A stretch of 64,000 bases of DNA from Candidatus Latescibacterota bacterium (GTDB lineage Bacteria; Latescibacterota; UBA2968; UBA8231). The position numbers and the translations under genes were made by a program. The DNA is taken from contig CBDETK010000013.1 of assembly GCA_965242865.1 (NCBI GenBank), forward strand, positions 2,016,001 through 2,080,000. Reading direction: 5' to 3'. Below are positions 1-64,000 of the stretch, piece by piece; positions within the stretch are counted from its first letter, which is position 1; the number at the start of each line of letters is the position of its first letter. The notes beneath the pieces are model-generated. The model was not told the DNA's origin. It saw only the letters and a program-made list of their open reading frames with translations, and searched no databases.

Positions 1-308
1 TGGCTAGAAACGGCAGCAACAGCCGGCAATTCTGTTTGCCCCCATGTTTTAGAACCTGCTGATGGTGAAGCACGGCTGAGGCTTCGGCGGGAATAAAAGC
101 GAAAAGCGTGCCGAAAAGCACGCCAGATAAACTGAGCCATCGGCTGATATTCTCTAAGTCCTTGAAATCAGGCGAGTTAGCTAATTCCGATTTTTTATTG
201 CCGCCGCTGCCGCCCAACCAGTCAACACGTCAAAGCGTATCCCCTCTGAAACACTACCGTTTCCAAGCGTTACAAAAAGTCGCCGCCTTGGCCCCGGTCG
301 ATAGTTGA

Positions 309-337
309 TTGACAACTGCATTTATGTTCACTATATT
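309..337 (+). promoter_or_regulatory. sigma-70 promoter upstream of parE
   Basis: TTGACA (309-314), 17-nt spacer, TATATT (332-337). Confidence 0.65.
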
Positions 338-476
338 AGACAAACGGAGTAAATTAGCAGCCGCACCCAAGAGAGCGAATCCCCTGCTTCTGTTTTCTCC
401 GCATTTAAGCGTCCCCACTGTCCGCCAGTCGCGTCCTTTCCCCACAGAGCGCGGCGCGTTCTACATTAACCCTTTT

Positions 477-2309
477 ATGAAAGCAATGGCTAAAACTGCA
501 ACCAATGGCCACGCCAACGGCAAGGCCACGTACGACGAAAGCAAGATCAAGACCCTCTCTTCACTCGAGCACATCCGCCTGCGGACCGGCATGTACATCG
601 GTCGGCTCGGCTCGGGCGACGACCCCGACGACGGCATCTATATATTGCTTAAGGAGGTCATCGACAACGCAGTCGATGAGTTCATCATGGGCTGTGGCAA
701 GCAGATCGATGTCGAAATCGACGAGGGGCGGGTCAAGGTCCGCGACTATGGCCGCGGCATTCCCCTCGGCAAAGTCGTCGAGTGCGTCTCGGTCATCAAC
801 ACCGGGGCCAAATACAACGACGATGTCTTCCAATTCAGCGTAGGGCTCAACGGCGTCGGCACCAAGGCCGTCAACGCGCTTTCCGCCCACTTCGTCGTCC
901 GTTCCTACCGCGACGGCCGGTGCGCCGAAGTGCTCTTTGAGCGCGGCGAGCTAAAAAAGCAAAAGAAGAGCCGAGCACCCAACGCGCCCGACGGCACGTA
1001 CGTCGAGTTTTTGCCCGATCCCGTCATCTTTGGCGAATGCGCCTTCAACCACGAATTCGTCGAGCGCCGGATGTGGAACTACGCCTGCCTCAACCGGGGC
1101 CTGCGCCTGTACTTCAACCGCCAAAAATTTGAATCCAAACGGGGCCTTTTCGACCTCCTCAACAGCGAAGCCGGCGACTCAGTGCTCTACCCGCCCGCTT
1201 ACTACAAGGGCCAGTATCTCGAATTTGCCTTCACGCACGTCGATAGCTACGGCGAGTCCTACCGCTCCTTTGTCAACGGCCAGTACACGGCCGACGGCGG
1301 CACCCACCAGAGCGCGTTCCGCGAGGGGGTGCTCAAGGGCGTCAACGAATTTTACAAGAAAACCTTCAACGGCGTTGATGTCCGCGATGGGGCCTTTGGC
1401 GTCGTCGCCGTCAAGGTCAAGGAGCCGGTTTTTGAGTCGCAGACCAAAAACAAGCTGGGCAATACCGACGTCCGCAGTTGGATCGTCAACCAGACCCGCG
1501 AGGCCATCGTCGATTTCCTCCACAAAAATCGAGAGACCGCGCAAAAGCTCGAAGGGCGCATTATCCACAACGAGAAGCTGCGCAAGGAGCTAAACGCGGT
1601 TAAAAAGGAAGCCAAGGAGGCGGCGCGCCGCATCGAGATCAAGATCCCCCAGCTCAAGGATTGCAAGTTTCACAAAGGCGACGACAAGCGCGGCGAAGAG
1701 TCCATGATCTTCATCGCCGAGGGTCAATCGGCGGCCGGCTCCATCGTCTCCTCGCGCGACCCGGAAACCCAAGCCATCTTCACGCTCAAGGGCAAGCCGC
1801 AAAACCTCTGCGGCAAAACCCGCGCCTCCATCTACAAAAACGAAGAGCTATACAACATGATGATGGCACTGGGCATTGAGGAGGACGTGGAAAATCTGCG
1901 CTACGACCGCGTCGTCTTGGCCACAGACGCCGACGAAGACGGCTTCCACATCCGCACCTTGCTCATGACTTTCTTCCTCACGTACTTTGAGGAGCTGGTC
2001 ACCAGTGGCCACCTCTACATTTTGGAGACCCCGCTCTTCCGGGTCCGCAACAAGCGACAGACCCTCTACTGCTACGACCAGCGCGAGCGCGAGCGCGCCG
2101 AGCACCGGCTCAAGGGCAGCGTCGAGATCACTCGCTTCAAGGGCTTGGGCGAAATCTCCCCCAAAGAATTCGGGCAGTTTATCAACGGCGACATGCGCTT
2201 GGTCAAGGTCGCCGTGCGCTCGCTAGACACCGTGCCGCAGACCCTCTCCTTTTACATGGGCAGAAACACCCCGGAACGCCGCGATTACATCATGGAGCAC
2301 TTAGTCTAA
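477..2309 (+). CDS. parE: Type II topoisomerase subunit B (topoisomerase IV ParE-like)
   Basis: HIRLRTGMYIG, EVIDNAVDE, DYGRGIP, GLNGVG (GHKL ATPase), EGQSA, DADEDG Toprim, RFKGLGE. Start taken at ATG 477 (or 486), not the upstream TTG. Confidence 0.9.
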   Translation: MKAMAKTATNGHANGKATYDESKIKTLSSLEHIRLRTGMYIGRLGSGDDPDDGIYILLKEVIDNAVDEFIMGCGKQIDVEIDEGRVKVRDYGRGIPLGKVVECVSVINTGAKYNDDVFQFSVGLNGVGTKAVNALSAHFVVRSYRDGRCAEVLFERGELKKQKKSRAPNAPDGTYVEFLPDPVIFGECAFNHEFVERRMWNYACLNRGLRLYFNRQKFESKRGLFDLLNSEAGDSVLYPPAYYKGQYLEFAFTHVDSYGESYRSFVNGQYTADGGTHQSAFREGVLKGVNEFYKKTFNGVDVRDGAFGVVAVKVKEPVFESQTKNKLGNTDVRSWIVNQTREAIVDFLHKNRETAQKLEGRIIHNEKLRKELNAVKKEAKEAARRIEIKIPQLKDCKFHKGDDKRGEESMIFIAEGQSAAGSIVSSRDPETQAIFTLKGKPQNLCGKTRASIYKNEELYNMMMALGIEEDVENLRYDRVVLATDADEDGFHIRTLLMTFFLTYFEELVTSGHLYILETPLFRVRNKRQTLYCYDQRERERAEHRLKGSVEITRFKGLGEISPKEFGQFINGDMRLVKVAVRSLDTVPQTLSFYMGRNTPERRDYIMEHLV

Positions 2310-4198
2310 TGGCCTATATCGACCACTTATACGAGAGCTACTTCCTCAAATACGCCTCGTACTACATTAAGGATCGCGCCATCCCACACCTCGACGACGG
2401 GCTTAAGCCCGTCCAGCGGCGCATCCTCTACGCGCTCCAGCAGATTGACGACGGCAAATTCCACAAGGTCGCCAATGTAGTCGGCCAAACCATGCAGTAC
2501 CACCCGCACGGCGACCAGTCGATTTACGGCGCCTTAGTCGTCCTCGCCAACAAGGACCTTTTCATCGAGAAACAGGGCAATTTCGGCAACATCTACACGG
2601 GCGACGAAGCCGCGGCCGCGCGCTATATCGAGTGCCGCCTCACGCCCTTGGCCAAGGAAGCCCTGTTCAACAAATCGCTTACTCCCTACGTCCCTTCGTA
2701 CGACGGGCGCAACGAAGAACCCGTGGTTTTTCCCGCCAAGCTCCCGGTGCTCCTCGCCCAAGGGGCCGAGGGCATTGCCATCGGCATGGCCACCAAAATT
2801 CTGCCGCACAACCTCGTCGAGCTCCTACAAGCCCAAGTCGCATACCTACAAGACCGGCCCTTTGCCATTCACCCGGATTTTCCCACCGGCGGGTTGGCCG
2901 ACCTTTCGGAGTACAACGACGGCAACGGCAAGGTCTTAGTCCGCGCCCGGCTCGACGCTTCCGACCCCAAGCGCATCCTCATCCGCGAGATTCCCTTCGG
3001 CACCACCACCGAACAACTCATCGCTTCCATAGAAGACGCGGCGCGCAAAAACAAGATCAAGATCGGCACCATCAGCGACTACACGGCCGAAGAGGTTGAG
3101 ATCGAAATCAAACTGCCGCGCGGCACGTACACCGAAGAGATCGTGGATGCGCTCTACGCCTTCACGGACTGCGAGACGTCGATTTCGACCCACCTGATGC
3201 TGATCAACCAGCAGGACAAGCCCCAAGTCATGAGCGCGACCGAAGTCTTGCAGCACAACGTCGATCGCCTCGTCGATATCCTCAAGGCCGAGCTGCACCT
3301 CGAATCCGACCAACTCAACGACCGGCTCCACGCCCGGACCTTGGAGCAGATTTTCATTGCCAACCGCGTGTACGAGGCCATTGAGAGCGAAGCCTCCTCC
3401 GAGCAGATCGCCGAGGCCGTACGGGCGGGGCTTGTGCCGTTTGCCGCCCAAATCAAACGCGCCGTCACGGCCGACGACATCGACGCCTTGCTCGCCATAC
3501 CAATCCGCCGCATCTCGCTCTACGACACCAACCGCGCCCAAAAGGAAATGGCCCAGATCCGCGGCCGGCTGCGCGAGATCAAGGGCCATTTAGACGGCAT
3601 CATCCCCTACGCCATTTCCTTTCTCCAAGACCTGATTAGCCGCTACCGCAGCCAGTTCCCGCGCCGCACCAAAATCGTGGAGCTCAAAAGAGTCGACGCT
3701 CGCTCGGCAGCCAACCGCAACCTCAAGCTCCGCTACGACAAAAAGACTGGCTATCTCGGCCATCAAATCAACGGCCCGGCCCTGTTCGACGTATCGCTCT
3801 ACGACAACGTACTCGCCATCCGCAAGGACGGCTCGTACTCGGTCGTCCAAGCGCCGGACAAGCTCTTCGTCGGCAAGGGCTTGCTCCACTGCGGCTTGGT
3901 CGATAAGGACCTAATTTTTAGCATCGTCTATAAGGACAAGGCCGGTGCCTCCTACATCAAGCGCTGCACAATTGACAAATTCATCTTAGGCCGCAGCTAT
4001 GAGCTAGTCCCGGCCGAGTGCAAGGTCCTCAAGCTGACGACCGACTCCGACAAAAAGATCGCCCTCGACTACAAGCCCAAGCCGCGCCTCCGCAAGCTCA
4101 ACGAGGTATTCCCCATCGGCCAATATCCCGTGCGTGGACACCGCGCCGGCGGCATTCGCCTGACGACCAAGGAACTAGCCGGGTGTAAGCTGGTGTGA
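2309..4198 (+). CDS. parC: Type II topoisomerase subunit A (topoisomerase IV ParC-like)
   Basis: [35 protein letters not shown] catalytic Tyr, [15 protein letters not shown]; overlaps parE stop (TAATG). Confidence 0.9.
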
Positions 4199-4296
4199 GC
4201 GGCCCTCAGCCGCTGCACTAATTCATATTCTACGCTGTTAGATATTTGGCTATATTACCGGCAGTAGGCTCATTATCAACCCTATTTTTCCTAAGA

Positions 4297-4316
4297 AATG
4301 ATTTAGGATTGCTATA
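4297..4316. repeat. Solo MITE terminal inverted repeat abutting the RM start codon
   Basis: aatgatttaggattgctata is the reverse complement (1 mismatch) of the left end of the MITE at 11957 (tatagcaatcctatatcatt). Confidence 0.65.
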
Positions 4317-7300
4317 TGGCGACAAGACAGGTCCTTAGAAGCCATCTCCGGGCGTATTACGACAGCTTGAAAACTACCTTTGCGACCAATCAGGCGACTG
4401 AGCACAGCTACCGCTCGGCCCTTGAGACCCTGGTTCAAGGGTTGGACAGCCAACAAGTTCGTGCTCTCAATGAGCCTAAGCGCATCGCTTGCGGTGCGCC
4501 CGATTTTATCGTTGAGCGGGGAGGGGTACCAATCGGCCATATCGAATGCAAGGATATCGGCGAACCCTTAGATCGCATCGAGAAAGACCCGCAACTGAAA
4601 CGCTACCGCGAGAGTCTGCCGAATCTGATCCTGACCGATCATTTAGAATTTCGCTGGTATGCAGAAGGGGAGTTGCGTCTAACAGCGCGGCTTGCACGCA
4701 TCGCCAGTCCAGATCGGATCGCCGTTGACGAGGCCGGAGCTTCCCAAGTTGCCGAATTGTTCACCGCGTTCTTTGCTGCTGACCTGCCATCCATCGGCAG
4801 ACCGCGTGAACTAGCCGAGCGCATGGCGGGCAAGGCGCGGCTACTCCGCGACAGCATTGAGCGCATCTTGGCGCAAGAAGCTGACAGCCCTCTGCACGAC
4901 TTGTTCGCCGGCTACCGCGAGGTGCTGATCGCCGACTTATCAGAACCCGACTTTGCCGACTTGCAGGCGCAGACAGCCGCTTACGGCCTGTTTGCAGCGC
5001 GGTGCCGACACGAACCTGTCAATGGACCTTTTACCCGACAGTCCGCCGCGTTTGCCGAGACCACGCCCTTTTTGCGAGATGTCTTTGGGCGGATTGCCGG
5101 GCCGGGGATGGACGAGCGGATCGCTTGGATCGTCGATGATCTGGCGTACCTGTTAGACCGAGCGGATATGGCGTCTATTCTGTCCGAGTTCGGCAAGAAG
5201 ACCCGGGGAGAAGACCCGGTAGTGCATTTCTACGAGGATTTCTTGGCGGCTTACGATCCGCACCTGCGTGAGATGCGTGGCGTGTACTATACGCCCGAAC
5301 CCGTGGTGTCTTATATCGTGCGGAGCGTGGACCACTTGTTGCGTACTCGGTTTGGCTTAGCCGATGGGCTGGCCGACACGGCGACGGTCGCGTCCCAAAA
5401 TGGGGGATCACCCCATCCACGAGTACTAATTCTCGACCCGGCGGCGGGCACGGGAACCTTCTTGCGCGAAGTGGTCTCCACCATCCGCAAGACCATTGAA
5501 GCGAAGGGATTAGGCGGTGCTTGGCCGAGCTACGTACATGAGCATCTTTTGCCGCGTCTGTTTGGGTTTGAGTTGCTGATGGCCCCTTATTCGATCTGCC
5601 ATCTGAAACTCGCGCTTGAAATTGGCGGGATAGACCGCGGCTTTGCCATGCCCGCCAGCGAGCGGCTCAATGTCTTCCTCACCAACGCCTTAGAAAAGGC
5701 GCACGAAGGGCCTATTCCCTCGCTATTCGTTCACGAAATAGCCCGCGAAGCGACCGGCGCGGATGAGATCAAGCGCGAGAAGCCAGTGATGGTGATCTTG
5801 GGCAACCCTCCCTATTCTGGACACTCGGCTAATAAAGGCGAGTGGATCAACAAATTGTTGAAAGGACGAGATGGAGAGCAAACAACAGGCAACTATTTTG
5901 AGGTGGACGGACAACCACTTGGCGAAAAAAATTCCAAGTGGCTAAACGACGACTATGTAAAATTCATCCGCTTTGCCCAATGGCGTATTGAGCGCACTGG
6001 CGAAGGCGTGCTGGGCTTCGTGACCAACCACAGCTATTTGGACAACCGGACCTTTCGCGGGATGCGCCGTAGCTTGATGAAAACCTTTGATGAGATCTAT
6101 TTGCTCGACCTGCACGGCAACGTGCGGCAAAGAGAGCATACCCCTGATGGCGGCAAAGATGAAAACGTGTTCGACATTCAGCAGGGCGTTTCTATTAGTC
6201 TATTTGTCAAATACAAAGATGTGGGTAGCGAGCCGTGTCGAATGTTTCATGCCGACTTGTGGGGAGAATGTGAGAACGGACCAGCCGGTAAATATGGCTG
6301 GCTCGTCGCCAACGGTGTCGATACCACCAAATGGAAAGAACTGTCGCCAAAATCGCCAGACTATATATTTGTGCCGCGAGACGAGGATCTGTTAGAAGAA
6401 TACAAAACAGGCTGGAAAGTCACGGACATTTTCCCAGACAATTCGACAGGTATTGTAAGCAAAAGAGATAAAATTGCTTTTCACTTTGAACAAAACGACT
6501 TGTACAAAGTGTTAAATGATTTCCACACTCTCGACGAGCATATTCTTAAAGAAAACTATAACTTCAGAGAAAGCAGAGATGGCAAGATAGGCTTTGTTAA
6601 GGAACATATTCAAAGTTATGGAATTAAGGATGAGTACGTAAAGCTTTGTCTATATAGGCCCTTTGATTATAGATGGACATACTACACGGATAAATCAAAA
6701 GGGTTTTTGGGATGGCCTGTGTATGAAGTCATGCGACATCTACTAGCCGGATCGAATCTTGGATTATGCATTGGCCGGGCCGGTCAAGTTACGGGTTCGG
6801 ACTTCTGGGATGTCGCGTTCGTCTCAAAATTTCCATCGGACTTTAATTTATTTCGGCGTGGTGGAAATTGTCTCTTTCCGCTCTATATATATCCAGCCGA
6901 AAAAGAAAAGAAATTCGGCAGTACCCGAACTCCAAACCTCAATCCCAAGTTTATCGAGGCAGTTGAAAAAGCCACTGACCTCAACTTCATCCCCGACGGC
7001 CCCGGCGACCTCAAAACTACCTTCGGCCCAGAGAATGTCTTCCACTACCTCTACGCCGTGCTCCACAGCCCAGAATACCGCCGCCGCTACGCCGACTTTC
7101 TCAAGTCAGATTTTCCCCGCATTCCCGTGACCAACTGCGCGGCACTGTTTGAGTCGCTCGCCGCGCTTGGGAAGCGGCTGACGGCCCTGCACTTAATGGA
7201 GCTCGATGAGGGCGAGGCCCCCGTCTTTCCGGTCGCTGGCGACAATCGAGTAGAAAAGGTGAGCTACGCGCCGTCACAGAAGCGGGTGTGGATCAACGGC

Positions 7301-7603
7301 AAGCAGTATTTTGACGGCATCGCGCAGCAGACTTGGGAATTCACCATTGGTGGCTACCAGCCGGCCGAGAAGTGGCTCAAGAACCGCAAAAATCGCACCC
7401 TCTCATACGACGACATTGGCCATTACTGCCGCCTCTGCGCGGCCTTGGCCGAGACGCCGCGCATCATGGCCAAAATTGACAAAACAATCGACGCCTATGG
7501 CGGTTGGCCGCTAGTTCAGGACGATTACCTGCGTGGCCTCTATCAGACGTTGAGCGAAGAATGGACCTCTCCAGAAGATGAGGAGGCTTGGTGTGCCCTT
7601 TGA
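4316..7603 (+). CDS. Single-chain type IIG/ISP-like RM enzyme (nuclease + N6-adenine MTase + specificity domain) with an antitoxin-like C-terminal tail
   Basis: PDF...IECK nuclease motif, GVYYTP, LDPAAGTGTF, GNPPY, C-terminal FTIGGYQPAEKWLKNRK...GGWPL; then extra tail QDDYLRGLYQTLSEEWTSPEDEEAWCAL. Confidence 0.85.
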   Translation: MATRQVLRSHLRAYYDSLKTTFATNQATEHSYRSALETLVQGLDSQQVRALNEPKRIACGAPDFIVERGGVPIGHIECKDIGEPLDRIEKDPQLKRYRESLPNLILTDHLEFRWYAEGELRLTARLARIASPDRIAVDEAGASQVAELFTAFFAADLPSIGRPRELAERMAGKARLLRDSIERILAQEADSPLHDLFAGYREVLIADLSEPDFADLQAQTAAYGLFAARCRHEPVNGPFTRQSAAFAETTPFLRDVFGRIAGPGMDERIAWIVDDLAYLLDRADMASILSEFGKKTRGEDPVVHFYEDFLAAYDPHLREMRGVYYTPEPVVSYIVRSVDHLLRTRFGLADGLADTATVASQNGGSPHPRVLILDPAAGTGTFLREVVSTIRKTIEAKGLGGAWPSYVHEHLLPRLFGFELLMAPYSICHLKLALEIGGIDRGFAMPASERLNVFLTNALEKAHEGPIPSLFVHEIAREATGADEIKREKPVMVILGNPPYSGHSANKGEWINKLLKGRDGEQTTGNYFEVDGQPLGEKNSKWLNDDYVKFIRFAQWRIERTGEGVLGFVTNHSYLDNRTFRGMRRSLMKTFDEIYLLDLHGNVRQREHTPDGGKDENVFDIQQGVSISLFVKYKDVGSEPCRMFHADLWGECENGPAGKYGWLVANGVDTTKWKELSPKSPDYIFVPRDEDLLEEYKTGWKVTDIFPDNSTGIVSKRDKIAFHFEQNDLYKVLNDFHTLDEHILKENYNFRESRDGKIGFVKEHIQSYGIKDEYVKLCLYRPFDYRWTYYTDKSKGFLGWPVYEVMRHLLAGSNLGLCIGRAGQVTGSDFWDVAFVSKFPSDFNLFRRGGNCLFPLYIYPAEKEKKFGSTRTPNLNPKFIEAVEKATDLNFIPDGPGDLKTTFGPENVFHYLYAVLHSPEYRRRYADFLKSDFPRIPVTNCAALFESLAALGKRLTALHLMELDEGEAPVFPVAGDNRVEKVSYAPSQKRVWINGKQYFDGIAQQTWEFTIGGYQPAEKWLKNRKNRTLSYDDIGHYCRLCAALAETPRIMAKIDKTIDAYGGWPLVQDDYLRGLYQTLSEEWTSPEDEEAWCAL

Positions 7604-7925
7604 TCCGTTCGATGTCGTCGTCGTTCCCTTCCCCTTCGCAGACCTCAGTAAAAAGAAATGCCGCCCAGCACTAGTCGTCTCTTCAGTGAGCTTCAATCAG
7701 GTCCACGCGCAAACAATCCTCGCCATGATTACGAGCACGAAAAACAGATGGCCAAGCGATATAGTCATTGAGGATTGGCGGGAAGCCGGCCTCAATGTAC
7801 CTTGCAAAATCCGCCTCAAGCTCTTCACGCTCGATAATAAATCGGTGATATGCAAAATCGGCAGGCTGTCGAAACGGGACGAGAAATCCATCGTAGCTAC
7901 TCTCGCCGCTTCACTGACGAAGTAG
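7593..7925 (+). CDS. mazF: PemK/MazF-family toxin (endoribonuclease)
   Basis: FDVVVVPFPFADLSKKKCRPALVVS...AMITS...AGL; SD AGGAGG 7581-7586 before GTG 7593; overlaps end of RM gene. Confidence 0.85.
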   Translation: MPFDPFDVVVVPFPFADLSKKKCRPALVVSSVSFNQVHAQTILAMITSTKNRWPSDIVIEDWREAGLNVPCKIRLKLFTLDNKSVICKIGRLSKRDEKSIVATLAASLTK

Positions 7926-7930
7926 CTCCT

Positions 7931-7949
7931 CAGCAAGGAAAACGCCATG
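7931..7949 (+). repeat. 19-bp direct repeat copy 1 (RBS+ATG of pepF)
   Basis: cagcaaggaaaacgccatg identical to 10113-10131. Confidence 0.85.
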
Positions 7950-7959
7950 GCTGCACTGA

Positions 7960-8310
7960 TTCAAATCCCTTTTTTCTCGTAAGAAATGGAGTAATTCCAG
8001 TCTAGGGCTTGATGGAGAAGGTCTCCAAAGACGTTTTGACCTTACAGACGCCATTATTGATGTAAGTACCCTGATATTGTTTGGCAGTTTGTCAACTAAT
8101 GACTTCTTGCCAGAAGAAGTCGAAGATAAATGTATTATTGGTTCAATGCTCGGCGACAGGCCAAAATTGGAAAAATACATTAAAGAACGATATATTTGGG
8201 TCAGTCGAATTACTGGAGGAGCAACGTCCAATAGGATGGGGTATCTAGCTCAAAATTATGTCAAGGAGCGCTTGATCCAATATCTCCCAAGTTGGAATTT
8301 TTCACAGACT
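7960..8310 (+). pseudogene. Internal fragment of a type II restriction endonuclease (BanI/HgiCI-like), in frame with the downstream MTase
   Basis: FKSL...SNSSLGLDG...ILFGS...KCIIGSMLG...ERYIWVSRITGGATSN, recalled as BanI-family-like; frame opens after TGA 7957-7959 with no proper start. Confidence 0.5.
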
Positions 8311-10071
8311 ATGAAAATGGCCCATAGAAGTGAAAACTGCAAATCTCTAGACATCTCAACAAGGACATTTGCAGATTTGCAAAAATTGTCGTCAAAGTCA
8401 TTGCGTCCAGATGTATGGCTTTTCCATTTGACGACAGAAATTGGTTTCGACGATGAAATTCCTATAGAAACCCTTAATCAGGGATTCGCCGATTTCCTTA
8501 AAAAATTGCCTGAAGAAAGTACAATTTGTTTTTTAGCAAATCCTCGTATAGCTTGCTATGTGGTAGAAGAATTTCAGAACCGCGTCAACTTCAAACTTTG
8601 GATTGCTGTCAAGCGCAAAAAAAATATACTACGATTGAATGCTTTGCCAGATAGCCATATTGCTCTTTTAGTTTTTACCCGTTGCAAAGGTTCTTTAAGA
8701 CACAATAAGACTCAAATAGAATATACGTACTGTCCTGCTTGTAAGAAAACAACAAAGGACTACGGAGGCAAGAAGCATATTTATAGCCCTTATGGGACGC
8801 TTATGTCTGATATTTGGCGAGACATTTCTTATGATAATGACGCAAAACCAAGAGCTATTCTGAACAGACTGAAGGATCTCTTTGGACATGAACCTTATCG
8901 CGAACTGATTTACTGCGATGTTAGGAACTTTCTTACGTGTTCCAACAAGAGAAAATTCCACTCTGCAAACGGAATAATCAATAACCCCGGCGAGAGTCGT
9001 TTACTCAATGGAGATTGTTTAGATGTCCTCAAGAACATTCCTGAAAATTCCGTAGATTTTATTTTTGCTGATCCTCCATATAATATAAAAAAGAAATACG
9101 ATAACTGGAATGATGCCCAAGACATTAGTAATTACTTCTCATGGTGCGACCAATGGATAGCTGAATCAGCTAGAATTTTGAAACCCGGTCGGACTTTTGC
9201 AATTATAAATATTCCTCTCTGGATCGTCAGACACTTTTCGTTCGCACAAAGCATTTTGGATTACCAAGATTGGATAGTTTGGGAGGGCTTGAGCTTGCCC
9301 GTCAGAAAAATTATGCCGGCCCATTACGGAATAATTTGTTTTAGTAAAGGCCATCCAATCGAAATTGCCAATCATCAAAAGAAAGCCCGTAGAGAAACCC
9401 CCCAAGACTTTATGAGCCTCAAACCATGGTATTGTGTTAGGGCTTCTTGTATTAAAAAAAGAAATGCAGCCAAAATTACCGACCGACAGCCGATTGGAAA
9501 TTTATGGTGGGACATTCACAGACTAAAGCACAATTCAAAAAGAGTTGATCATCCATGTCAACTACCCCCATCACTAATGAAGCGACTTATCTACACCTTT
9601 ACCAAAGAAGGAGATCTTGTTTTAGATCCTTTTAACGGCGCGGGTACAACGACCTTAACATCAAAGATGCTTGGCAGAAAATTCATTGGAATTGAATTGT
9701 CGGCTAAATATCATGCAATTGCCGAACAGAGACATTTAGAGCTGCAAAAAGGGAGAGACCCGTTTGCAAAAAATGGCACTACTCCAAAAGCAAAGAATAG
9801 TCGAGTTGCAAGACTACAAAAACAGAAGTATGAAGTGCCAAAAAAAACACTCCAGATCGAAGTCAAGGAGATTGCTATCAAACTGGGACGCCGGCCCGAT
9901 AGAGAAGATATTATTAGACTCAGCAAATACCCAATTCGTTATTTTGACGAATACTTCATCGACTGGGGAGAAGTGTGTAGTGCCGTTGGCGACAAAGGAA
10001 TGACTGAAAATTTCTCTCAATCCATTAGCACTCGACCCGACGATCAACAAATGGAACTCTCTTTTGGATAG
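8311..10071 (+). CDS. Beta-class N4/N6 DNA methyltransferase with extra N- and C-terminal domains
   Basis: GDCL..L, FADPPYN, HPCQLP, LDPFNGAGTT (motif IV before motif I); AT-rich; start uncertain (frame open from 7960). Confidence 0.85.
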   Translation: MKMAHRSENCKSLDISTRTFADLQKLSSKSLRPDVWLFHLTTEIGFDDEIPIETLNQGFADFLKKLPEESTICFLANPRIACYVVEEFQNRVNFKLWIAVKRKKNILRLNALPDSHIALLVFTRCKGSLRHNKTQIEYTYCPACKKTTKDYGGKKHIYSPYGTLMSDIWRDISYDNDAKPRAILNRLKDLFGHEPYRELIYCDVRNFLTCSNKRKFHSANGIINNPGESRLLNGDCLDVLKNIPENSVDFIFADPPYNIKKKYDNWNDAQDISNYFSWCDQWIAESARILKPGRTFAIINIPLWIVRHFSFAQSILDYQDWIVWEGLSLPVRKIMPAHYGIICFSKGHPIEIANHQKKARRETPQDFMSLKPWYCVRASCIKKRNAAKITDRQPIGNLWWDIHRLKHNSKRVDHPCQLPPSLMKRLIYTFTKEGDLVLDPFNGAGTTTLTSKMLGRKFIGIELSAKYHAIAEQRHLELQKGRDPFAKNGTTPKAKNSRVARLQKQKYEVPKKTLQIEVKEIAIKLGRRPDREDIIRLSKYPIRYFDEYFIDWGEVCSAVGDKGMTENFSQSISTRPDDQQMELSFG

Positions 10072-10112
10072 AATTTGCCTTTGTGCCAGAGGGGACTGTT
10101 CTTTTAGCCACA

Positions 10113-10131
10113 CAGCAAGGAAAACGCCATG
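10113..10131 (+). repeat. 19-bp direct repeat copy 2
   Basis: cagcaaggaaaacgccatg, native RBS/start of pepF. Confidence 0.85.
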
Positions 10132-11952
10132 ACCGCTACCTCACCCGCTATGGACTGGGACCTGACGAGCTATTTCGCTGAATTTGACGGCCCGGCCATG
10201 CGGCAATTCAAAGAAGCCCTGCAAAGGGATATGGCGGCGGCACGCCAGCAAGCCGCTGCCCTAGCCCCGCTTGCCGCGGACAATGCCGACGCTTGGGAAG
10301 CCATATTCCTCTTGGCGGAGGGCCTGATCGACCGCCTCTCCCATCTAGGTTCCTACCTCGGCTGTCTCACGGCAGCGGACGCCCGCAATGAGGACTACGC
10401 CCGCGAGGAAGCCGCCTTTGCCCTGCTGGCGGCCGAGAGCGAAAAACTCGATGTCGAACTCTTGCGGGCACTCAAGGACGCGGCGGACGAAACTTTTGCC
10501 GAGTTCGCCCAACGGCCCGCCTTGGCCGACTGCCGCCACTTCCTCGGCCGCCAGCGCGAAGACGCGCAACGCACCATGAGCCCGGAGCAGGAGATGCTCT
10601 CGGCCGACCTCGGGGTTGACGGTCTCCACGCTTGGGGCCGCCTCTACGACTCAATCGCCGGCAAGCTCGAATTCGACATCGCATTTCCCGATGGCCGCAC
10701 CGAACGACGCCCTATGGCGCAACGCCGCGCCCTGATGGAAGACCCAGACCGCCGGGTCCGCCAAGCGGCCTTTGACGGGGGCAATCGGGCTTGGGCAAGC
10801 ATGGAAGACGTAGCCTGCGCCGCGCTCAACGCCATCTCGGGGACGCGGCTGACCCTCAATCAGCACCGCGGCGTCAACCACTTTCTCGATGTCGCCCTCT
10901 TCGCGGCCTCAATTTCGCCCCAGACCCTCGACGCGATGTTCGCGGCTATCGCCGATCAAATCGAGCTGCCCCGGCGCATCCTCGCCCTCAAGGCGCGATT
11001 GATGGGCACCGAGGGCGTGGCCTGGTACGATCTGGGTGCCCCGCTGCCGCTGCCCGATCAAGGGCCGATCTCTTGGGAAGAGGGCACAGCCCTGGTCGCC
11101 CGCTCCTTTGCGACCGCTTACCCGCGCTTGGGGGAATTTCTCGGCCAAGTCTGCGACCGCAAATGGATTGAGTACGCGCCCCGCCCGGGCAAACGGCCCG
11201 GGGCCTTTTGCACCGGCTCGCTGTTGACCCGCGAGTCCCGCATCTATATGACCTACAACGACACCCTCGGCGATGTGCTCACGCTCGCCCACGAGGTCGG
11301 GCACGCCTTCCACAGCTACATCATGCGCGATGTGCGTACTTACGCCCACTCCTACCCGATGACGCTGGCCGAATCGGCCTCGACCTTCGGGGAGATGATC
11401 CTCACCGAGGGCATCCTCGCCGACCCCTCCTTCAGCCCGGCCCAAAAGGCCAGCGCACTCCATCAAGAGATGGGCCACGGCGCGATCTTCCTGCTGGACA
11501 TCCCCGTGCGCTACCAGTTCGAGAAAAAGCTCTACGAAGAGCGCGCCAACGGCGAACTCACCGTCAGCCGCCTCAAGGAACTCATGGTCGAAACCCAGCG
11601 CGGAGTCTTCGGCGACGCGCTCGCACCGGGGGGCGAAGACCCTTACTTCTGGGCCTCAAAGCTCCACTTCTACATCACCGGCGTGACCTTCTACAATTTC
11701 CCGTACACCTTTGGCTTCCTGCTCAGCCGCGGCCTGTATTCAATGTTTAAGCAAGAGGGGAGCGACTTTCTGCCGCGCTACGAGCAATTCCTCCGTCTCA
11801 CCGGCAGCGACACCGCCGAGGGCGTGGCCCGCCGGGCCTTGGGCCGCGACCTCGAAGACCCCCAGTTCTGGACCGAGGCCATCCAGACTTTGGAAGCTCC
11901 ACTGGCCGAGCTGGAGAAACTGTTACCCGAGGTTTTACCTGAGCATTCTTAG
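10129..11952 (+). CDS. pepF: M3B oligoendopeptidase F
   Basis: WDL N-terminus, GKRPGAFC, TLAHEVGHAFH (HExxH), LAESASTFGE, HFY...FYNFPYTFG. Confidence 0.9.
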   Translation: MTATSPAMDWDLTSYFAEFDGPAMRQFKEALQRDMAAARQQAAALAPLAADNADAWEAIFLLAEGLIDRLSHLGSYLGCLTAADARNEDYAREEAAFALLAAESEKLDVELLRALKDAADETFAEFAQRPALADCRHFLGRQREDAQRTMSPEQEMLSADLGVDGLHAWGRLYDSIAGKLEFDIAFPDGRTERRPMAQRRALMEDPDRRVRQAAFDGGNRAWASMEDVACAALNAISGTRLTLNQHRGVNHFLDVALFAASISPQTLDAMFAAIADQIELPRRILALKARLMGTEGVAWYDLGAPLPLPDQGPISWEEGTALVARSFATAYPRLGEFLGQVCDRKWIEYAPRPGKRPGAFCTGSLLTRESRIYMTYNDTLGDVLTLAHEVGHAFHSYIMRDVRTYAHSYPMTLAESASTFGEMILTEGILADPSFSPAQKASALHQEMGHGAIFLLDIPVRYQFEKKLYEERANGELTVSRLKELMVETQRGVFGDALAPGGEDPYFWASKLHFYITGVTFYNFPYTFGFLLSRGLYSMFKQEGSDFLPRYEQFLRLTGSDTAEGVARRALGRDLEDPQFWTEAIQTLEAPLAELEKLLPEVLPEHS

Positions 11953-11956
11953 CTGA

Positions 11957-12075
11957 TATAGCAATCCTATATCATTCAAGACTGGATTCCCGCTTTCGCG
12001 GGAATGACTTCTCGTAGGCAGAAAAGACGATGCCGATCAACATTCCATGCTTTCGAATCATTTAGGACGGCTATA
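11957..12075. mobile_element. MITE with TATA-ended inverted repeats and an internal ATTCCC-N8-GGGAAT palindrome
   Basis: Left tatagcaatcctatatcatt, right aatcatttaggacggctata; inverted partial copy at 28608-28683. Confidence 0.75.
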
Positions 12076-12095
12076 ATACAACCGCAAGGACTCCC

Positions 12096-12851
12096 ATGTT
12101 GCGCGTACTCCTAGTCTTCTTCTTGTGCATCGGCCCGGCCCACGCCGCCGACAACCCCCCCGCTCCCGGCTTCAATGCGGCCGATTCCGACCCCAAAGCC
12201 ATCGCCCTAGCCGACGAAGTTATGGCCGCGCTGGGGGGGCGCGCCAACTGGGACGCCACTCGCTACATCACTTGGCGCTTTTTCGGTTTCCGCTTACACG
12301 TGTGGGACAAGTGGACGGGGGATATCCGCTTTGAGGAAGGCGATCTGACGGTGCTGATGAACATTCACAGCAAACAGGGCCGCGCCTTTGCCAGCGGTGC
12401 GGCAATCAGCGACCCCGACACCCTCGCGACCAAACTCGACCACGCCTACCGCGCTTGGATCAACGACTCGTACTGGCTGGTCATGCCCTACAAGCTCAAG
12501 GACACCGGTGTCACCCTGCGCTATCGGGGCCTTGAAGCCACCCAAGACGGCCGCCCGGCCCAAGTGCTGGAACTCACGTTCAAAGACGTCGGCGTCACCC
12601 CGCAGAACAAATACGCGGTCTGGATCGACCGAGAATCGCGGCTGGTTACTCAATGGGCTTTCTACCGCGACGCGGCCGACGCCGAACCGCGCTTTACCGG
12701 CCCGTGGACGAACTGGCAACGCCACGGAGCCATTTTGCTCTCCGACGGGCGCGGCGAGCGCGAGCACACGGATGTGGGGGTCTTCGACGAATTGCCGCGC
12801 TCGGTCTTTACGAGTCCAGAACCTGTCGCTTGCCCTTGTTCAAGTAGGTAG
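12096..12851 (+). CDS. Secreted hypothetical protein (LolA/DUF6503-like)
   Basis: Signal peptide ending AHA; ALGG..W, WINDSYWLVMPYKL, GVTPQNKY; SD aagga. Confidence 0.7.
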   Translation: MLRVLLVFFLCIGPAHAADNPPAPGFNAADSDPKAIALADEVMAALGGRANWDATRYITWRFFGFRLHVWDKWTGDIRFEEGDLTVLMNIHSKQGRAFASGAAISDPDTLATKLDHAYRAWINDSYWLVMPYKLKDTGVTLRYRGLEATQDGRPAQVLELTFKDVGVTPQNKYAVWIDRESRLVTQWAFYRDAADAEPRFTGPWTNWQRHGAILLSDGRGEREHTDVGVFDELPRSVFTSPEPVACPCSSR

Positions 12852-12858
12852 TGCTCGC

Positions 12859-13704
12859 TCAGTTGCGCGAAAACTCGACCAACTGCCCTCCGCACTCGTC
12901 TCTCATTTTTTGCAACGCCCGGTTCCGCAACTGCCGGACGCGCTCGCGGGTGACGCCCATGGACTCGCCGATTTCTTCCAAGGTCTTGGGCGCACCGTCG
13001 TTGAGGCCAAAGTAAGCGCGGACGATGTGGGACTCGCGGGCATCGAGCACCTTTAGACAATCGGCTACAGCCGCGCGCATTTCCCCATCGATGAAGCGAT
13101 CGTGCGAGCTGGGCTCGGCCGAGACAAACGTCTGGGCAAACGTCACCTCGCCATCGGCAAAAGCAGGGGCGTCCAAGGGCAGGTCCGGCTGCCCCATCTC
13201 AAAGGCGTTGCGGATGCGCTCGGCCGAGAAATCGATGGCGGCGGCGATCTCCTCCGCCGTCGGGGCGCGCCCCAACTGCTGAGAGAGGACCGCGGCCTCC
13301 TTTTCGACCTTCTGCCGGTCGCTGACCCGGCTCAGGGGCGGGCGGGCAATTTTGCCGTGTTCGGCCAAGGCCCGGAGAATCGCTTGGCGAATCCACCACA
13401 CCGCATAGGTGATGAACTTAAAGCCGCGCGTCTCGTCAAACCGCTGGACCGCTTCGAGCAACCCGAGGTTGCCCTCGGAAATCAGCTCGATTAGGGAGAG
13501 ACCGCAGTCGTGGTACTCGCGGGCGACGCGCACCACAAAGCGCAGATTGGCCTGCACCAACGCCTGACGCGCCTTTTCGTCTCCTGCCTTGGCGCGCTTA
13601 AAAAGGGCTATCTCTTCCTCGCGGCTGAGCGGCTCGGAGTCTTTTATATCGCGCCAGTAGAGGTCGGTGGCCGAGTACATGGTCTCTTTTTTGAGGGCGT
13701 CCAT
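12859..13704 (-). CDS. Sigma-70 family RNA polymerase sigma factor (RpoD/RpoS-like, no region 1.1)
   Basis: ANLRFVV, LISEGNLGL, RFDETRGFKFITYAVWWIRQAI, TLEEIG..MGVTRERVRQ. Confidence 0.9.
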   Translation of the reverse strand: MDALKKETMYSATDLYWRDIKDSEPLSREEEIALFKRAKAGDEKARQALVQANLRFVVRVAREYHDCGLSLIELISEGNLGLLEAVQRFDETRGFKFITYAVWWIRQAILRALAEHGKIARPPLSRVSDRQKVEKEAAVLSQQLGRAPTAEEIAAAIDFSAERIRNAFEMGQPDLPLDAPAFADGEVTFAQTFVSAEPSSHDRFIDGEMRAAVADCLKVLDARESHIVRAYFGLNDGAPKTLEEIGESMGVTRERVRQLRNRALQKMRDECGGQLVEFSRN

Positions 13705-13803
13705 TTTGGTTTCCAAAGTTCACGTTCACGTTAGAGTCGAAGGTAGAATGCCAACTGAACAGCTGCAATACTATCTTTTTGACGCCCCAAGACAGCCAAA
13801 TAT

Positions 13804-14226
13804 TCAATCCACAGGCAGTTGGCGGCTCTTTTTTTTCTCGGAATGACGCCGCTTGCTGTTGAGGCGGCGCGCTTGGGCGGCGCGGCTGGGCTTGGTTTTT
13901 TCGCGCTTAGGCGGCTGCTGGAGCGCCGCGGCGAGCAGGGCGGCCAGCTTACTGAGGCAGTCGGCGCGATTGCGTCCCTGCGTGCGAAACCGCTCCGACT
14001 GAATCGACAGAATCCCTGCGCTGTTCAGCCGAGCGGCCAACTTCTCGGCAATCTGCTGGCGCTGCTCGGGGCTGAGCACCGCGCTGTGGACAAAATCAAA
14101 CTGCAGCTCAACCGAGGTATTGAGCTTGTTGACGTTTTGGCCCCCCGGCCCAGAGCTGCGGCGAAACTTGAAGCGCAGCTCGGAAAGCGGAATGGCGAGC
14201 GAGGGGGAGACGTACAGGGTTTCCAT
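13804..14226 (-). CDS. arfB: Alternative ribosome rescue peptidyl-tRNA hydrolase ArfB
   Basis: RSSGPGGQNVNK (GGQ), basic C-terminal tail TKPSRAAQARRLNSKRRHSEKK. Confidence 0.9.
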   Translation of the reverse strand: METLYVSPSLAIPLSELRFKFRRSSGPGGQNVNKLNTSVELQFDFVHSAVLSPEQRQQIAEKLAARLNSAGILSIQSERFRTQGRNRADCLSKLAALLAAALQQPPKREKTKPSRAAQARRLNSKRRHSEKKKSRQLPVD

Positions 14227-14335
14227 AATTGGCGGTCGCTCCTTGGCCGGCAGACTTGAAGATAACCTAATATCTGTTCTTTATTATGTCCCGCAGCACA
14301 CCCGCTATCCCACTTTCGTCAAGGAGAGACTCTCT

Positions 14336-15502
14336 ATGAAACGCTATACCGCGGCAATCGTCGGCTGTGGCTCCATAGGCAATGCCCACATAGAAGGCTA
14401 CAATCTCGTGGACGAGGTCGAGGTGATCGCTGTCGCCGACCCGGTCGCCATGGCGCGCAAGACCTACGTTGAAGAGTATGACATCCCTCGGGAATTTGAC
14501 ACGGTCGAAGAGATGATGGAAAAGGCCCGGCCCGACATCGTCAGCGTCTGCACTTGGCACCTGTTGCATCCGGCTCCCACGATTGCCGCGGCCGAGGGCG
14601 GTGCCCGCGCCGTCATCTGCGAAAAACCCATGGCCATCGGCATGGCCTCCGCCGACTCCATGGTCAATGCCTGCGAAGCACACGGCACCCAACTGGTCAT
14701 CAGTCACCAGCGCCGCTTTACCCCGGGGTGGGAAAAGGCCAAGGCACTCGTGGAAGAGGGCGCGATTGGCGAGCCGCTCTTCGTCACCAACAAGGTCGCC
14801 GATGGGCTGACCAACTGGGGCACGCATTCCATTGACGGTTCGCGCTTTGTGCTCGGCGACCCCCGTGCCCAATGGGTTATGGGCGCGGTCGAGCGCCGCA
14901 CCGACCGCTACGAGCGCGACACCATGATCGAAGACGCCTGCATGGGGTTGGTCCACTTTGCCGGCGATCTCCAGCTTTTCATTCAGTCCGATCTCATGCG
15001 CGAGGGCGCGGCGGCCGGCCATTTTGAAATCCGCGGTCGCGAAGGGATTTTGTCGGTGAGCGAGACTCAAGTCCAGCTTATGAACGCCTCCTCTGGCGGC
15101 TGGCGAGACGTCGAGCTCGCGCTTACCGAAGGCTCCAAGGCCATTGGCGGCAACACCAACGCCGCCCAAGTCCGCGAACTCATCGCCTGTCTCGAAGGCC
15201 ACAAGGCCGAGCACCGCAACGCCGGCACCACGGCCCGCGACACCGTAGAAATCATGATGGCCCTTTACGAATCAGCGCGCCGCAACCGCGTGATCCACCT
15301 GCCGCTGCAAGAAAAGGGCTATCCCCTCCAACTCATGGTCGAGGAGGGCAACCTGCCCGTGGAAGTTGAGGGCCGCTATGACATCCGCGGCTTTCTCAAG
15401 CGCGAGGGCATTGACGAGGCCCAGTACAAAAAGCTCTGGGACGAGGGCATGGGGCACCACCAAATCATGCGCCAACTTCACGACGCAATGAACCCGCGCT
15501 GA
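14336..15502 (+). CDS. Gfo/Idh/MocA family oxidoreductase
   Basis: AAIVGCGSIG Rossmann, CEKPMA, HQRRF, GTHSID; SD aaggag. Confidence 0.85.
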   Translation: MKRYTAAIVGCGSIGNAHIEGYNLVDEVEVIAVADPVAMARKTYVEEYDIPREFDTVEEMMEKARPDIVSVCTWHLLHPAPTIAAAEGGARAVICEKPMAIGMASADSMVNACEAHGTQLVISHQRRFTPGWEKAKALVEEGAIGEPLFVTNKVADGLTNWGTHSIDGSRFVLGDPRAQWVMGAVERRTDRYERDTMIEDACMGLVHFAGDLQLFIQSDLMREGAAAGHFEIRGREGILSVSETQVQLMNASSGGWRDVELALTEGSKAIGGNTNAAQVRELIACLEGHKAEHRNAGTTARDTVEIMMALYESARRNRVIHLPLQEKGYPLQLMVEEGNLPVEVEGRYDIRGFLKREGIDEAQYKKLWDEGMGHHQIMRQLHDAMNPR

Positions 15503-15516
15503 GCCGCGATCCCATG

Positions 15517-15545
15517 TTGACATTCCCCAGCCCCTCCTGTACCTT
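15517..15545 (+). promoter_or_regulatory. sigma-70 promoter for rpsR
   Basis: TTGACA-N17-TACCTT. Confidence 0.6.
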
Positions 15546-15603
15546 CTATTTTTTCTAAACTTACGTGCCCGCCCAAGCGGATGCTTTAACAAGGAGCGTC
15601 GTC

Positions 15604-15831
15604 ATCGCCAAGTTCCGCAGCACGCGCCGAGAGGCCGTAGCCAAGCTCAAGTCCGAAGACATCGACTACAAGCGCCTCGATGTCCTAGTCAAGTTTATCA
15701 CGCCGACCGGCAAGATCGAATCGGCCCGGCGCACCGGCGCCACGCGCAAGCAGCAGACGCGCGTTGGCCGCGCCATCAAGCGCGCTCGCTTTTTAGCCCT
15801 CGTCCCCCACACCATCGACGATACTCGTTGA
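15604..15831 (+). CDS. rpsR: 30S ribosomal protein S18 (Cys-less form), probable ATC start
   Basis: IDYK..L..FI...GKI...RRTG....Q..V..AIKRARFLAL.P; SD AAGGAG 15591-15596 sits 7 nt before in-frame ATC. Confidence 0.85.
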   Translation: MAKFRSTRREAVAKLKSEDIDYKRLDVLVKFITPTGKIESARRTGATRKQQTRVGRAIKRARFLALVPHTIDDTR

Positions 15832-15895
15832 CCAGCGCACCCCGTGCTTGAGACCCGCGCCCTAGCACCAGACCCTCAAACCTCATGAGGTCTCA

Positions 15896-16219
15896 GTGGA
15901 TACCCTGTGGAACAATCTCGTCAAAGGGCTACAAGAAGGGGCTGCGGCCGCGGCCGACAAGGCTGGCGACCTGACCCGCCTAGCGCGTGCCCGGCTCGAC
16001 ATCGCCGCTGCGAGGACCCAACTCCACCGCACCCAAGCGGATCTGGGAGCACGGGTCCACCAGCTCCTCGAAGCTGGGGACGATCCCGTAGCCGACGATC
16101 AAGTACAAGCCCTGAACCAACAGCTCAAAGAGCAGAGCACTGCGCTCGCCGATTGCGAGGCGGCCTACGAAGCACTGCAGAGCACAGTGCGCACGGCCGG
16201 CGAGCGCAACGCCGATTAG
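15896..16219 (+). CDS. Hypothetical coiled-coil protein
   Basis: Helical ORF with SD gagg before GTG. Confidence 0.6.
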   Translation: MDTLWNNLVKGLQEGAAAAADKAGDLTRLARARLDIAAARTQLHRTQADLGARVHQLLEAGDDPVADDQVQALNQQLKEQSTALADCEAAYEALQSTVRTAGERNAD

Positions 16220-16295
16220 CAGTACCTCCGCTAGTAACCAATGCGGCTCTATCTTTTGCGACGCCGGCGTAATCAAGGTCGCCCCCCTTACTCCA

Positions 16296-16367
16296 CGACA
16301 CCAGCAACTAGCCTTCCAAGGGTCGAGGGCCTCTTACCCTCGTTGAGGGCGGGACGCCCTCGATCCC
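16296..16367. repeat. REP-like palindrome
   Basis: gggtcgagggc...gccctcgatccc; related copy cgacacca...ttccaaggatcgagggcatcttgccctcg at 42783-42828. Confidence 0.55.
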
Positions 16368-16439
16368 GAACGCAGCAGGAACAGCAGAAAATGCGTACGC
16401 AGTTGGGGCTATCTGAGTATTTGGCGGTTGTTGAGCATC

Positions 16440-16518
16440 TGACAGGACGCCGCGGGCGATGGCGGCGTTTGAAGGTCATAAGGACGTAGCGGCCTATTTG
16501 GCGTCGGTAGGAGGGTAG
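16440..16518 (+). pseudogene. Orphan ankyrin-gene 3' end (AFEGHKDVAAYLASVGG*)
   Basis: Matches the C-termini of the neighbouring ankyrin proteins; duplicated at about 20241-20286. Confidence 0.6.
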
Positions 16519-16522
16519 AGTA

Positions 16523-16632
16523 GCCTGAGTCTGCCCGTGCAAAGGGGGTGGTTAAGGCATTCCATCCTCTTGGAGGCCGGGGCTTAGGCGTTAGGGTGGC
16601 TGTTGGCGCACGGGAACGGCCGCCCTCTTTTT
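16523..16632 (+). ncRNA. Candidate structured cis-regulatory RNA, copy 1
   Basis: P1 gcctgagtc/gggcttaggc, P2 agggggtgg/ccatcctct, terminator agggtggctgtt/aacggccgccct+U tract, loop gcacggg complementary to cccgtgc. Confidence 0.55.
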
Positions 16633-16684
16633 GTGCAAATTGTGCTTTTTGTGGCTCATAACTGATTCACGGAGGAGTTTTGCG

Positions 16685-17134
16685 ATGCGTTGGTTGCTGG
16701 TGGTCTTGGTTGGGTTGGTGTTGGGCTGCGGGGACGATCCGGTGTCGTCGACGGGCAAGAAGCTGTCTGCGGTGGAGGAGCCGGTGTCGCTGTCCGAAGC
16801 GGCTCGTGCAGAGCTGGACCGTCGGGGTATCCCTTATACGGAGGGGGCTTTTCTTAGTGCGGCTTTGGCGGGTGACTTGGCGGTTGTCAAGCTATTCGTA
16901 GAGGCGGGTATGCCGGTTTATATCGCCGACGGCAACGGCTGGACGGTTCTGCACTGGGCGGCGTTTGGAGGTGATTTGGAGGTTGTCAAGTATTTGGTTG
17001 AGCAGGGGGCGGACGTGAACGCTTGGAACTTCTACCAAGATACCCCTATGTGGGCGGCGGGGCGCGGTCATAGTTCCGCCGTGTCGAGGTATTTTCGTTC
17101 GTATTTGGATTCGTTGAGGACCGCGGGCGGGTAG
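16685..17134 (+). CDS. Ankyrin-repeat lipoprotein
   Basis: Lipobox LVLGC; GWTVLHWAAFGGDLEVVKYLVEQGADVN; SD ggagga. Confidence 0.85.
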   Translation: MRWLLVVLVGLVLGCGDDPVSSTGKKLSAVEEPVSLSEAARAELDRRGIPYTEGAFLSAALAGDLAVVKLFVEAGMPVYIADGNGWTVLHWAAFGGDLEVVKYLVEQGADVNAWNFYQDTPMWAAGRGHSSAVSRYFRSYLDSLRTAGG

Positions 17135-17191
17135 GACGGTGACGTGAAGGTTTTGTCTTTTTTTGTGATGCAGGGGGGCTGATGGCGGCTG

Positions 17192-17341
17192 ATGGCGGCT
17201 ACTCAGAGCGGACGAACTCGGATTAGTGCGGAACGGAAGGCGGCGTTGTGTGCGGATATGCGACGGTTGAATGGGCTTGGCTGTACGCAGTCTCAGGTCG
17301 CGGCTGAATTGGGGTTGTCGGCTACGACGGTTCGGCGGTGA
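17192..17341 (+). pseudogene. Small helix-turn-helix protein, probably truncated by a TGG>TGA change
   Basis: MAATQSGRTRISAERKAALCADMRRLNGLGCTQSQVAAELGLSATTVRR*, frame continues LPRLIARHG. Confidence 0.55.
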
Positions 17342-17543
17342 TTGCCGCGGTTGATTGCCCGGCACGGCGTAGGACATGGGTGCGGTATTGTCGTAGGGTG
17401 GCTTTGCGGATGCGGGGTGCGGAGACTGACCGATACTGGGCCGGTCACGGGTTGGACATGGGCCGGCCGATACGCGCTTGACGCACTGGGGTCGCGCCCT
17501 AGTTTGCGGTGTTCACCTTTAACCCTTTCACAAGGAGCAATCA

Positions 17544-18368
17544 GTGAATCTGTACGGAATACTCGCGTGTCTGTCGGCGGCGATCATCATGGTCGGCTGC
17601 GGCGCGGACACGCTCCTCGCGCCGTCGAGCGAACCCGCGGCCCAACCCGCGGCCAAGCAAGCCAGTATGACGCCCGAGCAAGCGCGGGCGGAGCTTGACC
17701 GGCGCGAGATTTCTTATGAGGGCGGGACGTTCCTGTTGTACGCGCAACTGGGCAATGTGGAGGTCGTCACGCTCTTCATCACCGCGGGGATGGACATTGA
17801 AACGAAGAACCCGGCGGATGACTTTACGGCGTTGCACACGGCGGCCACCTATGGGCATTTGTCGGTTGTGCAGTATCTGGTCGGGCAAGGAGCTACACTC
17901 GACGCTACGGGTAAGAATGGCGAAACGCCCCTTATGTGGGCGGCGTTCAATGGGCATTTTGAGGTCGTGCATTATCTGGCTAGGCAGGGGGCCAGCCTGA
18001 TGGCAGAAACGACCCCCGGCGATAGGAGGGCTAAAACCATGGCCGAGGAAGGCGGCCATACGGCGGTAGCGCAGTATCTCCAAGTACGAGAGGAAGGTAG
18101 GCTTAGAAACGCGGCTACTCGTGGCGACCTTGCAGTTGTCAAGGAATGTGTAGCGGCGGGGGTGGCTATCGAATCGAGGGGCAGCAGCAGCGGCACCCCC
18201 CTTCACTGGGCGGCGGTGGGTGGTCATTTGGAGGTGGTGAAGTATCTGGTTGAGCAAGGAGCCAGCGTAACGGCGACCACCGACTATGGCGACAATACGG
18301 CTAAAGACATAGCTCTTTACTACGGCCATACCGCCGTAGTGGAGTATCTCGAGTCTCAAGGTGGGTAG
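17544..18368 (+). CDS. Ankyrin-repeat lipoprotein
   Basis: Lipobox IMVGC; multiple TALH/TPLH ankyrin repeats; SD aaggag before GTG. Confidence 0.9.
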   Translation: MNLYGILACLSAAIIMVGCGADTLLAPSSEPAAQPAAKQASMTPEQARAELDRREISYEGGTFLLYAQLGNVEVVTLFITAGMDIETKNPADDFTALHTAATYGHLSVVQYLVGQGATLDATGKNGETPLMWAAFNGHFEVVHYLARQGASLMAETTPGDRRAKTMAEEGGHTAVAQYLQVREEGRLRNAATRGDLAVVKECVAAGVAIESRGSSSGTPLHWAAVGGHLEVVKYLVEQGASVTATTDYGDNTAKDIALYYGHTAVVEYLESQGG

Positions 18369-18396
18369 CGGGGTCGCTCCCTCTTGAAAAGCAGGC

Positions 18397-18437
18397 AGGT
18401 CGGCACTCGATTGGGTTCGGGTGTCGGCCTTTTTTTT
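18397..18437 (+). terminator. Intrinsic terminator
   Basis: aggtcggcactcga/tcgggtgtcggcct stem plus T run; diverged copy at 21940-21975. Confidence 0.75.
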
Positions 18438-18529
18438 GAGGAACGTCTTGGTCTTGGTCTTGGCGGGTCTGTGGCGGGTGGATGCAGGGGCGCGGCCACT
18501 TTATTATTATCCCCATGGGAGGACGAGCT

Positions 18530-18985
18530 ATGAGCGAGCAACGCACAGAGAGCCAAGACCAAGGCTCCGCTACCTTTAACAAAGAACAAATTGAGTTGAT
18601 AGGCACCGTTTTAGATCTCCGGCTAAAAGCGGTGGTTGCGGAGATGCGCCTCGCAACCAAGGAGGAGGGGGAGAAGGTGCGCGAAGCAATGGATACGGCG
18701 ATTAAGGACACACGCACCGCAATGGATACGGCGATTAAGGATACACGCACCGAGATGAAGGGCGAGGTGCGCGACCAAATTCAAGCCCAATCCAAGCATT
18801 TTTATTGGGTTATAAGTGGTTTGGTCGCTATTTGGCTTGCCGTGGCGACCCTTGCTGTAAATAAGTGGCCGCAAGCCACTCCGGTTGCTGCGGTCGCTCC
18901 GGCAGCACCCGTTGCCCAAGTCGCGCCCGTTACTCCCGCCGAGCCTCCCGAGCTGAACGAGCCTCCCGAGCTGAGTCAGCCCTAA
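18530..18985 (+). CDS. Coiled-coil protein with C-terminal TM helix and Pro/Ala tail (Bdr/DUF1640-like)
   Basis: Tandem AMDTAIKDTRT repeat; FYWVISGLVAIWLAVATLAV; SD ggagga. Confidence 0.7.
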   Translation: MSEQRTESQDQGSATFNKEQIELIGTVLDLRLKAVVAEMRLATKEEGEKVREAMDTAIKDTRTAMDTAIKDTRTEMKGEVRDQIQAQSKHFYWVISGLVAIWLAVATLAVNKWPQATPVAAVAPAAPVAQVAPVTPAEPPELNEPPELSQP

Positions 18986-19135
18986 TACTCTCGCTGTCGT
19001 TGCCTTCTTGGTGGTGGTGCAGTAAAAGCGGCTTTCTCTTTTGGGGCGGGTGCTGGCGCGGACGGGTTGGCCCGTGATTGGTTCAGTTGCTCTTGGACTG
19101 CTTAGGAGGCATTGGGGGCGGTCTGGGGGTGATGC

Positions 19136-19552
19136 TTACGGGGACACTAAGATCGCCAGACGGACATTATCTATTTCAAAATATGATTCCCAACTTTCTG
19201 TAAGAGATTCTGCTGCGAATAGGATGGTCTTATACAGGTCCGCGATCATGATCCCGCTCTCGCCTTCGCCGAGGTAGAGTATCGGGACCGTAGCCGCCTG
19301 CATGACTTCTGAGGGTATATGTGTTGACATAAGCACTAAGAGATATTCTAGCGGTATGTATAAGTTATGGCCGGTGCTGAGGTTGAACTTGAGATATAGG
19401 GCTTGGAAGGTTGTTGGGGTTATCCGGTCATCCTCGATGTCGATGAAGCCGTTCACGTCATAGAGTGAAGGGGACAGTCGCCGCTCGATAATGATTCCTT
19501 GTCGCGGTGGGCCGGTTTTGCCTTGTGGGCCAGCGGGGCCTACGCAGGCCAT
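19136..19552 (-). CDS. Hypothetical protein with short collagen-like G-X-Y start; probably a lipoprotein with decayed signal peptide
   Basis: MACVGPAGPQGKTGPP; upstream hydrophobic stretch is out of frame. Confidence 0.45.
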   Translation of the reverse strand: MACVGPAGPQGKTGPPRQGIIIERRLSPSLYDVNGFIDIEDDRITPTTFQALYLKFNLSTGHNLYIPLEYLLVLMSTHIPSEVMQAATVPILYLGEGESGIMIADLYKTILFAAESLTESWESYFEIDNVRLAILVSP

Positions 19553-19764
19553 TAGTTCGGATTGCAGAAGATAGCAAGCCGAATTGCTTTTTGTCCAATG
19601 ATCGTATTGGCTGAGGCGTGTGGAGAGCGGCGCGGCTGGCGTGGCTGGTGTGATTGGTTCAGTCCGCAGGCATTGACGTGCAGCCCGGCGTGTGAGGGGG
19701 TGCGGCGGTTGTCTGATAGCGGGGCGTGTTCAGATTTATTACTATCTCCATCGGAGGACGAGCT

Positions 19765-20166
19765 ATGAGCGAGCAACGCACAGCGGGTCAAGAGCAAGAG
19801 CGCGGGCAAGGCTCCGCGACTCTTAGCAAGGAGCAAATCGAATTGATAGGCACCATCTTAGAACCCCGGTTTGATAAGGTGATTGCGGAGATGCGCCTTA
19901 TAGCCAAAGAGGAGGGGGAGAAGGTGCGCGCTTCGATGGATACGGCGGTGAAAGATTTGCGCGCCGAGATGAAGGACGATATGCGGCGGCAATCCACACT
20001 TTTTTGTTGGTTTATCGGTATTCTGGTTACTATTGGTCTGGCGGCGGGGGGTCTGGCTGTACACAAGTGGCCGCAAGCCGTTCCGGTTGCTGCGGTCGCT
20101 CCGGCCGCACCCGTTGCCCAAGTCGCGCCCGATCTGAACGAGTCTCCCGGTCTGAACGAGCCCTAA
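19765..20166 (+). CDS. Paralog of the 18530 coiled-coil/TM protein
   Basis: Shared MSEQRT, KEQIELIGT, KWPQA.PVAAVAPAAPVAQVAP and shared flanks. Confidence 0.7.
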   Translation: MSEQRTAGQEQERGQGSATLSKEQIELIGTILEPRFDKVIAEMRLIAKEEGEKVRASMDTAVKDLRAEMKDDMRRQSTLFCWFIGILVTIGLAAGGLAVHKWPQAVPVAAVAPAAPVAQVAPDLNESPGLNEP

Positions 20167-20290
20167 TACTCTCGCTGTCGTTGCATTGTTGTTGTTGGTG
20201 CAGTAAAAGCGGCGTTGCTGTTGTTCCGATGCGCGAGCCAGGGTTATACGGACATAGCGGCCTATTTGGCGTCGGTAGGAGGGTAGAGTA

Positions 20291-20400
20291 GCCTGAGTCT
20301 GCCCGTGCAAAGGGGGTGGTTAAGGCATTCCATCCTCTTGGAGGCCGGGGCTTAGGCGTTAGGGTGGCTGTTGGCGCACGGGAATGGCCGCCCTCTCTTT
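20291..20400 (+). ncRNA. Candidate structured RNA, copy 2 (inside a ~150-bp direct repeat of 16487-16636)
   Basis: Near-identical to copy 1; a C>T change in the terminator stem keeps a G-U pair. Confidence 0.55.
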
Positions 20401-20454
20401 GTGCGTTTTGTGCGTTCCCTATTCGTAAATTTCGGTAAAATTTATCTGGATTAC

Positions 20455-20567
20455 GCCTGAGCCTGCTCGTGAGACGGGGGTGTCCAACAACGCATCCTCA
20501 TTATATGGCCGAGGGCTTAGGTGGTTGGGGGCGGCTGTTGGACACGAGAACGGCCGCCCTCTTATTT
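20455..20567 (+). ncRNA. Candidate structured RNA, copy 3 (diverged, covarying)
   Basis: gcctgagcc/gggcttaggt, gggggtgt/gcatcctc, gggcggctgtt/aacggccgccc, ctcgtg/cacgag pairing; TAAAAT -10-like box at 20436. Confidence 0.55.
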
Positions 20568-20609
20568 GTGCGTTTTTTGGCAATCATTCATTCACGGAGG
20601 AGATTTAGG

Positions 20610-21902
20610 ATGCGTTTGTTTTTTTGGGTTTGGGTTTGGTTAGCGTTGTTTTCTATGCCGGCGGCTTCGTCGGCGAGTACCGCGGAGGCTCGTGCGGAGC
20701 TAGATCGTCGAGGTATTGACTACACTGAATGGGCGTTTGTTGATTCGGCAGCGGCGGGCAACTTAGCGGTCGTCAAGCTATTCGTACAGTCGGGCATGTC
20801 AGTTGAGAGTAAGGGCAGTGGAAGCGCGACGCCTCTGTATGGGGCTGCTGGGTCTGGAAATTTGGATCTGGTCAAGTATTTGGTGGGTCAAGGGGCGGAC
20901 GTGAACGCTAAGGACTTCAATGGCTTTACGGCTTTGCACGCGGCCGCTAGGTCTGGGAAATTGGAAGTAGTGGAGTATCTGGTTGAGGAGCAGGGGTTGG
21001 ACGTCAACGCTACGGACAACTTGGGCGGGACGGTTCTTCACCCGGCGGCCTTGGGCGGCTCAGTGGCGGTAGTGGAGTATTTGGTGGGTCTCGGTTTGGA
21101 CGTCGCTATGACGCGGGACGACTGGACGGCTCTGCACTTTGCGGCGTGGCATGGTCATTTGGAGGTGGTTCGGTACTTGGTTGAGGAGCAGGGGTTGGAC
21201 GTGAACGCTGAGAACAGATACGACAACACGGCTCTGCACAGGGCGGCGCAGGGCGGTTATTTGGAGGTTGTGCGGTATTTGGTGGGTCAGGGAGCAGATG
21301 TCACGGCTAGGGACAACAACGGCCGGACGCCTCGGGGCCGGGCTGCGGGGATGGGTGAAACGGATGTGGCGGCGTATTTGGCGTCGGTGGGTGAGCGCGA
21401 GAAACTTATTTCAATTCCTTCGTCTGGGGTTGGCAAGTGGGAGGTTGATCAAGAGTTAGATCCGGTCAATGACAAGCAGAACGTGTTTGCTGTGCTGCCT
21501 TCAGAGGATTTTGTCCGTGGCCGTTCAGGCGCACTCCTTGGAATAACCTGCGATGGCGGGGAAGTCTTTGAGGTGCAAATTTTGCCTCAAGGGGTGAAGG
21601 TAGCGTATGAGTCTGATGCTTCCAGCGATGTTATTTGGCGGTTTGATAAACTCAAAGCGGTTTCAAAAAAGTGGGTGGTCTCTAAGGATCGAGAGACGCT
21701 TTACCCGATGTCAAAATACTCGCGGAAGCTGGCGGAGGTGCGGGTGCAACAAATCCGATGGGCGCAGAATCTTCTGGTTCGTTCCCAGCTCTTTGTTCGC
21801 ATAAAAGATTCGGAAGGCAAACGGGGCGCGGGCGATTTTGTGTTTGATCTGCGTGGTTCTGCGAAGGCGGTCGATCTGGTGCTAGGTGCTTGCGGTTGGT
21901 AG
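20610..21902 (+). CDS. Secreted ankyrin-repeat protein fused to a C-terminal VasI/TagO-like domain
   Basis: Signal peptide, multiple ankyrin repeats, then W.V...DPVND...ITC...WRFD...W..S.D...FDLRG...ACGW. Confidence 0.8.
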   Translation: MRLFFWVWVWLALFSMPAASSASTAEARAELDRRGIDYTEWAFVDSAAAGNLAVVKLFVQSGMSVESKGSGSATPLYGAAGSGNLDLVKYLVGQGADVNAKDFNGFTALHAAARSGKLEVVEYLVEEQGLDVNATDNLGGTVLHPAALGGSVAVVEYLVGLGLDVAMTRDDWTALHFAAWHGHLEVVRYLVEEQGLDVNAENRYDNTALHRAAQGGYLEVVRYLVGQGADVTARDNNGRTPRGRAAGMGETDVAAYLASVGEREKLISIPSSGVGKWEVDQELDPVNDKQNVFAVLPSEDFVRGRSGALLGITCDGGEVFEVQILPQGVKVAYESDASSDVIWRFDKLKAVSKKWVVSKDRETLYPMSKYSRKLAEVRVQQIRWAQNLLVRSQLFVRIKDSEGKRGAGDFVFDLRGSAKAVDLVLGACGW

Positions 21903-21939
21903 GATCGTGGCGGGTAGGCTTGTTCGCTCAAATCGCAAG

Positions 21940-21975
21940 AAGTCGTCACTCGATTGGATCGGGTGTCGGCTTTTT
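21940..21975 (+). terminator. Intrinsic terminator (paralog of 18397)
   Basis: agtcgtcactcgat/atcgggtgtcggct plus T run. Confidence 0.6.
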
Positions 21976-22118
21976 GTTTTTAGGTGCTGTGAGCGTAAAA
22001 ATCGTTTACTTGGCGCATAGTGGGTTTATCGGGTGCTCGACTAGGCGCATTGTGGTTTTTGTGCGGATTGTGCATTTTTTGGCACTCATTCACTCATTCA
22101 CTCACGTAGGAGGATAGG

Positions 22119-22529
22119 ATGCGCTTATTGGATAGTAACGACGGCTTGACGGCTCTGCACACGGCGGCGTTGTTCGGGCAACTGGGGATGGTCAAGTCTT
22201 TGGTTGAGGAGCAGGGGTTGGACGTGAACGCTAAGAACCACAACGGCCAGACGGCTCTGCACTGGGCGGCGGCGGGCGGTAGTCTGGAGGTGGTGCGGTA
22301 TTTGGTGAGTCAGAGGGCGGACGTGAACGCTATGGCGGCCGTTGTCGCTACGGCTCTGCACGCGGCGGCGATTTTTGGTCATTTGGGGGTCGTCAAGTAT
22401 CTGGTTGAGGAGCAGGGGGCGGACGTAAACGCTAAGAGCATATTATGGGCCTTGACGGCGCGGGACTTGGCGGTGAAGAATGGTCATACGAAGATAGTGG
22501 AGTATTTGGATTCTCATGGCAGAAATTAA
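22119..22529 (+). CDS. Ankyrin-repeat protein without signal peptide
   Basis: GLTALH, GQTALHWAAAGG, TALHAAA repeats; SD ggagga. Confidence 0.85.
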   Translation: MRLLDSNDGLTALHTAALFGQLGMVKSLVEEQGLDVNAKNHNGQTALHWAAAGGSLEVVRYLVSQRADVNAMAAVVATALHAAAIFGHLGVVKYLVEEQGADVNAKSILWALTARDLAVKNGHTKIVEYLDSHGRN

Positions 22530-22839
22530 GCGTTTTGCGGTGTGCATGGTCTGCGGTCGGTCTTGCATCGTCGAGGGGCAGGGCGAGCCTGTCTGCGGCG
22601 AGGAGCATAGGCAGCTATACACGCGAGCGGTTGGAACGCTTGCGAAGTGGCGGTCTCGGCTACGGAAAGCAGAAATGGAGCTGGCGCGGTTGGAGGGGGC
22701 TGGTGACTCGGCGGCGGTGTTGCAAGCGGAGTTCCGGGTTTTGAATCTTCGGCATCGTATCGAGTTGTGGCCGCGGCCGTACTGGCAGCCCCGGGGCAAG
22801 GTTTCGCGGCCGGGGGCGGATGGATGGCAAGCGGCTTAA
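22516..22839 (+). CDS. Hypothetical protein with CxxC...C..EH putative zinc site and coiled coil
   Basis: CMVCGR...VCGEEH; overlaps end of ankyrin gene. Confidence 0.45.
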   Translation: MAEIKRFAVCMVCGRSCIVEGQGEPVCGEEHRQLYTRAVGTLAKWRSRLRKAEMELARLEGAGDSAAVLQAEFRVLNLRHRIELWPRPYWQPRGKVSRPGADGWQAA

Positions 22840-23134
22840 ATGGGCAGTGCTTTCGTCTTTTTTTAGGTCTTATACTACCGATAACCTTGATTATAGGGAC
22901 TACCCCTTGGCGGCACTTTTCGTCATCCTCTCGTCCCGCCCGCCGTAAGCGGCAAACACGGCTTCAAGCAAGAGCACGGCTTGGCCAAAGTAGCGGCCCC
23001 GACGCCACGCCGATTTCGCGCTCAAAGGCCACGCCGCGCACCTCTACGGTCTTGAGCGCACCGCTCGTTAGTATGAGATGTAGGGGTGCTTCCTGAAGAT
23101 GCCTTTTAGACAGGCCCCAGGGCTAGCTGGCATC

Positions 23135-24262
23135 CTAACGGCCTATCGGCAGCATCATTTGCGGGACTTCGCCGACCGTGCAGTCCGCGGATAACAATTC
23201 ATCGACCATGCCGTTTGGTTTCTCGTTGTACTGAGTCACCAGCGTCGTGCCGGCGCCCTCGTCGTCAATTCCCGTAACCTCGTTTAACAACAAGTCCTGT
23301 TCCTGAGCCGTCATTACCGGAAATCCGTAGTGGCGGTTTGCGTATTTTAACGGGCCGCTCTCGGCTGTGCGCGCAGCCGCCCACTCTTCGTGCCGAGCCA
23401 GCCGAGCGCGGTTGTACTTGTTGGCAACCGGAGGCGTGGAGCACAGCAAGTTTTGCGCGACCGTCACCAACGCCTCGTCAATCTCCATGCCGACAGAATT
23501 TCTTCCCGCTGTTAGGGCGGCCGCCAGCGTCGTTCCCGTTCCCGCAAACGGATCGAGCACCACATCTTCCTTGACGGAAAACATACAGATGAGCCGGTAG
23601 GCCAACTCAAAAGGAAAGGCCGCGCTGCGCTCGCGGGTCGGCGCATCCACAAGCCCTTGCGAAGTTCCCTTTACGTCTAACCACACGTCCGAGAACCACA
23701 CGTTGCGCTCCTCCCAGAAGAAGGCACTCTCGCGGCGGTTGGCTTTCTCAGCGGCCGTTGTGAATGTTCGCCGCCGCCCTTTTCTAAGGACGAGAATGTA
23801 CTCGTGCTCGTAGGTTATGTATGCTCCTACGGGCAGCATCCCAGACCCCATGAATTTGTTGGGAGCGTTGGTCTGCTTGCGCCAGAGTATATCGGGCAAA
23901 GCGGCAAAACCTTTGTCGAGAAAATAGCTGAGGATGCGGGAGTGATTGGAATAGAGCTGGAAATCGCCATCTATGGTGCGGGTGGCGTCGCCAATGTTGA
24001 TACAGGCAATGGCCCCCGGCTTCATCACGCGGCTGCACTCCATCCACACTTCATCGAGCAGCTCGTGCATGAGCGCGAAAGCAGCCCGTCCATTGCCGCC
24101 CGCCAGTTGCTCCCCAATGCGACCGTCTTGGAACGCGAAAATCTCGTCCCACATTTCCACCATCGGATAAGGCGGCGAGGTGACGATCAAATCGACCGAC
24201 TCATCTGCGATTCCCGCCATGGACTGGGCCGGGCCGCATATCAACTTAGCGGTGGTCTGCAT
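23135..24262 (-). CDS. Orphan beta-class DNA methyltransferase (probably N4-cytosine)
   Basis: DLIVTSPPY, LDPFAGTGTT; no cognate REase adjacent. Confidence 0.85.
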   Translation of the reverse strand: MQTTAKLICGPAQSMAGIADESVDLIVTSPPYPMVEMWDEIFAFQDGRIGEQLAGGNGRAAFALMHELLDEVWMECSRVMKPGAIACINIGDATRTIDGDFQLYSNHSRILSYFLDKGFAALPDILWRKQTNAPNKFMGSGMLPVGAYITYEHEYILVLRKGRRRTFTTAAEKANRRESAFFWEERNVWFSDVWLDVKGTSQGLVDAPTRERSAAFPFELAYRLICMFSVKEDVVLDPFAGTGTTLAAALTAGRNSVGMEIDEALVTVAQNLLCSTPPVANKYNRARLARHEEWAAARTAESGPLKYANRHYGFPVMTAQEQDLLLNEVTGIDDEGAGTTLVTQYNEKPNGMVDELLSADCTVGEVPQMMLPIGR

Positions 24263-24310
24263 TGGTTCTATCTTTCTGTCTGTAATGCTGAGTGTACTCC
24301 GTTCTGACGC

Positions 24311-24455
24311 TTAGAAGCTGTCTTGAAAACACCCATCTTGGGGCGTGTTGGACAAGCAGTGGAGCCGGTCGTTTCCCTCCCGCGAAAGAACGTCACCCCG
24401 TGCCCCGACACGGGGCGAGCATCCAGTCAAACACCGTCTTTAGGACAGTTTCTAA
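24311..24455. mobile_element. Putative MITE
   Basis: Imperfect terminal inverted repeats ttagaagctgtcttgaaa / tttaggacagtttctaa; internal hairpin ccccgtg..cacgggg and degenerate cccgcgaaag...atccagtc. Confidence 0.5.
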
Positions 24456-24491
24456 AAAAATAAGGCGATGAGCTAGCCAAGCCCATCGCCT
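24454..24491 (-). terminator. Intrinsic terminator of the 24530 gene
   Basis: Minus strand aggcgatgggct/agctcatcgcct followed by T run. Confidence 0.7.
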
Positions 24492-24529
24492 GTACATCTA
24501 AACCGAATGCCGAGTCGAGCCAGCAGGAC

Positions 24530-25435
24530 CTAGTGGTTGAACTCGGTCTTGATGCGGCCCCAAGTGCTCGATTCAACGGAGGTGGTGGGAGCGGCGCCCC
24601 AGTCGATGGCGTCGTCGAGCTCGTTCATCACCATGTCGTTGTCGGCGCGGCAGCAGCCATTGGGCGAAATTGACCAGAAGCCCTGATAGTCTTCGAGGGC
24701 GGCTCCGCCGGGAATGTCGAAGTCGCCGAAGGTCCAGCTAATGGCGATGATCTGGCCTTCTTCGAGGTCGGTCTCTTCGGCCGCCTCGCGGTCGCCATCG
24801 TCGGGAATGAAGTCGAAGGGGCGAATCCACGCCTCGTAGAAATACGTGCTCTCCCCGAACTCTTCGCCTTCAAACGTGTACGCGAACTTCCAAGCGTCGT
24901 TGTTGTCCGGGTCGAGGACCCAGTCAAACGGAGGGTTGTACCCGCCCCACGCGCCGGCTGTCGGCGGCATGGACCAGTTGTACCCCACCTTGAGGATGCC
25001 TCCTTCCGATCCGGGGGCATGACCACCGCCACCCTCGACCTCGGGGTGAGTCGGCGACACATAGACTTCCCAAGCGTCGTCGGACCACCACGCATTCGGC
25101 TCTTCGGCGTCGCGGGTGTGGATGTTGTCGAAGACCTCGGCCATGAAGTAGAGCAGGTTGGTATTGTCGTTCCAGCCGACAATTTGCCGCACGCTCAGGT
25201 CGCTCACGTCGATCTCGCCGCGCGCCTTGCTGTACACCGAGTCCGAATACTTGTCGTTGCCGACTTCGTACGGGATTTGGGGCACGGCCGCCCAATCGGC
25301 GTGGTCGCCGTCGATGACCGGGATGTTTTCGTCGGGGAACTGCACCGCGAAAAGGAGTTCGCCGGGCGGAAAGTGAGCCAGAGCCGGTAGCGCGACCACC
25401 GCGGCAAGTAGGGCACTTACTAGCATTTTGTGCAT
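24530..25435 (-). CDS. Secreted CBM9/DOMON-like protein with C-terminal TWGRIK motif
   Basis: Signal peptide ending ALA; PVIDGD..DW, GW....LYF...V.D, D..EV; ends TSVESSTWGRIKTEFNH. Confidence 0.7.
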   Translation of the reverse strand: MHKMLVSALLAAVVALPALAHFPPGELLFAVQFPDENIPVIDGDHADWAAVPQIPYEVGNDKYSDSVYSKARGEIDVSDLSVRQIVGWNDNTNLLYFMAEVFDNIHTRDAEEPNAWWSDDAWEVYVSPTHPEVEGGGGHAPGSEGGILKVGYNWSMPPTAGAWGGYNPPFDWVLDPDNNDAWKFAYTFEGEEFGESTYFYEAWIRPFDFIPDDGDREAAEETDLEEGQIIAISWTFGDFDIPGGAALEDYQGFWSISPNGCCRADNDMVMNELDDAIDWGAAPTTSVESSTWGRIKTEFNH

Positions 25436-25484
25436 CGCCATCTCCTTGATAAGTTGGCGTGAATAAGGGTGTATGTCGCGCCTC

Positions 25485-25513
25485 AAGGTACTCCCAACAA
25501 CATGCAAAGTCAA
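25485..25513 (-). promoter_or_regulatory. sigma-70 promoter
   Basis: Minus strand TTGACT-N17-TACCTT. Confidence 0.55.
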
Positions 25514-25586
25514 GCATCTTTTTCCCCGTACCGCCGCGCTCGCCGCCGCTGTTGTCTAAGTAGGTAATTCCTTGTTATCAAAGGCT

Positions 25587-27320
25587 TTACCTACTCTCGT
25601 CCAAAGCCCGGCGAATGCGTGCGGCCTCGCGGTGCGCTGGGTCGAGGCGCAGCAAGGTCGTCCACGCCGCGGCCATTTCCGCCCAGCGCTGCTGACCGCG
25701 GTACAGCTCGCCCAAGCGGTAATGCGCCTTAGCGGCCTTGGGGTCGAGTGCCACCAGCGCGGTGTAGTGCCGGATGGCGTCCGCTGAGCGGCCGACGCGC
25801 TCGTAGGCGCGGCCGACATTGTAGTAGGTCTTCAGATGATGTGGAGCTAGACGCAACACCGCGCCATAGTGCTGTATAGCCTCCTCGTAGCGACCGGCTT
25901 TCTGGTAAGTCAGGCCGAGATTGAAACGCGCTTCAACGTGCGTGGGATGCAGGGCCAGCGCGGTCTCAAAGGACGCGATGGCCGCTTCGTAGCGTTGCGC
26001 CGCCCGGTGCAGTACGCCGAGGTTGAAGTGTGCTCGCAGCCGGGTCGGCTGAATGGCCACCGCTCGCTGATAGTGATGGAGCGCGCGAGCGTATTGCCCT
26101 TGGCTGTAGTACGCAAACGCTAAATTGTCGTGGGCGCGGGCGTTGTCTGGATAGTGCTGCAAGACGGCGGCAAACAAGCGAGCGTCGCTGTGCCAGTCGC
26201 GGTTGCGGGCGATGGTACGCACACTGCCCAGCAGGACCGCGCCCAGCATCACCGCCCCAACGAGGCGGTGCCGGCCCGGGCTTTTCCGCAGGCACCACTG
26301 CCCAGCCCACCCACAGGTCAGGGCCACCGGGATCATGGCGAGGTGCAAATAGCGCTCGGCCATGCCGCTGGGCGCGAGGAAGAGCAAATTGGCCACCGGC
26401 AGCAGGCACACACCAAAGAACGCGCTGGCAAACGCGAGAAAGTGCGAGCGCACCACCCAAGGCAGCGCGACCAACGCGGCACCCAAGCCTAAGCCAGCGA
26501 TAAACCACAAGTCCCAAGGCGACGTCACCGGCGGGATGGACGCATGCGAATAATCCGCCGACAGGTGCAGGGGCGCGGCGATCAGCAGCAAATAGCGCGG
26601 CAGAATGGCCACCGCCGTGCCGAACCGCTGCCACGGGCCGAGGTCGGCCAAAAAATTGGTCGAAACCGGCCCGGCCGGGGCATCGGCCAACGCCAGCCAA
26701 CGCACAGCCAAGACGCCCAGCAGGGCCGCCCCGTAGCCCCAGTGCCGCTTGCTCCAAGCCGCCAACCCTTCCCGCGAGTCCGCCCAAACCAGCGCGGCCG
26801 GCAACACCATGGCCGTCTCCTTTGACAGGCAGGCCCCCGCGTACAGCACATAGGCGAGCGGGTGCCGCTGGCGATGGGCTAGAAACGCACTCAAGAACAA
26901 CAGGCTGGCCAGCAAGTCGCCCCGCGCCGAGACCCAAGCCACCACTTCGGTCTGGAGGGGATGGCTCGCGTACAGCAAGGCGGCCCACAGCGCGGCGCGT
27001 TCTTGGCCGAGCAGGTCGCGGGCCAATGCGTACAGGAGCAGGCTATTGACCGCATGCAATAGGACGTTGGTTAGGTGATAGCCCCAAGGTGCTTCCCCGA
27101 AGAGCTGGAAATCGAGCCCCAGTGAGAGCAAGGTGAGAGGCCGATACCACGCCAGCCCCATCCAGCTCGCGCCAAAAAGCTCGCCGAGGGCCAGCGTGCG
27201 CACCGCGTCGCTGGCGAGGTACGCCGAGTCGTCGAACACAAAGCCGTTGCCCAGCGTATTGGCGTAACACGCCAGGGCTAGGGCCGCTATGTACATGGGG
27301 GGCGAGGTCGGGAGCCGCAT
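25587..27320 (-). CDS. TMTC-like GT-C membrane glycosyltransferase with TPR repeats
   Basis: FVFDD, YRPL, YH.TNVLLH, HPLQTEVVAW.SAR.D, SKE, LSADY, AERYL, RNRDW, C-terminal TPRs. Confidence 0.85.
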   Translation of the reverse strand: MRLPTSPPMYIAALALACYANTLGNGFVFDDSAYLASDAVRTLALGELFGASWMGLAWYRPLTLLSLGLDFQLFGEAPWGYHLTNVLLHAVNSLLLYALARDLLGQERAALWAALLYASHPLQTEVVAWVSARGDLLASLLFLSAFLAHRQRHPLAYVLYAGACLSKETAMVLPAALVWADSREGLAAWSKRHWGYGAALLGVLAVRWLALADAPAGPVSTNFLADLGPWQRFGTAVAILPRYLLLIAAPLHLSADYSHASIPPVTSPWDLWFIAGLGLGAALVALPWVVRSHFLAFASAFFGVCLLPVANLLFLAPSGMAERYLHLAMIPVALTCGWAGQWCLRKSPGRHRLVGAVMLGAVLLGSVRTIARNRDWHSDARLFAAVLQHYPDNARAHDNLAFAYYSQGQYARALHHYQRAVAIQPTRLRAHFNLGVLHRAAQRYEAAIASFETALALHPTHVEARFNLGLTYQKAGRYEEAIQHYGAVLRLAPHHLKTYYNVGRAYERVGRSADAIRHYTALVALDPKAAKAHYRLGELYRGQQRWAEMAAAWTTLLRLDPAHREAARIRRALDESR

Positions 27321-27478
27321 GAGGGCATTTCTCGAGGAAGCAACTAAGTTATGGGCTTGACTGAACGTATTATCGGGCACGATCTTTCAGAAAATCCGCG
27401 CTCCCTTACAAAAATGGTTTCTCGCCATCGGCTTGCGAGTCAATGCCAAAAAGAGCTTATCGTGCGATCTGCAAACAG

Positions 27479-28600
27479 ATGAAAATACGCGACATCGACA
27501 CCATTTTGATCAACTCGCCGGGCCGCAAGTGGACGATAGTGCGGGTCTTTACAGACGAAGGACTCGTCGGCTTAGGCGAAGCCACATACTCCAACAAGGA
27601 GCCGGTGGTCGTCGCCGCAGTTGAGCACCTCAAACAGGAGTTGATCGGCGAAGACCCGGCGCGCATCGAGTACTTGTGGCACAAGCTCTATCGGCGCTCC
27701 TCCCTAAGCGGCATCTGGCGCATGGCGGGTCCCGTGTGGATGAGCGCCCTGAGCGGCATTGACCAAGCCCTGTGGGACATCAAGGGCAAGGTGGCGAACC
27801 TGCCCGTAGTTGAGTTGTTGGGCGGCAAGTTCCGCGACCGGGTCGAGGTCTATACGCACTTTGGCGGAGCCACGCCCGAAGATGCGGCGCAAATGGCGCG
27901 AGAAAAGGTAGCAGAGGGATACACCGCGCTCAAAGGCGGAGCGCGGTCGCGGAGTGGGTACAGCTTCGATCAGTATGCGGACGACGGTCATCCGGCCGAG
28001 ACAGCAGAGCACTTTGCCGCAGTGCGAGAAGCGGTCGGGCCGGATGTCAAGCTGTTGATCGATTGCCATGGCCGCTTCACGGTGGCCCAGTGCATCCGCT
28101 TGGCTCGTGCGATAGAGCCGTCCGACCTCTACGTGTTTGAAGACCCCGTGCCGCCGGAAGACCTCCACGCCTATCCAAAAGTGCGGCGGGAAATCTCCAT
28201 TCCGGTCATGGGCAGCGAGCGGCTCAACACCAAAAGCCACTACCGCCAACTGTTGGATCTAGACGGCATTGACGTGGCCCAACCCGACCTGATGTACGCC
28301 GGCGGGATCACCGAGGTCCGCAAAATCGCGGCCATTGCCGACACCTTTCACGTCCCCATATCGCCACATAACACCAAAGGCCCGGTCGGCATCATCGCGG
28401 CCGCTCATTTGATGGCTTCCATACCAAATGTGGCCCCCATGGAGTTCGTCACCGGCATTGCGTGGCGCGACGAGATCATCACCGAGCCGTTGCGGGTGGA
28501 GGACAGTTGCATCATGCTGCCGGAAGGGCCGGGTTTGGGAGTTGAACTGGACATGGAAGGGGTGGAAAAGCACCGCTGGCGAGTGGGCGATCCACACTGA
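27479..28600 (+). CDS. Mandelate racemase/enolase-superfamily dehydratase (DgoD-like)
   Basis: TDEG.VGLGE, SGIDQALWDIKGK, DCHG, EDP, QPD..AGGITE..KIA, PHN, PGLG. Confidence 0.85.
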   Translation: MKIRDIDTILINSPGRKWTIVRVFTDEGLVGLGEATYSNKEPVVVAAVEHLKQELIGEDPARIEYLWHKLYRRSSLSGIWRMAGPVWMSALSGIDQALWDIKGKVANLPVVELLGGKFRDRVEVYTHFGGATPEDAAQMAREKVAEGYTALKGGARSRSGYSFDQYADDGHPAETAEHFAAVREAVGPDVKLLIDCHGRFTVAQCIRLARAIEPSDLYVFEDPVPPEDLHAYPKVRREISIPVMGSERLNTKSHYRQLLDLDGIDVAQPDLMYAGGITEVRKIAAIADTFHVPISPHNTKGPVGIIAAAHLMASIPNVAPMEFVTGIAWRDEIITEPLRVEDSCIMLPEGPGLGVELDMEGVEKHRWRVGDPH

Positions 28601-28607
28601 GATGGCA

Positions 28608-28683
28608 TATAGCCGTCCTAAATGACTTGAAAGCATGTTTGCCTACGAGGCGTCATTCCCGCGAACGCGGGAATCCAGTCTTG
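28608..28683. mobile_element. Partial inverted copy of the 11957 MITE
   Basis: tatagccgtcctaaatga...tgcctacgag..gtcattcccgcgaacgcgggaatccagtcttg. Confidence 0.7.
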
Positions 28684-28684
28684 T

Positions 28685-30517
28685 TCATGCTTGATAGCGC
28701 TCGGCCTGCATCCTGAAAAACTTGGCGTAAATGCCGTCGAGTTGGATCAGTTCCTCGTGACTACCTTCCTCGCACAAACGGCCTTCATCGAGTACTAAGA
28801 CGCGGTTGGCGGCTCGGACGGTCGATAGCCGGTGCGATACCAAAATGGTGGTCTGGCTGCCGGCGATGTCCAGCAGCAGATTGTACAATTCGTACTCGGC
28901 TTCTGGGTCCATGGCGGCGGTTGGCTCGTCCAAGATGAGCACTTCGGCATCGGCCTTGTGCAGACAACGCGCCAAGGCCACGTGCTGCCACTGCCCAACC
29001 GACAAATCCGTGCCGTCTAGGGAACGCCCCAACGAGGTTTGTAGGCCGTCGGGCAACCCGGTGAGAACGCGGTCTAAACGGGCGGCACGGGCGACGGCCT
29101 CTGTGTCCGGTCTATCCACATCGCCGAGGCGAATGTTGTCTTCGACGGTTTGCTCGTACTGGGCAAAGTCCTGAAAGACTGCCGAGGTTGCCTCACGCAA
29201 GGCATTGGGGCTGTCGGCATGCACCACTTGACCGCGAAACAACACGGTTCCTTCGGTCGGTTCTAACAAGCCACATAGCAGCTTGGCCAACGTGGTCTTG
29301 CCCGCGCCGTTTCGACCCACGAGGGCTATCGTCTCAGAGTCGTAGAGGTCAAACGAGACATTGTGAAGTGCGTGACCGCGTTCTCCCGGGTACTGAAAGC
29401 TGACGTTCCTAAAACTAATCATCGGCTCGCGTACAGCCGGCGTCTCTGGTCGCACGGGCGGGGGTTGAGCCGTGGCATTTTTGTTGTCTTCGGGAAGGTT
29501 CATGAACTCAAAGTAGTCCGAGACGAATAAACCGCATCGGAACAACTGGGCAATGCCATTGGCCACGAGAGTTGTCGCTTGGCTAAACTGGACCGTGGCA
29601 GCCAATCCCATGGCCAAATCGCCCAGACTGATGCTGCCTTGACTGGCTCGCAGGAGGATGAAGGTATATATCGCCGCGGCGGCAGCGATTCTTGGGAACC
29701 CCGCGATGAGTACCACCTTGTTTCGTGCGAGGAATAGGACGCGATTTTCTCGGTAGCACTTCTCCCAAAGGGCTTTGTAGTTAGCCAACCAGTGTTGGGC
29801 GAACCCAAAGAGCCGCACCTCTTTTGCATAGGCGCGATCACACAGCACCTTTGCCTGATATTCAAGACGACGGCGATCCAAGCCCTGATAGTGGAAGAGT
29901 TCGTGGCCATCGAGTATGTAGCGAAGTTGTGCTAAAAAATAGGGGATTGCGGCGGCGATAACAAGGAGCGAAAGCCAACCACTAAACAGCGAGAGAAGAC
30001 CTGCAATCGAGACGATGCTTACAATGTTAGATATTGCTTGAAAGAGGAACATTGCTATGTATTCAAGCCAGACTTTTCCCTTTTCTGCCGCTTCTATCCT
30101 GTTATAAAAGGTAGGGTCCTCATAGTACCGATATGGAACCCTACTAGCCTTTGTGGCTAGATCGATCTGAGCCACATAATTGGCCCTTGTACCCAAAATC
30201 GAACGCATTGGACGCCACAGAACCTCCGTTGTCAATGCGGCGGTCCACACCGCGATTTGTCCTCCTATCAGTAGTCCGAGCGTTGTGTAATCTATCGGCT
30301 CATTGGCCTGATGAGCAACCCAGAGCAACTCGGCTTCATCAATCAATAATTTTGTAAGGTAGATAGAAATAGAAACCGCCACGCCGTCGTAGATCGTCAA
30401 CAGCACAGAAAAGATGAAATAGGCCCAACCGGCCCGTCTATATAAATTCATTAGCTGAGGAATGAGGGTTGAAAAACGCCATAAGCCAGACGCAACCTCA
30501 CGGAGTTTATATCCCAT
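28685..30517 (-). CDS. ABC exporter, fused permease/ATPase
   Basis: TM region, AKEVRLF, GRNGAGKTT, LSVGQWQ, ILDEPT, SHRLST. Confidence 0.9.
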   Translation of the reverse strand: MGYKLREVASGLWRFSTLIPQLMNLYRRAGWAYFIFSVLLTIYDGVAVSISIYLTKLLIDEAELLWVAHQANEPIDYTTLGLLIGGQIAVWTAALTTEVLWRPMRSILGTRANYVAQIDLATKASRVPYRYYEDPTFYNRIEAAEKGKVWLEYIAMFLFQAISNIVSIVSIAGLLSLFSGWLSLLVIAAAIPYFLAQLRYILDGHELFHYQGLDRRRLEYQAKVLCDRAYAKEVRLFGFAQHWLANYKALWEKCYRENRVLFLARNKVVLIAGFPRIAAAAAIYTFILLRASQGSISLGDLAMGLAATVQFSQATTLVANGIAQLFRCGLFVSDYFEFMNLPEDNKNATAQPPPVRPETPAVREPMISFRNVSFQYPGERGHALHNVSFDLYDSETIALVGRNGAGKTTLAKLLCGLLEPTEGTVLFRGQVVHADSPNALREATSAVFQDFAQYEQTVEDNIRLGDVDRPDTEAVARAARLDRVLTGLPDGLQTSLGRSLDGTDLSVGQWQHVALARCLHKADAEVLILDEPTAAMDPEAEYELYNLLLDIAGSQTTILVSHRLSTVRAANRVLVLDEGRLCEEGSHEELIQLDGIYAKFFRMQAERYQA

Positions 30518-30620
30518 AATGACACCTATTCATTTACAGTGGATTCGTTTTCGTCTGCTAAACCGGCGGGGAAACTCTATATTTCCAATAACCGAAGCAA
30601 GAGAAAAATTGAGGATTGCC

Positions 30621-33080
30621 ATGAAGAGCATTGCGATTGGGATCTCAACCCTGCTGACGGCAGCGGCGGCGTGGGGCCAAGCGTACCAACTCGACGACAA
30701 CGGGTTGAACGTCGCTGCCGAGCACTGGCCGGCGTGGAACTTCCCGGCGGGCAGTTTGGACTTCAGCGCCGAGGGCGTCCGGCCCGCCTTTGTCCGCGAG
30801 CAGGTCAACGCCGCCTTGGACGCCAGCGCATTCATATATGCAGACGGGCAGGGCGGCATCCGCAGCGCTGGAACCAACCTCGCGGGAGCCGCCAACATCC
30901 TAGATGGCCGGGAGGACACCTTCTGGGAACCGGATTTGGCGGACGCGCTCGACCAGTGGTGGGTCGAAATCGACTTGGGCCGGCTGGTGTGGGCGCAGAA
31001 GGTGGTCGTGAAATTCGCCGCGGAAGGCGCGGGCGATCCATTCCTCCAGTTCAAGGTGCTCACCGCCAACGGCGATCCCGCCTTCCTGCAAAGCGAGTCC
31101 TTCAACTACCTGCCCGCCGGCCACAGCGAGGGATTAAACAAATCCCAGCGCGTCTATGAGTTCGAGTTGCAACCGACCCGCACAGTGGACCCGGGGCTTA
31201 CCGGCCGTCTGATTCAGTTTCTCCAAGTGGTGGCGACGGCCAGCGACTTGGGCCGAGCCGAGCAAATCAGTGCCGCACGCTGGAACAGTCTGCCAGAGCA
31301 AGAACGCGGCGATGTGCTCTACTTTCGCCGCGAGTCTTCCGGCGTTTTGCGGCCCATAGATCGAGCGGCTTATGAAGCCATTGAGGCGCGATGGCAAGGC
31401 CCGGTCCAATACTATCGCCGAGAGAAGCCGCGGCTGACCGAAGTCGAGGTGTGGACCGTGGGCGATAACATTAGCTTGGGCGCGCTGGAACGCGGCGGAG
31501 AGATTATCGGCTACGGCAACTTGGGCGCGGAAAAGCTAACCGTAGATGGCGAATGGGGATCCTTTTGGAGCGTGGAAGTGGGCTTTAGCGGCAACGATCC
31601 AGCGGTTGTATTTCAGGATCCGCATCGCAACATTTATTTCGACTTGGGAACTTGGTACTGGGTCAACCGCGCCGCCATCGTCTTTGGCGATAGGTATAGC
31701 CGAGCGTTCCCCAATTACGGGATCGCGCTTTCCGATGGCCGCCGAGCACCGGACGGCAGCTTGAGCTACGTCGCATTGACCGGGCGCGGCCCAGAAGATG
31801 CGATCGAGCATCGCAGCCTGCTCTTTCAGGACAATGTATTTCCGCTGACCAAGGCGCGTTACTTCAGGATGAATTATACCTTGGTCGAGCAGTCGGCCCG
31901 CCCGGCCATCCGCGAAATACAGCTATACGGCCGCGGCTTCCTCCCCGAAGTGTCGCTCGCGTCTGAGCCGATTGAATTGGGGCGCACGCCCCGCATTCTG
32001 TCGGCCATGCACTGGACGGCCCACGCGCCGCCCGGCACCCAAGTGCGCGTCCGCACCCGCAGTGGGAACCAACTCGACCAGCACATCCGCTACTTTACGA
32101 GCACGGGCCAAGAAGTGAACGAGGCCAAGTACCGCAAACTGCTCAGCTTTCAGCGCGGCGATTCGACCGTTACCATCATCCCCGGCCCGGATTGGAGCCC
32201 TTGGAGCTTGCCTAATTTGGTCTCGGGCGCGCCCATCACTTCGCCGAGTCCGCGCCGCTATGTGATGATCGAGGCGACCCTGTGCTCAGACGATCCCGAC
32301 GCGGCCGCCTTGCTGCGCTCCTTGCGCCTCGCGCTAGACGCGCCGCTCGCCAACCAAATCCGCGGCGAGCTCGCCCCCAACAAAACGCTCCAGCGCGGGC
32401 GGCCCCAGACCTTCACTTTGCTCTTGCAGCCCGCGTTCCAAGACGGCAACCGCGGGTTCGACCAAGTGCTGGTGGAGCTGCCACCGGGCGCGGAGGTGGA
32501 CCTGATCGACGGAGCCGTAGGCGCGGAGCAATATGGACGCGAGCAGTTGGAGCGGCTGCCGACCGGCGCGGATTCCCTGTGGGTGCGGCTGCCCTCGCCA
32601 GTCGTGCCGGGACAGGATCGCGTGTCGTTGCGCTTTTCCGGCACGCTCTACTTAGTGAGCAACGCCTTTGCCGTACAGGTCGGGCACGGCCCAGTGTGGC
32701 AGCGCGTGGACGCGGGCCGCAGCCTGACCGTGTTCACGCCCTTTACCAAAGCGGTTTTGGGTGCGGTGACCGCGTCGTCCAATCCGTTTACGCCCAATGG
32801 AGACGGGATCAACGACGTGGTGGAATTGGCGTTTCCAGTGTTCCAAGTGCAAGGCGCCAAGGCGTTGGTTCTGGAGGTCTATGGGCTAGACGGCGAGCGC
32901 GTACAGCGCATTGAGCAGGCGGCCGCGACCGCTGCCGGGCACCAGCGGCTGACTTGGGATGGCCGCGACCACACAGGTCGGTTGCTGCCGCCGGGACTGT
33001 ATTTGTGTCGCGTCGGCGTGGAAGTGGACGCCGAAGGCGAGCAAACCACGAGCACCAAACTCGTCGCTAGCGTGTACTGA
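30621..33080 (+). CDS. Large secreted protein with discoidin-like modules and C-terminal FlgD-Ig domain
   Basis: Signal peptide AWG; DG..TFW, EIDLG, NPFTPNGDGIND, WDGRD..G....PGLY. Confidence 0.75.
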   Translation: MKSIAIGISTLLTAAAAWGQAYQLDDNGLNVAAEHWPAWNFPAGSLDFSAEGVRPAFVREQVNAALDASAFIYADGQGGIRSAGTNLAGAANILDGREDTFWEPDLADALDQWWVEIDLGRLVWAQKVVVKFAAEGAGDPFLQFKVLTANGDPAFLQSESFNYLPAGHSEGLNKSQRVYEFELQPTRTVDPGLTGRLIQFLQVVATASDLGRAEQISAARWNSLPEQERGDVLYFRRESSGVLRPIDRAAYEAIEARWQGPVQYYRREKPRLTEVEVWTVGDNISLGALERGGEIIGYGNLGAEKLTVDGEWGSFWSVEVGFSGNDPAVVFQDPHRNIYFDLGTWYWVNRAAIVFGDRYSRAFPNYGIALSDGRRAPDGSLSYVALTGRGPEDAIEHRSLLFQDNVFPLTKARYFRMNYTLVEQSARPAIREIQLYGRGFLPEVSLASEPIELGRTPRILSAMHWTAHAPPGTQVRVRTRSGNQLDQHIRYFTSTGQEVNEAKYRKLLSFQRGDSTVTIIPGPDWSPWSLPNLVSGAPITSPSPRRYVMIEATLCSDDPDAAALLRSLRLALDAPLANQIRGELAPNKTLQRGRPQTFTLLLQPAFQDGNRGFDQVLVELPPGAEVDLIDGAVGAEQYGREQLERLPTGADSLWVRLPSPVVPGQDRVSLRFSGTLYLVSNAFAVQVGHGPVWQRVDAGRSLTVFTPFTKAVLGAVTASSNPFTPNGDGINDVVELAFPVFQVQGAKALVLEVYGLDGERVQRIEQAAATAAGHQRLTWDGRDHTGRLLPPGLYLCRVGVEVDAEGEQTTSTKLVASVY

Positions 33081-33112
33081 TTCCTCGGTAGAGCGGGCGA
33101 TTGGACAGGGCC

Positions 33113-33310
33113 GTCTGTTTCAACGACACCATCTATCTATTCGAGTTCAAGGTGATCGAGATGGCGTCTGTGGGTGGGGCGATGGCACAATTGCAGGCGA
33201 AGCGGTATGCAGACAAGTATCGCGGTTTGGGTCAGCCGATTTACCTGATTGCCGTAGAATTTAGCAAGGACACCCGCAACTTGAGGGCATTCGAGGCGAC
33301 CCTCGCCTGA
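33113..33310 (+). pseudogene. C-terminal fragment of AAA-associated PD-(D/E)XK nuclease
   Basis: IYLFEFKV...AMAQL..KRYADKY....PIYLIAVEFS..RNL; no N-terminal part. Confidence 0.65.
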
Positions 33311-33336
33311 GTATTACCCAGCCGTAAGGGCCTACT

Positions 33337-34965
33337 TTGACCGCGTCTTTCTCCAACAAGGTGTTCAGCACCCTCTGCGCGACCGTGCTATGGATGTGCG
33401 GCGTTGCAGCCGAGCCGCTTGCGCCCTTCGTCGATGTGGCCGCCGAACTTGGCCTGACCCGCGTCCACGCGAGCGGCAGCTTAGAGAAAGGCTATATCCC
33501 CGAGGCCAAAGGGGGCGGCACGGCCGCGCTCGACTTTGATCGCGATGGAGACCAAGACCTCTATTGGGTCAATGGACAAGGCGGCGGGCACGCACTCTTC
33601 CGCAACGATGGCCCGACCGGCTTTGTCGATGTGGGCGAGGCACTCGGGACCGCCGGCCACGGCTGGGGCATGGGTGCGACGAGCGTGGATTTTGACAACG
33701 ATGGCGACCCAGACCTGTACGCGACCCAACTGCGGGAAAATGTGCTCTTCCGCAACGACGGCGCGGCCTTCGCGGATGTGGGCGCGGCGGTAGGTGTGGC
33801 TACGTCTCATTGGAGCACGGGCGCGGCTTGGGCCGACTACGACCGCGACGGCGACCTCGACCTATACGTGGCGAGCTATGCGATATTCGATTCCGCTGCG
33901 ATTGAACGCTTGGGGGCGCAGTGGAAGGGAGTCGATGTCTTCGTCGGCCCGAGGGGATTGATGGGAGCTGCGGATGTGTTTTATCGCAACGATGGCGGTG
34001 AATTTGCCGACATCACCGCTTGGGCGCGCCTCAATCACCCTTCCCCGGGCTACGGCTTGGGCGTCCTGTTTGCGGACGCGGACGCCGACGGCTGGCCCGA
34101 CCTGTTTGTGGCCAACGACTCTAGCCCGAACTTTTTTTATCGCAACCGCGGCGATGGTCGCTTTACCGACCGCTCCCTCCCGGCTCGTTTGGCTTATGGC
34201 CGCAGCGGGCAAATCCAAGCGAGCATGGGGGTGGCTTGGGGCGACTACGACAACGACGGCCGCCCGGACTTGCTCGCCACGCATTTTGAAGACGAGTACA
34301 ATACCCTCTATCGCAACGAGGGCGACGGCACCTTTGCGGATGTCAGCGCAGAAGCGGCCTTGGCGCGGGCTGGGAGGGCATACGTGAGCTTTGGCGCGGG
34401 GTTTTTTGACTTTGACCACGATGGCGACCTCGATTTGTTGGTAGCCAATGGTCACGTGTATCCGCAGATTGACCGCAGCGGCAGCGGCCGTGCTTATGCC
34501 CAGCCCAATCAGCTTTTTGCCAATGTTGGCGACGGTACGTTTACTCCAGTCGCGCTCGGCCCCCAAGTGCCCCGCGTCAGCCGAGGCACCAACCTGCTCG
34601 ACTTTGACGACGATGGCGACTTGGATGTTTTCGTTGCCAATCTCGACGATCGGCCCTCGTTGTTGCGAAACGATGTGGGCAACCGGCGGAATTGGCTGGG
34701 CCTGCGCTTGGTGGGTACGCGCAGCAACCGCGACGGCATTGGCGCTCGGGTGCGACTCGTCGCTGGCCAGCGGACGCAGATCCGCGACCTCGTCTGCGGC
34801 AGCAGTTTTCTTTCCAGCGAGGACCGCCGCCTTCATTTTGGACTGGGGCGCGTCGAGCAGGTCGATACGCTCGAAGTGCGCTGGCCCGATCAACGCCGCG
34901 AAATTTTTACCGATTTGCCGGTCAATCGGTATTTAATTGTCAAAGAAGGAACATGCGCTTATTAA
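33337..34965 (+). CDS. CRTAC1/ASPIC-UnbV family FG-GAP repeat protein
   Basis: Repeated DFDNDGD.DL, SNRDGIGARV, SFLSS....LHFGLG, V.WP. Confidence 0.9.
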   Translation: MTASFSNKVFSTLCATVLWMCGVAAEPLAPFVDVAAELGLTRVHASGSLEKGYIPEAKGGGTAALDFDRDGDQDLYWVNGQGGGHALFRNDGPTGFVDVGEALGTAGHGWGMGATSVDFDNDGDPDLYATQLRENVLFRNDGAAFADVGAAVGVATSHWSTGAAWADYDRDGDLDLYVASYAIFDSAAIERLGAQWKGVDVFVGPRGLMGAADVFYRNDGGEFADITAWARLNHPSPGYGLGVLFADADADGWPDLFVANDSSPNFFYRNRGDGRFTDRSLPARLAYGRSGQIQASMGVAWGDYDNDGRPDLLATHFEDEYNTLYRNEGDGTFADVSAEAALARAGRAYVSFGAGFFDFDHDGDLDLLVANGHVYPQIDRSGSGRAYAQPNQLFANVGDGTFTPVALGPQVPRVSRGTNLLDFDDDGDLDVFVANLDDRPSLLRNDVGNRRNWLGLRLVGTRSNRDGIGARVRLVAGQRTQIRDLVCGSSFLSSEDRRLHFGLGRVEQVDTLEVRWPDQRREIFTDLPVNRYLIVKEGTCAY

Positions 34966-35828
34966 ATGCTCTTACATTCATCGCGGCCCTGTTGGCGGCC
35001 AGCCCAGCCGCCGCCGAACTGTCGCTTTCCCAGCTCAGCGACGCGGTATATGTGTTGCAAGGCGGGGGCGGCAATGTCGGGGTTTGCGTCGGCCGCGATG
35101 GCATTCTTTTGGTAGATGCCAAGTTGGCGTCGCAGGCCGAGGCAGTGCGCGCCGCGCTAGCCCGTTTTGCCAGCCAACCCCAGTACATCTTCAACACGCA
35201 TTTCCACGCCGACCACACCGGCGGCAACCGCGCCTTGGGCCAACAGGCGACGATTTTGGCGCATGCCAACGTCCGCAAACGCTTGGCCACGGGGGGTGAA
35301 TTTGGCAAGCGGTTCGTTGAGGCTGCGCCGGCGGATGCCTTGCCAAAAATTGCGTTTGAGCAGTCGGCGTCCGTGTTCTTTAACGGCGAGGAAATCCGCG
35401 CCGTTCACTTCCCCCACGGCCATACCGACGGCGACATCGCCGTATTTTTCGTCAACGCCCAAATTGCCCATCTCGGCGACCTGTTCTTCAACGGCCTCTT
35501 CCCCTTTGTCGATTTAGAGTACGGCGGCGATGTCGAGACCCTGACGCAGCACATCGCCACGCTCATCGACCAGCTTCCCGCAGACGCCAAAATCATCCCC
35601 GGCCACGGTCCGGTCGCCACCCTCGACGACCTAAAGACCTACCATCGCATGTTGGTGGAAACCACGACCCGTGTGCGGACGCGCCGGGACGCGGGCATGT
35701 CCCTCGACCAAATCCGCGCAGAGGGGCTCGATCCGCAATGGGCGTCGTGGGAGTGGGCTTTCGTGCCAACGCCGCGCTGGATCGAAACGATCTATTGGAG
35801 CTTGGAAGCGGAGGGAAGGAGCGATTGA
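34953..35828 (+). CDS. Secreted MBL-fold metallo-hydrolase (cyclase-like)
   Basis: THFHADHTGGN, GHTDGD, HLGDL, IPGHG. Confidence 0.9.
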   Translation: MRLLNALTFIAALLAASPAAAELSLSQLSDAVYVLQGGGGNVGVCVGRDGILLVDAKLASQAEAVRAALARFASQPQYIFNTHFHADHTGGNRALGQQATILAHANVRKRLATGGEFGKRFVEAAPADALPKIAFEQSASVFFNGEEIRAVHFPHGHTDGDIAVFFVNAQIAHLGDLFFNGLFPFVDLEYGGDVETLTQHIATLIDQLPADAKIIPGHGPVATLDDLKTYHRMLVETTTRVRTRRDAGMSLDQIRAEGLDPQWASWEWAFVPTPRWIETIYWSLEAEGRSD

Positions 35829-35829
35829 T

Positions 35830-35952
35830 GAGCAGTCGTTGGCACAGATCGTTGCTGGTGGTAAGGCCCAGCGAATCACATGCAAGCCAGAATCCTCCGA
35901 TTCCGCAGAAGAGTTCAACGGCATTGACGCCACTGCCGAGTTGCTGTGTCAA
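35830..35952 (-). pseudogene. N-terminal fragment of a C5-cytosine DNA methyltransferase
   Basis: SD aaggagg then TQQLGSGVNAVELFCGIGGF.LACDSLG...ND (motif I); similarity stops after about 35-40 codons. Confidence 0.6.
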
Positions 35953-36013
35953 CGGTTTTTCCAACCTCCTTCTTTGGTGATTCTCGCAAAGCCGACTTGC
36001 GAAATTCTGTCGC

Positions 36014-37912
36014 TCATCGCAGATGCCAGTCCGCGTCTTCAAGCGCCTCGTAGATCACGCCGCCCTCCACTTGCGCCGGCATGGGGATGCCCAGCAAGTA
36101 GCACAGCGTCGGCGCGACATCCACCGCCCGCACCTGCCGCTCGAGTGCCAGCCCTTGCTTTACGCCGGCACCGGCCAGCACGAACGTGCAGTGTTGCCCG
36201 CCAATGCCGAGCGTGGCCGAGGGCAGTTGCTTGCCGTGCGCTCCGTCGTATTCGGGCCGCAGTGCATAGACCACGTCGCCGACGAGTTCACCCGCCAGAT
36301 TGACCATTTCCGCGTCTGCTCGCGTCAGGGCGAGGGCAAAAGGACAGCGGCCGGTCTGCGGATGGCGATAGGCGTGGAGGGCTTCGATGAGGTCGAGCTG
36401 GGTCTGCTCGTACGCGCTGGGCTCGACGATTCCGGTAGGCTCGCGTCCCTTGAGATTGATGAAGATGTGGACCAGCCCTACGTGGGCCGCCCGCGTCCGC
36501 TGCCAGTCAATCTGGCTTTTCGCAGCATCTGCATAGACCAAAAAGCCCGCTTGTTCCAGCACCTCGGCGATATCGACTGGCTGGTGCTGGTTGGGGGTGC
36601 CGCCGTGGTCCGAGACGACCGCGACAACTGCGTCGGCGTCGGCCAGCTCGACTAAGCGGCCGATCATGCGATCGATGGAGGCGTAGGTCTGGGCCACGCC
36701 CGCTTGGCAGCGCGCCAGCGTGTGCGCGTCGGCCCCGCTGCATGCGTCGGCCTGCGACAGGAAGAAGTGGCTGGTGTAGTCCGAGGCGTGGGTCTCGATG
36801 AACAGCACGTCCCAGTCGTTGCGCTCGGTCAGGTAGAAAGCCACATCGGCCAACCGCTGGTGGTGGAATTCCAACAACTCGAAATAGGTCGCGTCATCGA
36901 CCACGCCCAAGGCGTCGCGCCCTGGGTTTTGCAGGAAGTTGCCGACGTGTTGATCGAGCTGCTGCGCCACTTCGGCCGGCTGGGTGTAGCCGGTCGCCGG
37001 CCAGATCTGCGGCACAAAAAGCTCGAAGACATCCCCGGCCGCGCTCAGGCTGACCAGCTTCATGCGGAGGTAGCCGGCGAGAGCTTGGCCGTCGATCGCA
37101 AAGTCGTCCTTCCACCACTCGGTCCACTCGCCCACCGCCAGCTCGGCGACTCGATCGCCCGCATCGCGGCTGCGGCAAACGAGCAGCCGGTCGTACCCCT
37201 CGTCGCCCGAGGCGTATATCAGACCGTAGAAATGCTTGGGCGTCCCTTGGCGGCCTAAGTACATAGTCGGTCGCCCGCGCTTGAGCGGCTCGATGACCAA
37301 CTCCACTTCTTTGGGCGGTCGCGCGGATGCGGGCGCGTTTTGCCATCCTTCGGCCGGGACGATCTCCACCGGATCGACGCTGCGGACCTTTTGCAAGGCA
37401 CTGGGGTCCAAGGTCTCTGGGTCGCGCGGCCCCCCGATTGGCCGGGGCGTCCAGCCGCCGCCGACAAAGAGATGGTAGCCGGCGATCTGATGCACATTGG
37501 ATACGCCCGGGCCAGTGCCTTCGACTTGGATGCCGGTTTGCACGGTCGGCGGCCACGACATCTCCCATTTGACCAGAATGGGCTTTTTGCCCACCCGCTC
37601 AACCGTGTTCCACAAGTACTCGGCCTGCGACAGCGCGGTGTTGATGCCCCACACTGTCTCGTCGAGACGCCCTCCTAGCTTGCGGATCCCGAAGTCCATC
37701 ACTTGATGGGTCCCGGCCCAAGCCCCGGTCGAAGTGGCCGTCCAGCCGGGCGGGGTCAGAGTTGGAAAAACGCCGATCATGGGCCGGTGGACGCCCCGCG
37801 CCATGAGCTGGCCTAAATGGGGCATCTGACCTTGATCTACCAGATGTTGCACCAATTCCATGGCGGCTCCGTCCATGCCGATGACGATGGCGCGTTTGGC
37901 TGGGCTGTTCAT
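36014..37912 (-). CDS. Alkaline phosphatase superfamily (nucleotide pyrophosphatase/phosphodiesterase-like)
   Basis: IVIGMDGA, PTLTPPGW...TG, VVSDHG, INLKGREP.G.V, DVAPT. Confidence 0.85.
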   Translation of the reverse strand: MNSPAKRAIVIGMDGAAMELVQHLVDQGQMPHLGQLMARGVHRPMIGVFPTLTPPGWTATSTGAWAGTHQVMDFGIRKLGGRLDETVWGINTALSQAEYLWNTVERVGKKPILVKWEMSWPPTVQTGIQVEGTGPGVSNVHQIAGYHLFVGGGWTPRPIGGPRDPETLDPSALQKVRSVDPVEIVPAEGWQNAPASARPPKEVELVIEPLKRGRPTMYLGRQGTPKHFYGLIYASGDEGYDRLLVCRSRDAGDRVAELAVGEWTEWWKDDFAIDGQALAGYLRMKLVSLSAAGDVFELFVPQIWPATGYTQPAEVAQQLDQHVGNFLQNPGRDALGVVDDATYFELLEFHHQRLADVAFYLTERNDWDVLFIETHASDYTSHFFLSQADACSGADAHTLARCQAGVAQTYASIDRMIGRLVELADADAVVAVVSDHGGTPNQHQPVDIAEVLEQAGFLVYADAAKSQIDWQRTRAAHVGLVHIFINLKGREPTGIVEPSAYEQTQLDLIEALHAYRHPQTGRCPFALALTRADAEMVNLAGELVGDVVYALRPEYDGAHGKQLPSATLGIGGQHCTFVLAGAGVKQGLALERQVRAVDVAPTLCYLLGIPMPAQVEGGVIYEALEDADWHLR

Positions 37913-37960
37913 TAGATAAGCTCCTCGTTGCGAATGGTTGGTCTCTGCGATTTTGTGCAA

Positions 37961-40900
37961 TTAGCGGCCGCCCTTTGAGTCAAACAACTCGTGGTTTTTT
38001 GACTGCTTAGGCGGCTTGTGCATTTCGTCTGGGATGGCTGGCAGCTCGGTGGCTTGGAAGCAATCGCTGGCGACGACGGCGTCGAGTAGCCGCTGCTGTT
38101 CGGGATAGCCCTGCACGGTTGCGGCCAAAACCCAGAGCAATTCGAGTAACTCCGTGGTAAACTGGCTGGTCCAGCGCGTGGGGCGGACCGCGTCGAGGGG
38201 CGACGACTTTTTGCCGGCCCCTTGCTTCATGCGGTACTTGAGCCAAGACGGCACGACCTTGAGGCCCGAAACCTCAAATTCGTACACCGCCGGCCCAACG
38301 GGCGCGAACGCACCTGAGCCGAGGTGGAGCGTTTGGGTCGCTTCGTCGTACGCGAATGATTCGGGATAGCCCTCGGCGTCGCCTGGAACAGCTTTGGTGC
38401 ATTTGGCCGCACCGGGCGGAATGCGCCCGCGGGTCTGGCCTTGGGGAACAAAACGCTCGCCAAAGGTGTGTAGCCACAGCAGCCGCGCTCCTACCTTGCG
38501 GACCTGCTCGAACAGCGCCGCATCCTTGGTAATGGGTACGCACCGAGTGCGCGTTGCTAATTCTCGCTCAAAGCGCGCCGTGAAAGCGGGGTGCGCCAGC
38601 ACTCCGTACAGGTAGGCGAGGAAATGTTCGGGCGCGATGTTGCGTTGGTAGGCCGTGCCGAGGGTGTTGAGCAGGTCGGGCGCGATGTTCGCCTGAGAGG
38701 CGTCGGCCGTGCGGTAGAGGGGAATGGCGTCTTTGGCGCCCCGCCCCGAAAAGTGATGCAGATCGGGCAGTAAGGCGCAGGCGGTTGCCGCTGGCCCGCG
38801 GCCTAGGGGATCGTTCAGCAGCGTCGTCAAATACACCTGCCGCTCGCTGTGGACGCGCCACAGGTCGGGGCGTGGGCGGGACATCACGCGCCCGTCCGCG
38901 ATGATGGAATGGCGGTCAAAAGAGCGATACGCATAGCGTAGGACTTGGGGAACGGGCGCGTTATTTGGTAGTTCGGAAATCGGCGTTGAGTCGCTCGACC
39001 TCGTCAGGGCGATGCGATAGGTCCCATTGATGGTGCGGTCTCCGGTCTCGCGGAACGCCTCGGCGCGCTGGTTGGCACACAGCAGTCCGCGCCAGCGTCG
39101 TTTTAGCGTCTCCTCGTCCGGTGCGATCGGCCAAGTCCGCTTGAACTGCACCCCCGAATGCTGCCACGGCATGAGATCGGTCAGCAACGGCCAGCCAAAG
39201 TACGCTCCTTGGCCCACCGGACGGAATGGGGCCTGCCAGTCGTCTGAGCATGCCTGCCACGTTACGTCCTCAAAGCGTTCCATAGCGGCGAGCACGGTGA
39301 GTTTTTCCCGGCGCGTACCTTCGATGCGCGTGTAATGCACGGCGGCGGGTCGGTCCGGGTGCGCCTTTTTTGCGCGGAAGGCCACCGCAATGGCCACGGG
39401 CGTTTGAATCGCAAAGACATTGTCGTCTTGGCGCGTGCCGCGCCCCTCGCCGCCGAGGTCGAGAATCCAAACCTCGTCGCACTGCCGGCGGATGTGCTCG
39501 CGCATCCCACAAAAGGCGTCGCCGTCGAGATAACTCGACGCGGTGATAAAACTGACCACCCCCGGGCCGCGCACCGGGTCGTGCTCAAAGACTTTCCACA
39601 AGGCCCACCGCCAGAAATAGACGTAAAGGTTGTAGAGGTTTTTGAGGTGGACGCCGCGTCCAGCGGCGAGGACCGGGTCGAGAAAGGTGCGGAGGATGGC
39701 GTCTTCGCCCTTCCCGTTTTCGCCCCAGCGCACCCAAGAGCCGGTGCGATCGCCGTTGGTCGGCGTGGCCGCTTCGTGGCGGTCGTAGGGCGGGTTGCCG
39801 AGGCAGACGATGACCGGCACTTCGCTCTTGACTTTGAGTGCCTTGACCCGTTGGTCGGCGATGGGCCGCAGGAAGAACCCCAAGTTGGGCGGTTCAGCGT
39901 GGGGGCTTTCGAGCGTGTCGGTCAGATACACGTGCGGCCCGTCTGGGGGTAGCTGGGCACCGCGGTCGCGCAGGGCGCGGCTGACGCGCAGTTCGCTCAC
40001 GGCGTACGGGCCGACCATCCGCTCAAAGCCGTAGAGATTTTCAGCGAGGGTGCTGGCCTGACCGGGCACGGCCCCCGGCCCCTGCTCGGTTTCGATCCGG
40101 CCGAGGGCGTGTTCCACGACGCCGAGTAAATAGGTCCCGGTGCCGACCGCCGGATCGAGCGTGACGACGCCGGGATCGGCAAACCCGAGCGGCTTGTCGA
40201 GACAGCGCACGAGCAAGTCGTCGATGAGGCGCACTTGGGCGCGGACGACCTCCACCGGCGTGTAGTAAGCCCCGGCGTCTCGGCGTAGTTTGGGATCGTA
40301 CTCGGCGAGGAAGTCTTCGTAGAAATAGAGCCACGGATCTTCGGGGCCGGTGAGCAGGGCGGGCGGCACCACGGCCATGACGCGCAGCAGCAAGTTGAGG
40401 GAGGCGGTGAGGTCCGCACGGGCTTGGGGATCGGTCAGGATTTGCACGGCCCGCGACAGCAGGTTGTGCTGAGCGTTGAGGGCCTGCACCGCGCTTTCGA
40501 GCGCGAGCGGGTCCGCTCCTTCGCTGCGGCCTAGCAACAGGGCGAAAGCGACCGTCTGGGCGTAAGCGTCCGCGAATTGCGCGTCCGTGGCGTCTGGGAA
40601 CAGCAGGTGCCGCCAGTCGCCGGCCAGTTGCGCTAGGGGCGAATTGGGGGCTTTGAGCGCGTCCGTCACGTCGTCGCGCAACATGCGGCACAGGGGAGCC
40701 AGCAGCGCGGCAAAGCCCTTGAGGTGGATCGCGCCGCTGCGATTGACGGGGATGATGGGCTCCCACGCGAGAAAGTCGCGCAAGAGTGCTTCGAGCACAC
40801 GGGCGTCTGGGGGCGAGGCGGCTGCGCGGCCAGCGGCGACGACATCGCCCGACAGGCGGCACCCCCGCACCTGTTGGCCGCCGCGGTACAGCGCCCACTC

Positions 40901-41242
40901 GTTGCCGTCGGTGTAGAGGAGGTTGGGGATGGCCGAGAACCGCTTGAACTGCTCGCGGTTGCGGCCTCTGAACCGGGTGGAGGTCGCGCCGACGCCGGGC
41001 GCCTTGAGCTCGACGTAGCCAGCGAGCAGTTGATTGCGATGAATGGCGTAATCGGGACGACCGAGCCGGTCGGGCAGGGGCGTTTCCCCGGTGCAGACGA
41101 CCGCCCAGCCGAAAGCGCGGCCCACTTCGCCCATAAAGCTCTCAAACGGGCCGCGCACTTGGTCTTCTGGCGCACCAGCGACCGCTTGCGTCGTTTTGGC
41201 TTGCACTGCATCGGCAAAGCCTTGTAACGCCTCGTACAGCAC
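37961..41242 (-). CDS. Second single-chain type IIG/ISP-like RM enzyme
   Basis: PDY...GYVELK, GAYYTP, LDPAVGTGTY, GNPPY, YRSFD, FEVSGLKV..SWLKYR; start taken at GTG 41242. Confidence 0.85.
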   Translation of the reverse strand: MLYEALQGFADAVQAKTTQAVAGAPEDQVRGPFESFMGEVGRAFGWAVVCTGETPLPDRLGRPDYAIHRNQLLAGYVELKAPGVGATSTRFRGRNREQFKRFSAIPNLLYTDGNEWALYRGGQQVRGCRLSGDVVAAGRAAASPPDARVLEALLRDFLAWEPIIPVNRSGAIHLKGFAALLAPLCRMLRDDVTDALKAPNSPLAQLAGDWRHLLFPDATDAQFADAYAQTVAFALLLGRSEGADPLALESAVQALNAQHNLLSRAVQILTDPQARADLTASLNLLLRVMAVVPPALLTGPEDPWLYFYEDFLAEYDPKLRRDAGAYYTPVEVVRAQVRLIDDLLVRCLDKPLGFADPGVVTLDPAVGTGTYLLGVVEHALGRIETEQGPGAVPGQASTLAENLYGFERMVGPYAVSELRVSRALRDRGAQLPPDGPHVYLTDTLESPHAEPPNLGFFLRPIADQRVKALKVKSEVPVIVCLGNPPYDRHEAATPTNGDRTGSWVRWGENGKGEDAILRTFLDPVLAAGRGVHLKNLYNLYVYFWRWALWKVFEHDPVRGPGVVSFITASSYLDGDAFCGMREHIRRQCDEVWILDLGGEGRGTRQDDNVFAIQTPVAIAVAFRAKKAHPDRPAAVHYTRIEGTRREKLTVLAAMERFEDVTWQACSDDWQAPFRPVGQGAYFGWPLLTDLMPWQHSGVQFKRTWPIAPDEETLKRRWRGLLCANQRAEAFRETGDRTINGTYRIALTRSSDSTPISELPNNAPVPQVLRYAYRSFDRHSIIADGRVMSRPRPDLWRVHSERQVYLTTLLNDPLGRGPAATACALLPDLHHFSGRGAKDAIPLYRTADASQANIAPDLLNTLGTAYQRNIAPEHFLAYLYGVLAHPAFTARFERELATRTRCVPITKDAALFEQVRKVGARLLWLHTFGERFVPQGQTRGRIPPGAAKCTKAVPGDAEGYPESFAYDEATQTLHLGSGAFAPVGPAVYEFEVSGLKVVPSWLKYRMKQGAGKKSSPLDAVRPTRWTSQFTTELLELLWVLAATVQGYPEQQRLLDAVVASDCFQATELPAIPDEMHKPPKQSKNHELFDSKGGR

Positions 41243-41261
41243 GTTGCGATGGCCTTTCGCG

Positions 41262-42737
41262 CTACAAGCCCAGCCGCTCGTACTGGTCCGGCGGTGCTTC
41301 ACACGCTGCGAGCTGCGCGCGCAACAACCCCTGCATCCGCTGCTCCAGTGCCGCGTCGTCGAGTGGGGCCTCCTGTCGCGGGTCTTGCTCTAAGTCGAAG
41401 AGCAAGGTCCCGTACTCGTGCTGCTTGGTCCGCGTGTGTCCTTGCGTCCGCAGCAGCCGACAGCCCTTGCTGAAACCAAACGGCTCGGCGAGCTCCACAC
41501 CGGCAAATTCATCGACCGAGAACAAGTCGCGCATGTGCGTGGGCATGAGCGTGTAGTTGTACAGGGGTTGGTTGTCGGGGCGGGCGGGGGCGCGCATGTA
41601 CACGTAGCGGCCATCGGTGACGTTCACCTGTCCGCCGTGGTTGCCGAAAATCGCGGCCTCGCGCCCGGGGGCGTCGCTCGCGCAGACCGCGCGCAGGCTC
41701 TGGCCCAGCATGTCCGCGGTCGGTTCCAGCCCAAACAGGTCCAACAACGTCGGCCCCAAGTCGATGGACGGCTGCACCAAGCTCTGCCGCCGCTGCCCCG
41801 CTTGGCCGCAGCGCGGATCCCAGACGAAGAACGGCGTGTTGGACAGCTCGCGATACCAAGGCATCTGCACCTTGGCCCACAGGTCGTGCTCGCCGAGCAG
41901 GAAGCCGTGGTCGGTCCACACGATGAGCATGGTGTCGTCCCACAGCACCAGCCGATCCATTTCGTCGAGGATGTCGCCGAGGCGGGCGTCGCACATGCTC
42001 AGCAGCGATGCGTAGTGGCCCCGGCATTGCTCGACGAGCGCCTGCTCTTCGGTCACGGGGCCGTACGTCGGCCAGTCGAACAGCCGGGAGGAACGGTTCT
42101 TAAAAAGCTCCGGGTAGAGGTCTTGGTATGGACGCTGAGTGAAAAACGGCTCGTGCGGATCAAAGGTTTCGATCTGCAAAAACCAGTTGTCCTCCGAGTG
42201 GTTGCGGCGGATGAACTCGACGCCGGCCTTGAAGGTCTGGGTTTGGGGTTGGTCTTCCTCGCGGCGCATGTACTGCCGATTGACGCGATCTTGGCGATGC
42301 CAGAGGCTGCGTCCCGCATTGCCCCCGTGCGCCTCTACCGGCGGTGGGTCGGCCACCTGTCCGATCCACGGGTCGCCCTCTTGGCCGCGGAAGAACTGCC
42401 AAGTGCTGTACTGGGTGTGATAGGTGGCTCCACCGGCCTCCCAGTAGTGGTAGTGGTCGCTGATCAGGTGGGACGAGACGCCGGCGTCGCGCAGCATGCG
42501 CGGCGTGGAGTCGTCGAAAGGCTCCAGCGGCCCCCAAGAGCGGTGGAGAAAGTTGGGCCGCCCGGTGTGCAAATCGCGGCGGGCCGGCATGCACGGCATG
42601 GAGCAGACGTAGCTGGTGTCAAAGGTGAGCGCCCGCTCGGCGAGCCGCTGGAAATTGGGCGCGTGCGTCCAATCGCAGCCGTAGGGCGGCAATAGGTGCC
42701 GGTTGAGCGAGTCGAACATGACCATAATGGCCTTCAT
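41262..42737 (-). CDS. Sulfatase
   Basis: FDSLN, CMPARR (CxPxR), FDPHEP, TDHG.LLGEH, LFDL..DP. Confidence 0.9.
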   Translation of the reverse strand: MKAIMVMFDSLNRHLLPPYGCDWTHAPNFQRLAERALTFDTSYVCSMPCMPARRDLHTGRPNFLHRSWGPLEPFDDSTPRMLRDAGVSSHLISDHYHYWEAGGATYHTQYSTWQFFRGQEGDPWIGQVADPPPVEAHGGNAGRSLWHRQDRVNRQYMRREEDQPQTQTFKAGVEFIRRNHSEDNWFLQIETFDPHEPFFTQRPYQDLYPELFKNRSSRLFDWPTYGPVTEEQALVEQCRGHYASLLSMCDARLGDILDEMDRLVLWDDTMLIVWTDHGFLLGEHDLWAKVQMPWYRELSNTPFFVWDPRCGQAGQRRQSLVQPSIDLGPTLLDLFGLEPTADMLGQSLRAVCASDAPGREAAIFGNHGGQVNVTDGRYVYMRAPARPDNQPLYNYTLMPTHMRDLFSVDEFAGVELAEPFGFSKGCRLLRTQGHTRTKQHEYGTLLFDLEQDPRQEAPLDDAALEQRMQGLLRAQLAACEAPPDQYERLGL

Positions 42738-42782
42738 AGAAACCTCCGTTGGAAATGGCCGTTTGGCGGCAAACGTACTGCG

Positions 42783-42828
42783 CGACACCAACCCCCGCTT
42801 TCCAAGGATCGAGGGCATCTTGCCCTCG
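42783..42828. repeat. REP-like palindrome (paralog of 16296)
   Basis: cgagggca tct tgccctcg. Confidence 0.5.
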
Positions 42829-42914
42829 TCAAAGGTCGGCGCAAAGCAGGTGTCGCGTGCTTAGGGCGGCAAACAAAAATTGACCGTCGGCGCACCGTCG
42901 CGGCTACCGGCAGC

Positions 42915-43700
42915 CTATTCGCCCGCTCCGGTCAGGGTGCGAATGCGGTCGATGATGGCGTACACGGTCTCGGTGACGCCATTGAGCAGCGCGAAGCGGT
43001 CGTCCATCTCCACCCGCGCCCCCTCGTAGCGGTATTCTACCGCATAGCTGGTCAGCCACGTCAATTGTTCGCTGGCGGACGTGTCCTCCTCTTGGGGATG
43101 CTGGCGGATGATGGCGATCAACTTGCCCAAGTGGTGGATGTTCTGGTAGTCGGCGTCGAGCGCGGAAATCCAGCCCTTGAGCGCGTTCTCAATCGCCTGC
43201 TGCGCGTGGAAGCCGATGGCTTCTTGATCGGCGCTTCCTTCAATTAGGATGTTCAGGACGCGCAGCTCGCGCTCGGCGTTGGCAATGCGCTGTCGTATGT
43301 CGGGCCAATTCGTCGGCTGTGGGTTGTCGTAGCTCACTTTGTCTCCATTCGCGTCAAAGCCGTCGCGCACGGCTTGCCCGGCCACGTGATTGCGCGCCCG
43401 GCGGCCATCGTGAAAAGCATCCTCGCTCAGGTGAACCAAATCAACGCCCATCGGCTCGCCGTACACTTCCTCGACCGTGCGGTGGGCAGCCGCGCTGGTG
43501 CGCTGATAAGTCTGCCGGTCTAACGGACCGGGGCCGGTGACGATCAGCAGGTCGATGTCCGAGTCCGGGCGAAAGTCGCCCCGGGCGCGGGAACCGAACA
43601 GGATCACTCGATCGGGATGAACCGTCGCCTCAACGGCGCGGGCGACCGCGCAGGCGCGCGGATCGGGAGGCTGATAAAGTTGGGAAACTGCCATGGTCAA
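42915..43700 (-). CDS. MNT nucleotidyltransferase-HEPN fusion, copy C
   Basis: ILFGSRARGD...DSDIDL; FHAQQAIENALKG, NIHHL, YRY. Confidence 0.85.
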   Translation of the reverse strand: MTMAVSQLYQPPDPRACAVARAVEATVHPDRVILFGSRARGDFRPDSDIDLLIVTGPGPLDRQTYQRTSAAAHRTVEEVYGEPMGVDLVHLSEDAFHDGRRARNHVAGQAVRDGFDANGDKVSYDNPQPTNWPDIRQRIANAERELRVLNILIEGSADQEAIGFHAQQAIENALKGWISALDADYQNIHHLGKLIAIIRQHPQEEDTSASEQLTWLTSYAVEYRYEGARVEMDDRFALLNGVTETVYAIIDRIRTLTGAGE

Positions 43701-43742
43701 CCGTCCTTGCGGTGCGGAATCACTCGTCGCTGACGACACCTG

Positions 43743-44531
43743 CTATTCACTCGTTCCGGTCAGCGTCTGAATACGGGCGATGATAGCCTGCACGGTCTCG
43801 GTGACGCCGGCGAGCAGGGCGAAGCGGTCGTCCATCTGCACCTGTACCCCTTCGTAGCGGTATTCTACCGCATAGCTCGTCAGCCACGTCAGTTGTTCGC
43901 TGGCGGACGTGTCCTCCTCTTGGGGATGCCGGCGGATGATGGCGATCAACTTGCCCAAGTCGTGGATGTTCTGGTAGTCGGCGTCGAGCGCGGAAATCCA
44001 GCCCTTGAGCGCGTTCTCTATCGCCTGCTGCGCGGTAAATCCGATAATTTCTTGAGAAGAACGGGGATTCTCAACGAGAACCTCCATGTCGGCGAGGTTG
44101 CGCTCGGCGTTGGCAATGCGCTGTCGTATGTCGGGCCAATTCGTCGGCTGTGGGTTGTCGTAGCTCACTTTGTCTCCATTGGCGTCAAAGCCGTCGCGCA
44201 CGGCTTGCCCGGCCACGTGATTGCGCGCCCGGCGACCATCGTGAAAGGCGTCCTCGCTCAGGTGAACCAAATCGACGCCCATCGGCTGGCCGTACACTTC
44301 CTCGACCGTGCGGTGGGCAGCCGCGCTGGTGCGCTGGTACGCTCGCCGATCGACCGGACCGGGGCCGGTGACGATCAGCAGGTCGATGTCCGAGTCCGGG
44401 CGAAAGTCGCCTCGGGCTCGGGAGCCGAACAGGATGACCCGATTGGGATGAACCGTCGCCTCAACGGCGCGGGCGACCATGCAAGCGCGCGGGTCGGGAG
44501 GCTGATAAAGTCGGGGGACTGCCATGGTCAA
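43743..44531 (-). CDS. MNT-HEPN fusion, copy B
   Basis: Same motifs; tandem unit of about 830 bp. Confidence 0.85.
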   Translation of the reverse strand: MTMAVPRLYQPPDPRACMVARAVEATVHPNRVILFGSRARGDFRPDSDIDLLIVTGPGPVDRRAYQRTSAAAHRTVEEVYGQPMGVDLVHLSEDAFHDGRRARNHVAGQAVRDGFDANGDKVSYDNPQPTNWPDIRQRIANAERNLADMEVLVENPRSSQEIIGFTAQQAIENALKGWISALDADYQNIHDLGKLIAIIRRHPQEEDTSASEQLTWLTSYAVEYRYEGVQVQMDDRFALLAGVTETVQAIIARIQTLTGTSE

Positions 44532-44573
44532 CCGTCCTTGCGGTGCGGAATCGCTCGTCGCTGACGACGCCTG

Positions 44574-45338
44574 CTATGCACCCGTTCCGGTCAGCGTCTG
44601 AATGCGGGCGATGATAGCCTGCACGGTCTTGGTGACGCCGGCGAGCAGCGCGAAGCGGTCGTCCATCTCCACCCGCGCCCCTTCATAGCGGTATCTTACC
44701 GCATAGCTGGTCAGCCACGTCAGTTGTTCGCCGGCGGACGTGTCGTTCTCTTGGGGATGCCGGCGGACGATGGCGATTAAATCGGCCAAGTCGTGGGTGT
44801 TCCGATAGTCGGCGTCGAGGGCGGAAATCCACCCCTTGAGCGCGTTCTCAATCGCCTGCTGCGCGTGGAAGCCGATGGCTTCTTGGGAGCCATTTATTTC
44901 GATCAGCTTTTCCAAATCAGAGAGTTCGCGCTCGGCGTTGGCAATGCGCTGTCGTATGTCGGGCCAATTGGTCGGCGTTGGGTTGTCGTAGCTCACTTTG
45001 TCTCCATTGGCGTCAAAGCCATCGCGCACCGCTTGCCCGGCCACGTGATTGCGCGCTCGGCGGCCATCGTGAAAGGCATCCTCGCTCAGGTGAACCAAAT
45101 CGACGCCCATCGGCTGGCCGTACACTTCCTCGACCGTGCGGTGGGCCGCCGCGCTGGTGCGCTGATAAGCCTGCCGGTCTAACGGACCGGGGCCGGTGAC
45201 GATCAGCAGGTCGATGTCCGAGTCCGGGCGAAAGTCGCCTCGGGCGCGCGAGCCGAACAGGATCACCCGATCGGGGTGAACCGTCGCCTCAACGGCGCGG
45301 GCGACCACGCAGGCGCGCGGATCGGCTGCCATGGTCAT
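44574..45338 (-). CDS. MNT-HEPN fusion, copy A
   Basis: Same motifs, NTHDL. Confidence 0.85.
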   Translation of the reverse strand: MTMAADPRACVVARAVEATVHPDRVILFGSRARGDFRPDSDIDLLIVTGPGPLDRQAYQRTSAAAHRTVEEVYGQPMGVDLVHLSEDAFHDGRRARNHVAGQAVRDGFDANGDKVSYDNPTPTNWPDIRQRIANAERELSDLEKLIEINGSQEAIGFHAQQAIENALKGWISALDADYRNTHDLADLIAIVRRHPQENDTSAGEQLTWLTSYAVRYRYEGARVEMDDRFALLAGVTKTVQAIIARIQTLTGTGA

Positions 45339-45341
45339 AGC

Positions 45342-46397
45342 TTACGCGCCCACTTCTTCGAGCAACTGGACGGCCTGCTGGCCGCGCTCGGACTCGGGGT
45401 CGCGTCGCGCAATGCGCCGCAACTGGTATAAGGCCCGCTCGTCGCCATCCAGTGCGAGGGATAGGGCCTCGGCAAACCCTTGATCTCCCCAGCGGGACAA
45501 CTGCGGCACCACGTGCAGGTCTAGGTCTTGCCAATAGTACTGTAGGGCACTGCTTTGCCAGCCGGCGTAGCAGGCTTCCCAGTTGAAGCCGGTGACGCCC
45601 GTCAGGTGTGGATCTAGCATGTGCCGCGCAATCGGCTCGTCCCGCGCTTGATAGCGGTTGTCGAGCGAAATCCGCAGGCGGTCTTCCGTGTAATTGGGCA
45701 GGGCTTGATGGACGGTCAGGCTCGGAAAGATCAGCGCGTCCCCGGCTTCGTAATGCGCGCTGAGCCAACGCCCGGTCAGCGCGGCTTCATCGACAGCCAA
45801 GCCGCCGGCCCCTAACGAGAAGTGGTGCTCCCGCACCTTGCCGATTTTGTGCGACCCGGGCAACACGGCCAATCCCCCCAACTCCAGCGGACAGTCGCCC
45901 ACGGGCGCCCAGAACGTATAGGTGTTGAAACTGCCTTGGAAGTGGACGAAGTCTTGGTGCATGGGCGTGGTGTGCTCGGTGTATTGGGGAAACCACAACC
46001 GGGCGATTTTCTGGGGATGCGGCAGCACCGGGCCACCGACGACTTGCTCCATCACGGCCAAGACTTCCGGCCAATGCCCGGCTTGGTGGAAGGCCTCCAA
46101 GCGGTACACCCGGTGATAGACTTCGGCGTATTCGGGATCGCCCTCGGTACACTGGGCGTTGAGCCGCGCAATGCCGTCTAGGGGATCCGTGCCGGCGACC
46201 AACCACCCGGCCTCCAGCAACACCTCGGCCATCTCCTGCCGCAGGGCCAACAGCTTGTCTTTGGCCATAATCTGCCGCAAAAAGAGATAGCCTTGTTCGT
46301 CGAGGCGTCGCCGCAGCTCGGCCCCATCCCCGAGGGCATCATTGGCCTCTTGCAGCCGGCCGATTTCGCTGGCGTCCTTTGCGGTCATTGGACTCAT
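45342..46397 (-). CDS. Phytanoyl-CoA dioxygenase (PhyH) family
   Basis: GYLFLR, TPMHQD, W.P.GD, PGSH, GD.LIF....VH, R.S.D.RY. Confidence 0.85.
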   Translation of the reverse strand: MSPMTAKDASEIGRLQEANDALGDGAELRRRLDEQGYLFLRQIMAKDKLLALRQEMAEVLLEAGWLVAGTDPLDGIARLNAQCTEGDPEYAEVYHRVYRLEAFHQAGHWPEVLAVMEQVVGGPVLPHPQKIARLWFPQYTEHTTPMHQDFVHFQGSFNTYTFWAPVGDCPLELGGLAVLPGSHKIGKVREHHFSLGAGGLAVDEAALTGRWLSAHYEAGDALIFPSLTVHQALPNYTEDRLRISLDNRYQARDEPIARHMLDPHLTGVTGFNWEACYAGWQSSALQYYWQDLDLHVVPQLSRWGDQGFAEALSLALDGDERALYQLRRIARRDPESERGQQAVQLLEEVGA

Positions 46398-46398
46398 C

Positions 46399-47211
46399 CT
46401 AACTCGCGGCTGGCTCGGCGTCGTTTTCCCGAAACCCAGCCACGACGATGTTATTGTTGCGGTCCAGCGCGTTGGCTGGGTCGATGCGATGCGGATCGTC
46501 CGTAGCGCGTCCCACCGGCCGCAGGGCCGTGCTGTGATAGCCAAAGCGCACGGACTTGCGCCAAGCGTCCGTGCGGTTGCAATCCGACCAGTGGATCGTC
46601 TGGTAGCTGAAGAAGACCATGTCGCCGCGCTGCGCCGGCACGGCGACGCTGTCGAGCCGGTCGGGATGGTACTGGGCCGGGGGCAGGTGCGGCGCGGTAT
46701 CCGGCCCCAGCACGTGCTCTAGAGGCCCCTGTTTGTGACTGCCCGGCACGACCATCAGTGCCCCGCTCTCTAGTGGGGTGTCGTCCAAGTGCAACAAGCA
46801 GTCCACGAAATCCGGGCCGTCGTGCGGGTAGAACGGATAATCTTGGTGCATGGGAAAGGGCGTTCCCTTCTCCGGCGGCTTGGCGTGCAAGACCGTGTGG
46901 TGCCACTGCACCGGGCCGTCGATGAGCTGCTGGACGCAGGCGATCATGGCCTCGTGGAAAATGACTCGACCCCAAGCGGCCGAGTAAAAATGCGGATTGT
47001 GCATAAAGACTGCCCGCGTGTTGAGCCGCTCTTCTTCGTCGAGGTAGCGGTCGCGCCACGGGCCGACCCAGCCGATGGACTCCTGCCCCCACTGCTCGAT
47101 CACCCGCACCATCTCCGAGGCCAACTCGGCGGTCTCTGCGGGCGCGAAGAGCTGGGCCACCTTGAGATAGCCTTGCTCGCGGTAGTGCGCTACTTGTTCC
47201 TTGCTTAGCAT
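46399..47211 (-). CDS. Phytanoyl-CoA dioxygenase (PhyH) family
   Basis: QVAHYREQGY, KPP..G..FPMHQD, LDD....G...VPGSH, GD.VFF....IH.S..N. Confidence 0.85.
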   Translation of the reverse strand: MLSKEQVAHYREQGYLKVAQLFAPAETAELASEMVRVIEQWGQESIGWVGPWRDRYLDEEERLNTRAVFMHNPHFYSAAWGRVIFHEAMIACVQQLIDGPVQWHHTVLHAKPPEKGTPFPMHQDYPFYPHDGPDFVDCLLHLDDTPLESGALMVVPGSHKQGPLEHVLGPDTAPHLPPAQYHPDRLDSVAVPAQRGDMVFFSYQTIHWSDCNRTDAWRKSVRFGYHSTALRPVGRATDDPHRIDPANALDRNNNIVVAGFRENDAEPAAS

Positions 47212-47213
47212 GT

Positions 47214-64000: not shown

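Follow-up and report, generated by a model that had tools for sequence, protein, structure and literature searches.

The locus described here raises the question of what holds a MazF toxin in check when the gene directly upstream of it, and overlapping it, encodes a restriction–modification (RM) enzyme. A preliminary description had read it as a toxin-guarded RM system, in which the RM protein would itself neutralise MazF and its inhibition by a phage would release the toxin. The relevant features of the window (the whole 64,000-nucleotide stretch of DNA that was analysed) are:

4213..4300, strand not given: imperfect direct repeat, upstream copy, flanking the RM–mazF module
4316..7603, + strand: predicted single-chain Type IIG/IIL RM enzyme with a MazE tail; 1095 aa, open for 1095 codons
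4499..4552, + strand: PD-x13-E-x-K nuclease motif, aa 62-79 (PDF-x13-ECK)
5435..5815, + strand: predicted N6-adenine methyltransferase (MTase) core, from motif I (DPAAGTGTF, aa 374-382) to motif IV (NPPY, aa 497-500)
6425..7468, + strand: Type_ISP_C target-recognition/C-terminal domain (TRD), aa 704-1051
7514..7600, + strand: putative toxin-binding tail derived from MazE, aa 1067-1095, 29 residues, in frame with the RM enzyme
7581..7586, + strand: AGGAGG, putative ribosome-binding site (RBS) of mazF, inside the D-E-E-A codons of the tail, six bases 5' of the GTG
7593..7925, + strand: mazF/pemK toxin gene, 110 aa from the GTG; Pfam PemK_toxin (PF02452), 5.8e-14
7948..7988, strand not given: flanking direct repeat, downstream copy

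The RM enzyme and the overlapping mazF gene

The RM ORF terminates at a TGA at 7601-7603. In its product Pfam recognises an N6_Mtase domain (aa 300-506) and the Type_ISP_C domain (aa 704-1051; 3.7e-82), PADLOC assigns it to REase_MTase_IIG (1.7e-283), and its sequence matches in the PDB are LlaBIII (4xqk, 1e-41) and a 1029-aa enzyme (7lo5, 7e-37), in the MTase-TRD part. The residues E29, P62, D63, E77 and K79 are invariant in all 22 aligned homologues, and the single polypeptide combines a predicted N-terminal PD-(D/E)xK nuclease with the motifs of a gamma-class N6-adenine MTase and a predicted C-terminal TRD. The first ~100 residues of the Type_ISP_C domain are variable and their DNA has no homology to relatives (a blastn gap at ~6434-6725). 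Pfam detects no helicase family on the protein, which sets it apart from Type ISP enzymes, and LlaBIII aligns with it only over LlaBIII residues 844-1525. An identity as BREX PglX or as a Type ISP enzyme was considered and rejected on account of the missing helicase, the lack of BREX neighbours and the presence of the PD-ExK motif. By its sequence, the product is an MmeI/DrdV-like Type IIG/IIL enzyme, for which cleavage and hemimethylation are predicted.

The mazF frame runs from the GTG at 7593 to a TAG at 7923-7925 and overlaps the RM ORF by 11 nt; an alternative in-frame start is ATG 7578, and the canonical relatives have the GTG only. The RBS that the preliminary description placed within the EEA codons of the tail is indeed located there, the AGGAGG is identical in all nine tail sequences compared, and the same AGGAGG-N6-GTG overlap geometry is found in canonical mazEF paralogues. 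The putative antitoxin is encoded directly upstream of the toxin, by a gene that overlaps mazF and is predicted to be translationally coupled to it. Of 20 aligned MazF sequences, all have R24 and T47 and at least 90% have S48; R24 and the Thr-Ser pair (47/48) correspond to the catalytic residues of solved MazFs. A MazF profile matches the solved structures of MazF9 and EndoA, and in these matches the RPA and TS motifs fall in register; the profile was needed for these matches, since phmmer with MazF found none in the PDB at 0.01. We infer that the protein is a PemK/MazF toxin furnished with the catalytic Arg and Thr/Ser, and its toxicity is predicted. PADLOC gave MazF no family. NCBIfam yielded sub-threshold matches only; among viral contigs, 13 pattern matches to MazF were found and none was confirmed.

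The DNA homology of relatives spans exactly 4314-7920, with a different genomic context around it, and the RM–mazF module, judging by these comparisons, moves as a unit. A promoter and terminator scan of 4000-8200 gave counts no higher than in shuffles and is uninformative. RNA runs contained few of the sampled words (a share of 0.04), and a contig of a relative from an RNA library, a kind of library that may also contain DNA, covers 6986-7920.

The tail and the search for a separate antitoxin

At the C-terminus of the RM protein GGWPL (aa 1062-1066, nt 7499-7513) is followed by VQDDYLRGLYQTLSEEWTSPEDEEAWCAL, and the ORF at 4316-7603 confirms the in-frame continuation past GGWPL (7514-7603) that had been noted before, its last 29 residues lying beyond the family end. 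A tail-less homologue of 66% identity stops at GGWPLSQ, another has GGWPG and an unrelated extension, and 14 homologues of 43-46% identity have other C-terminal ends, all without the tail. The GGWPL end, earlier called typical of the family, is thus a property of the nearest tail-less relatives but not of these 14.

Pfam finds no family on the tail. Of its residues, 18 of 28 aligned (64%; BLASTP E 7e-11) are identical to a widespread 74-aa AbrB-type MazE antitoxin; the alignment covers residues 48-74 of that protein, and its Pfam MazE_antitoxin domain occupies residues 4-47. A search of 1.84 billion proteins with a profile of the tail retrieved 61 at E<=1e-3; all but three of these (58) are 31-109 aa long, and in 54 of the 58 the match stops at most three residues from the C-terminus. 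Both results lie well outside what chance would give. This exhaustive search, together with an inspection of neighbouring genes, superseded a word-based one for small proteins with the tail, all eight matches of which were RM fragments. Among species-representative genomes, the best 80 of 116 confirmed loci comprise 71 full-length MazE proteins with AbrB domain and tail, one partial form and eight tail-only cases, the last being RM fusions; MazF lies downstream in 73 of these best 80. The RM fusion matches the MazE profile at positions 46-74 only: the AbrB part is absent, with the RM enzyme in its place, and no N-terminal DNA-binding domain (AbrB or RHH) of a small type II antitoxin is recognisable in the protein. 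On comparison of sequences, the tail is genuinely homologous to the C-terminal, toxin-binding segment of small MazE antitoxins whose genes lie immediately upstream of MazF genes, and the likeness to such antitoxins that the preliminary description had suggested is borne out. In the PDB the MazE profile matches AbrB domains only (positions 2-48), no solved chain resembling the tail by sequence; in structure prediction the tail is a helical appendage (pLDDT 57-62) that is probably exposed.

A separate antitoxin in the flanking small ORFs was considered and excluded, all six of the neighbouring small ORFs being without any Pfam family. The genome itself (93.6% complete) has five matches to the MazE profile, among which the RM tail alone covers positions 46-74 and the remaining four are AbrB domains only. 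The earlier statement that no separate antitoxin gene is visible therefore holds in the neighbourhood, and it extends to the genome, which has no second copy of the tail.

A small antitoxin might nevertheless arise from translation that begins within the RM frame close to its 3' end, for instance at the Met of RIMAKID (45 aa), which would make the fusion only apparent at the protein level. On a contig of 940 nt a gene caller did predict a protein of that length (P0004), and this Met is conserved; however, it is kept in tail-less homologues too and is therefore part of the RM domain. Moreover, it is not preceded by an AGGAGG-like site, in contrast to the perfect site in front of mazF, a promoter-like site is absent from 6900-7600 (a weak test), and the frame is open across the RM/tail junction in nine of the ten genomes with the fusion. 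We regard such an internal product as improbable.

Modelled together, a MazF dimer and the tail score 0.85, as against 0.00 for the best of three controls; of 80 solved complexes 58 reach this mark, as do two of 110 mismatched pairs, and the score may partly reflect likeness to known structures since MazE–MazF complexes have already been solved. The runs, based on alignments made within this analysis, share at least 91% of contacts, with a partner pLDDT of at least 79. The predicted contacts include MazF residues 22-25 and 45-50, by which the tail would cover the catalytic Arg and Thr.

Recurrence, natural variants and selection

The fusion of RM enzyme, tail and mazF reported for this one locus is also found elsewhere: it is present in ten genomes of the same genus, and 22 of the 25 tail-bearing protein clusters are full-length (1078-1096 aa). 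Contigs from other studies span the RM/tail fusion. It is not an artefact of assembly, which is ruled out by independent assemblies and bridging contigs. Since all the fusions come from one genus, their recurrence represents a single event inherited vertically; the non-independence of these kin was counted against the best explanation.

The variants within the genus reveal which parts of the module are retained. Wherever mazF is intact, in eight genomes out of eight, the tail is preserved in frame on an ORF of 330 aa or more. In three of these eight most of the RM gene has been lost, the nuclease and MTase domains being gone and a catalytically dead C-terminal fragment of TRD and tail remaining; an exact 2010-nt in-frame deletion of both catalytic domains is seen in two intact-mazF genomes, and one natural fragment is 418 aa long. 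In two genomes mazF is broken: in one (G007) a TAG lies precisely at the RM/tail junction and removes the tail, and the other (G008) retains an intact tail, so that a tail can evidently persist for some time without its toxin.

These losses bear on the view of the locus as a guard, or two-layer defence, in which the RM enzyme would restrict phage DNA and its inhibition or degradation, or host shut-off, would release MazF and abort the infection, much as in PrrC–EcoprrI or PARIS. Such a view is compatible with everything that argues for the toxin–antitoxin (TA) module proposed below. A predicted toxin-binding peptide forms part of the same polypeptide as a defence enzyme, the tail is a low-confidence and probably exposed appendage, and the target-recognition region of the enzyme varies among relatives, as in a gene engaged in an arms race. 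It also has a parallel in PrrC, which, as reported, a linked RM enzyme keeps silent until a phage anti-restriction factor activates it (PMC1484252, PMC2610378). Against it, three of the eight intact-mazF genomes hold only the TRD–tail fragment devoid of nuclease and MTase domains; the link between tail and MazF is hence maintained without RM activity, which weakens guarding as a general role. Further, no phage trigger is predictable from the genes, and a DNA-mimic inhibitor occupying the DNA cleft of the enzyme has no obvious means to dislodge the C-terminal tail from MazF. The structural core of the original toxin-guarded reading (tail homology, no separate antitoxin, recurrence) is supported, but nothing at this locus speaks for its phage trigger, and we consider a guard role possible though rather unlikely. 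The same tentative standing is accorded to the still broader conception of a self-contained two-layer immune module, with the RM enzyme as both the first line and the sensor and antidote of an abortive second line, and with such tails as portable leashes; here, phage escape along with host shut-off, or proteolysis or displacement of the tail, would free MazF and halt translation.

The dN/dS is 0.12-0.13 for the tail, indicating purifying selection, with 0.23-0.25 for the adjoining RM core and 0.23 for mazF (pairwise sums; 21-26 codons). An initial value of 0.60 for the RM core, obtained without alignment, was dropped as unreliable because of indels and redone on the codon alignment. These values speak against the notion of a neutral relic, i.e., a deletion scar in which MazF is inactive, or neutralised in trans by another antitoxin, and the tail has no role. 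A relic would accord with the single evolutionary event in one genus, with the tail of G008 outlasting its mazF, and with the canonical paralogous mazEF with a similar tail that at least one relative (G001) also holds. However, both tail and mazF are under purifying selection, none of 20 aligned MazFs deviates at the catalytic Arg and Thr/Ser, the genome has no further tail copy, and the tail survives large RM deletions whenever mazF is intact (eight of eight). We deem a relic very improbable.

Interpretation and relation to known systems

Given the tail homology, the lack of a separate antitoxin, the recurrence and the complex model, neutralisation of MazF by the RM protein is the best inference, and the antidote to the overlapping toxin is probably the RM enzyme itself. 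The locus is thus likely to be a chimeric type II TA module in which an RM protein serves as antitoxin and its gene is addictive. Briefly, we advance the following mechanism. In the ancestor, a Type IIG/IIL RM gene would have been followed by a mazEF pair; a deletion would then have removed the RM stop codon together with the AbrB DNA-binding domain of MazE, joining the native RM C-terminus (GGWPL and two residues) in frame to a roughly 27-residue MazF-binding tail. The RM protein would now bear the sole cognate antitoxin peptide, with translation of mazF coupled via the inherited RBS and GTG within the tail codons. Each RM tail would lie across the MazF dimer and cover the catalytic Arg24 and Thr47, as MazE tails do, and the RNase might be set free if the host ceased to express its genes or if the exposed tail were clipped. 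If the RM protein carries the only cognate antitoxin, the 3' end of its gene would be indispensable as long as mazF is intact, and such addiction is better supported as a consequence than a trigger by phage inhibition. The loss of the AbrB operator-binding domain, with its control over toxin and antitoxin dosage, was counted against this explanation.

The proposed module would fill a particular gap. Single-chain Type IIG/IIL enzymes combine restriction and modification in one protein and for that reason lack the classical post-segregational killing of two-gene Type II systems; a MazF leashed by an enzyme-fused antitoxin peptide would give them this missing addiction, and would create a physical link between an innate defence directed at DNA and a suicide effector directed at RNA. 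In addition, it would present the neutralising antitoxin segment of roughly 27 residues as a transferable module, free of its DNA-binding domain, with bearing on TA evolution and on the engineering of toxin leashes: if true, evolution might graft MazE-type tails onto all manner of proteins, wherever ongoing production has to be enforced or monitored. The natural variants (full RM, 418-aa fragment, stop-removed tail, mazF lost) offer a ready-made allelic series. In the literature searched, supplements excepted, we found no description of an RM–antitoxin fusion.

Among known systems, the closest are the canonical MazE–MazF and PemI–PemK pairs with their AbrB-fold antitoxins, which have the same toxin family, a homologous tail, the antitoxin-first order, the coupling by an RBS within the tail and the same predicted form of inhibition, in which the tail covers the catalytic site where the two toxin subunits meet. 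They differ in that the AbrB DNA-binding and dimerisation domain is here replaced by a 1066-residue RM enzyme, so that MazE-type operator binding or conditional cooperativity would be absent, and in that the antitoxin is here a large enzyme that, its tail excepted, is probably stable. The fusion is in this sense a variant of MazEF, seen in one genus only. The MmeI/DrdV-type Type IIL (IIG) enzymes are likewise single polypeptides of about 1000-1100 aa with PD-ExK nuclease, gamma-class MTase, C-terminal TRD and no helicase; the present enzyme adds the 29-residue antitoxin-derived extension and the overlapping toxin gene, neither of which occurs in any of 16 tail-less homologue loci with a C-terminal match.

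PrrC, an ABC-ATPase/anticodon nuclease, is encoded within a Type I hsd operon, and its activator is the T4 Stp peptide. It is reported to be kept latent by physical association with the linked Type Ic RM enzyme EcoprrI (PMC1484252, PMC2610378); there, as is predicted here, an RNase toxin is silenced by a genetically linked RM enzyme. The present locus does not contain a PrrC-type ABC-ATPase/anticodon nuclease in a Type I hsd locus: the toxin is a MazF, the RM enzyme is of Type IIG, and the silencer would be an antitoxin tail covalently fused to the enzyme. Recruitment of TA components into defence genes is described for HicA with pVip or SMC and for fused CapRel-type TAs (PMC10865869). In those cases a toxin domain is fused or coupled, or toxin and antitoxin are themselves fused, whereas here a defence enzyme would have acquired only the neutralising peptide of the antitoxin, the toxin being encoded by a gene of its own.

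The RM enzyme and its junction with mazF

The features that define the module are:

4213-4300 and 7948-7988: local imperfect direct repeat flanking the module
4316-7603, +: restriction-modification (RM) open reading frame (ORF), 1095 residues
7581-7586, +: mazF ribosome-binding site (RBS), AGGAGG, inside the Asp-Glu-Glu-Ala codons of the tail
7593 (GTG) to 7925 (frame end), +: mazF/pemK, PemK/MazF toxin (Pfam, 5.8e-14)

The RM protein carries the Pfam domains N6_Mtase (aa 300-506) and Type_ISP_C (aa 704-1051, E 3.7e-82), is assigned by PADLOC to REase_MTase_IIG (E 1.7e-283), and matches in its methyltransferase-TRD parts the sequences of the solved enzymes LlaBIII (1e-41), 7lo5 (7e-37; a single chain of 1029 aa) and LlaGI. 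A PD-x13-E-x-K motif lies at aa 62-79, with the columns of Glu29, Pro62-Asp63, Glu77 and Lys79 invariant in 22 of 22 aligned RM homologues, and is followed by methyltransferase motif I, DPAAGTGTF (aa 374-382), and NPPY (aa 497-500). Since these PD-ExK and methyltransferase motifs come with no helicase domain detectable by Pfam, we reject a Type ISP identity; the ORF apparently encodes an intact Type IIG/IIL enzyme of the MmeI/DrdV-like kind. The same genome encodes several more Type IIG-like paralogues, 29-45% identical to this RM enzyme, one of them in the window itself (39362-41248, -; a 1142-aa open frame); the tail is absent from every one whose C-terminus was read.

Past GGWPL (aa 1062-1066) the RM frame stays open for 29 more residues (7514-7600) before the TGA at 7601-7603. 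Re-reading the ORF, the tail, the AGGAGG and the mazF overlap bore out the preliminary description of this junction in all its positions. The nearest tail-less RM homologue (66% identity, from another family) ends in GGWPLSQ-stop, which marks the ancestral stop position, and the tail is likewise absent from 15 further RM-homologous loci with C-termini read. Among six small ORFs around the junction none has a Pfam match. That the antitoxin is a small protein initiated internally within this region is improbable.

The tail as a MazE C-terminus

A MazF query matched 37 of 61 related genomes at several identity tiers, and the DNA upstream of each was translated. Orthologues of 85-89% identity in seven other genomes of the same genus are all preceded by an RM C-terminus with the tail, overlapping mazF. 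Upstream of paralogues of ~60% identity (L009-L011) there stands, instead of RM, a 74-aa protein, residues 4-47 of which constitute a Pfam MazE_antitoxin domain (2.7e-9), while the stretch 48-74 aligns with the tail of RM (18/28 identical, E 7e-11). The RM fusion junction coincides exactly with the end of the MazE AbrB domain.

A profile from 12 tails, searched against 1.84 billion representative proteins (E<=1e-3), returned 61 matches, namely 58 proteins of 31-109 aa and three RM fragments (124, 278 and 528 aa); in 54 of the 58 small proteins the match ends at most three residues from the C-terminus. A word-based search on the tail recovered RM fragments only and missed the small antitoxins. 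The earlier proposal that the tail resembles proteins encoded upstream of mazF thus holds. Seven small tail-motif proteins (P0046, P0049, P0056, P0065, P0071, P0073 and P0088) have N-termini without obvious AbrB sequence, which hints that the tail is combined with other N-terminal domains too, though some cases may be gene-calling artefacts.

The same profile, run over one genome per prokaryotic species, gave 158 pattern matches, of which 116 were confirmed and the best 80 analysed. Among these best 80 of 116 loci, a MazE HMM matched 71 at full length (in 55 of them the ORF counted from the first ATG is 74 aa long), one partially and eight over positions 46-74 only; a MazF gene follows the tail in 73, and none follows at L055, L067, L083, L097, L110, L116 and L125. 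The eight tail-only loci are RM fusions, all from Candidatus Latescibacterota MAGs, whereas the remaining 72 are spread over many phyla. From this distribution, the DxYLxGL...EWxSPEDEEAWxxL motif evidently characterises a MazE subfamily that is widespread and horizontally mobile, and its attachment to RM is specific to one genus. The MazE profile has five matches in the 93.6%-complete genome that carries the window: only the RM tail covers the tail positions, the other four being AbrB domains alone, and no cognate antitoxin in trans was found.

Natural variants and the fit of the tail to MazF

The final 40 RM residues, used for a region search, yielded 25 protein clusters, 22 of them of 1078-1096 aa and all with PF18135. 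The whole RM protein matched 38 of 61 genomes at E<=1e-20, and C-termini were read for the tail, which revealed the fusion in ten.

State of the RM gene, tail and mazF in related genomes
G000, G002, G023, G026, G029: RM full length; tail in frame; mazF intact
G001, G013, G022: RM C-terminal fragment only; tail in frame; mazF intact
G008: RM full length; tail in frame; ~16 codons of mazF left
G007: RM full length; tail cut by TAG exactly between GGWPLV and DDYL; ~22 codons of mazF left

G013 and G022 bear an exactly in-frame 2010-nt deletion that removes the nuclease and methyltransferase domains and keeps the RM start codon, TRD, tail and intact mazF; the resulting 418-aa protein forms a cluster with 10 member sequences. 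In G001 what lies beside mazF is a C-terminal ORF of 330 aa, tail included, and the N-terminal 772 residues are ~175 kb away (on contig C1, residues 1-772 at 2162199-2164520, +, and 767-1093 at 2339610-2340587, -), as after an inversion with its breakpoint inside the gene, the tail part staying by an intact mazF. An intact mazF is hence accompanied by an in-frame tail in 8/8 genomes, whatever the state of the enzyme; the sole genome with the tail cut off, G007, has lost mazF, and G008 has the tail without mazF. Contigs from other studies bridge RM, tail and mazF: X10 (6963 nt; 6971-7915), X5 (7139-7804) and X6 (7397-7679, no differences). With this recurrence and bridging, a deletion peculiar to this one genome or an assembly artefact falls away, and the fusion is real and inherited. 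Further, an RNA-library contig of 1125 nt covers 6986-7920 of a relative, a weak hint of RM-mazF co-transcription.

In pairwise sums over few codons of related genomes, the tail has a dN/dS of 0.12-0.13 (nine-gene codon alignment, 21-26 codons, mazF-overlap codons excluded), as against 0.23-0.25 for the adjacent RM core and 0.23 for mazF; the natural variants tell more about the tail's importance. That the tail is a neutral relic is very improbable, and both this reading and that of a small internal antitoxin are less likely than an RM-borne one.

Arg24 and Thr47 do not vary among 20 aligned MazFs with identities as low as 29%, and Ser48 hardly does; in the alignment with the solved MazF9 and EndoA these residues fall on the RPA and TS motifs, and we take them to be the catalytic residues known from other MazFs. 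In an AlphaFold model of RM 700-1095 (mean pLDDT 72.9) the tail forms two short helices (pLDDT 57-62) after the last confident RM helix and a short linker, consistent with an exposed appendage. Two MazF chains modelled with a 31-residue tail, using alignments made here, score 0.85 (best of three controls 0.00), a mark reached by 58/80 solved complexes and 2/110 mismatched pairs, although this is a prediction and, as MazE-MazF complexes have been solved, the score may reflect likeness to them; no solved chain matched the tail by sequence in a PDB search with the MazE profile. At least 91% of contacts are shared between runs, and the partner pLDDT is at least 79. As the modelled tail contacts MazF 22-25, 45 and 47-50 of one subunit and 76-84 of both, the model supports tail-MazF binding in which the tail would cover the catalytic site at the dimer interface.

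Mobility, mechanism and known systems

Seven relatives are homologous to the window from 4314, 2 nt ahead of the RM ATG, to 7920, ~5 nt short of the mazF stop, the homology being broken solely at the variable TRD stretch. Their copies of the module lie behind serS-folD and before a higA/higB pair, bracketed by folD 3'-end direct repeats (151 nt with 98.7% identity, and a copy of 59 nt). Such repeats, of 59-151 nt and 92-99% identical, lie at 1335-1485, 4778-4836 and 5705-5855 of L022 and 5200-5290 of L023, with RM-mazF and higA/higB as two successive cassettes bounded by them. The window's genome has another gene at the folD site, large and ATPase-like; here the module has a topoisomerase IV-like pair on one side and a methyltransferase on the other. 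Because the homology limits match the module and the sites differ between genomes, the RM-tail-mazF unit has evidently moved as one piece. The folD site has the look of a hot spot where defence and TA cassettes are inserted and exchanged; the stretches read around it showed no integrase.

The upstream pair (309-4198, +) consists of abutting GyrB/ParE-like (666 aa) and short GyrA/ParC-like (629 aa; DNA_topoisoIV, 1.8e-109) genes, right after which homology with the RM-module relatives stops. In a 664-aa ORF just 3' of mazF (8077-10071, +), aa 1-85 are a fragment of a BanI-type REase, matching positions 152-237 of the 338-position profile, and aa 326-550 are an N6_N4 DNA methylase; there is also a weak HNH-repeat match, and PADLOC assigns MTase_II (2.6e-61). 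The ORF seems to be a methyltransferase with a truncated REase fused to it or lying ahead of it.

The start of the TRD (~6434-6725, RM aa ~707-805) is without DNA homology to most relatives. At least two TRD alleles occur on one RM scaffold, the window's WKVTDIF-starting type, also in P0009 and the G001 N-terminal piece, and the common WSIPSIF-starting type, which suggests that RM specificity is exchanged while tail and mazF stay constant.

Taken together, we consider the module probably to be a chimeric type II TA system with the RM protein as antitoxin carrier. Through a deletion, the MazF-binding tail of MazE would have become attached to the native RM end, with mazF retaining its inherited RBS, start codon and overlap. 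As the toxin would need the tail, the RM 3' end would now be addictive, as the deletion variants illustrate. The originally proposed neutralization of MazF by the RM protein is thus the best-supported mechanism, through tail homology, variants and model. Its further part, a guard releasing MazF upon phage attack for abortive infection, is possible and, on balance, unlikely: in its favour, the tail is probably exposed and is coupled to a defence enzyme whose TRD changes fast, but the tail link persists where the RM fragment can neither restrict nor methylate, and no trigger can be inferred. By its sequence record, the fusion of RM and antitoxin tail is evidently under selection and confined to one genus of uncultured bacteria.

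In the accessible parts of the literature, including PMC3879964 and PMC2701414, supplements aside, we found no description of an antitoxin tail grafted on an RM enzyme. PMC10865869 describes, for HicA, toxin domains that are joined to defence proteins by fusion or coupling. The likeness to PrrC-EcoprrI is one of logic only. The candidate system would work like MazEF, from which it descends, but lacks the small DNA-binding antitoxin that defines MazEF.

Follow-up and report, generated by a model that had tools for sequence, protein, structure and literature searches.

Intrinsic terminators in operons, in particular intercistronic attenuators with an upstream 3′ untranslated region (3′UTR) hairpin, are the described systems closest to the element analyzed here. 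More partial likenesses are to the ZTP riboswitch (pfl motif, RF01750), the usual gene context of which is purine or folate metabolism, to the 3′UTR-derived small RNAs (sRNAs) of enterobacteria, a class that includes CpxQ and SroC, and to processive antitermination RNAs such as phage HK022 put and Bacillus EAR, of which EAR is intercistronic and has a pseudoknot. The element, a foldable module of ~115 bases, is found between ankyrin genes in three copies, all on the + strand of the window (the whole 64-kb stretch of DNA that was analyzed), and the sequence observations made on these copies in a preliminary description are confirmed. It resembles the operon terminators in its GC-rich 12- to 13-bp hairpin and U-rich tract and also in its place, with a stop codon just upstream and the next gene's Shine-Dalgarno sequence a short way downstream. 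However, the loop of its hairpin, at 9-10 nt, is longer than usual and complements a strand within the preceding P1/P2 domain, so that the two domains could be joined through a putative pseudoknot. With the ZTP riboswitch it shares only a rough topology, in which an internal strand of the 5′ domain pairs with the 3′ hairpin near the terminator, and the earlier remark that the topology but not the consensus is ZTP-like holds. The element matches no Rfam model, RF01750 included, even at E<=10, its putative pseudoknot uses the terminator hairpin's own loop, it lacks phylogenetic spread, and its neighbors are ankyrin-repeat rather than purine or folate genes; assignment to the ZTP class was therefore rejected. 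Like the processive antitermination RNAs, it is a putative structured cis-acting RNA within a multi-gene array, but it has no sequence or model similarity to them (no Rfam match) and carries its own terminator-like hairpin. Our best explanation, which we put forward tentatively and at somewhat less than an even chance, is that the element is an intercistronic 3′-end hairpin with a leaky intrinsic terminator and owes its spread to segmental duplication.

Minimum-energy (MFE) folds of the + strand agree with the P1 stem enclosing P2, followed by a terminator-like stem with a U tract, of the preliminary description. They contain a 10-bp P1, an 8- to 10-bp P2 and a GC-rich P3 hairpin of 12-13 bp, of which 7-9 are G-C pairs, directly followed by CUUUUUGUGC, CUCUUUGUGC or UUAUUUGUGC (tails CUUUUUGU, CUCUUUGU and UUAUUUGU). 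Copy 1 (16523-16636; 137.8 bits to our model R1) comprises P1 (16523-16532/16580-16589), the J1/2 pseudoknot strand (16534-16540), P2 (16542-16551/16562-16571, loop 16552-16561), P3 (16593-16604/16615-16626, loop 16605-16614, with the segment that pairs with J1/2 at 16608-16614) and the U-rich tail (16627-16636). Copy 2 (20291-20404; 134.7 bits) has the same register, with its tail end at 20395-20404, and differs from copy 1 at 2/114 positions (98% identity), one of which makes a P3 G-C pair a G-U pair. Copy 3 (20455-20571; 102.2 bits) is 77% identical to copy 1 and contains P1 (20455-20464/20513-20522), the J1/2 strand (20466-20471), P2 (20476-20483/20492-20499), P3 (20527-20539/20549-20561, loop 20540-20548, J1/2-pairing segment 20543-20548) and the tail (20562-20571). 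In the three-way alignment 80 of the 114 copy-1 positions are invariant, and P1, P2, P3 and the proposed pseudoknot consist of standard pairs throughout, each copy in its own register. The MFE values are -55.3, -53.4 and -57.1 kcal/mol for copies 1, 2 and 3, with z-scores against shuffles of -2.80, -1.57 and -3.69; equally good folds were obtained in 2/200, 13/200 and 0/200 shuffles. The minus strand folds no better than shuffles (z +0.77, +0.91 and -1.08), the strand specificity being due to G-U pairs. A + strand-specific fold that beats shuffles in copies 1 and 3 favors our terminator reading.

The weaker fold of copy 2 fits a second explanation, that the element is itself functionless, a piece of intergenic DNA left in a decayed array of ankyrin genes and copied by recent rearrangements, in which GC-rich inverted repeats fold unaided and the few pair-keeping changes are due to chance. 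We consider this unlikely, if far from negligible. Against it, the stems of copies 1 and 3 are identical at 54/60 nt (90%), compared with 39/60 (65%) for the remainder (Fisher p 0.0018) and 39/67 (58%) for third codon positions at identical residues in the neighboring genes. As previously claimed, the other differences keep pairing: all four one-sided stem changes do so, as does a fifth in copy 2, and another strain (run X4) has the same pair-keeping C-to-U change at 16617 in copy-1 context. Together with the G-U pairs behind the strand-specific fold, these changes argue against a functionless sequence, and stem conservation and pair keeping alike support our preferred reading. The probability of such pair keeping under a random-base null is 0.0017 for four changes and 0.00036 for five, but under a transitions-only null it is 0.14 and 0.086, which weighs against the preferred reading and is what a functionless sequence would give. 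Formal covariation over the three rows is likewise not significant, as a functionless sequence would predict: one pair changed on both sides, which was matched by 159/500 shuffles, and a MAFFT alignment with the nested structure only yielded zero double changes. Copy 2 sits in a 175-nt duplication and repeats copy 1 at 95-98% identity, and the three copies therefore represent only two independent lineages.

The J1/2 strand and the P3 loop are predicted to form a pseudoknot of 7 bp in copies 1 and 2 (CCCGUGC/GCACGGG) and of 6 bp in copy 3 (CUCGUG/CACGAG). The compensatory double change reported earlier is present, in that one C-G to U-A replacement (C-to-U plus G-to-A) preserves the pairing, while copy 3 lacks the seventh pair. 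Shuffled loops reach these lengths in 324/20000 cases for copy 1 (1.6%) and 403/20000 for copy 3 (2.0%). A plain terminator does not need a loop-J1/2 complement kept by a double change, which is a point against our reading. Its presence in both lineages instead favors a conditional cis-regulator of the downstream secreted ankyrin genes, either riboswitch-like or a protein-, tRNA- or temperature-dependent attenuator, in which the folded P1/P2/pseudoknot domain would permit the terminator and, when unstabilized, would give way to an antiterminator and let RNA polymerase enter the gene. The antiterminator-like pairing that had been proposed stands in copy 3, where GUGUCCAACA (20480-20489) can pair with UGUUGGACAC (20536-20545) over 10 nt, a match found in 16/5000 shuffles and hence rarer than chance. 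This pairing is the predicted MFE fold of the nascent RNA (-38.5 kcal/mol) and, as modeled, would suit a switch better. However, it does not extend to copies 1 and 2, in which nothing longer than the 7-nt pseudoknot complements P3 and the predicted nascent RNA retains P1/P2; mutually exclusive terminator and antiterminator pairings are therefore a property of copy 3 alone. This, the two lineages and the nonsignificant covariation make a conditional switch improbable in our estimate. Quite improbable is the more specific case of a young, species-specific attenuation switch, in which P1/P2, pseudoknotted to its own terminator loop, would compete with an antiterminator that reaches its full form in copy 3. 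If it were real, the switch would gate read-through into the symbiont's secreted, eukaryote-like ankyrin proteins, and it would represent a newly emerging regulatory RNA in a fast-evolving effector array, sensing a ligand, a protein or temperature.

The genomic context ties the element to the gene upstream of it. Copies 1 and 2 each start 4 nt past the stop codon of an ankyrin gene 3′ remnant, encoding SDRTPRAMAAFEGHKDVAAYLASVGG at 16438-16518 (+) and CASQGYTDIAAYLASVGG at 20230-20286 (+), respectively. The DNA of the first remnant is 72% identical to the ankyrin-domain end within the 20610 gene, and no long ORF reads into 16438-16518. Copy 1 is followed by a leader (16637-16684, +) with a UUGUGC box, a CA/U-rich stretch and the Shine-Dalgarno sequence GGAGGAG (16671-16677), a type of leader that also precedes other ankyrin paralogues in the genome, and by ank1 (16685-17134, +), which begins 48 nt from the element and encodes a 149-aa ankyrin-repeat protein (Pfam Ank_4, E 6.5e-17) with an N terminus that looks lipoprotein-like by eye. 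Copy 2 has no gene behind it, and copy 3 begins 50 nt on, across a spacer (20405-20454, +) of a UUGUGC box and a 38-nt A+T-rich stretch. Copy 3 is followed by the ank3 leader (20572-20609, +; Shine-Dalgarno GGAGGAG at 20596-20602) and, 38 nt from the element, by ank3, the 20610 gene (20610-21902, +), which encodes a 430-aa ankyrin-repeat protein with a non-ankyrin C-terminal part and an N terminus that appears signal-like by eye. Pfam Ank family matches of the downstream genes range from E 6.5e-17 to 3.1e-56.

The tandem noted previously before the 20610 gene arises from a segmental duplication of 175 nt (16474-16648 vs. 20242-20416, 95% identity) that includes remnant 2 and copy 2 and contains 49 nt of ankyrin gene tail but just 12 nt beyond the element. 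This weighting to the gene tail, together with the position of copies 1 and 2 behind remnant stops, supports a 3′-end element and counts against a controller of the downstream ankyrin gene, as which the element had been presented. Indeed, the element appears independent of that gene: 20700-21975 is ~100% identical to a paralogue at 5.10 Mb (G000:C13:5.10 Mb), the homology begins at 20581, 10 nt past the element, and at the paralogue the stop codon is followed after 19 nt by a similar leader in which the element is absent. Most other family members also have the same leader without the element, which, like the paralogue, speaks against a conditional switch. All three copies lie in an accessory island of ~6.8 kb (16230-23065), a mosaic of duplications that is missing from the same site in 8/8 congeners examined. 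The island also contains an interspersed repeat, four ankyrin genes and a pair of paralogous genes for small membrane proteins. Confinement to one such locus agrees with the preferred reading. It would also agree with functionless DNA, as would the pseudogene fragments ahead of copies 1 and 2 and the lack of a gene after copy 2.

P3 resembles a terminator and is placed where expression of the next gene would need read-through. A terminator scan lists none of the three P3 hairpins, since it accepts loops of 3-8 nt and theirs measure 9-10 nt; termination at P3 is therefore something that we infer, and the omission counts against our reading. The scan does find canonical terminators after ank2 (18397-18430 plus T8) and ank3 (21947-21965), and among the other same-genome ankyrin junctions that were inspected a hairpin plus T run after the stop codon is clear in 3/8 and weak in one, standing 28-60 nt upstream of the Shine-Dalgarno sequence. 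These junctions would fit hairpin-terminator modules at the ends of ankyrin genes. A promoter scan lists no sigma-70-like site on the + strand between 15800 and 22451 and no conserved promoter upstream of P1. For a conditional switch this cuts both ways, in that a terminator 38-48 nt ahead of the start codons, across an interval free of promoter-like sites, would suit one, but a conserved promoter upstream of P1 is lacking. A promoterless + strand region also fits the preferred reading and speaks against a trans-acting sRNA ending at P3, derived either by processing of an ankyrin 3′UTR or, for copy 3, by its own transcription out of the A+T-rich spacer. Very improbable as we judge it, such an sRNA would agree with the + strand-specific fold and a TAAAAT at 20436-20441, 14 nt ahead of copy 3, which has no -35 hexamer and is not in the promoter-scan list. 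Like CpxQ and SroC, the element begins right after a stop codon, is structured in its 5′ part and has as its 3′ end the putative Rho-independent terminator of the mRNA itself. In contrast to these sRNAs, it is confined to a single locus and the genes from which copies 1 and 2 would derive are mere remnants; furthermore, no conserved single-stranded seed was identified outside the pseudoknot segment, and no target was identified.

The most likely reading is that a gene-end hairpin and terminator were copied with genes, and nothing yet shows the element to be a riboswitch. In the model that we infer, the module would be lineage-specific and form part of an ankyrin gene's 3′ end, with a compound hairpin (P1 around P2) right after the stop codon. 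P3 and the U-rich tail would then make up an intrinsic terminator that is probably leaky and the loop of which may dock on J1/2 as a pseudoknot. Transcripts of the upstream gene would be ended or attenuated and given a stable 3′ end and, because no recognizable promoter lies between the element and the next gene, the next ankyrin gene would be expressed by read-through. The three copies would have arisen by segmental duplication or gene conversion in a fast-changing ankyrin array, rather than through movement of the element or as a tandem sensor by design. The element and its downstream gene may also have been duplicated together long ago, since the units of copies 1 and 3 remain similar across the leader and into the genes (65.5% over 522 nt).

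Searches for relatives returned the three copies alone. With Rfam 15, the 64-kb window gave 0 matches at gathering score, in line with the earlier view of a structured element outside known families, and this lack of a known family would be expected of a new switch. At E<=10 no match overlapped the element within 16400-20700, 20270-20610 gave 0 matches, and the six matches within 16500-16690 scored 10-13.4 bits, compared with gathering scores of 45-106. Genome-wide, the element occurs three times in 5,997,474 bases, always on the + strand and within 4.1 kb. No homologue was found in 30 congeners, in 100 relatives (best score 30.4 bits, to the terminator hairpin only), in ~150 sampled genomes of the phylum or at 66 ankyrin loci of other genomes, and exact-pattern scans of genome, metagenome and viral collections gave no real match, results that tell against both a conditional switch and an sRNA. 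As these searches yielded no homologue, significant covariation in a wider set cannot be obtained and a riboswitch reading has no comparative basis; with no cross-species aptamer and unsupported covariation, the element was rejected as a generic riboswitch. The interpretation of the preliminary description is, overall, partly supported, but its riboswitch reading is not.

Several other classes were rejected. Integron attC sites have R''/R' core sites (GTTRRRY); by eye, a GTTAGGG follows P1 but the inverse core before P1 is absent, and the three tyrosine recombinase genes lie at 0.93, 1.46 and 4.99 Mb, compared with 2.03 Mb for the element. The sole RVT_1 match, at 5.49 Mb, argues against a retron, diversity-generating retroelement (DGR) or group II intron RNA, and ARAGORN found 0 tRNA or tmRNA genes in the 64-kb window. 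A MITE or transposon end, which had been named as a possible refutation, is not supported by three + strand copies within 4.1 kb of a 6.0-Mb genome or by BLAST against plasmids and phages, which gave no match. Like REP/BIME- or MITE-like repeats, the element is short, foldable, intergenic and repeated, but it differs from them in its three copies at one locus in one orientation and in having neither terminal inverted repeats, target duplications nor similarity to the repeat at 16284-16401. The latter, 120 nt upstream of the element, is a true interspersed palindromic repeat, with 66 BLAST matches on both genome strands.

The preliminary description placed three copies of a P1/P2 domain followed by a terminator-like hairpin beside the ankyrin genes, and all three are present, with the same predicted fold in each. 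They lie on the + strand at 16523–16636 (copy 1), 20291–20404 (copy 2), and 20455–20571 (copy 3). ViennaRNA folding gave a single architecture, a 10-bp P1 around a P2 hairpin, then a GC-rich P3 of 12–13 bp and a U-rich tail, with fold energies of −55.3, −53.4, and −57.1 kcal/mol and z-scores against dinucleotide shuffles of −2.80, −1.57, and −3.69 for copies 1, 2, and 3, respectively. When each copy is read in its own register, all pairs of P1, P2, P3, and the proposed pseudoknot are standard. The reverse strand of the element folds no better than shuffles, and this strand asymmetry, together with the G-U pairs, points to an element that, judging from its sequence, would act as RNA rather than as duplex DNA. 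Identity to copy 1 is 98% for copy 2 and 77% for copy 3. Because copy 2 sits inside a 175-nt duplication (16474–16648 vs. 20242–20416, 95% identity; repeat family D5), the three copies represent two independent lineages, not three.

The evidence that this structure is more than chance is moderate. Between copies 1 and 3, 54 of 60 stem nucleotides are identical, compared with 39 of 60 in the remaining segments even after a generous gapped alignment of the latter (Fisher p 0.0018). Third codon positions at identical amino acids of ank1 and ank3, the ankyrin genes that follow copies 1 and 3, match at 39 of 67 sites. In the stems, the two lineages differ by four one-sided substitutions, all of which keep pairing, as does a fifth, in copy 2. 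With any base allowed, such an outcome has a probability of 0.0017 for four changes and 0.00036 for five; with transitions only, the values are 0.14 and 0.086, respectively. Pairing holds in 95.7% of the cells of the three-row alignment, vs. 42–51% with the partners slid. The covariation test on these three rows found one pair changed on both sides, a result reached by 159 of 500 shuffles, and RNAalifold on the MAFFT alignment found zero double changes in the nested helices. The apparently broken P2 cells in the RNAalifold and covariation tests arise because the P2 of copy 3 is misaligned by MAFFT. Among the differences listed for strain X4, from DNA contigs, are C-to-U changes at 16617, in the copy 1 context, and at 16668. 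The former is the same pair-keeping change as seen in copy 2 and may reflect gene conversion. With two sequence lineages the element is unable to carry a stronger claim, and that it has no function at all is a reading to which we give appreciable weight, though we consider it unlikely.

The one unusual trait of the element is the possible docking of its terminator loop onto the preceding domain. The strand between P1 and P2 (J1/2) can pair with the P3 loop over 7 bp in copies 1 and 2 and over 6 bp in copy 3, from which the seventh pair is missing. The compensatory double change reported earlier is confirmed: C-G becomes U-A, with every pair standard in its own register. In both lineages the helix adjoins the 3′ side of the P3 loop, leaving three loop nucleotides free on the 5′ side, a helix and loop geometry that would be typical of H-type pseudoknots. 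With shuffled loops, a pairing as long as the pseudoknot arose in 324 of 20000 trials for copy 1 and 403 of 20000 for copy 3. An antiterminator-like pairing had also been proposed, and here the claim holds for one copy: GUGUCCAACA (20480–20489) is a perfect complement to UGUUGGACAC (20536–20545) in copy 3, a 10-nt match given by only 16 of 5000 shuffles, and, while the 3′ strand of P3 has yet to be made, the nascent RNA is predicted to prefer the alternative pairing (−38.5 kcal/mol). Copies 1 and 2 show nothing comparable; their nascent RNA retains P1/P2, and the longest P3 complement is the pseudoknot itself. The pairing is not conserved among the copies. It is mainly because of the pseudoknot and this copy 3 fold that we retain the reading of the element as a true conditional switch, which we judge improbable. 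The underlying observation is real; its strong interpretation, a new riboswitch, attenuator, or antisense switch controlling secreted ankyrin proteins, is unsupported by the present data. If it were true, a regulated RNA before secreted ankyrin proteins would give a first handle on how a symbiont controls eukaryote-like effectors, as well as an example of a regulatory RNA born inside a gene array.

Comparison with known families provided no relative. Rfam 15 returned zero matches across the whole window at the gathering score and, even at E ≤ 10, nothing on the element, with only noise of 10–13.4 bits around copy 1. The element is therefore a member neither of the ZTP riboswitch family, to which its topology had been likened, nor of any other Rfam family. 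R1, a covariance model built from the two lineages, recovered the three copies in the 6.0-Mb genome at 102–138 bits, with the next-best match at 20.4 bits, and nhmmer with all filters off agreed. Negatives beyond this genome mean "not found" within the collections searched. R1 detected the element in 0 of 30 genomes of the same genus (top score 22.9 bits), in which BLAST gave only fragments of 16–43 nt in 22 (E 0.004–0.94). Five of 100 relatives had R1 matches at E ≤ 1, the best at 30.4 bits; these weak matches, of 20–30 bits, align to the terminator hairpin only. A phylum sample of 150 genomes, scanned with stricter filters, gave 0 matches at E ≤ 0.01. Using the conserved N-terminal module of three ankyrin proteins as query, we collected 66 loci from other genomes, the top one from an uncultured Latescibacteria MAG at 60% identity; none had an R1 match at E ≤ 1. 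Plasmid and phage BLAST yielded zero matches to the element. A scan for GCCTRAGYCTGCYCGTG, a gap of 25–55, and GGRCTYAGG, which required exact matches and so would miss diverged relatives, found 0 matches in genome contigs, 0 in viral contigs, and 1 in metagenome contigs, at L053:770–849. The last is a chance match: it lies inside a transposase ORF of 323 aa (HTH_38 + rve), in antisense orientation, its R1 score is 18.3 bits, and the terminator part is missing. Identities as a MITE, an integron attC site, a retroelement RNA (retron/DGR), or a tRNA-like gene were each rejected. In the parts of the full-text literature available to us, we found no paper that connects the ankyrin genes of symbionts with structured RNA.

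The element resides in an insertion of ∼6.8 kb (∼16230–23065), seen in other samples too as short contigs (4 DNA runs); all 5 sequencing runs found to contain the stretch, from 2 studies, are of DNA, none of RNA. The site was compared in 8 of 30 congeners (L133–L140). In seven, the conserved gene at 15896–16219 and the DNA methyltransferase gene at 23135–24262 are only 3–78 nt apart, while in the eighth, G030, a different insert of 2.5 kb (L133:491–3033) fills the site; it encodes a lipoprotein of 275 aa that looks like a leucine-rich-repeat protein, together with a secreted repeat protein. The site is a hot spot for variable genes of eukaryote-like proteins, and the island is a mosaic. An interspersed repeat of ∼110–120 nt (16284–16401), centered on the palindrome GATCGAGGGC...GCCCTCGATCC, lies between the conserved gene and the remnant of an ankyrin gene that precedes copy 1. 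BLAST at E ≤ 1e-6 located 66 matches to it in the genome, 36 on the + and 30 on the − strand, 20 of them at least 90 nt long; its depth in metagenome contigs is 15–20 times that of its flanks, Rfam has no match to it, and it looks REP- or MITE-like.

Pfam identifies four ankyrin-repeat genes in the island, at 16685–17134 (ank1), 17544–18368, 20610–21902 (ank3), and 22119–22529, and three of the four have signal- or lipoprotein-like N termini, as judged by eye. The leader, a U-rich UUGUGC box, CAUUCAUUCAC, GGAGGAG, 7 nt, and AUG, is common to at least eight other junctions of this genome; of those eight, three carry a clear hairpin and T run 28–60 nt before the Shine-Dalgarno, one a weak one, and four none. 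From the tail of the element to the start codon is 38–48 nt. A promoter scan for sigma-70-like sites alone listed none on the + strand over 15800–22451, and inspection by eye of the terminator-to-Shine-Dalgarno interval and of the region before P1 found nothing convincing. Shine-Dalgarno sequestration was rejected, as joint folds of element and leader consist of unstable long-range pairings that differ between copies. A small ORF or leader peptide was rejected as well: a GUG frame runs through copy 3 into ank3 (ORF 20469–21902), and it is not conserved; in copy 1 that frame has no start following a stop until 16631, which is behind the element.

Ankyrin 3′ remnants end 4 nt before copies 1 and 2. 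The body and terminator of ank3 (20700–21975, ∼1.27 kb) are ∼100% identical to G000:C13:5099665–5100940, a paralogue 3 Mb away in another ankyrin cluster of the source genome. On sequence grounds such identity would suggest a very recent event, either duplication or gene conversion; alternatively, as the genome is a MAG, it could stem from an assembly problem. Homology to this paralogue falls to 81–93% through the signal peptide and leader and ends at 20581, 10 nt behind copy 3. The 5.10-Mb locus lacks the element: there, 19 nt separate an ankyrin stop codon from a leader of the same kind. As it lies just after a stop codon, was duplicated with the gene tail, is dispensable for the nearest ank3 paralogue, and is positioned like the canonical terminators behind other ankyrin genes, we tentatively favor a reading in which the element, a compound hairpin with a putative intrinsic terminator, may form the 3′-end module of one gene of a tandem ankyrin array. 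It most resembles intercistronic intrinsic terminators, with an accessory hairpin added. Since there is no promoter room between P3 and the Shine-Dalgarno, the downstream genes would be expressed by read-through past P3, which would then be only a partial terminator. Pairing of the loop with J1/2 might stabilize the 3′ end or tune termination. A 3′UTR-derived sRNA would occupy the same position; we regard it as quite improbable. On the present evidence, the locus chiefly shows gene tails, hairpins, terminators, and leaders being shuffled as intergenic modules along with paralogous ankyrin genes, at a site where variation of the genome is concentrated.

Several other features were observed. A canonical intrinsic terminator family (GGCACTCGATTGG.TCGGGTGTC plus T run) occurs at 18397–18438 and 21947–21975, as well as at C13:4.706 and 4.709 Mb; it is conserved after several ankyrin genes and moves with their 3′ ends. 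Paralogous small membrane-protein genes at 18530–18985 (151 aa) and 19765–20166 (133 aa) (repeat families D8, D9, and D16) encode proteins that matched no Pfam family; each combines an N-terminal part resembling a coiled coil with one hydrophobic segment and a tail rich in Pro/Ala. Relatives at C13:3.23 and 3.50 Mb adjoin other ankyrin clusters. A low-G+C stretch (19136–19552, − strand) harbors a 138-aa ORF on the opposite strand with no Pfam family, and strain X4 has replaced segments in this region, with joints at 19178/19306 and 19501/19556. Outside the island, DxDxDGD-type motifs (GA(C/T)TTTGA...GATGGCGAC) recur every ∼150–400 nt at 33517–34634 (families D10 and D13), probably from a calcium-binding or FG-GAP-like repeat protein, and 42915–45198 contains three tandem units of 828–831 nt with 89–91% identity (families D2 and D3). 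Families D15/D18 cover two short direct repeats: at 59437–59597 the units are 68 nt long, 87% identical, and 93 nt apart, and at 61768–62072 they are 52 nt long, 96% identical, and 253 nt apart. Two N6/N4 DNA methyltransferase genes (8077–10071 and 23135–24262) flank the region, the former fused to a BanI-like restriction-enzyme fragment and an HNH-repeat.
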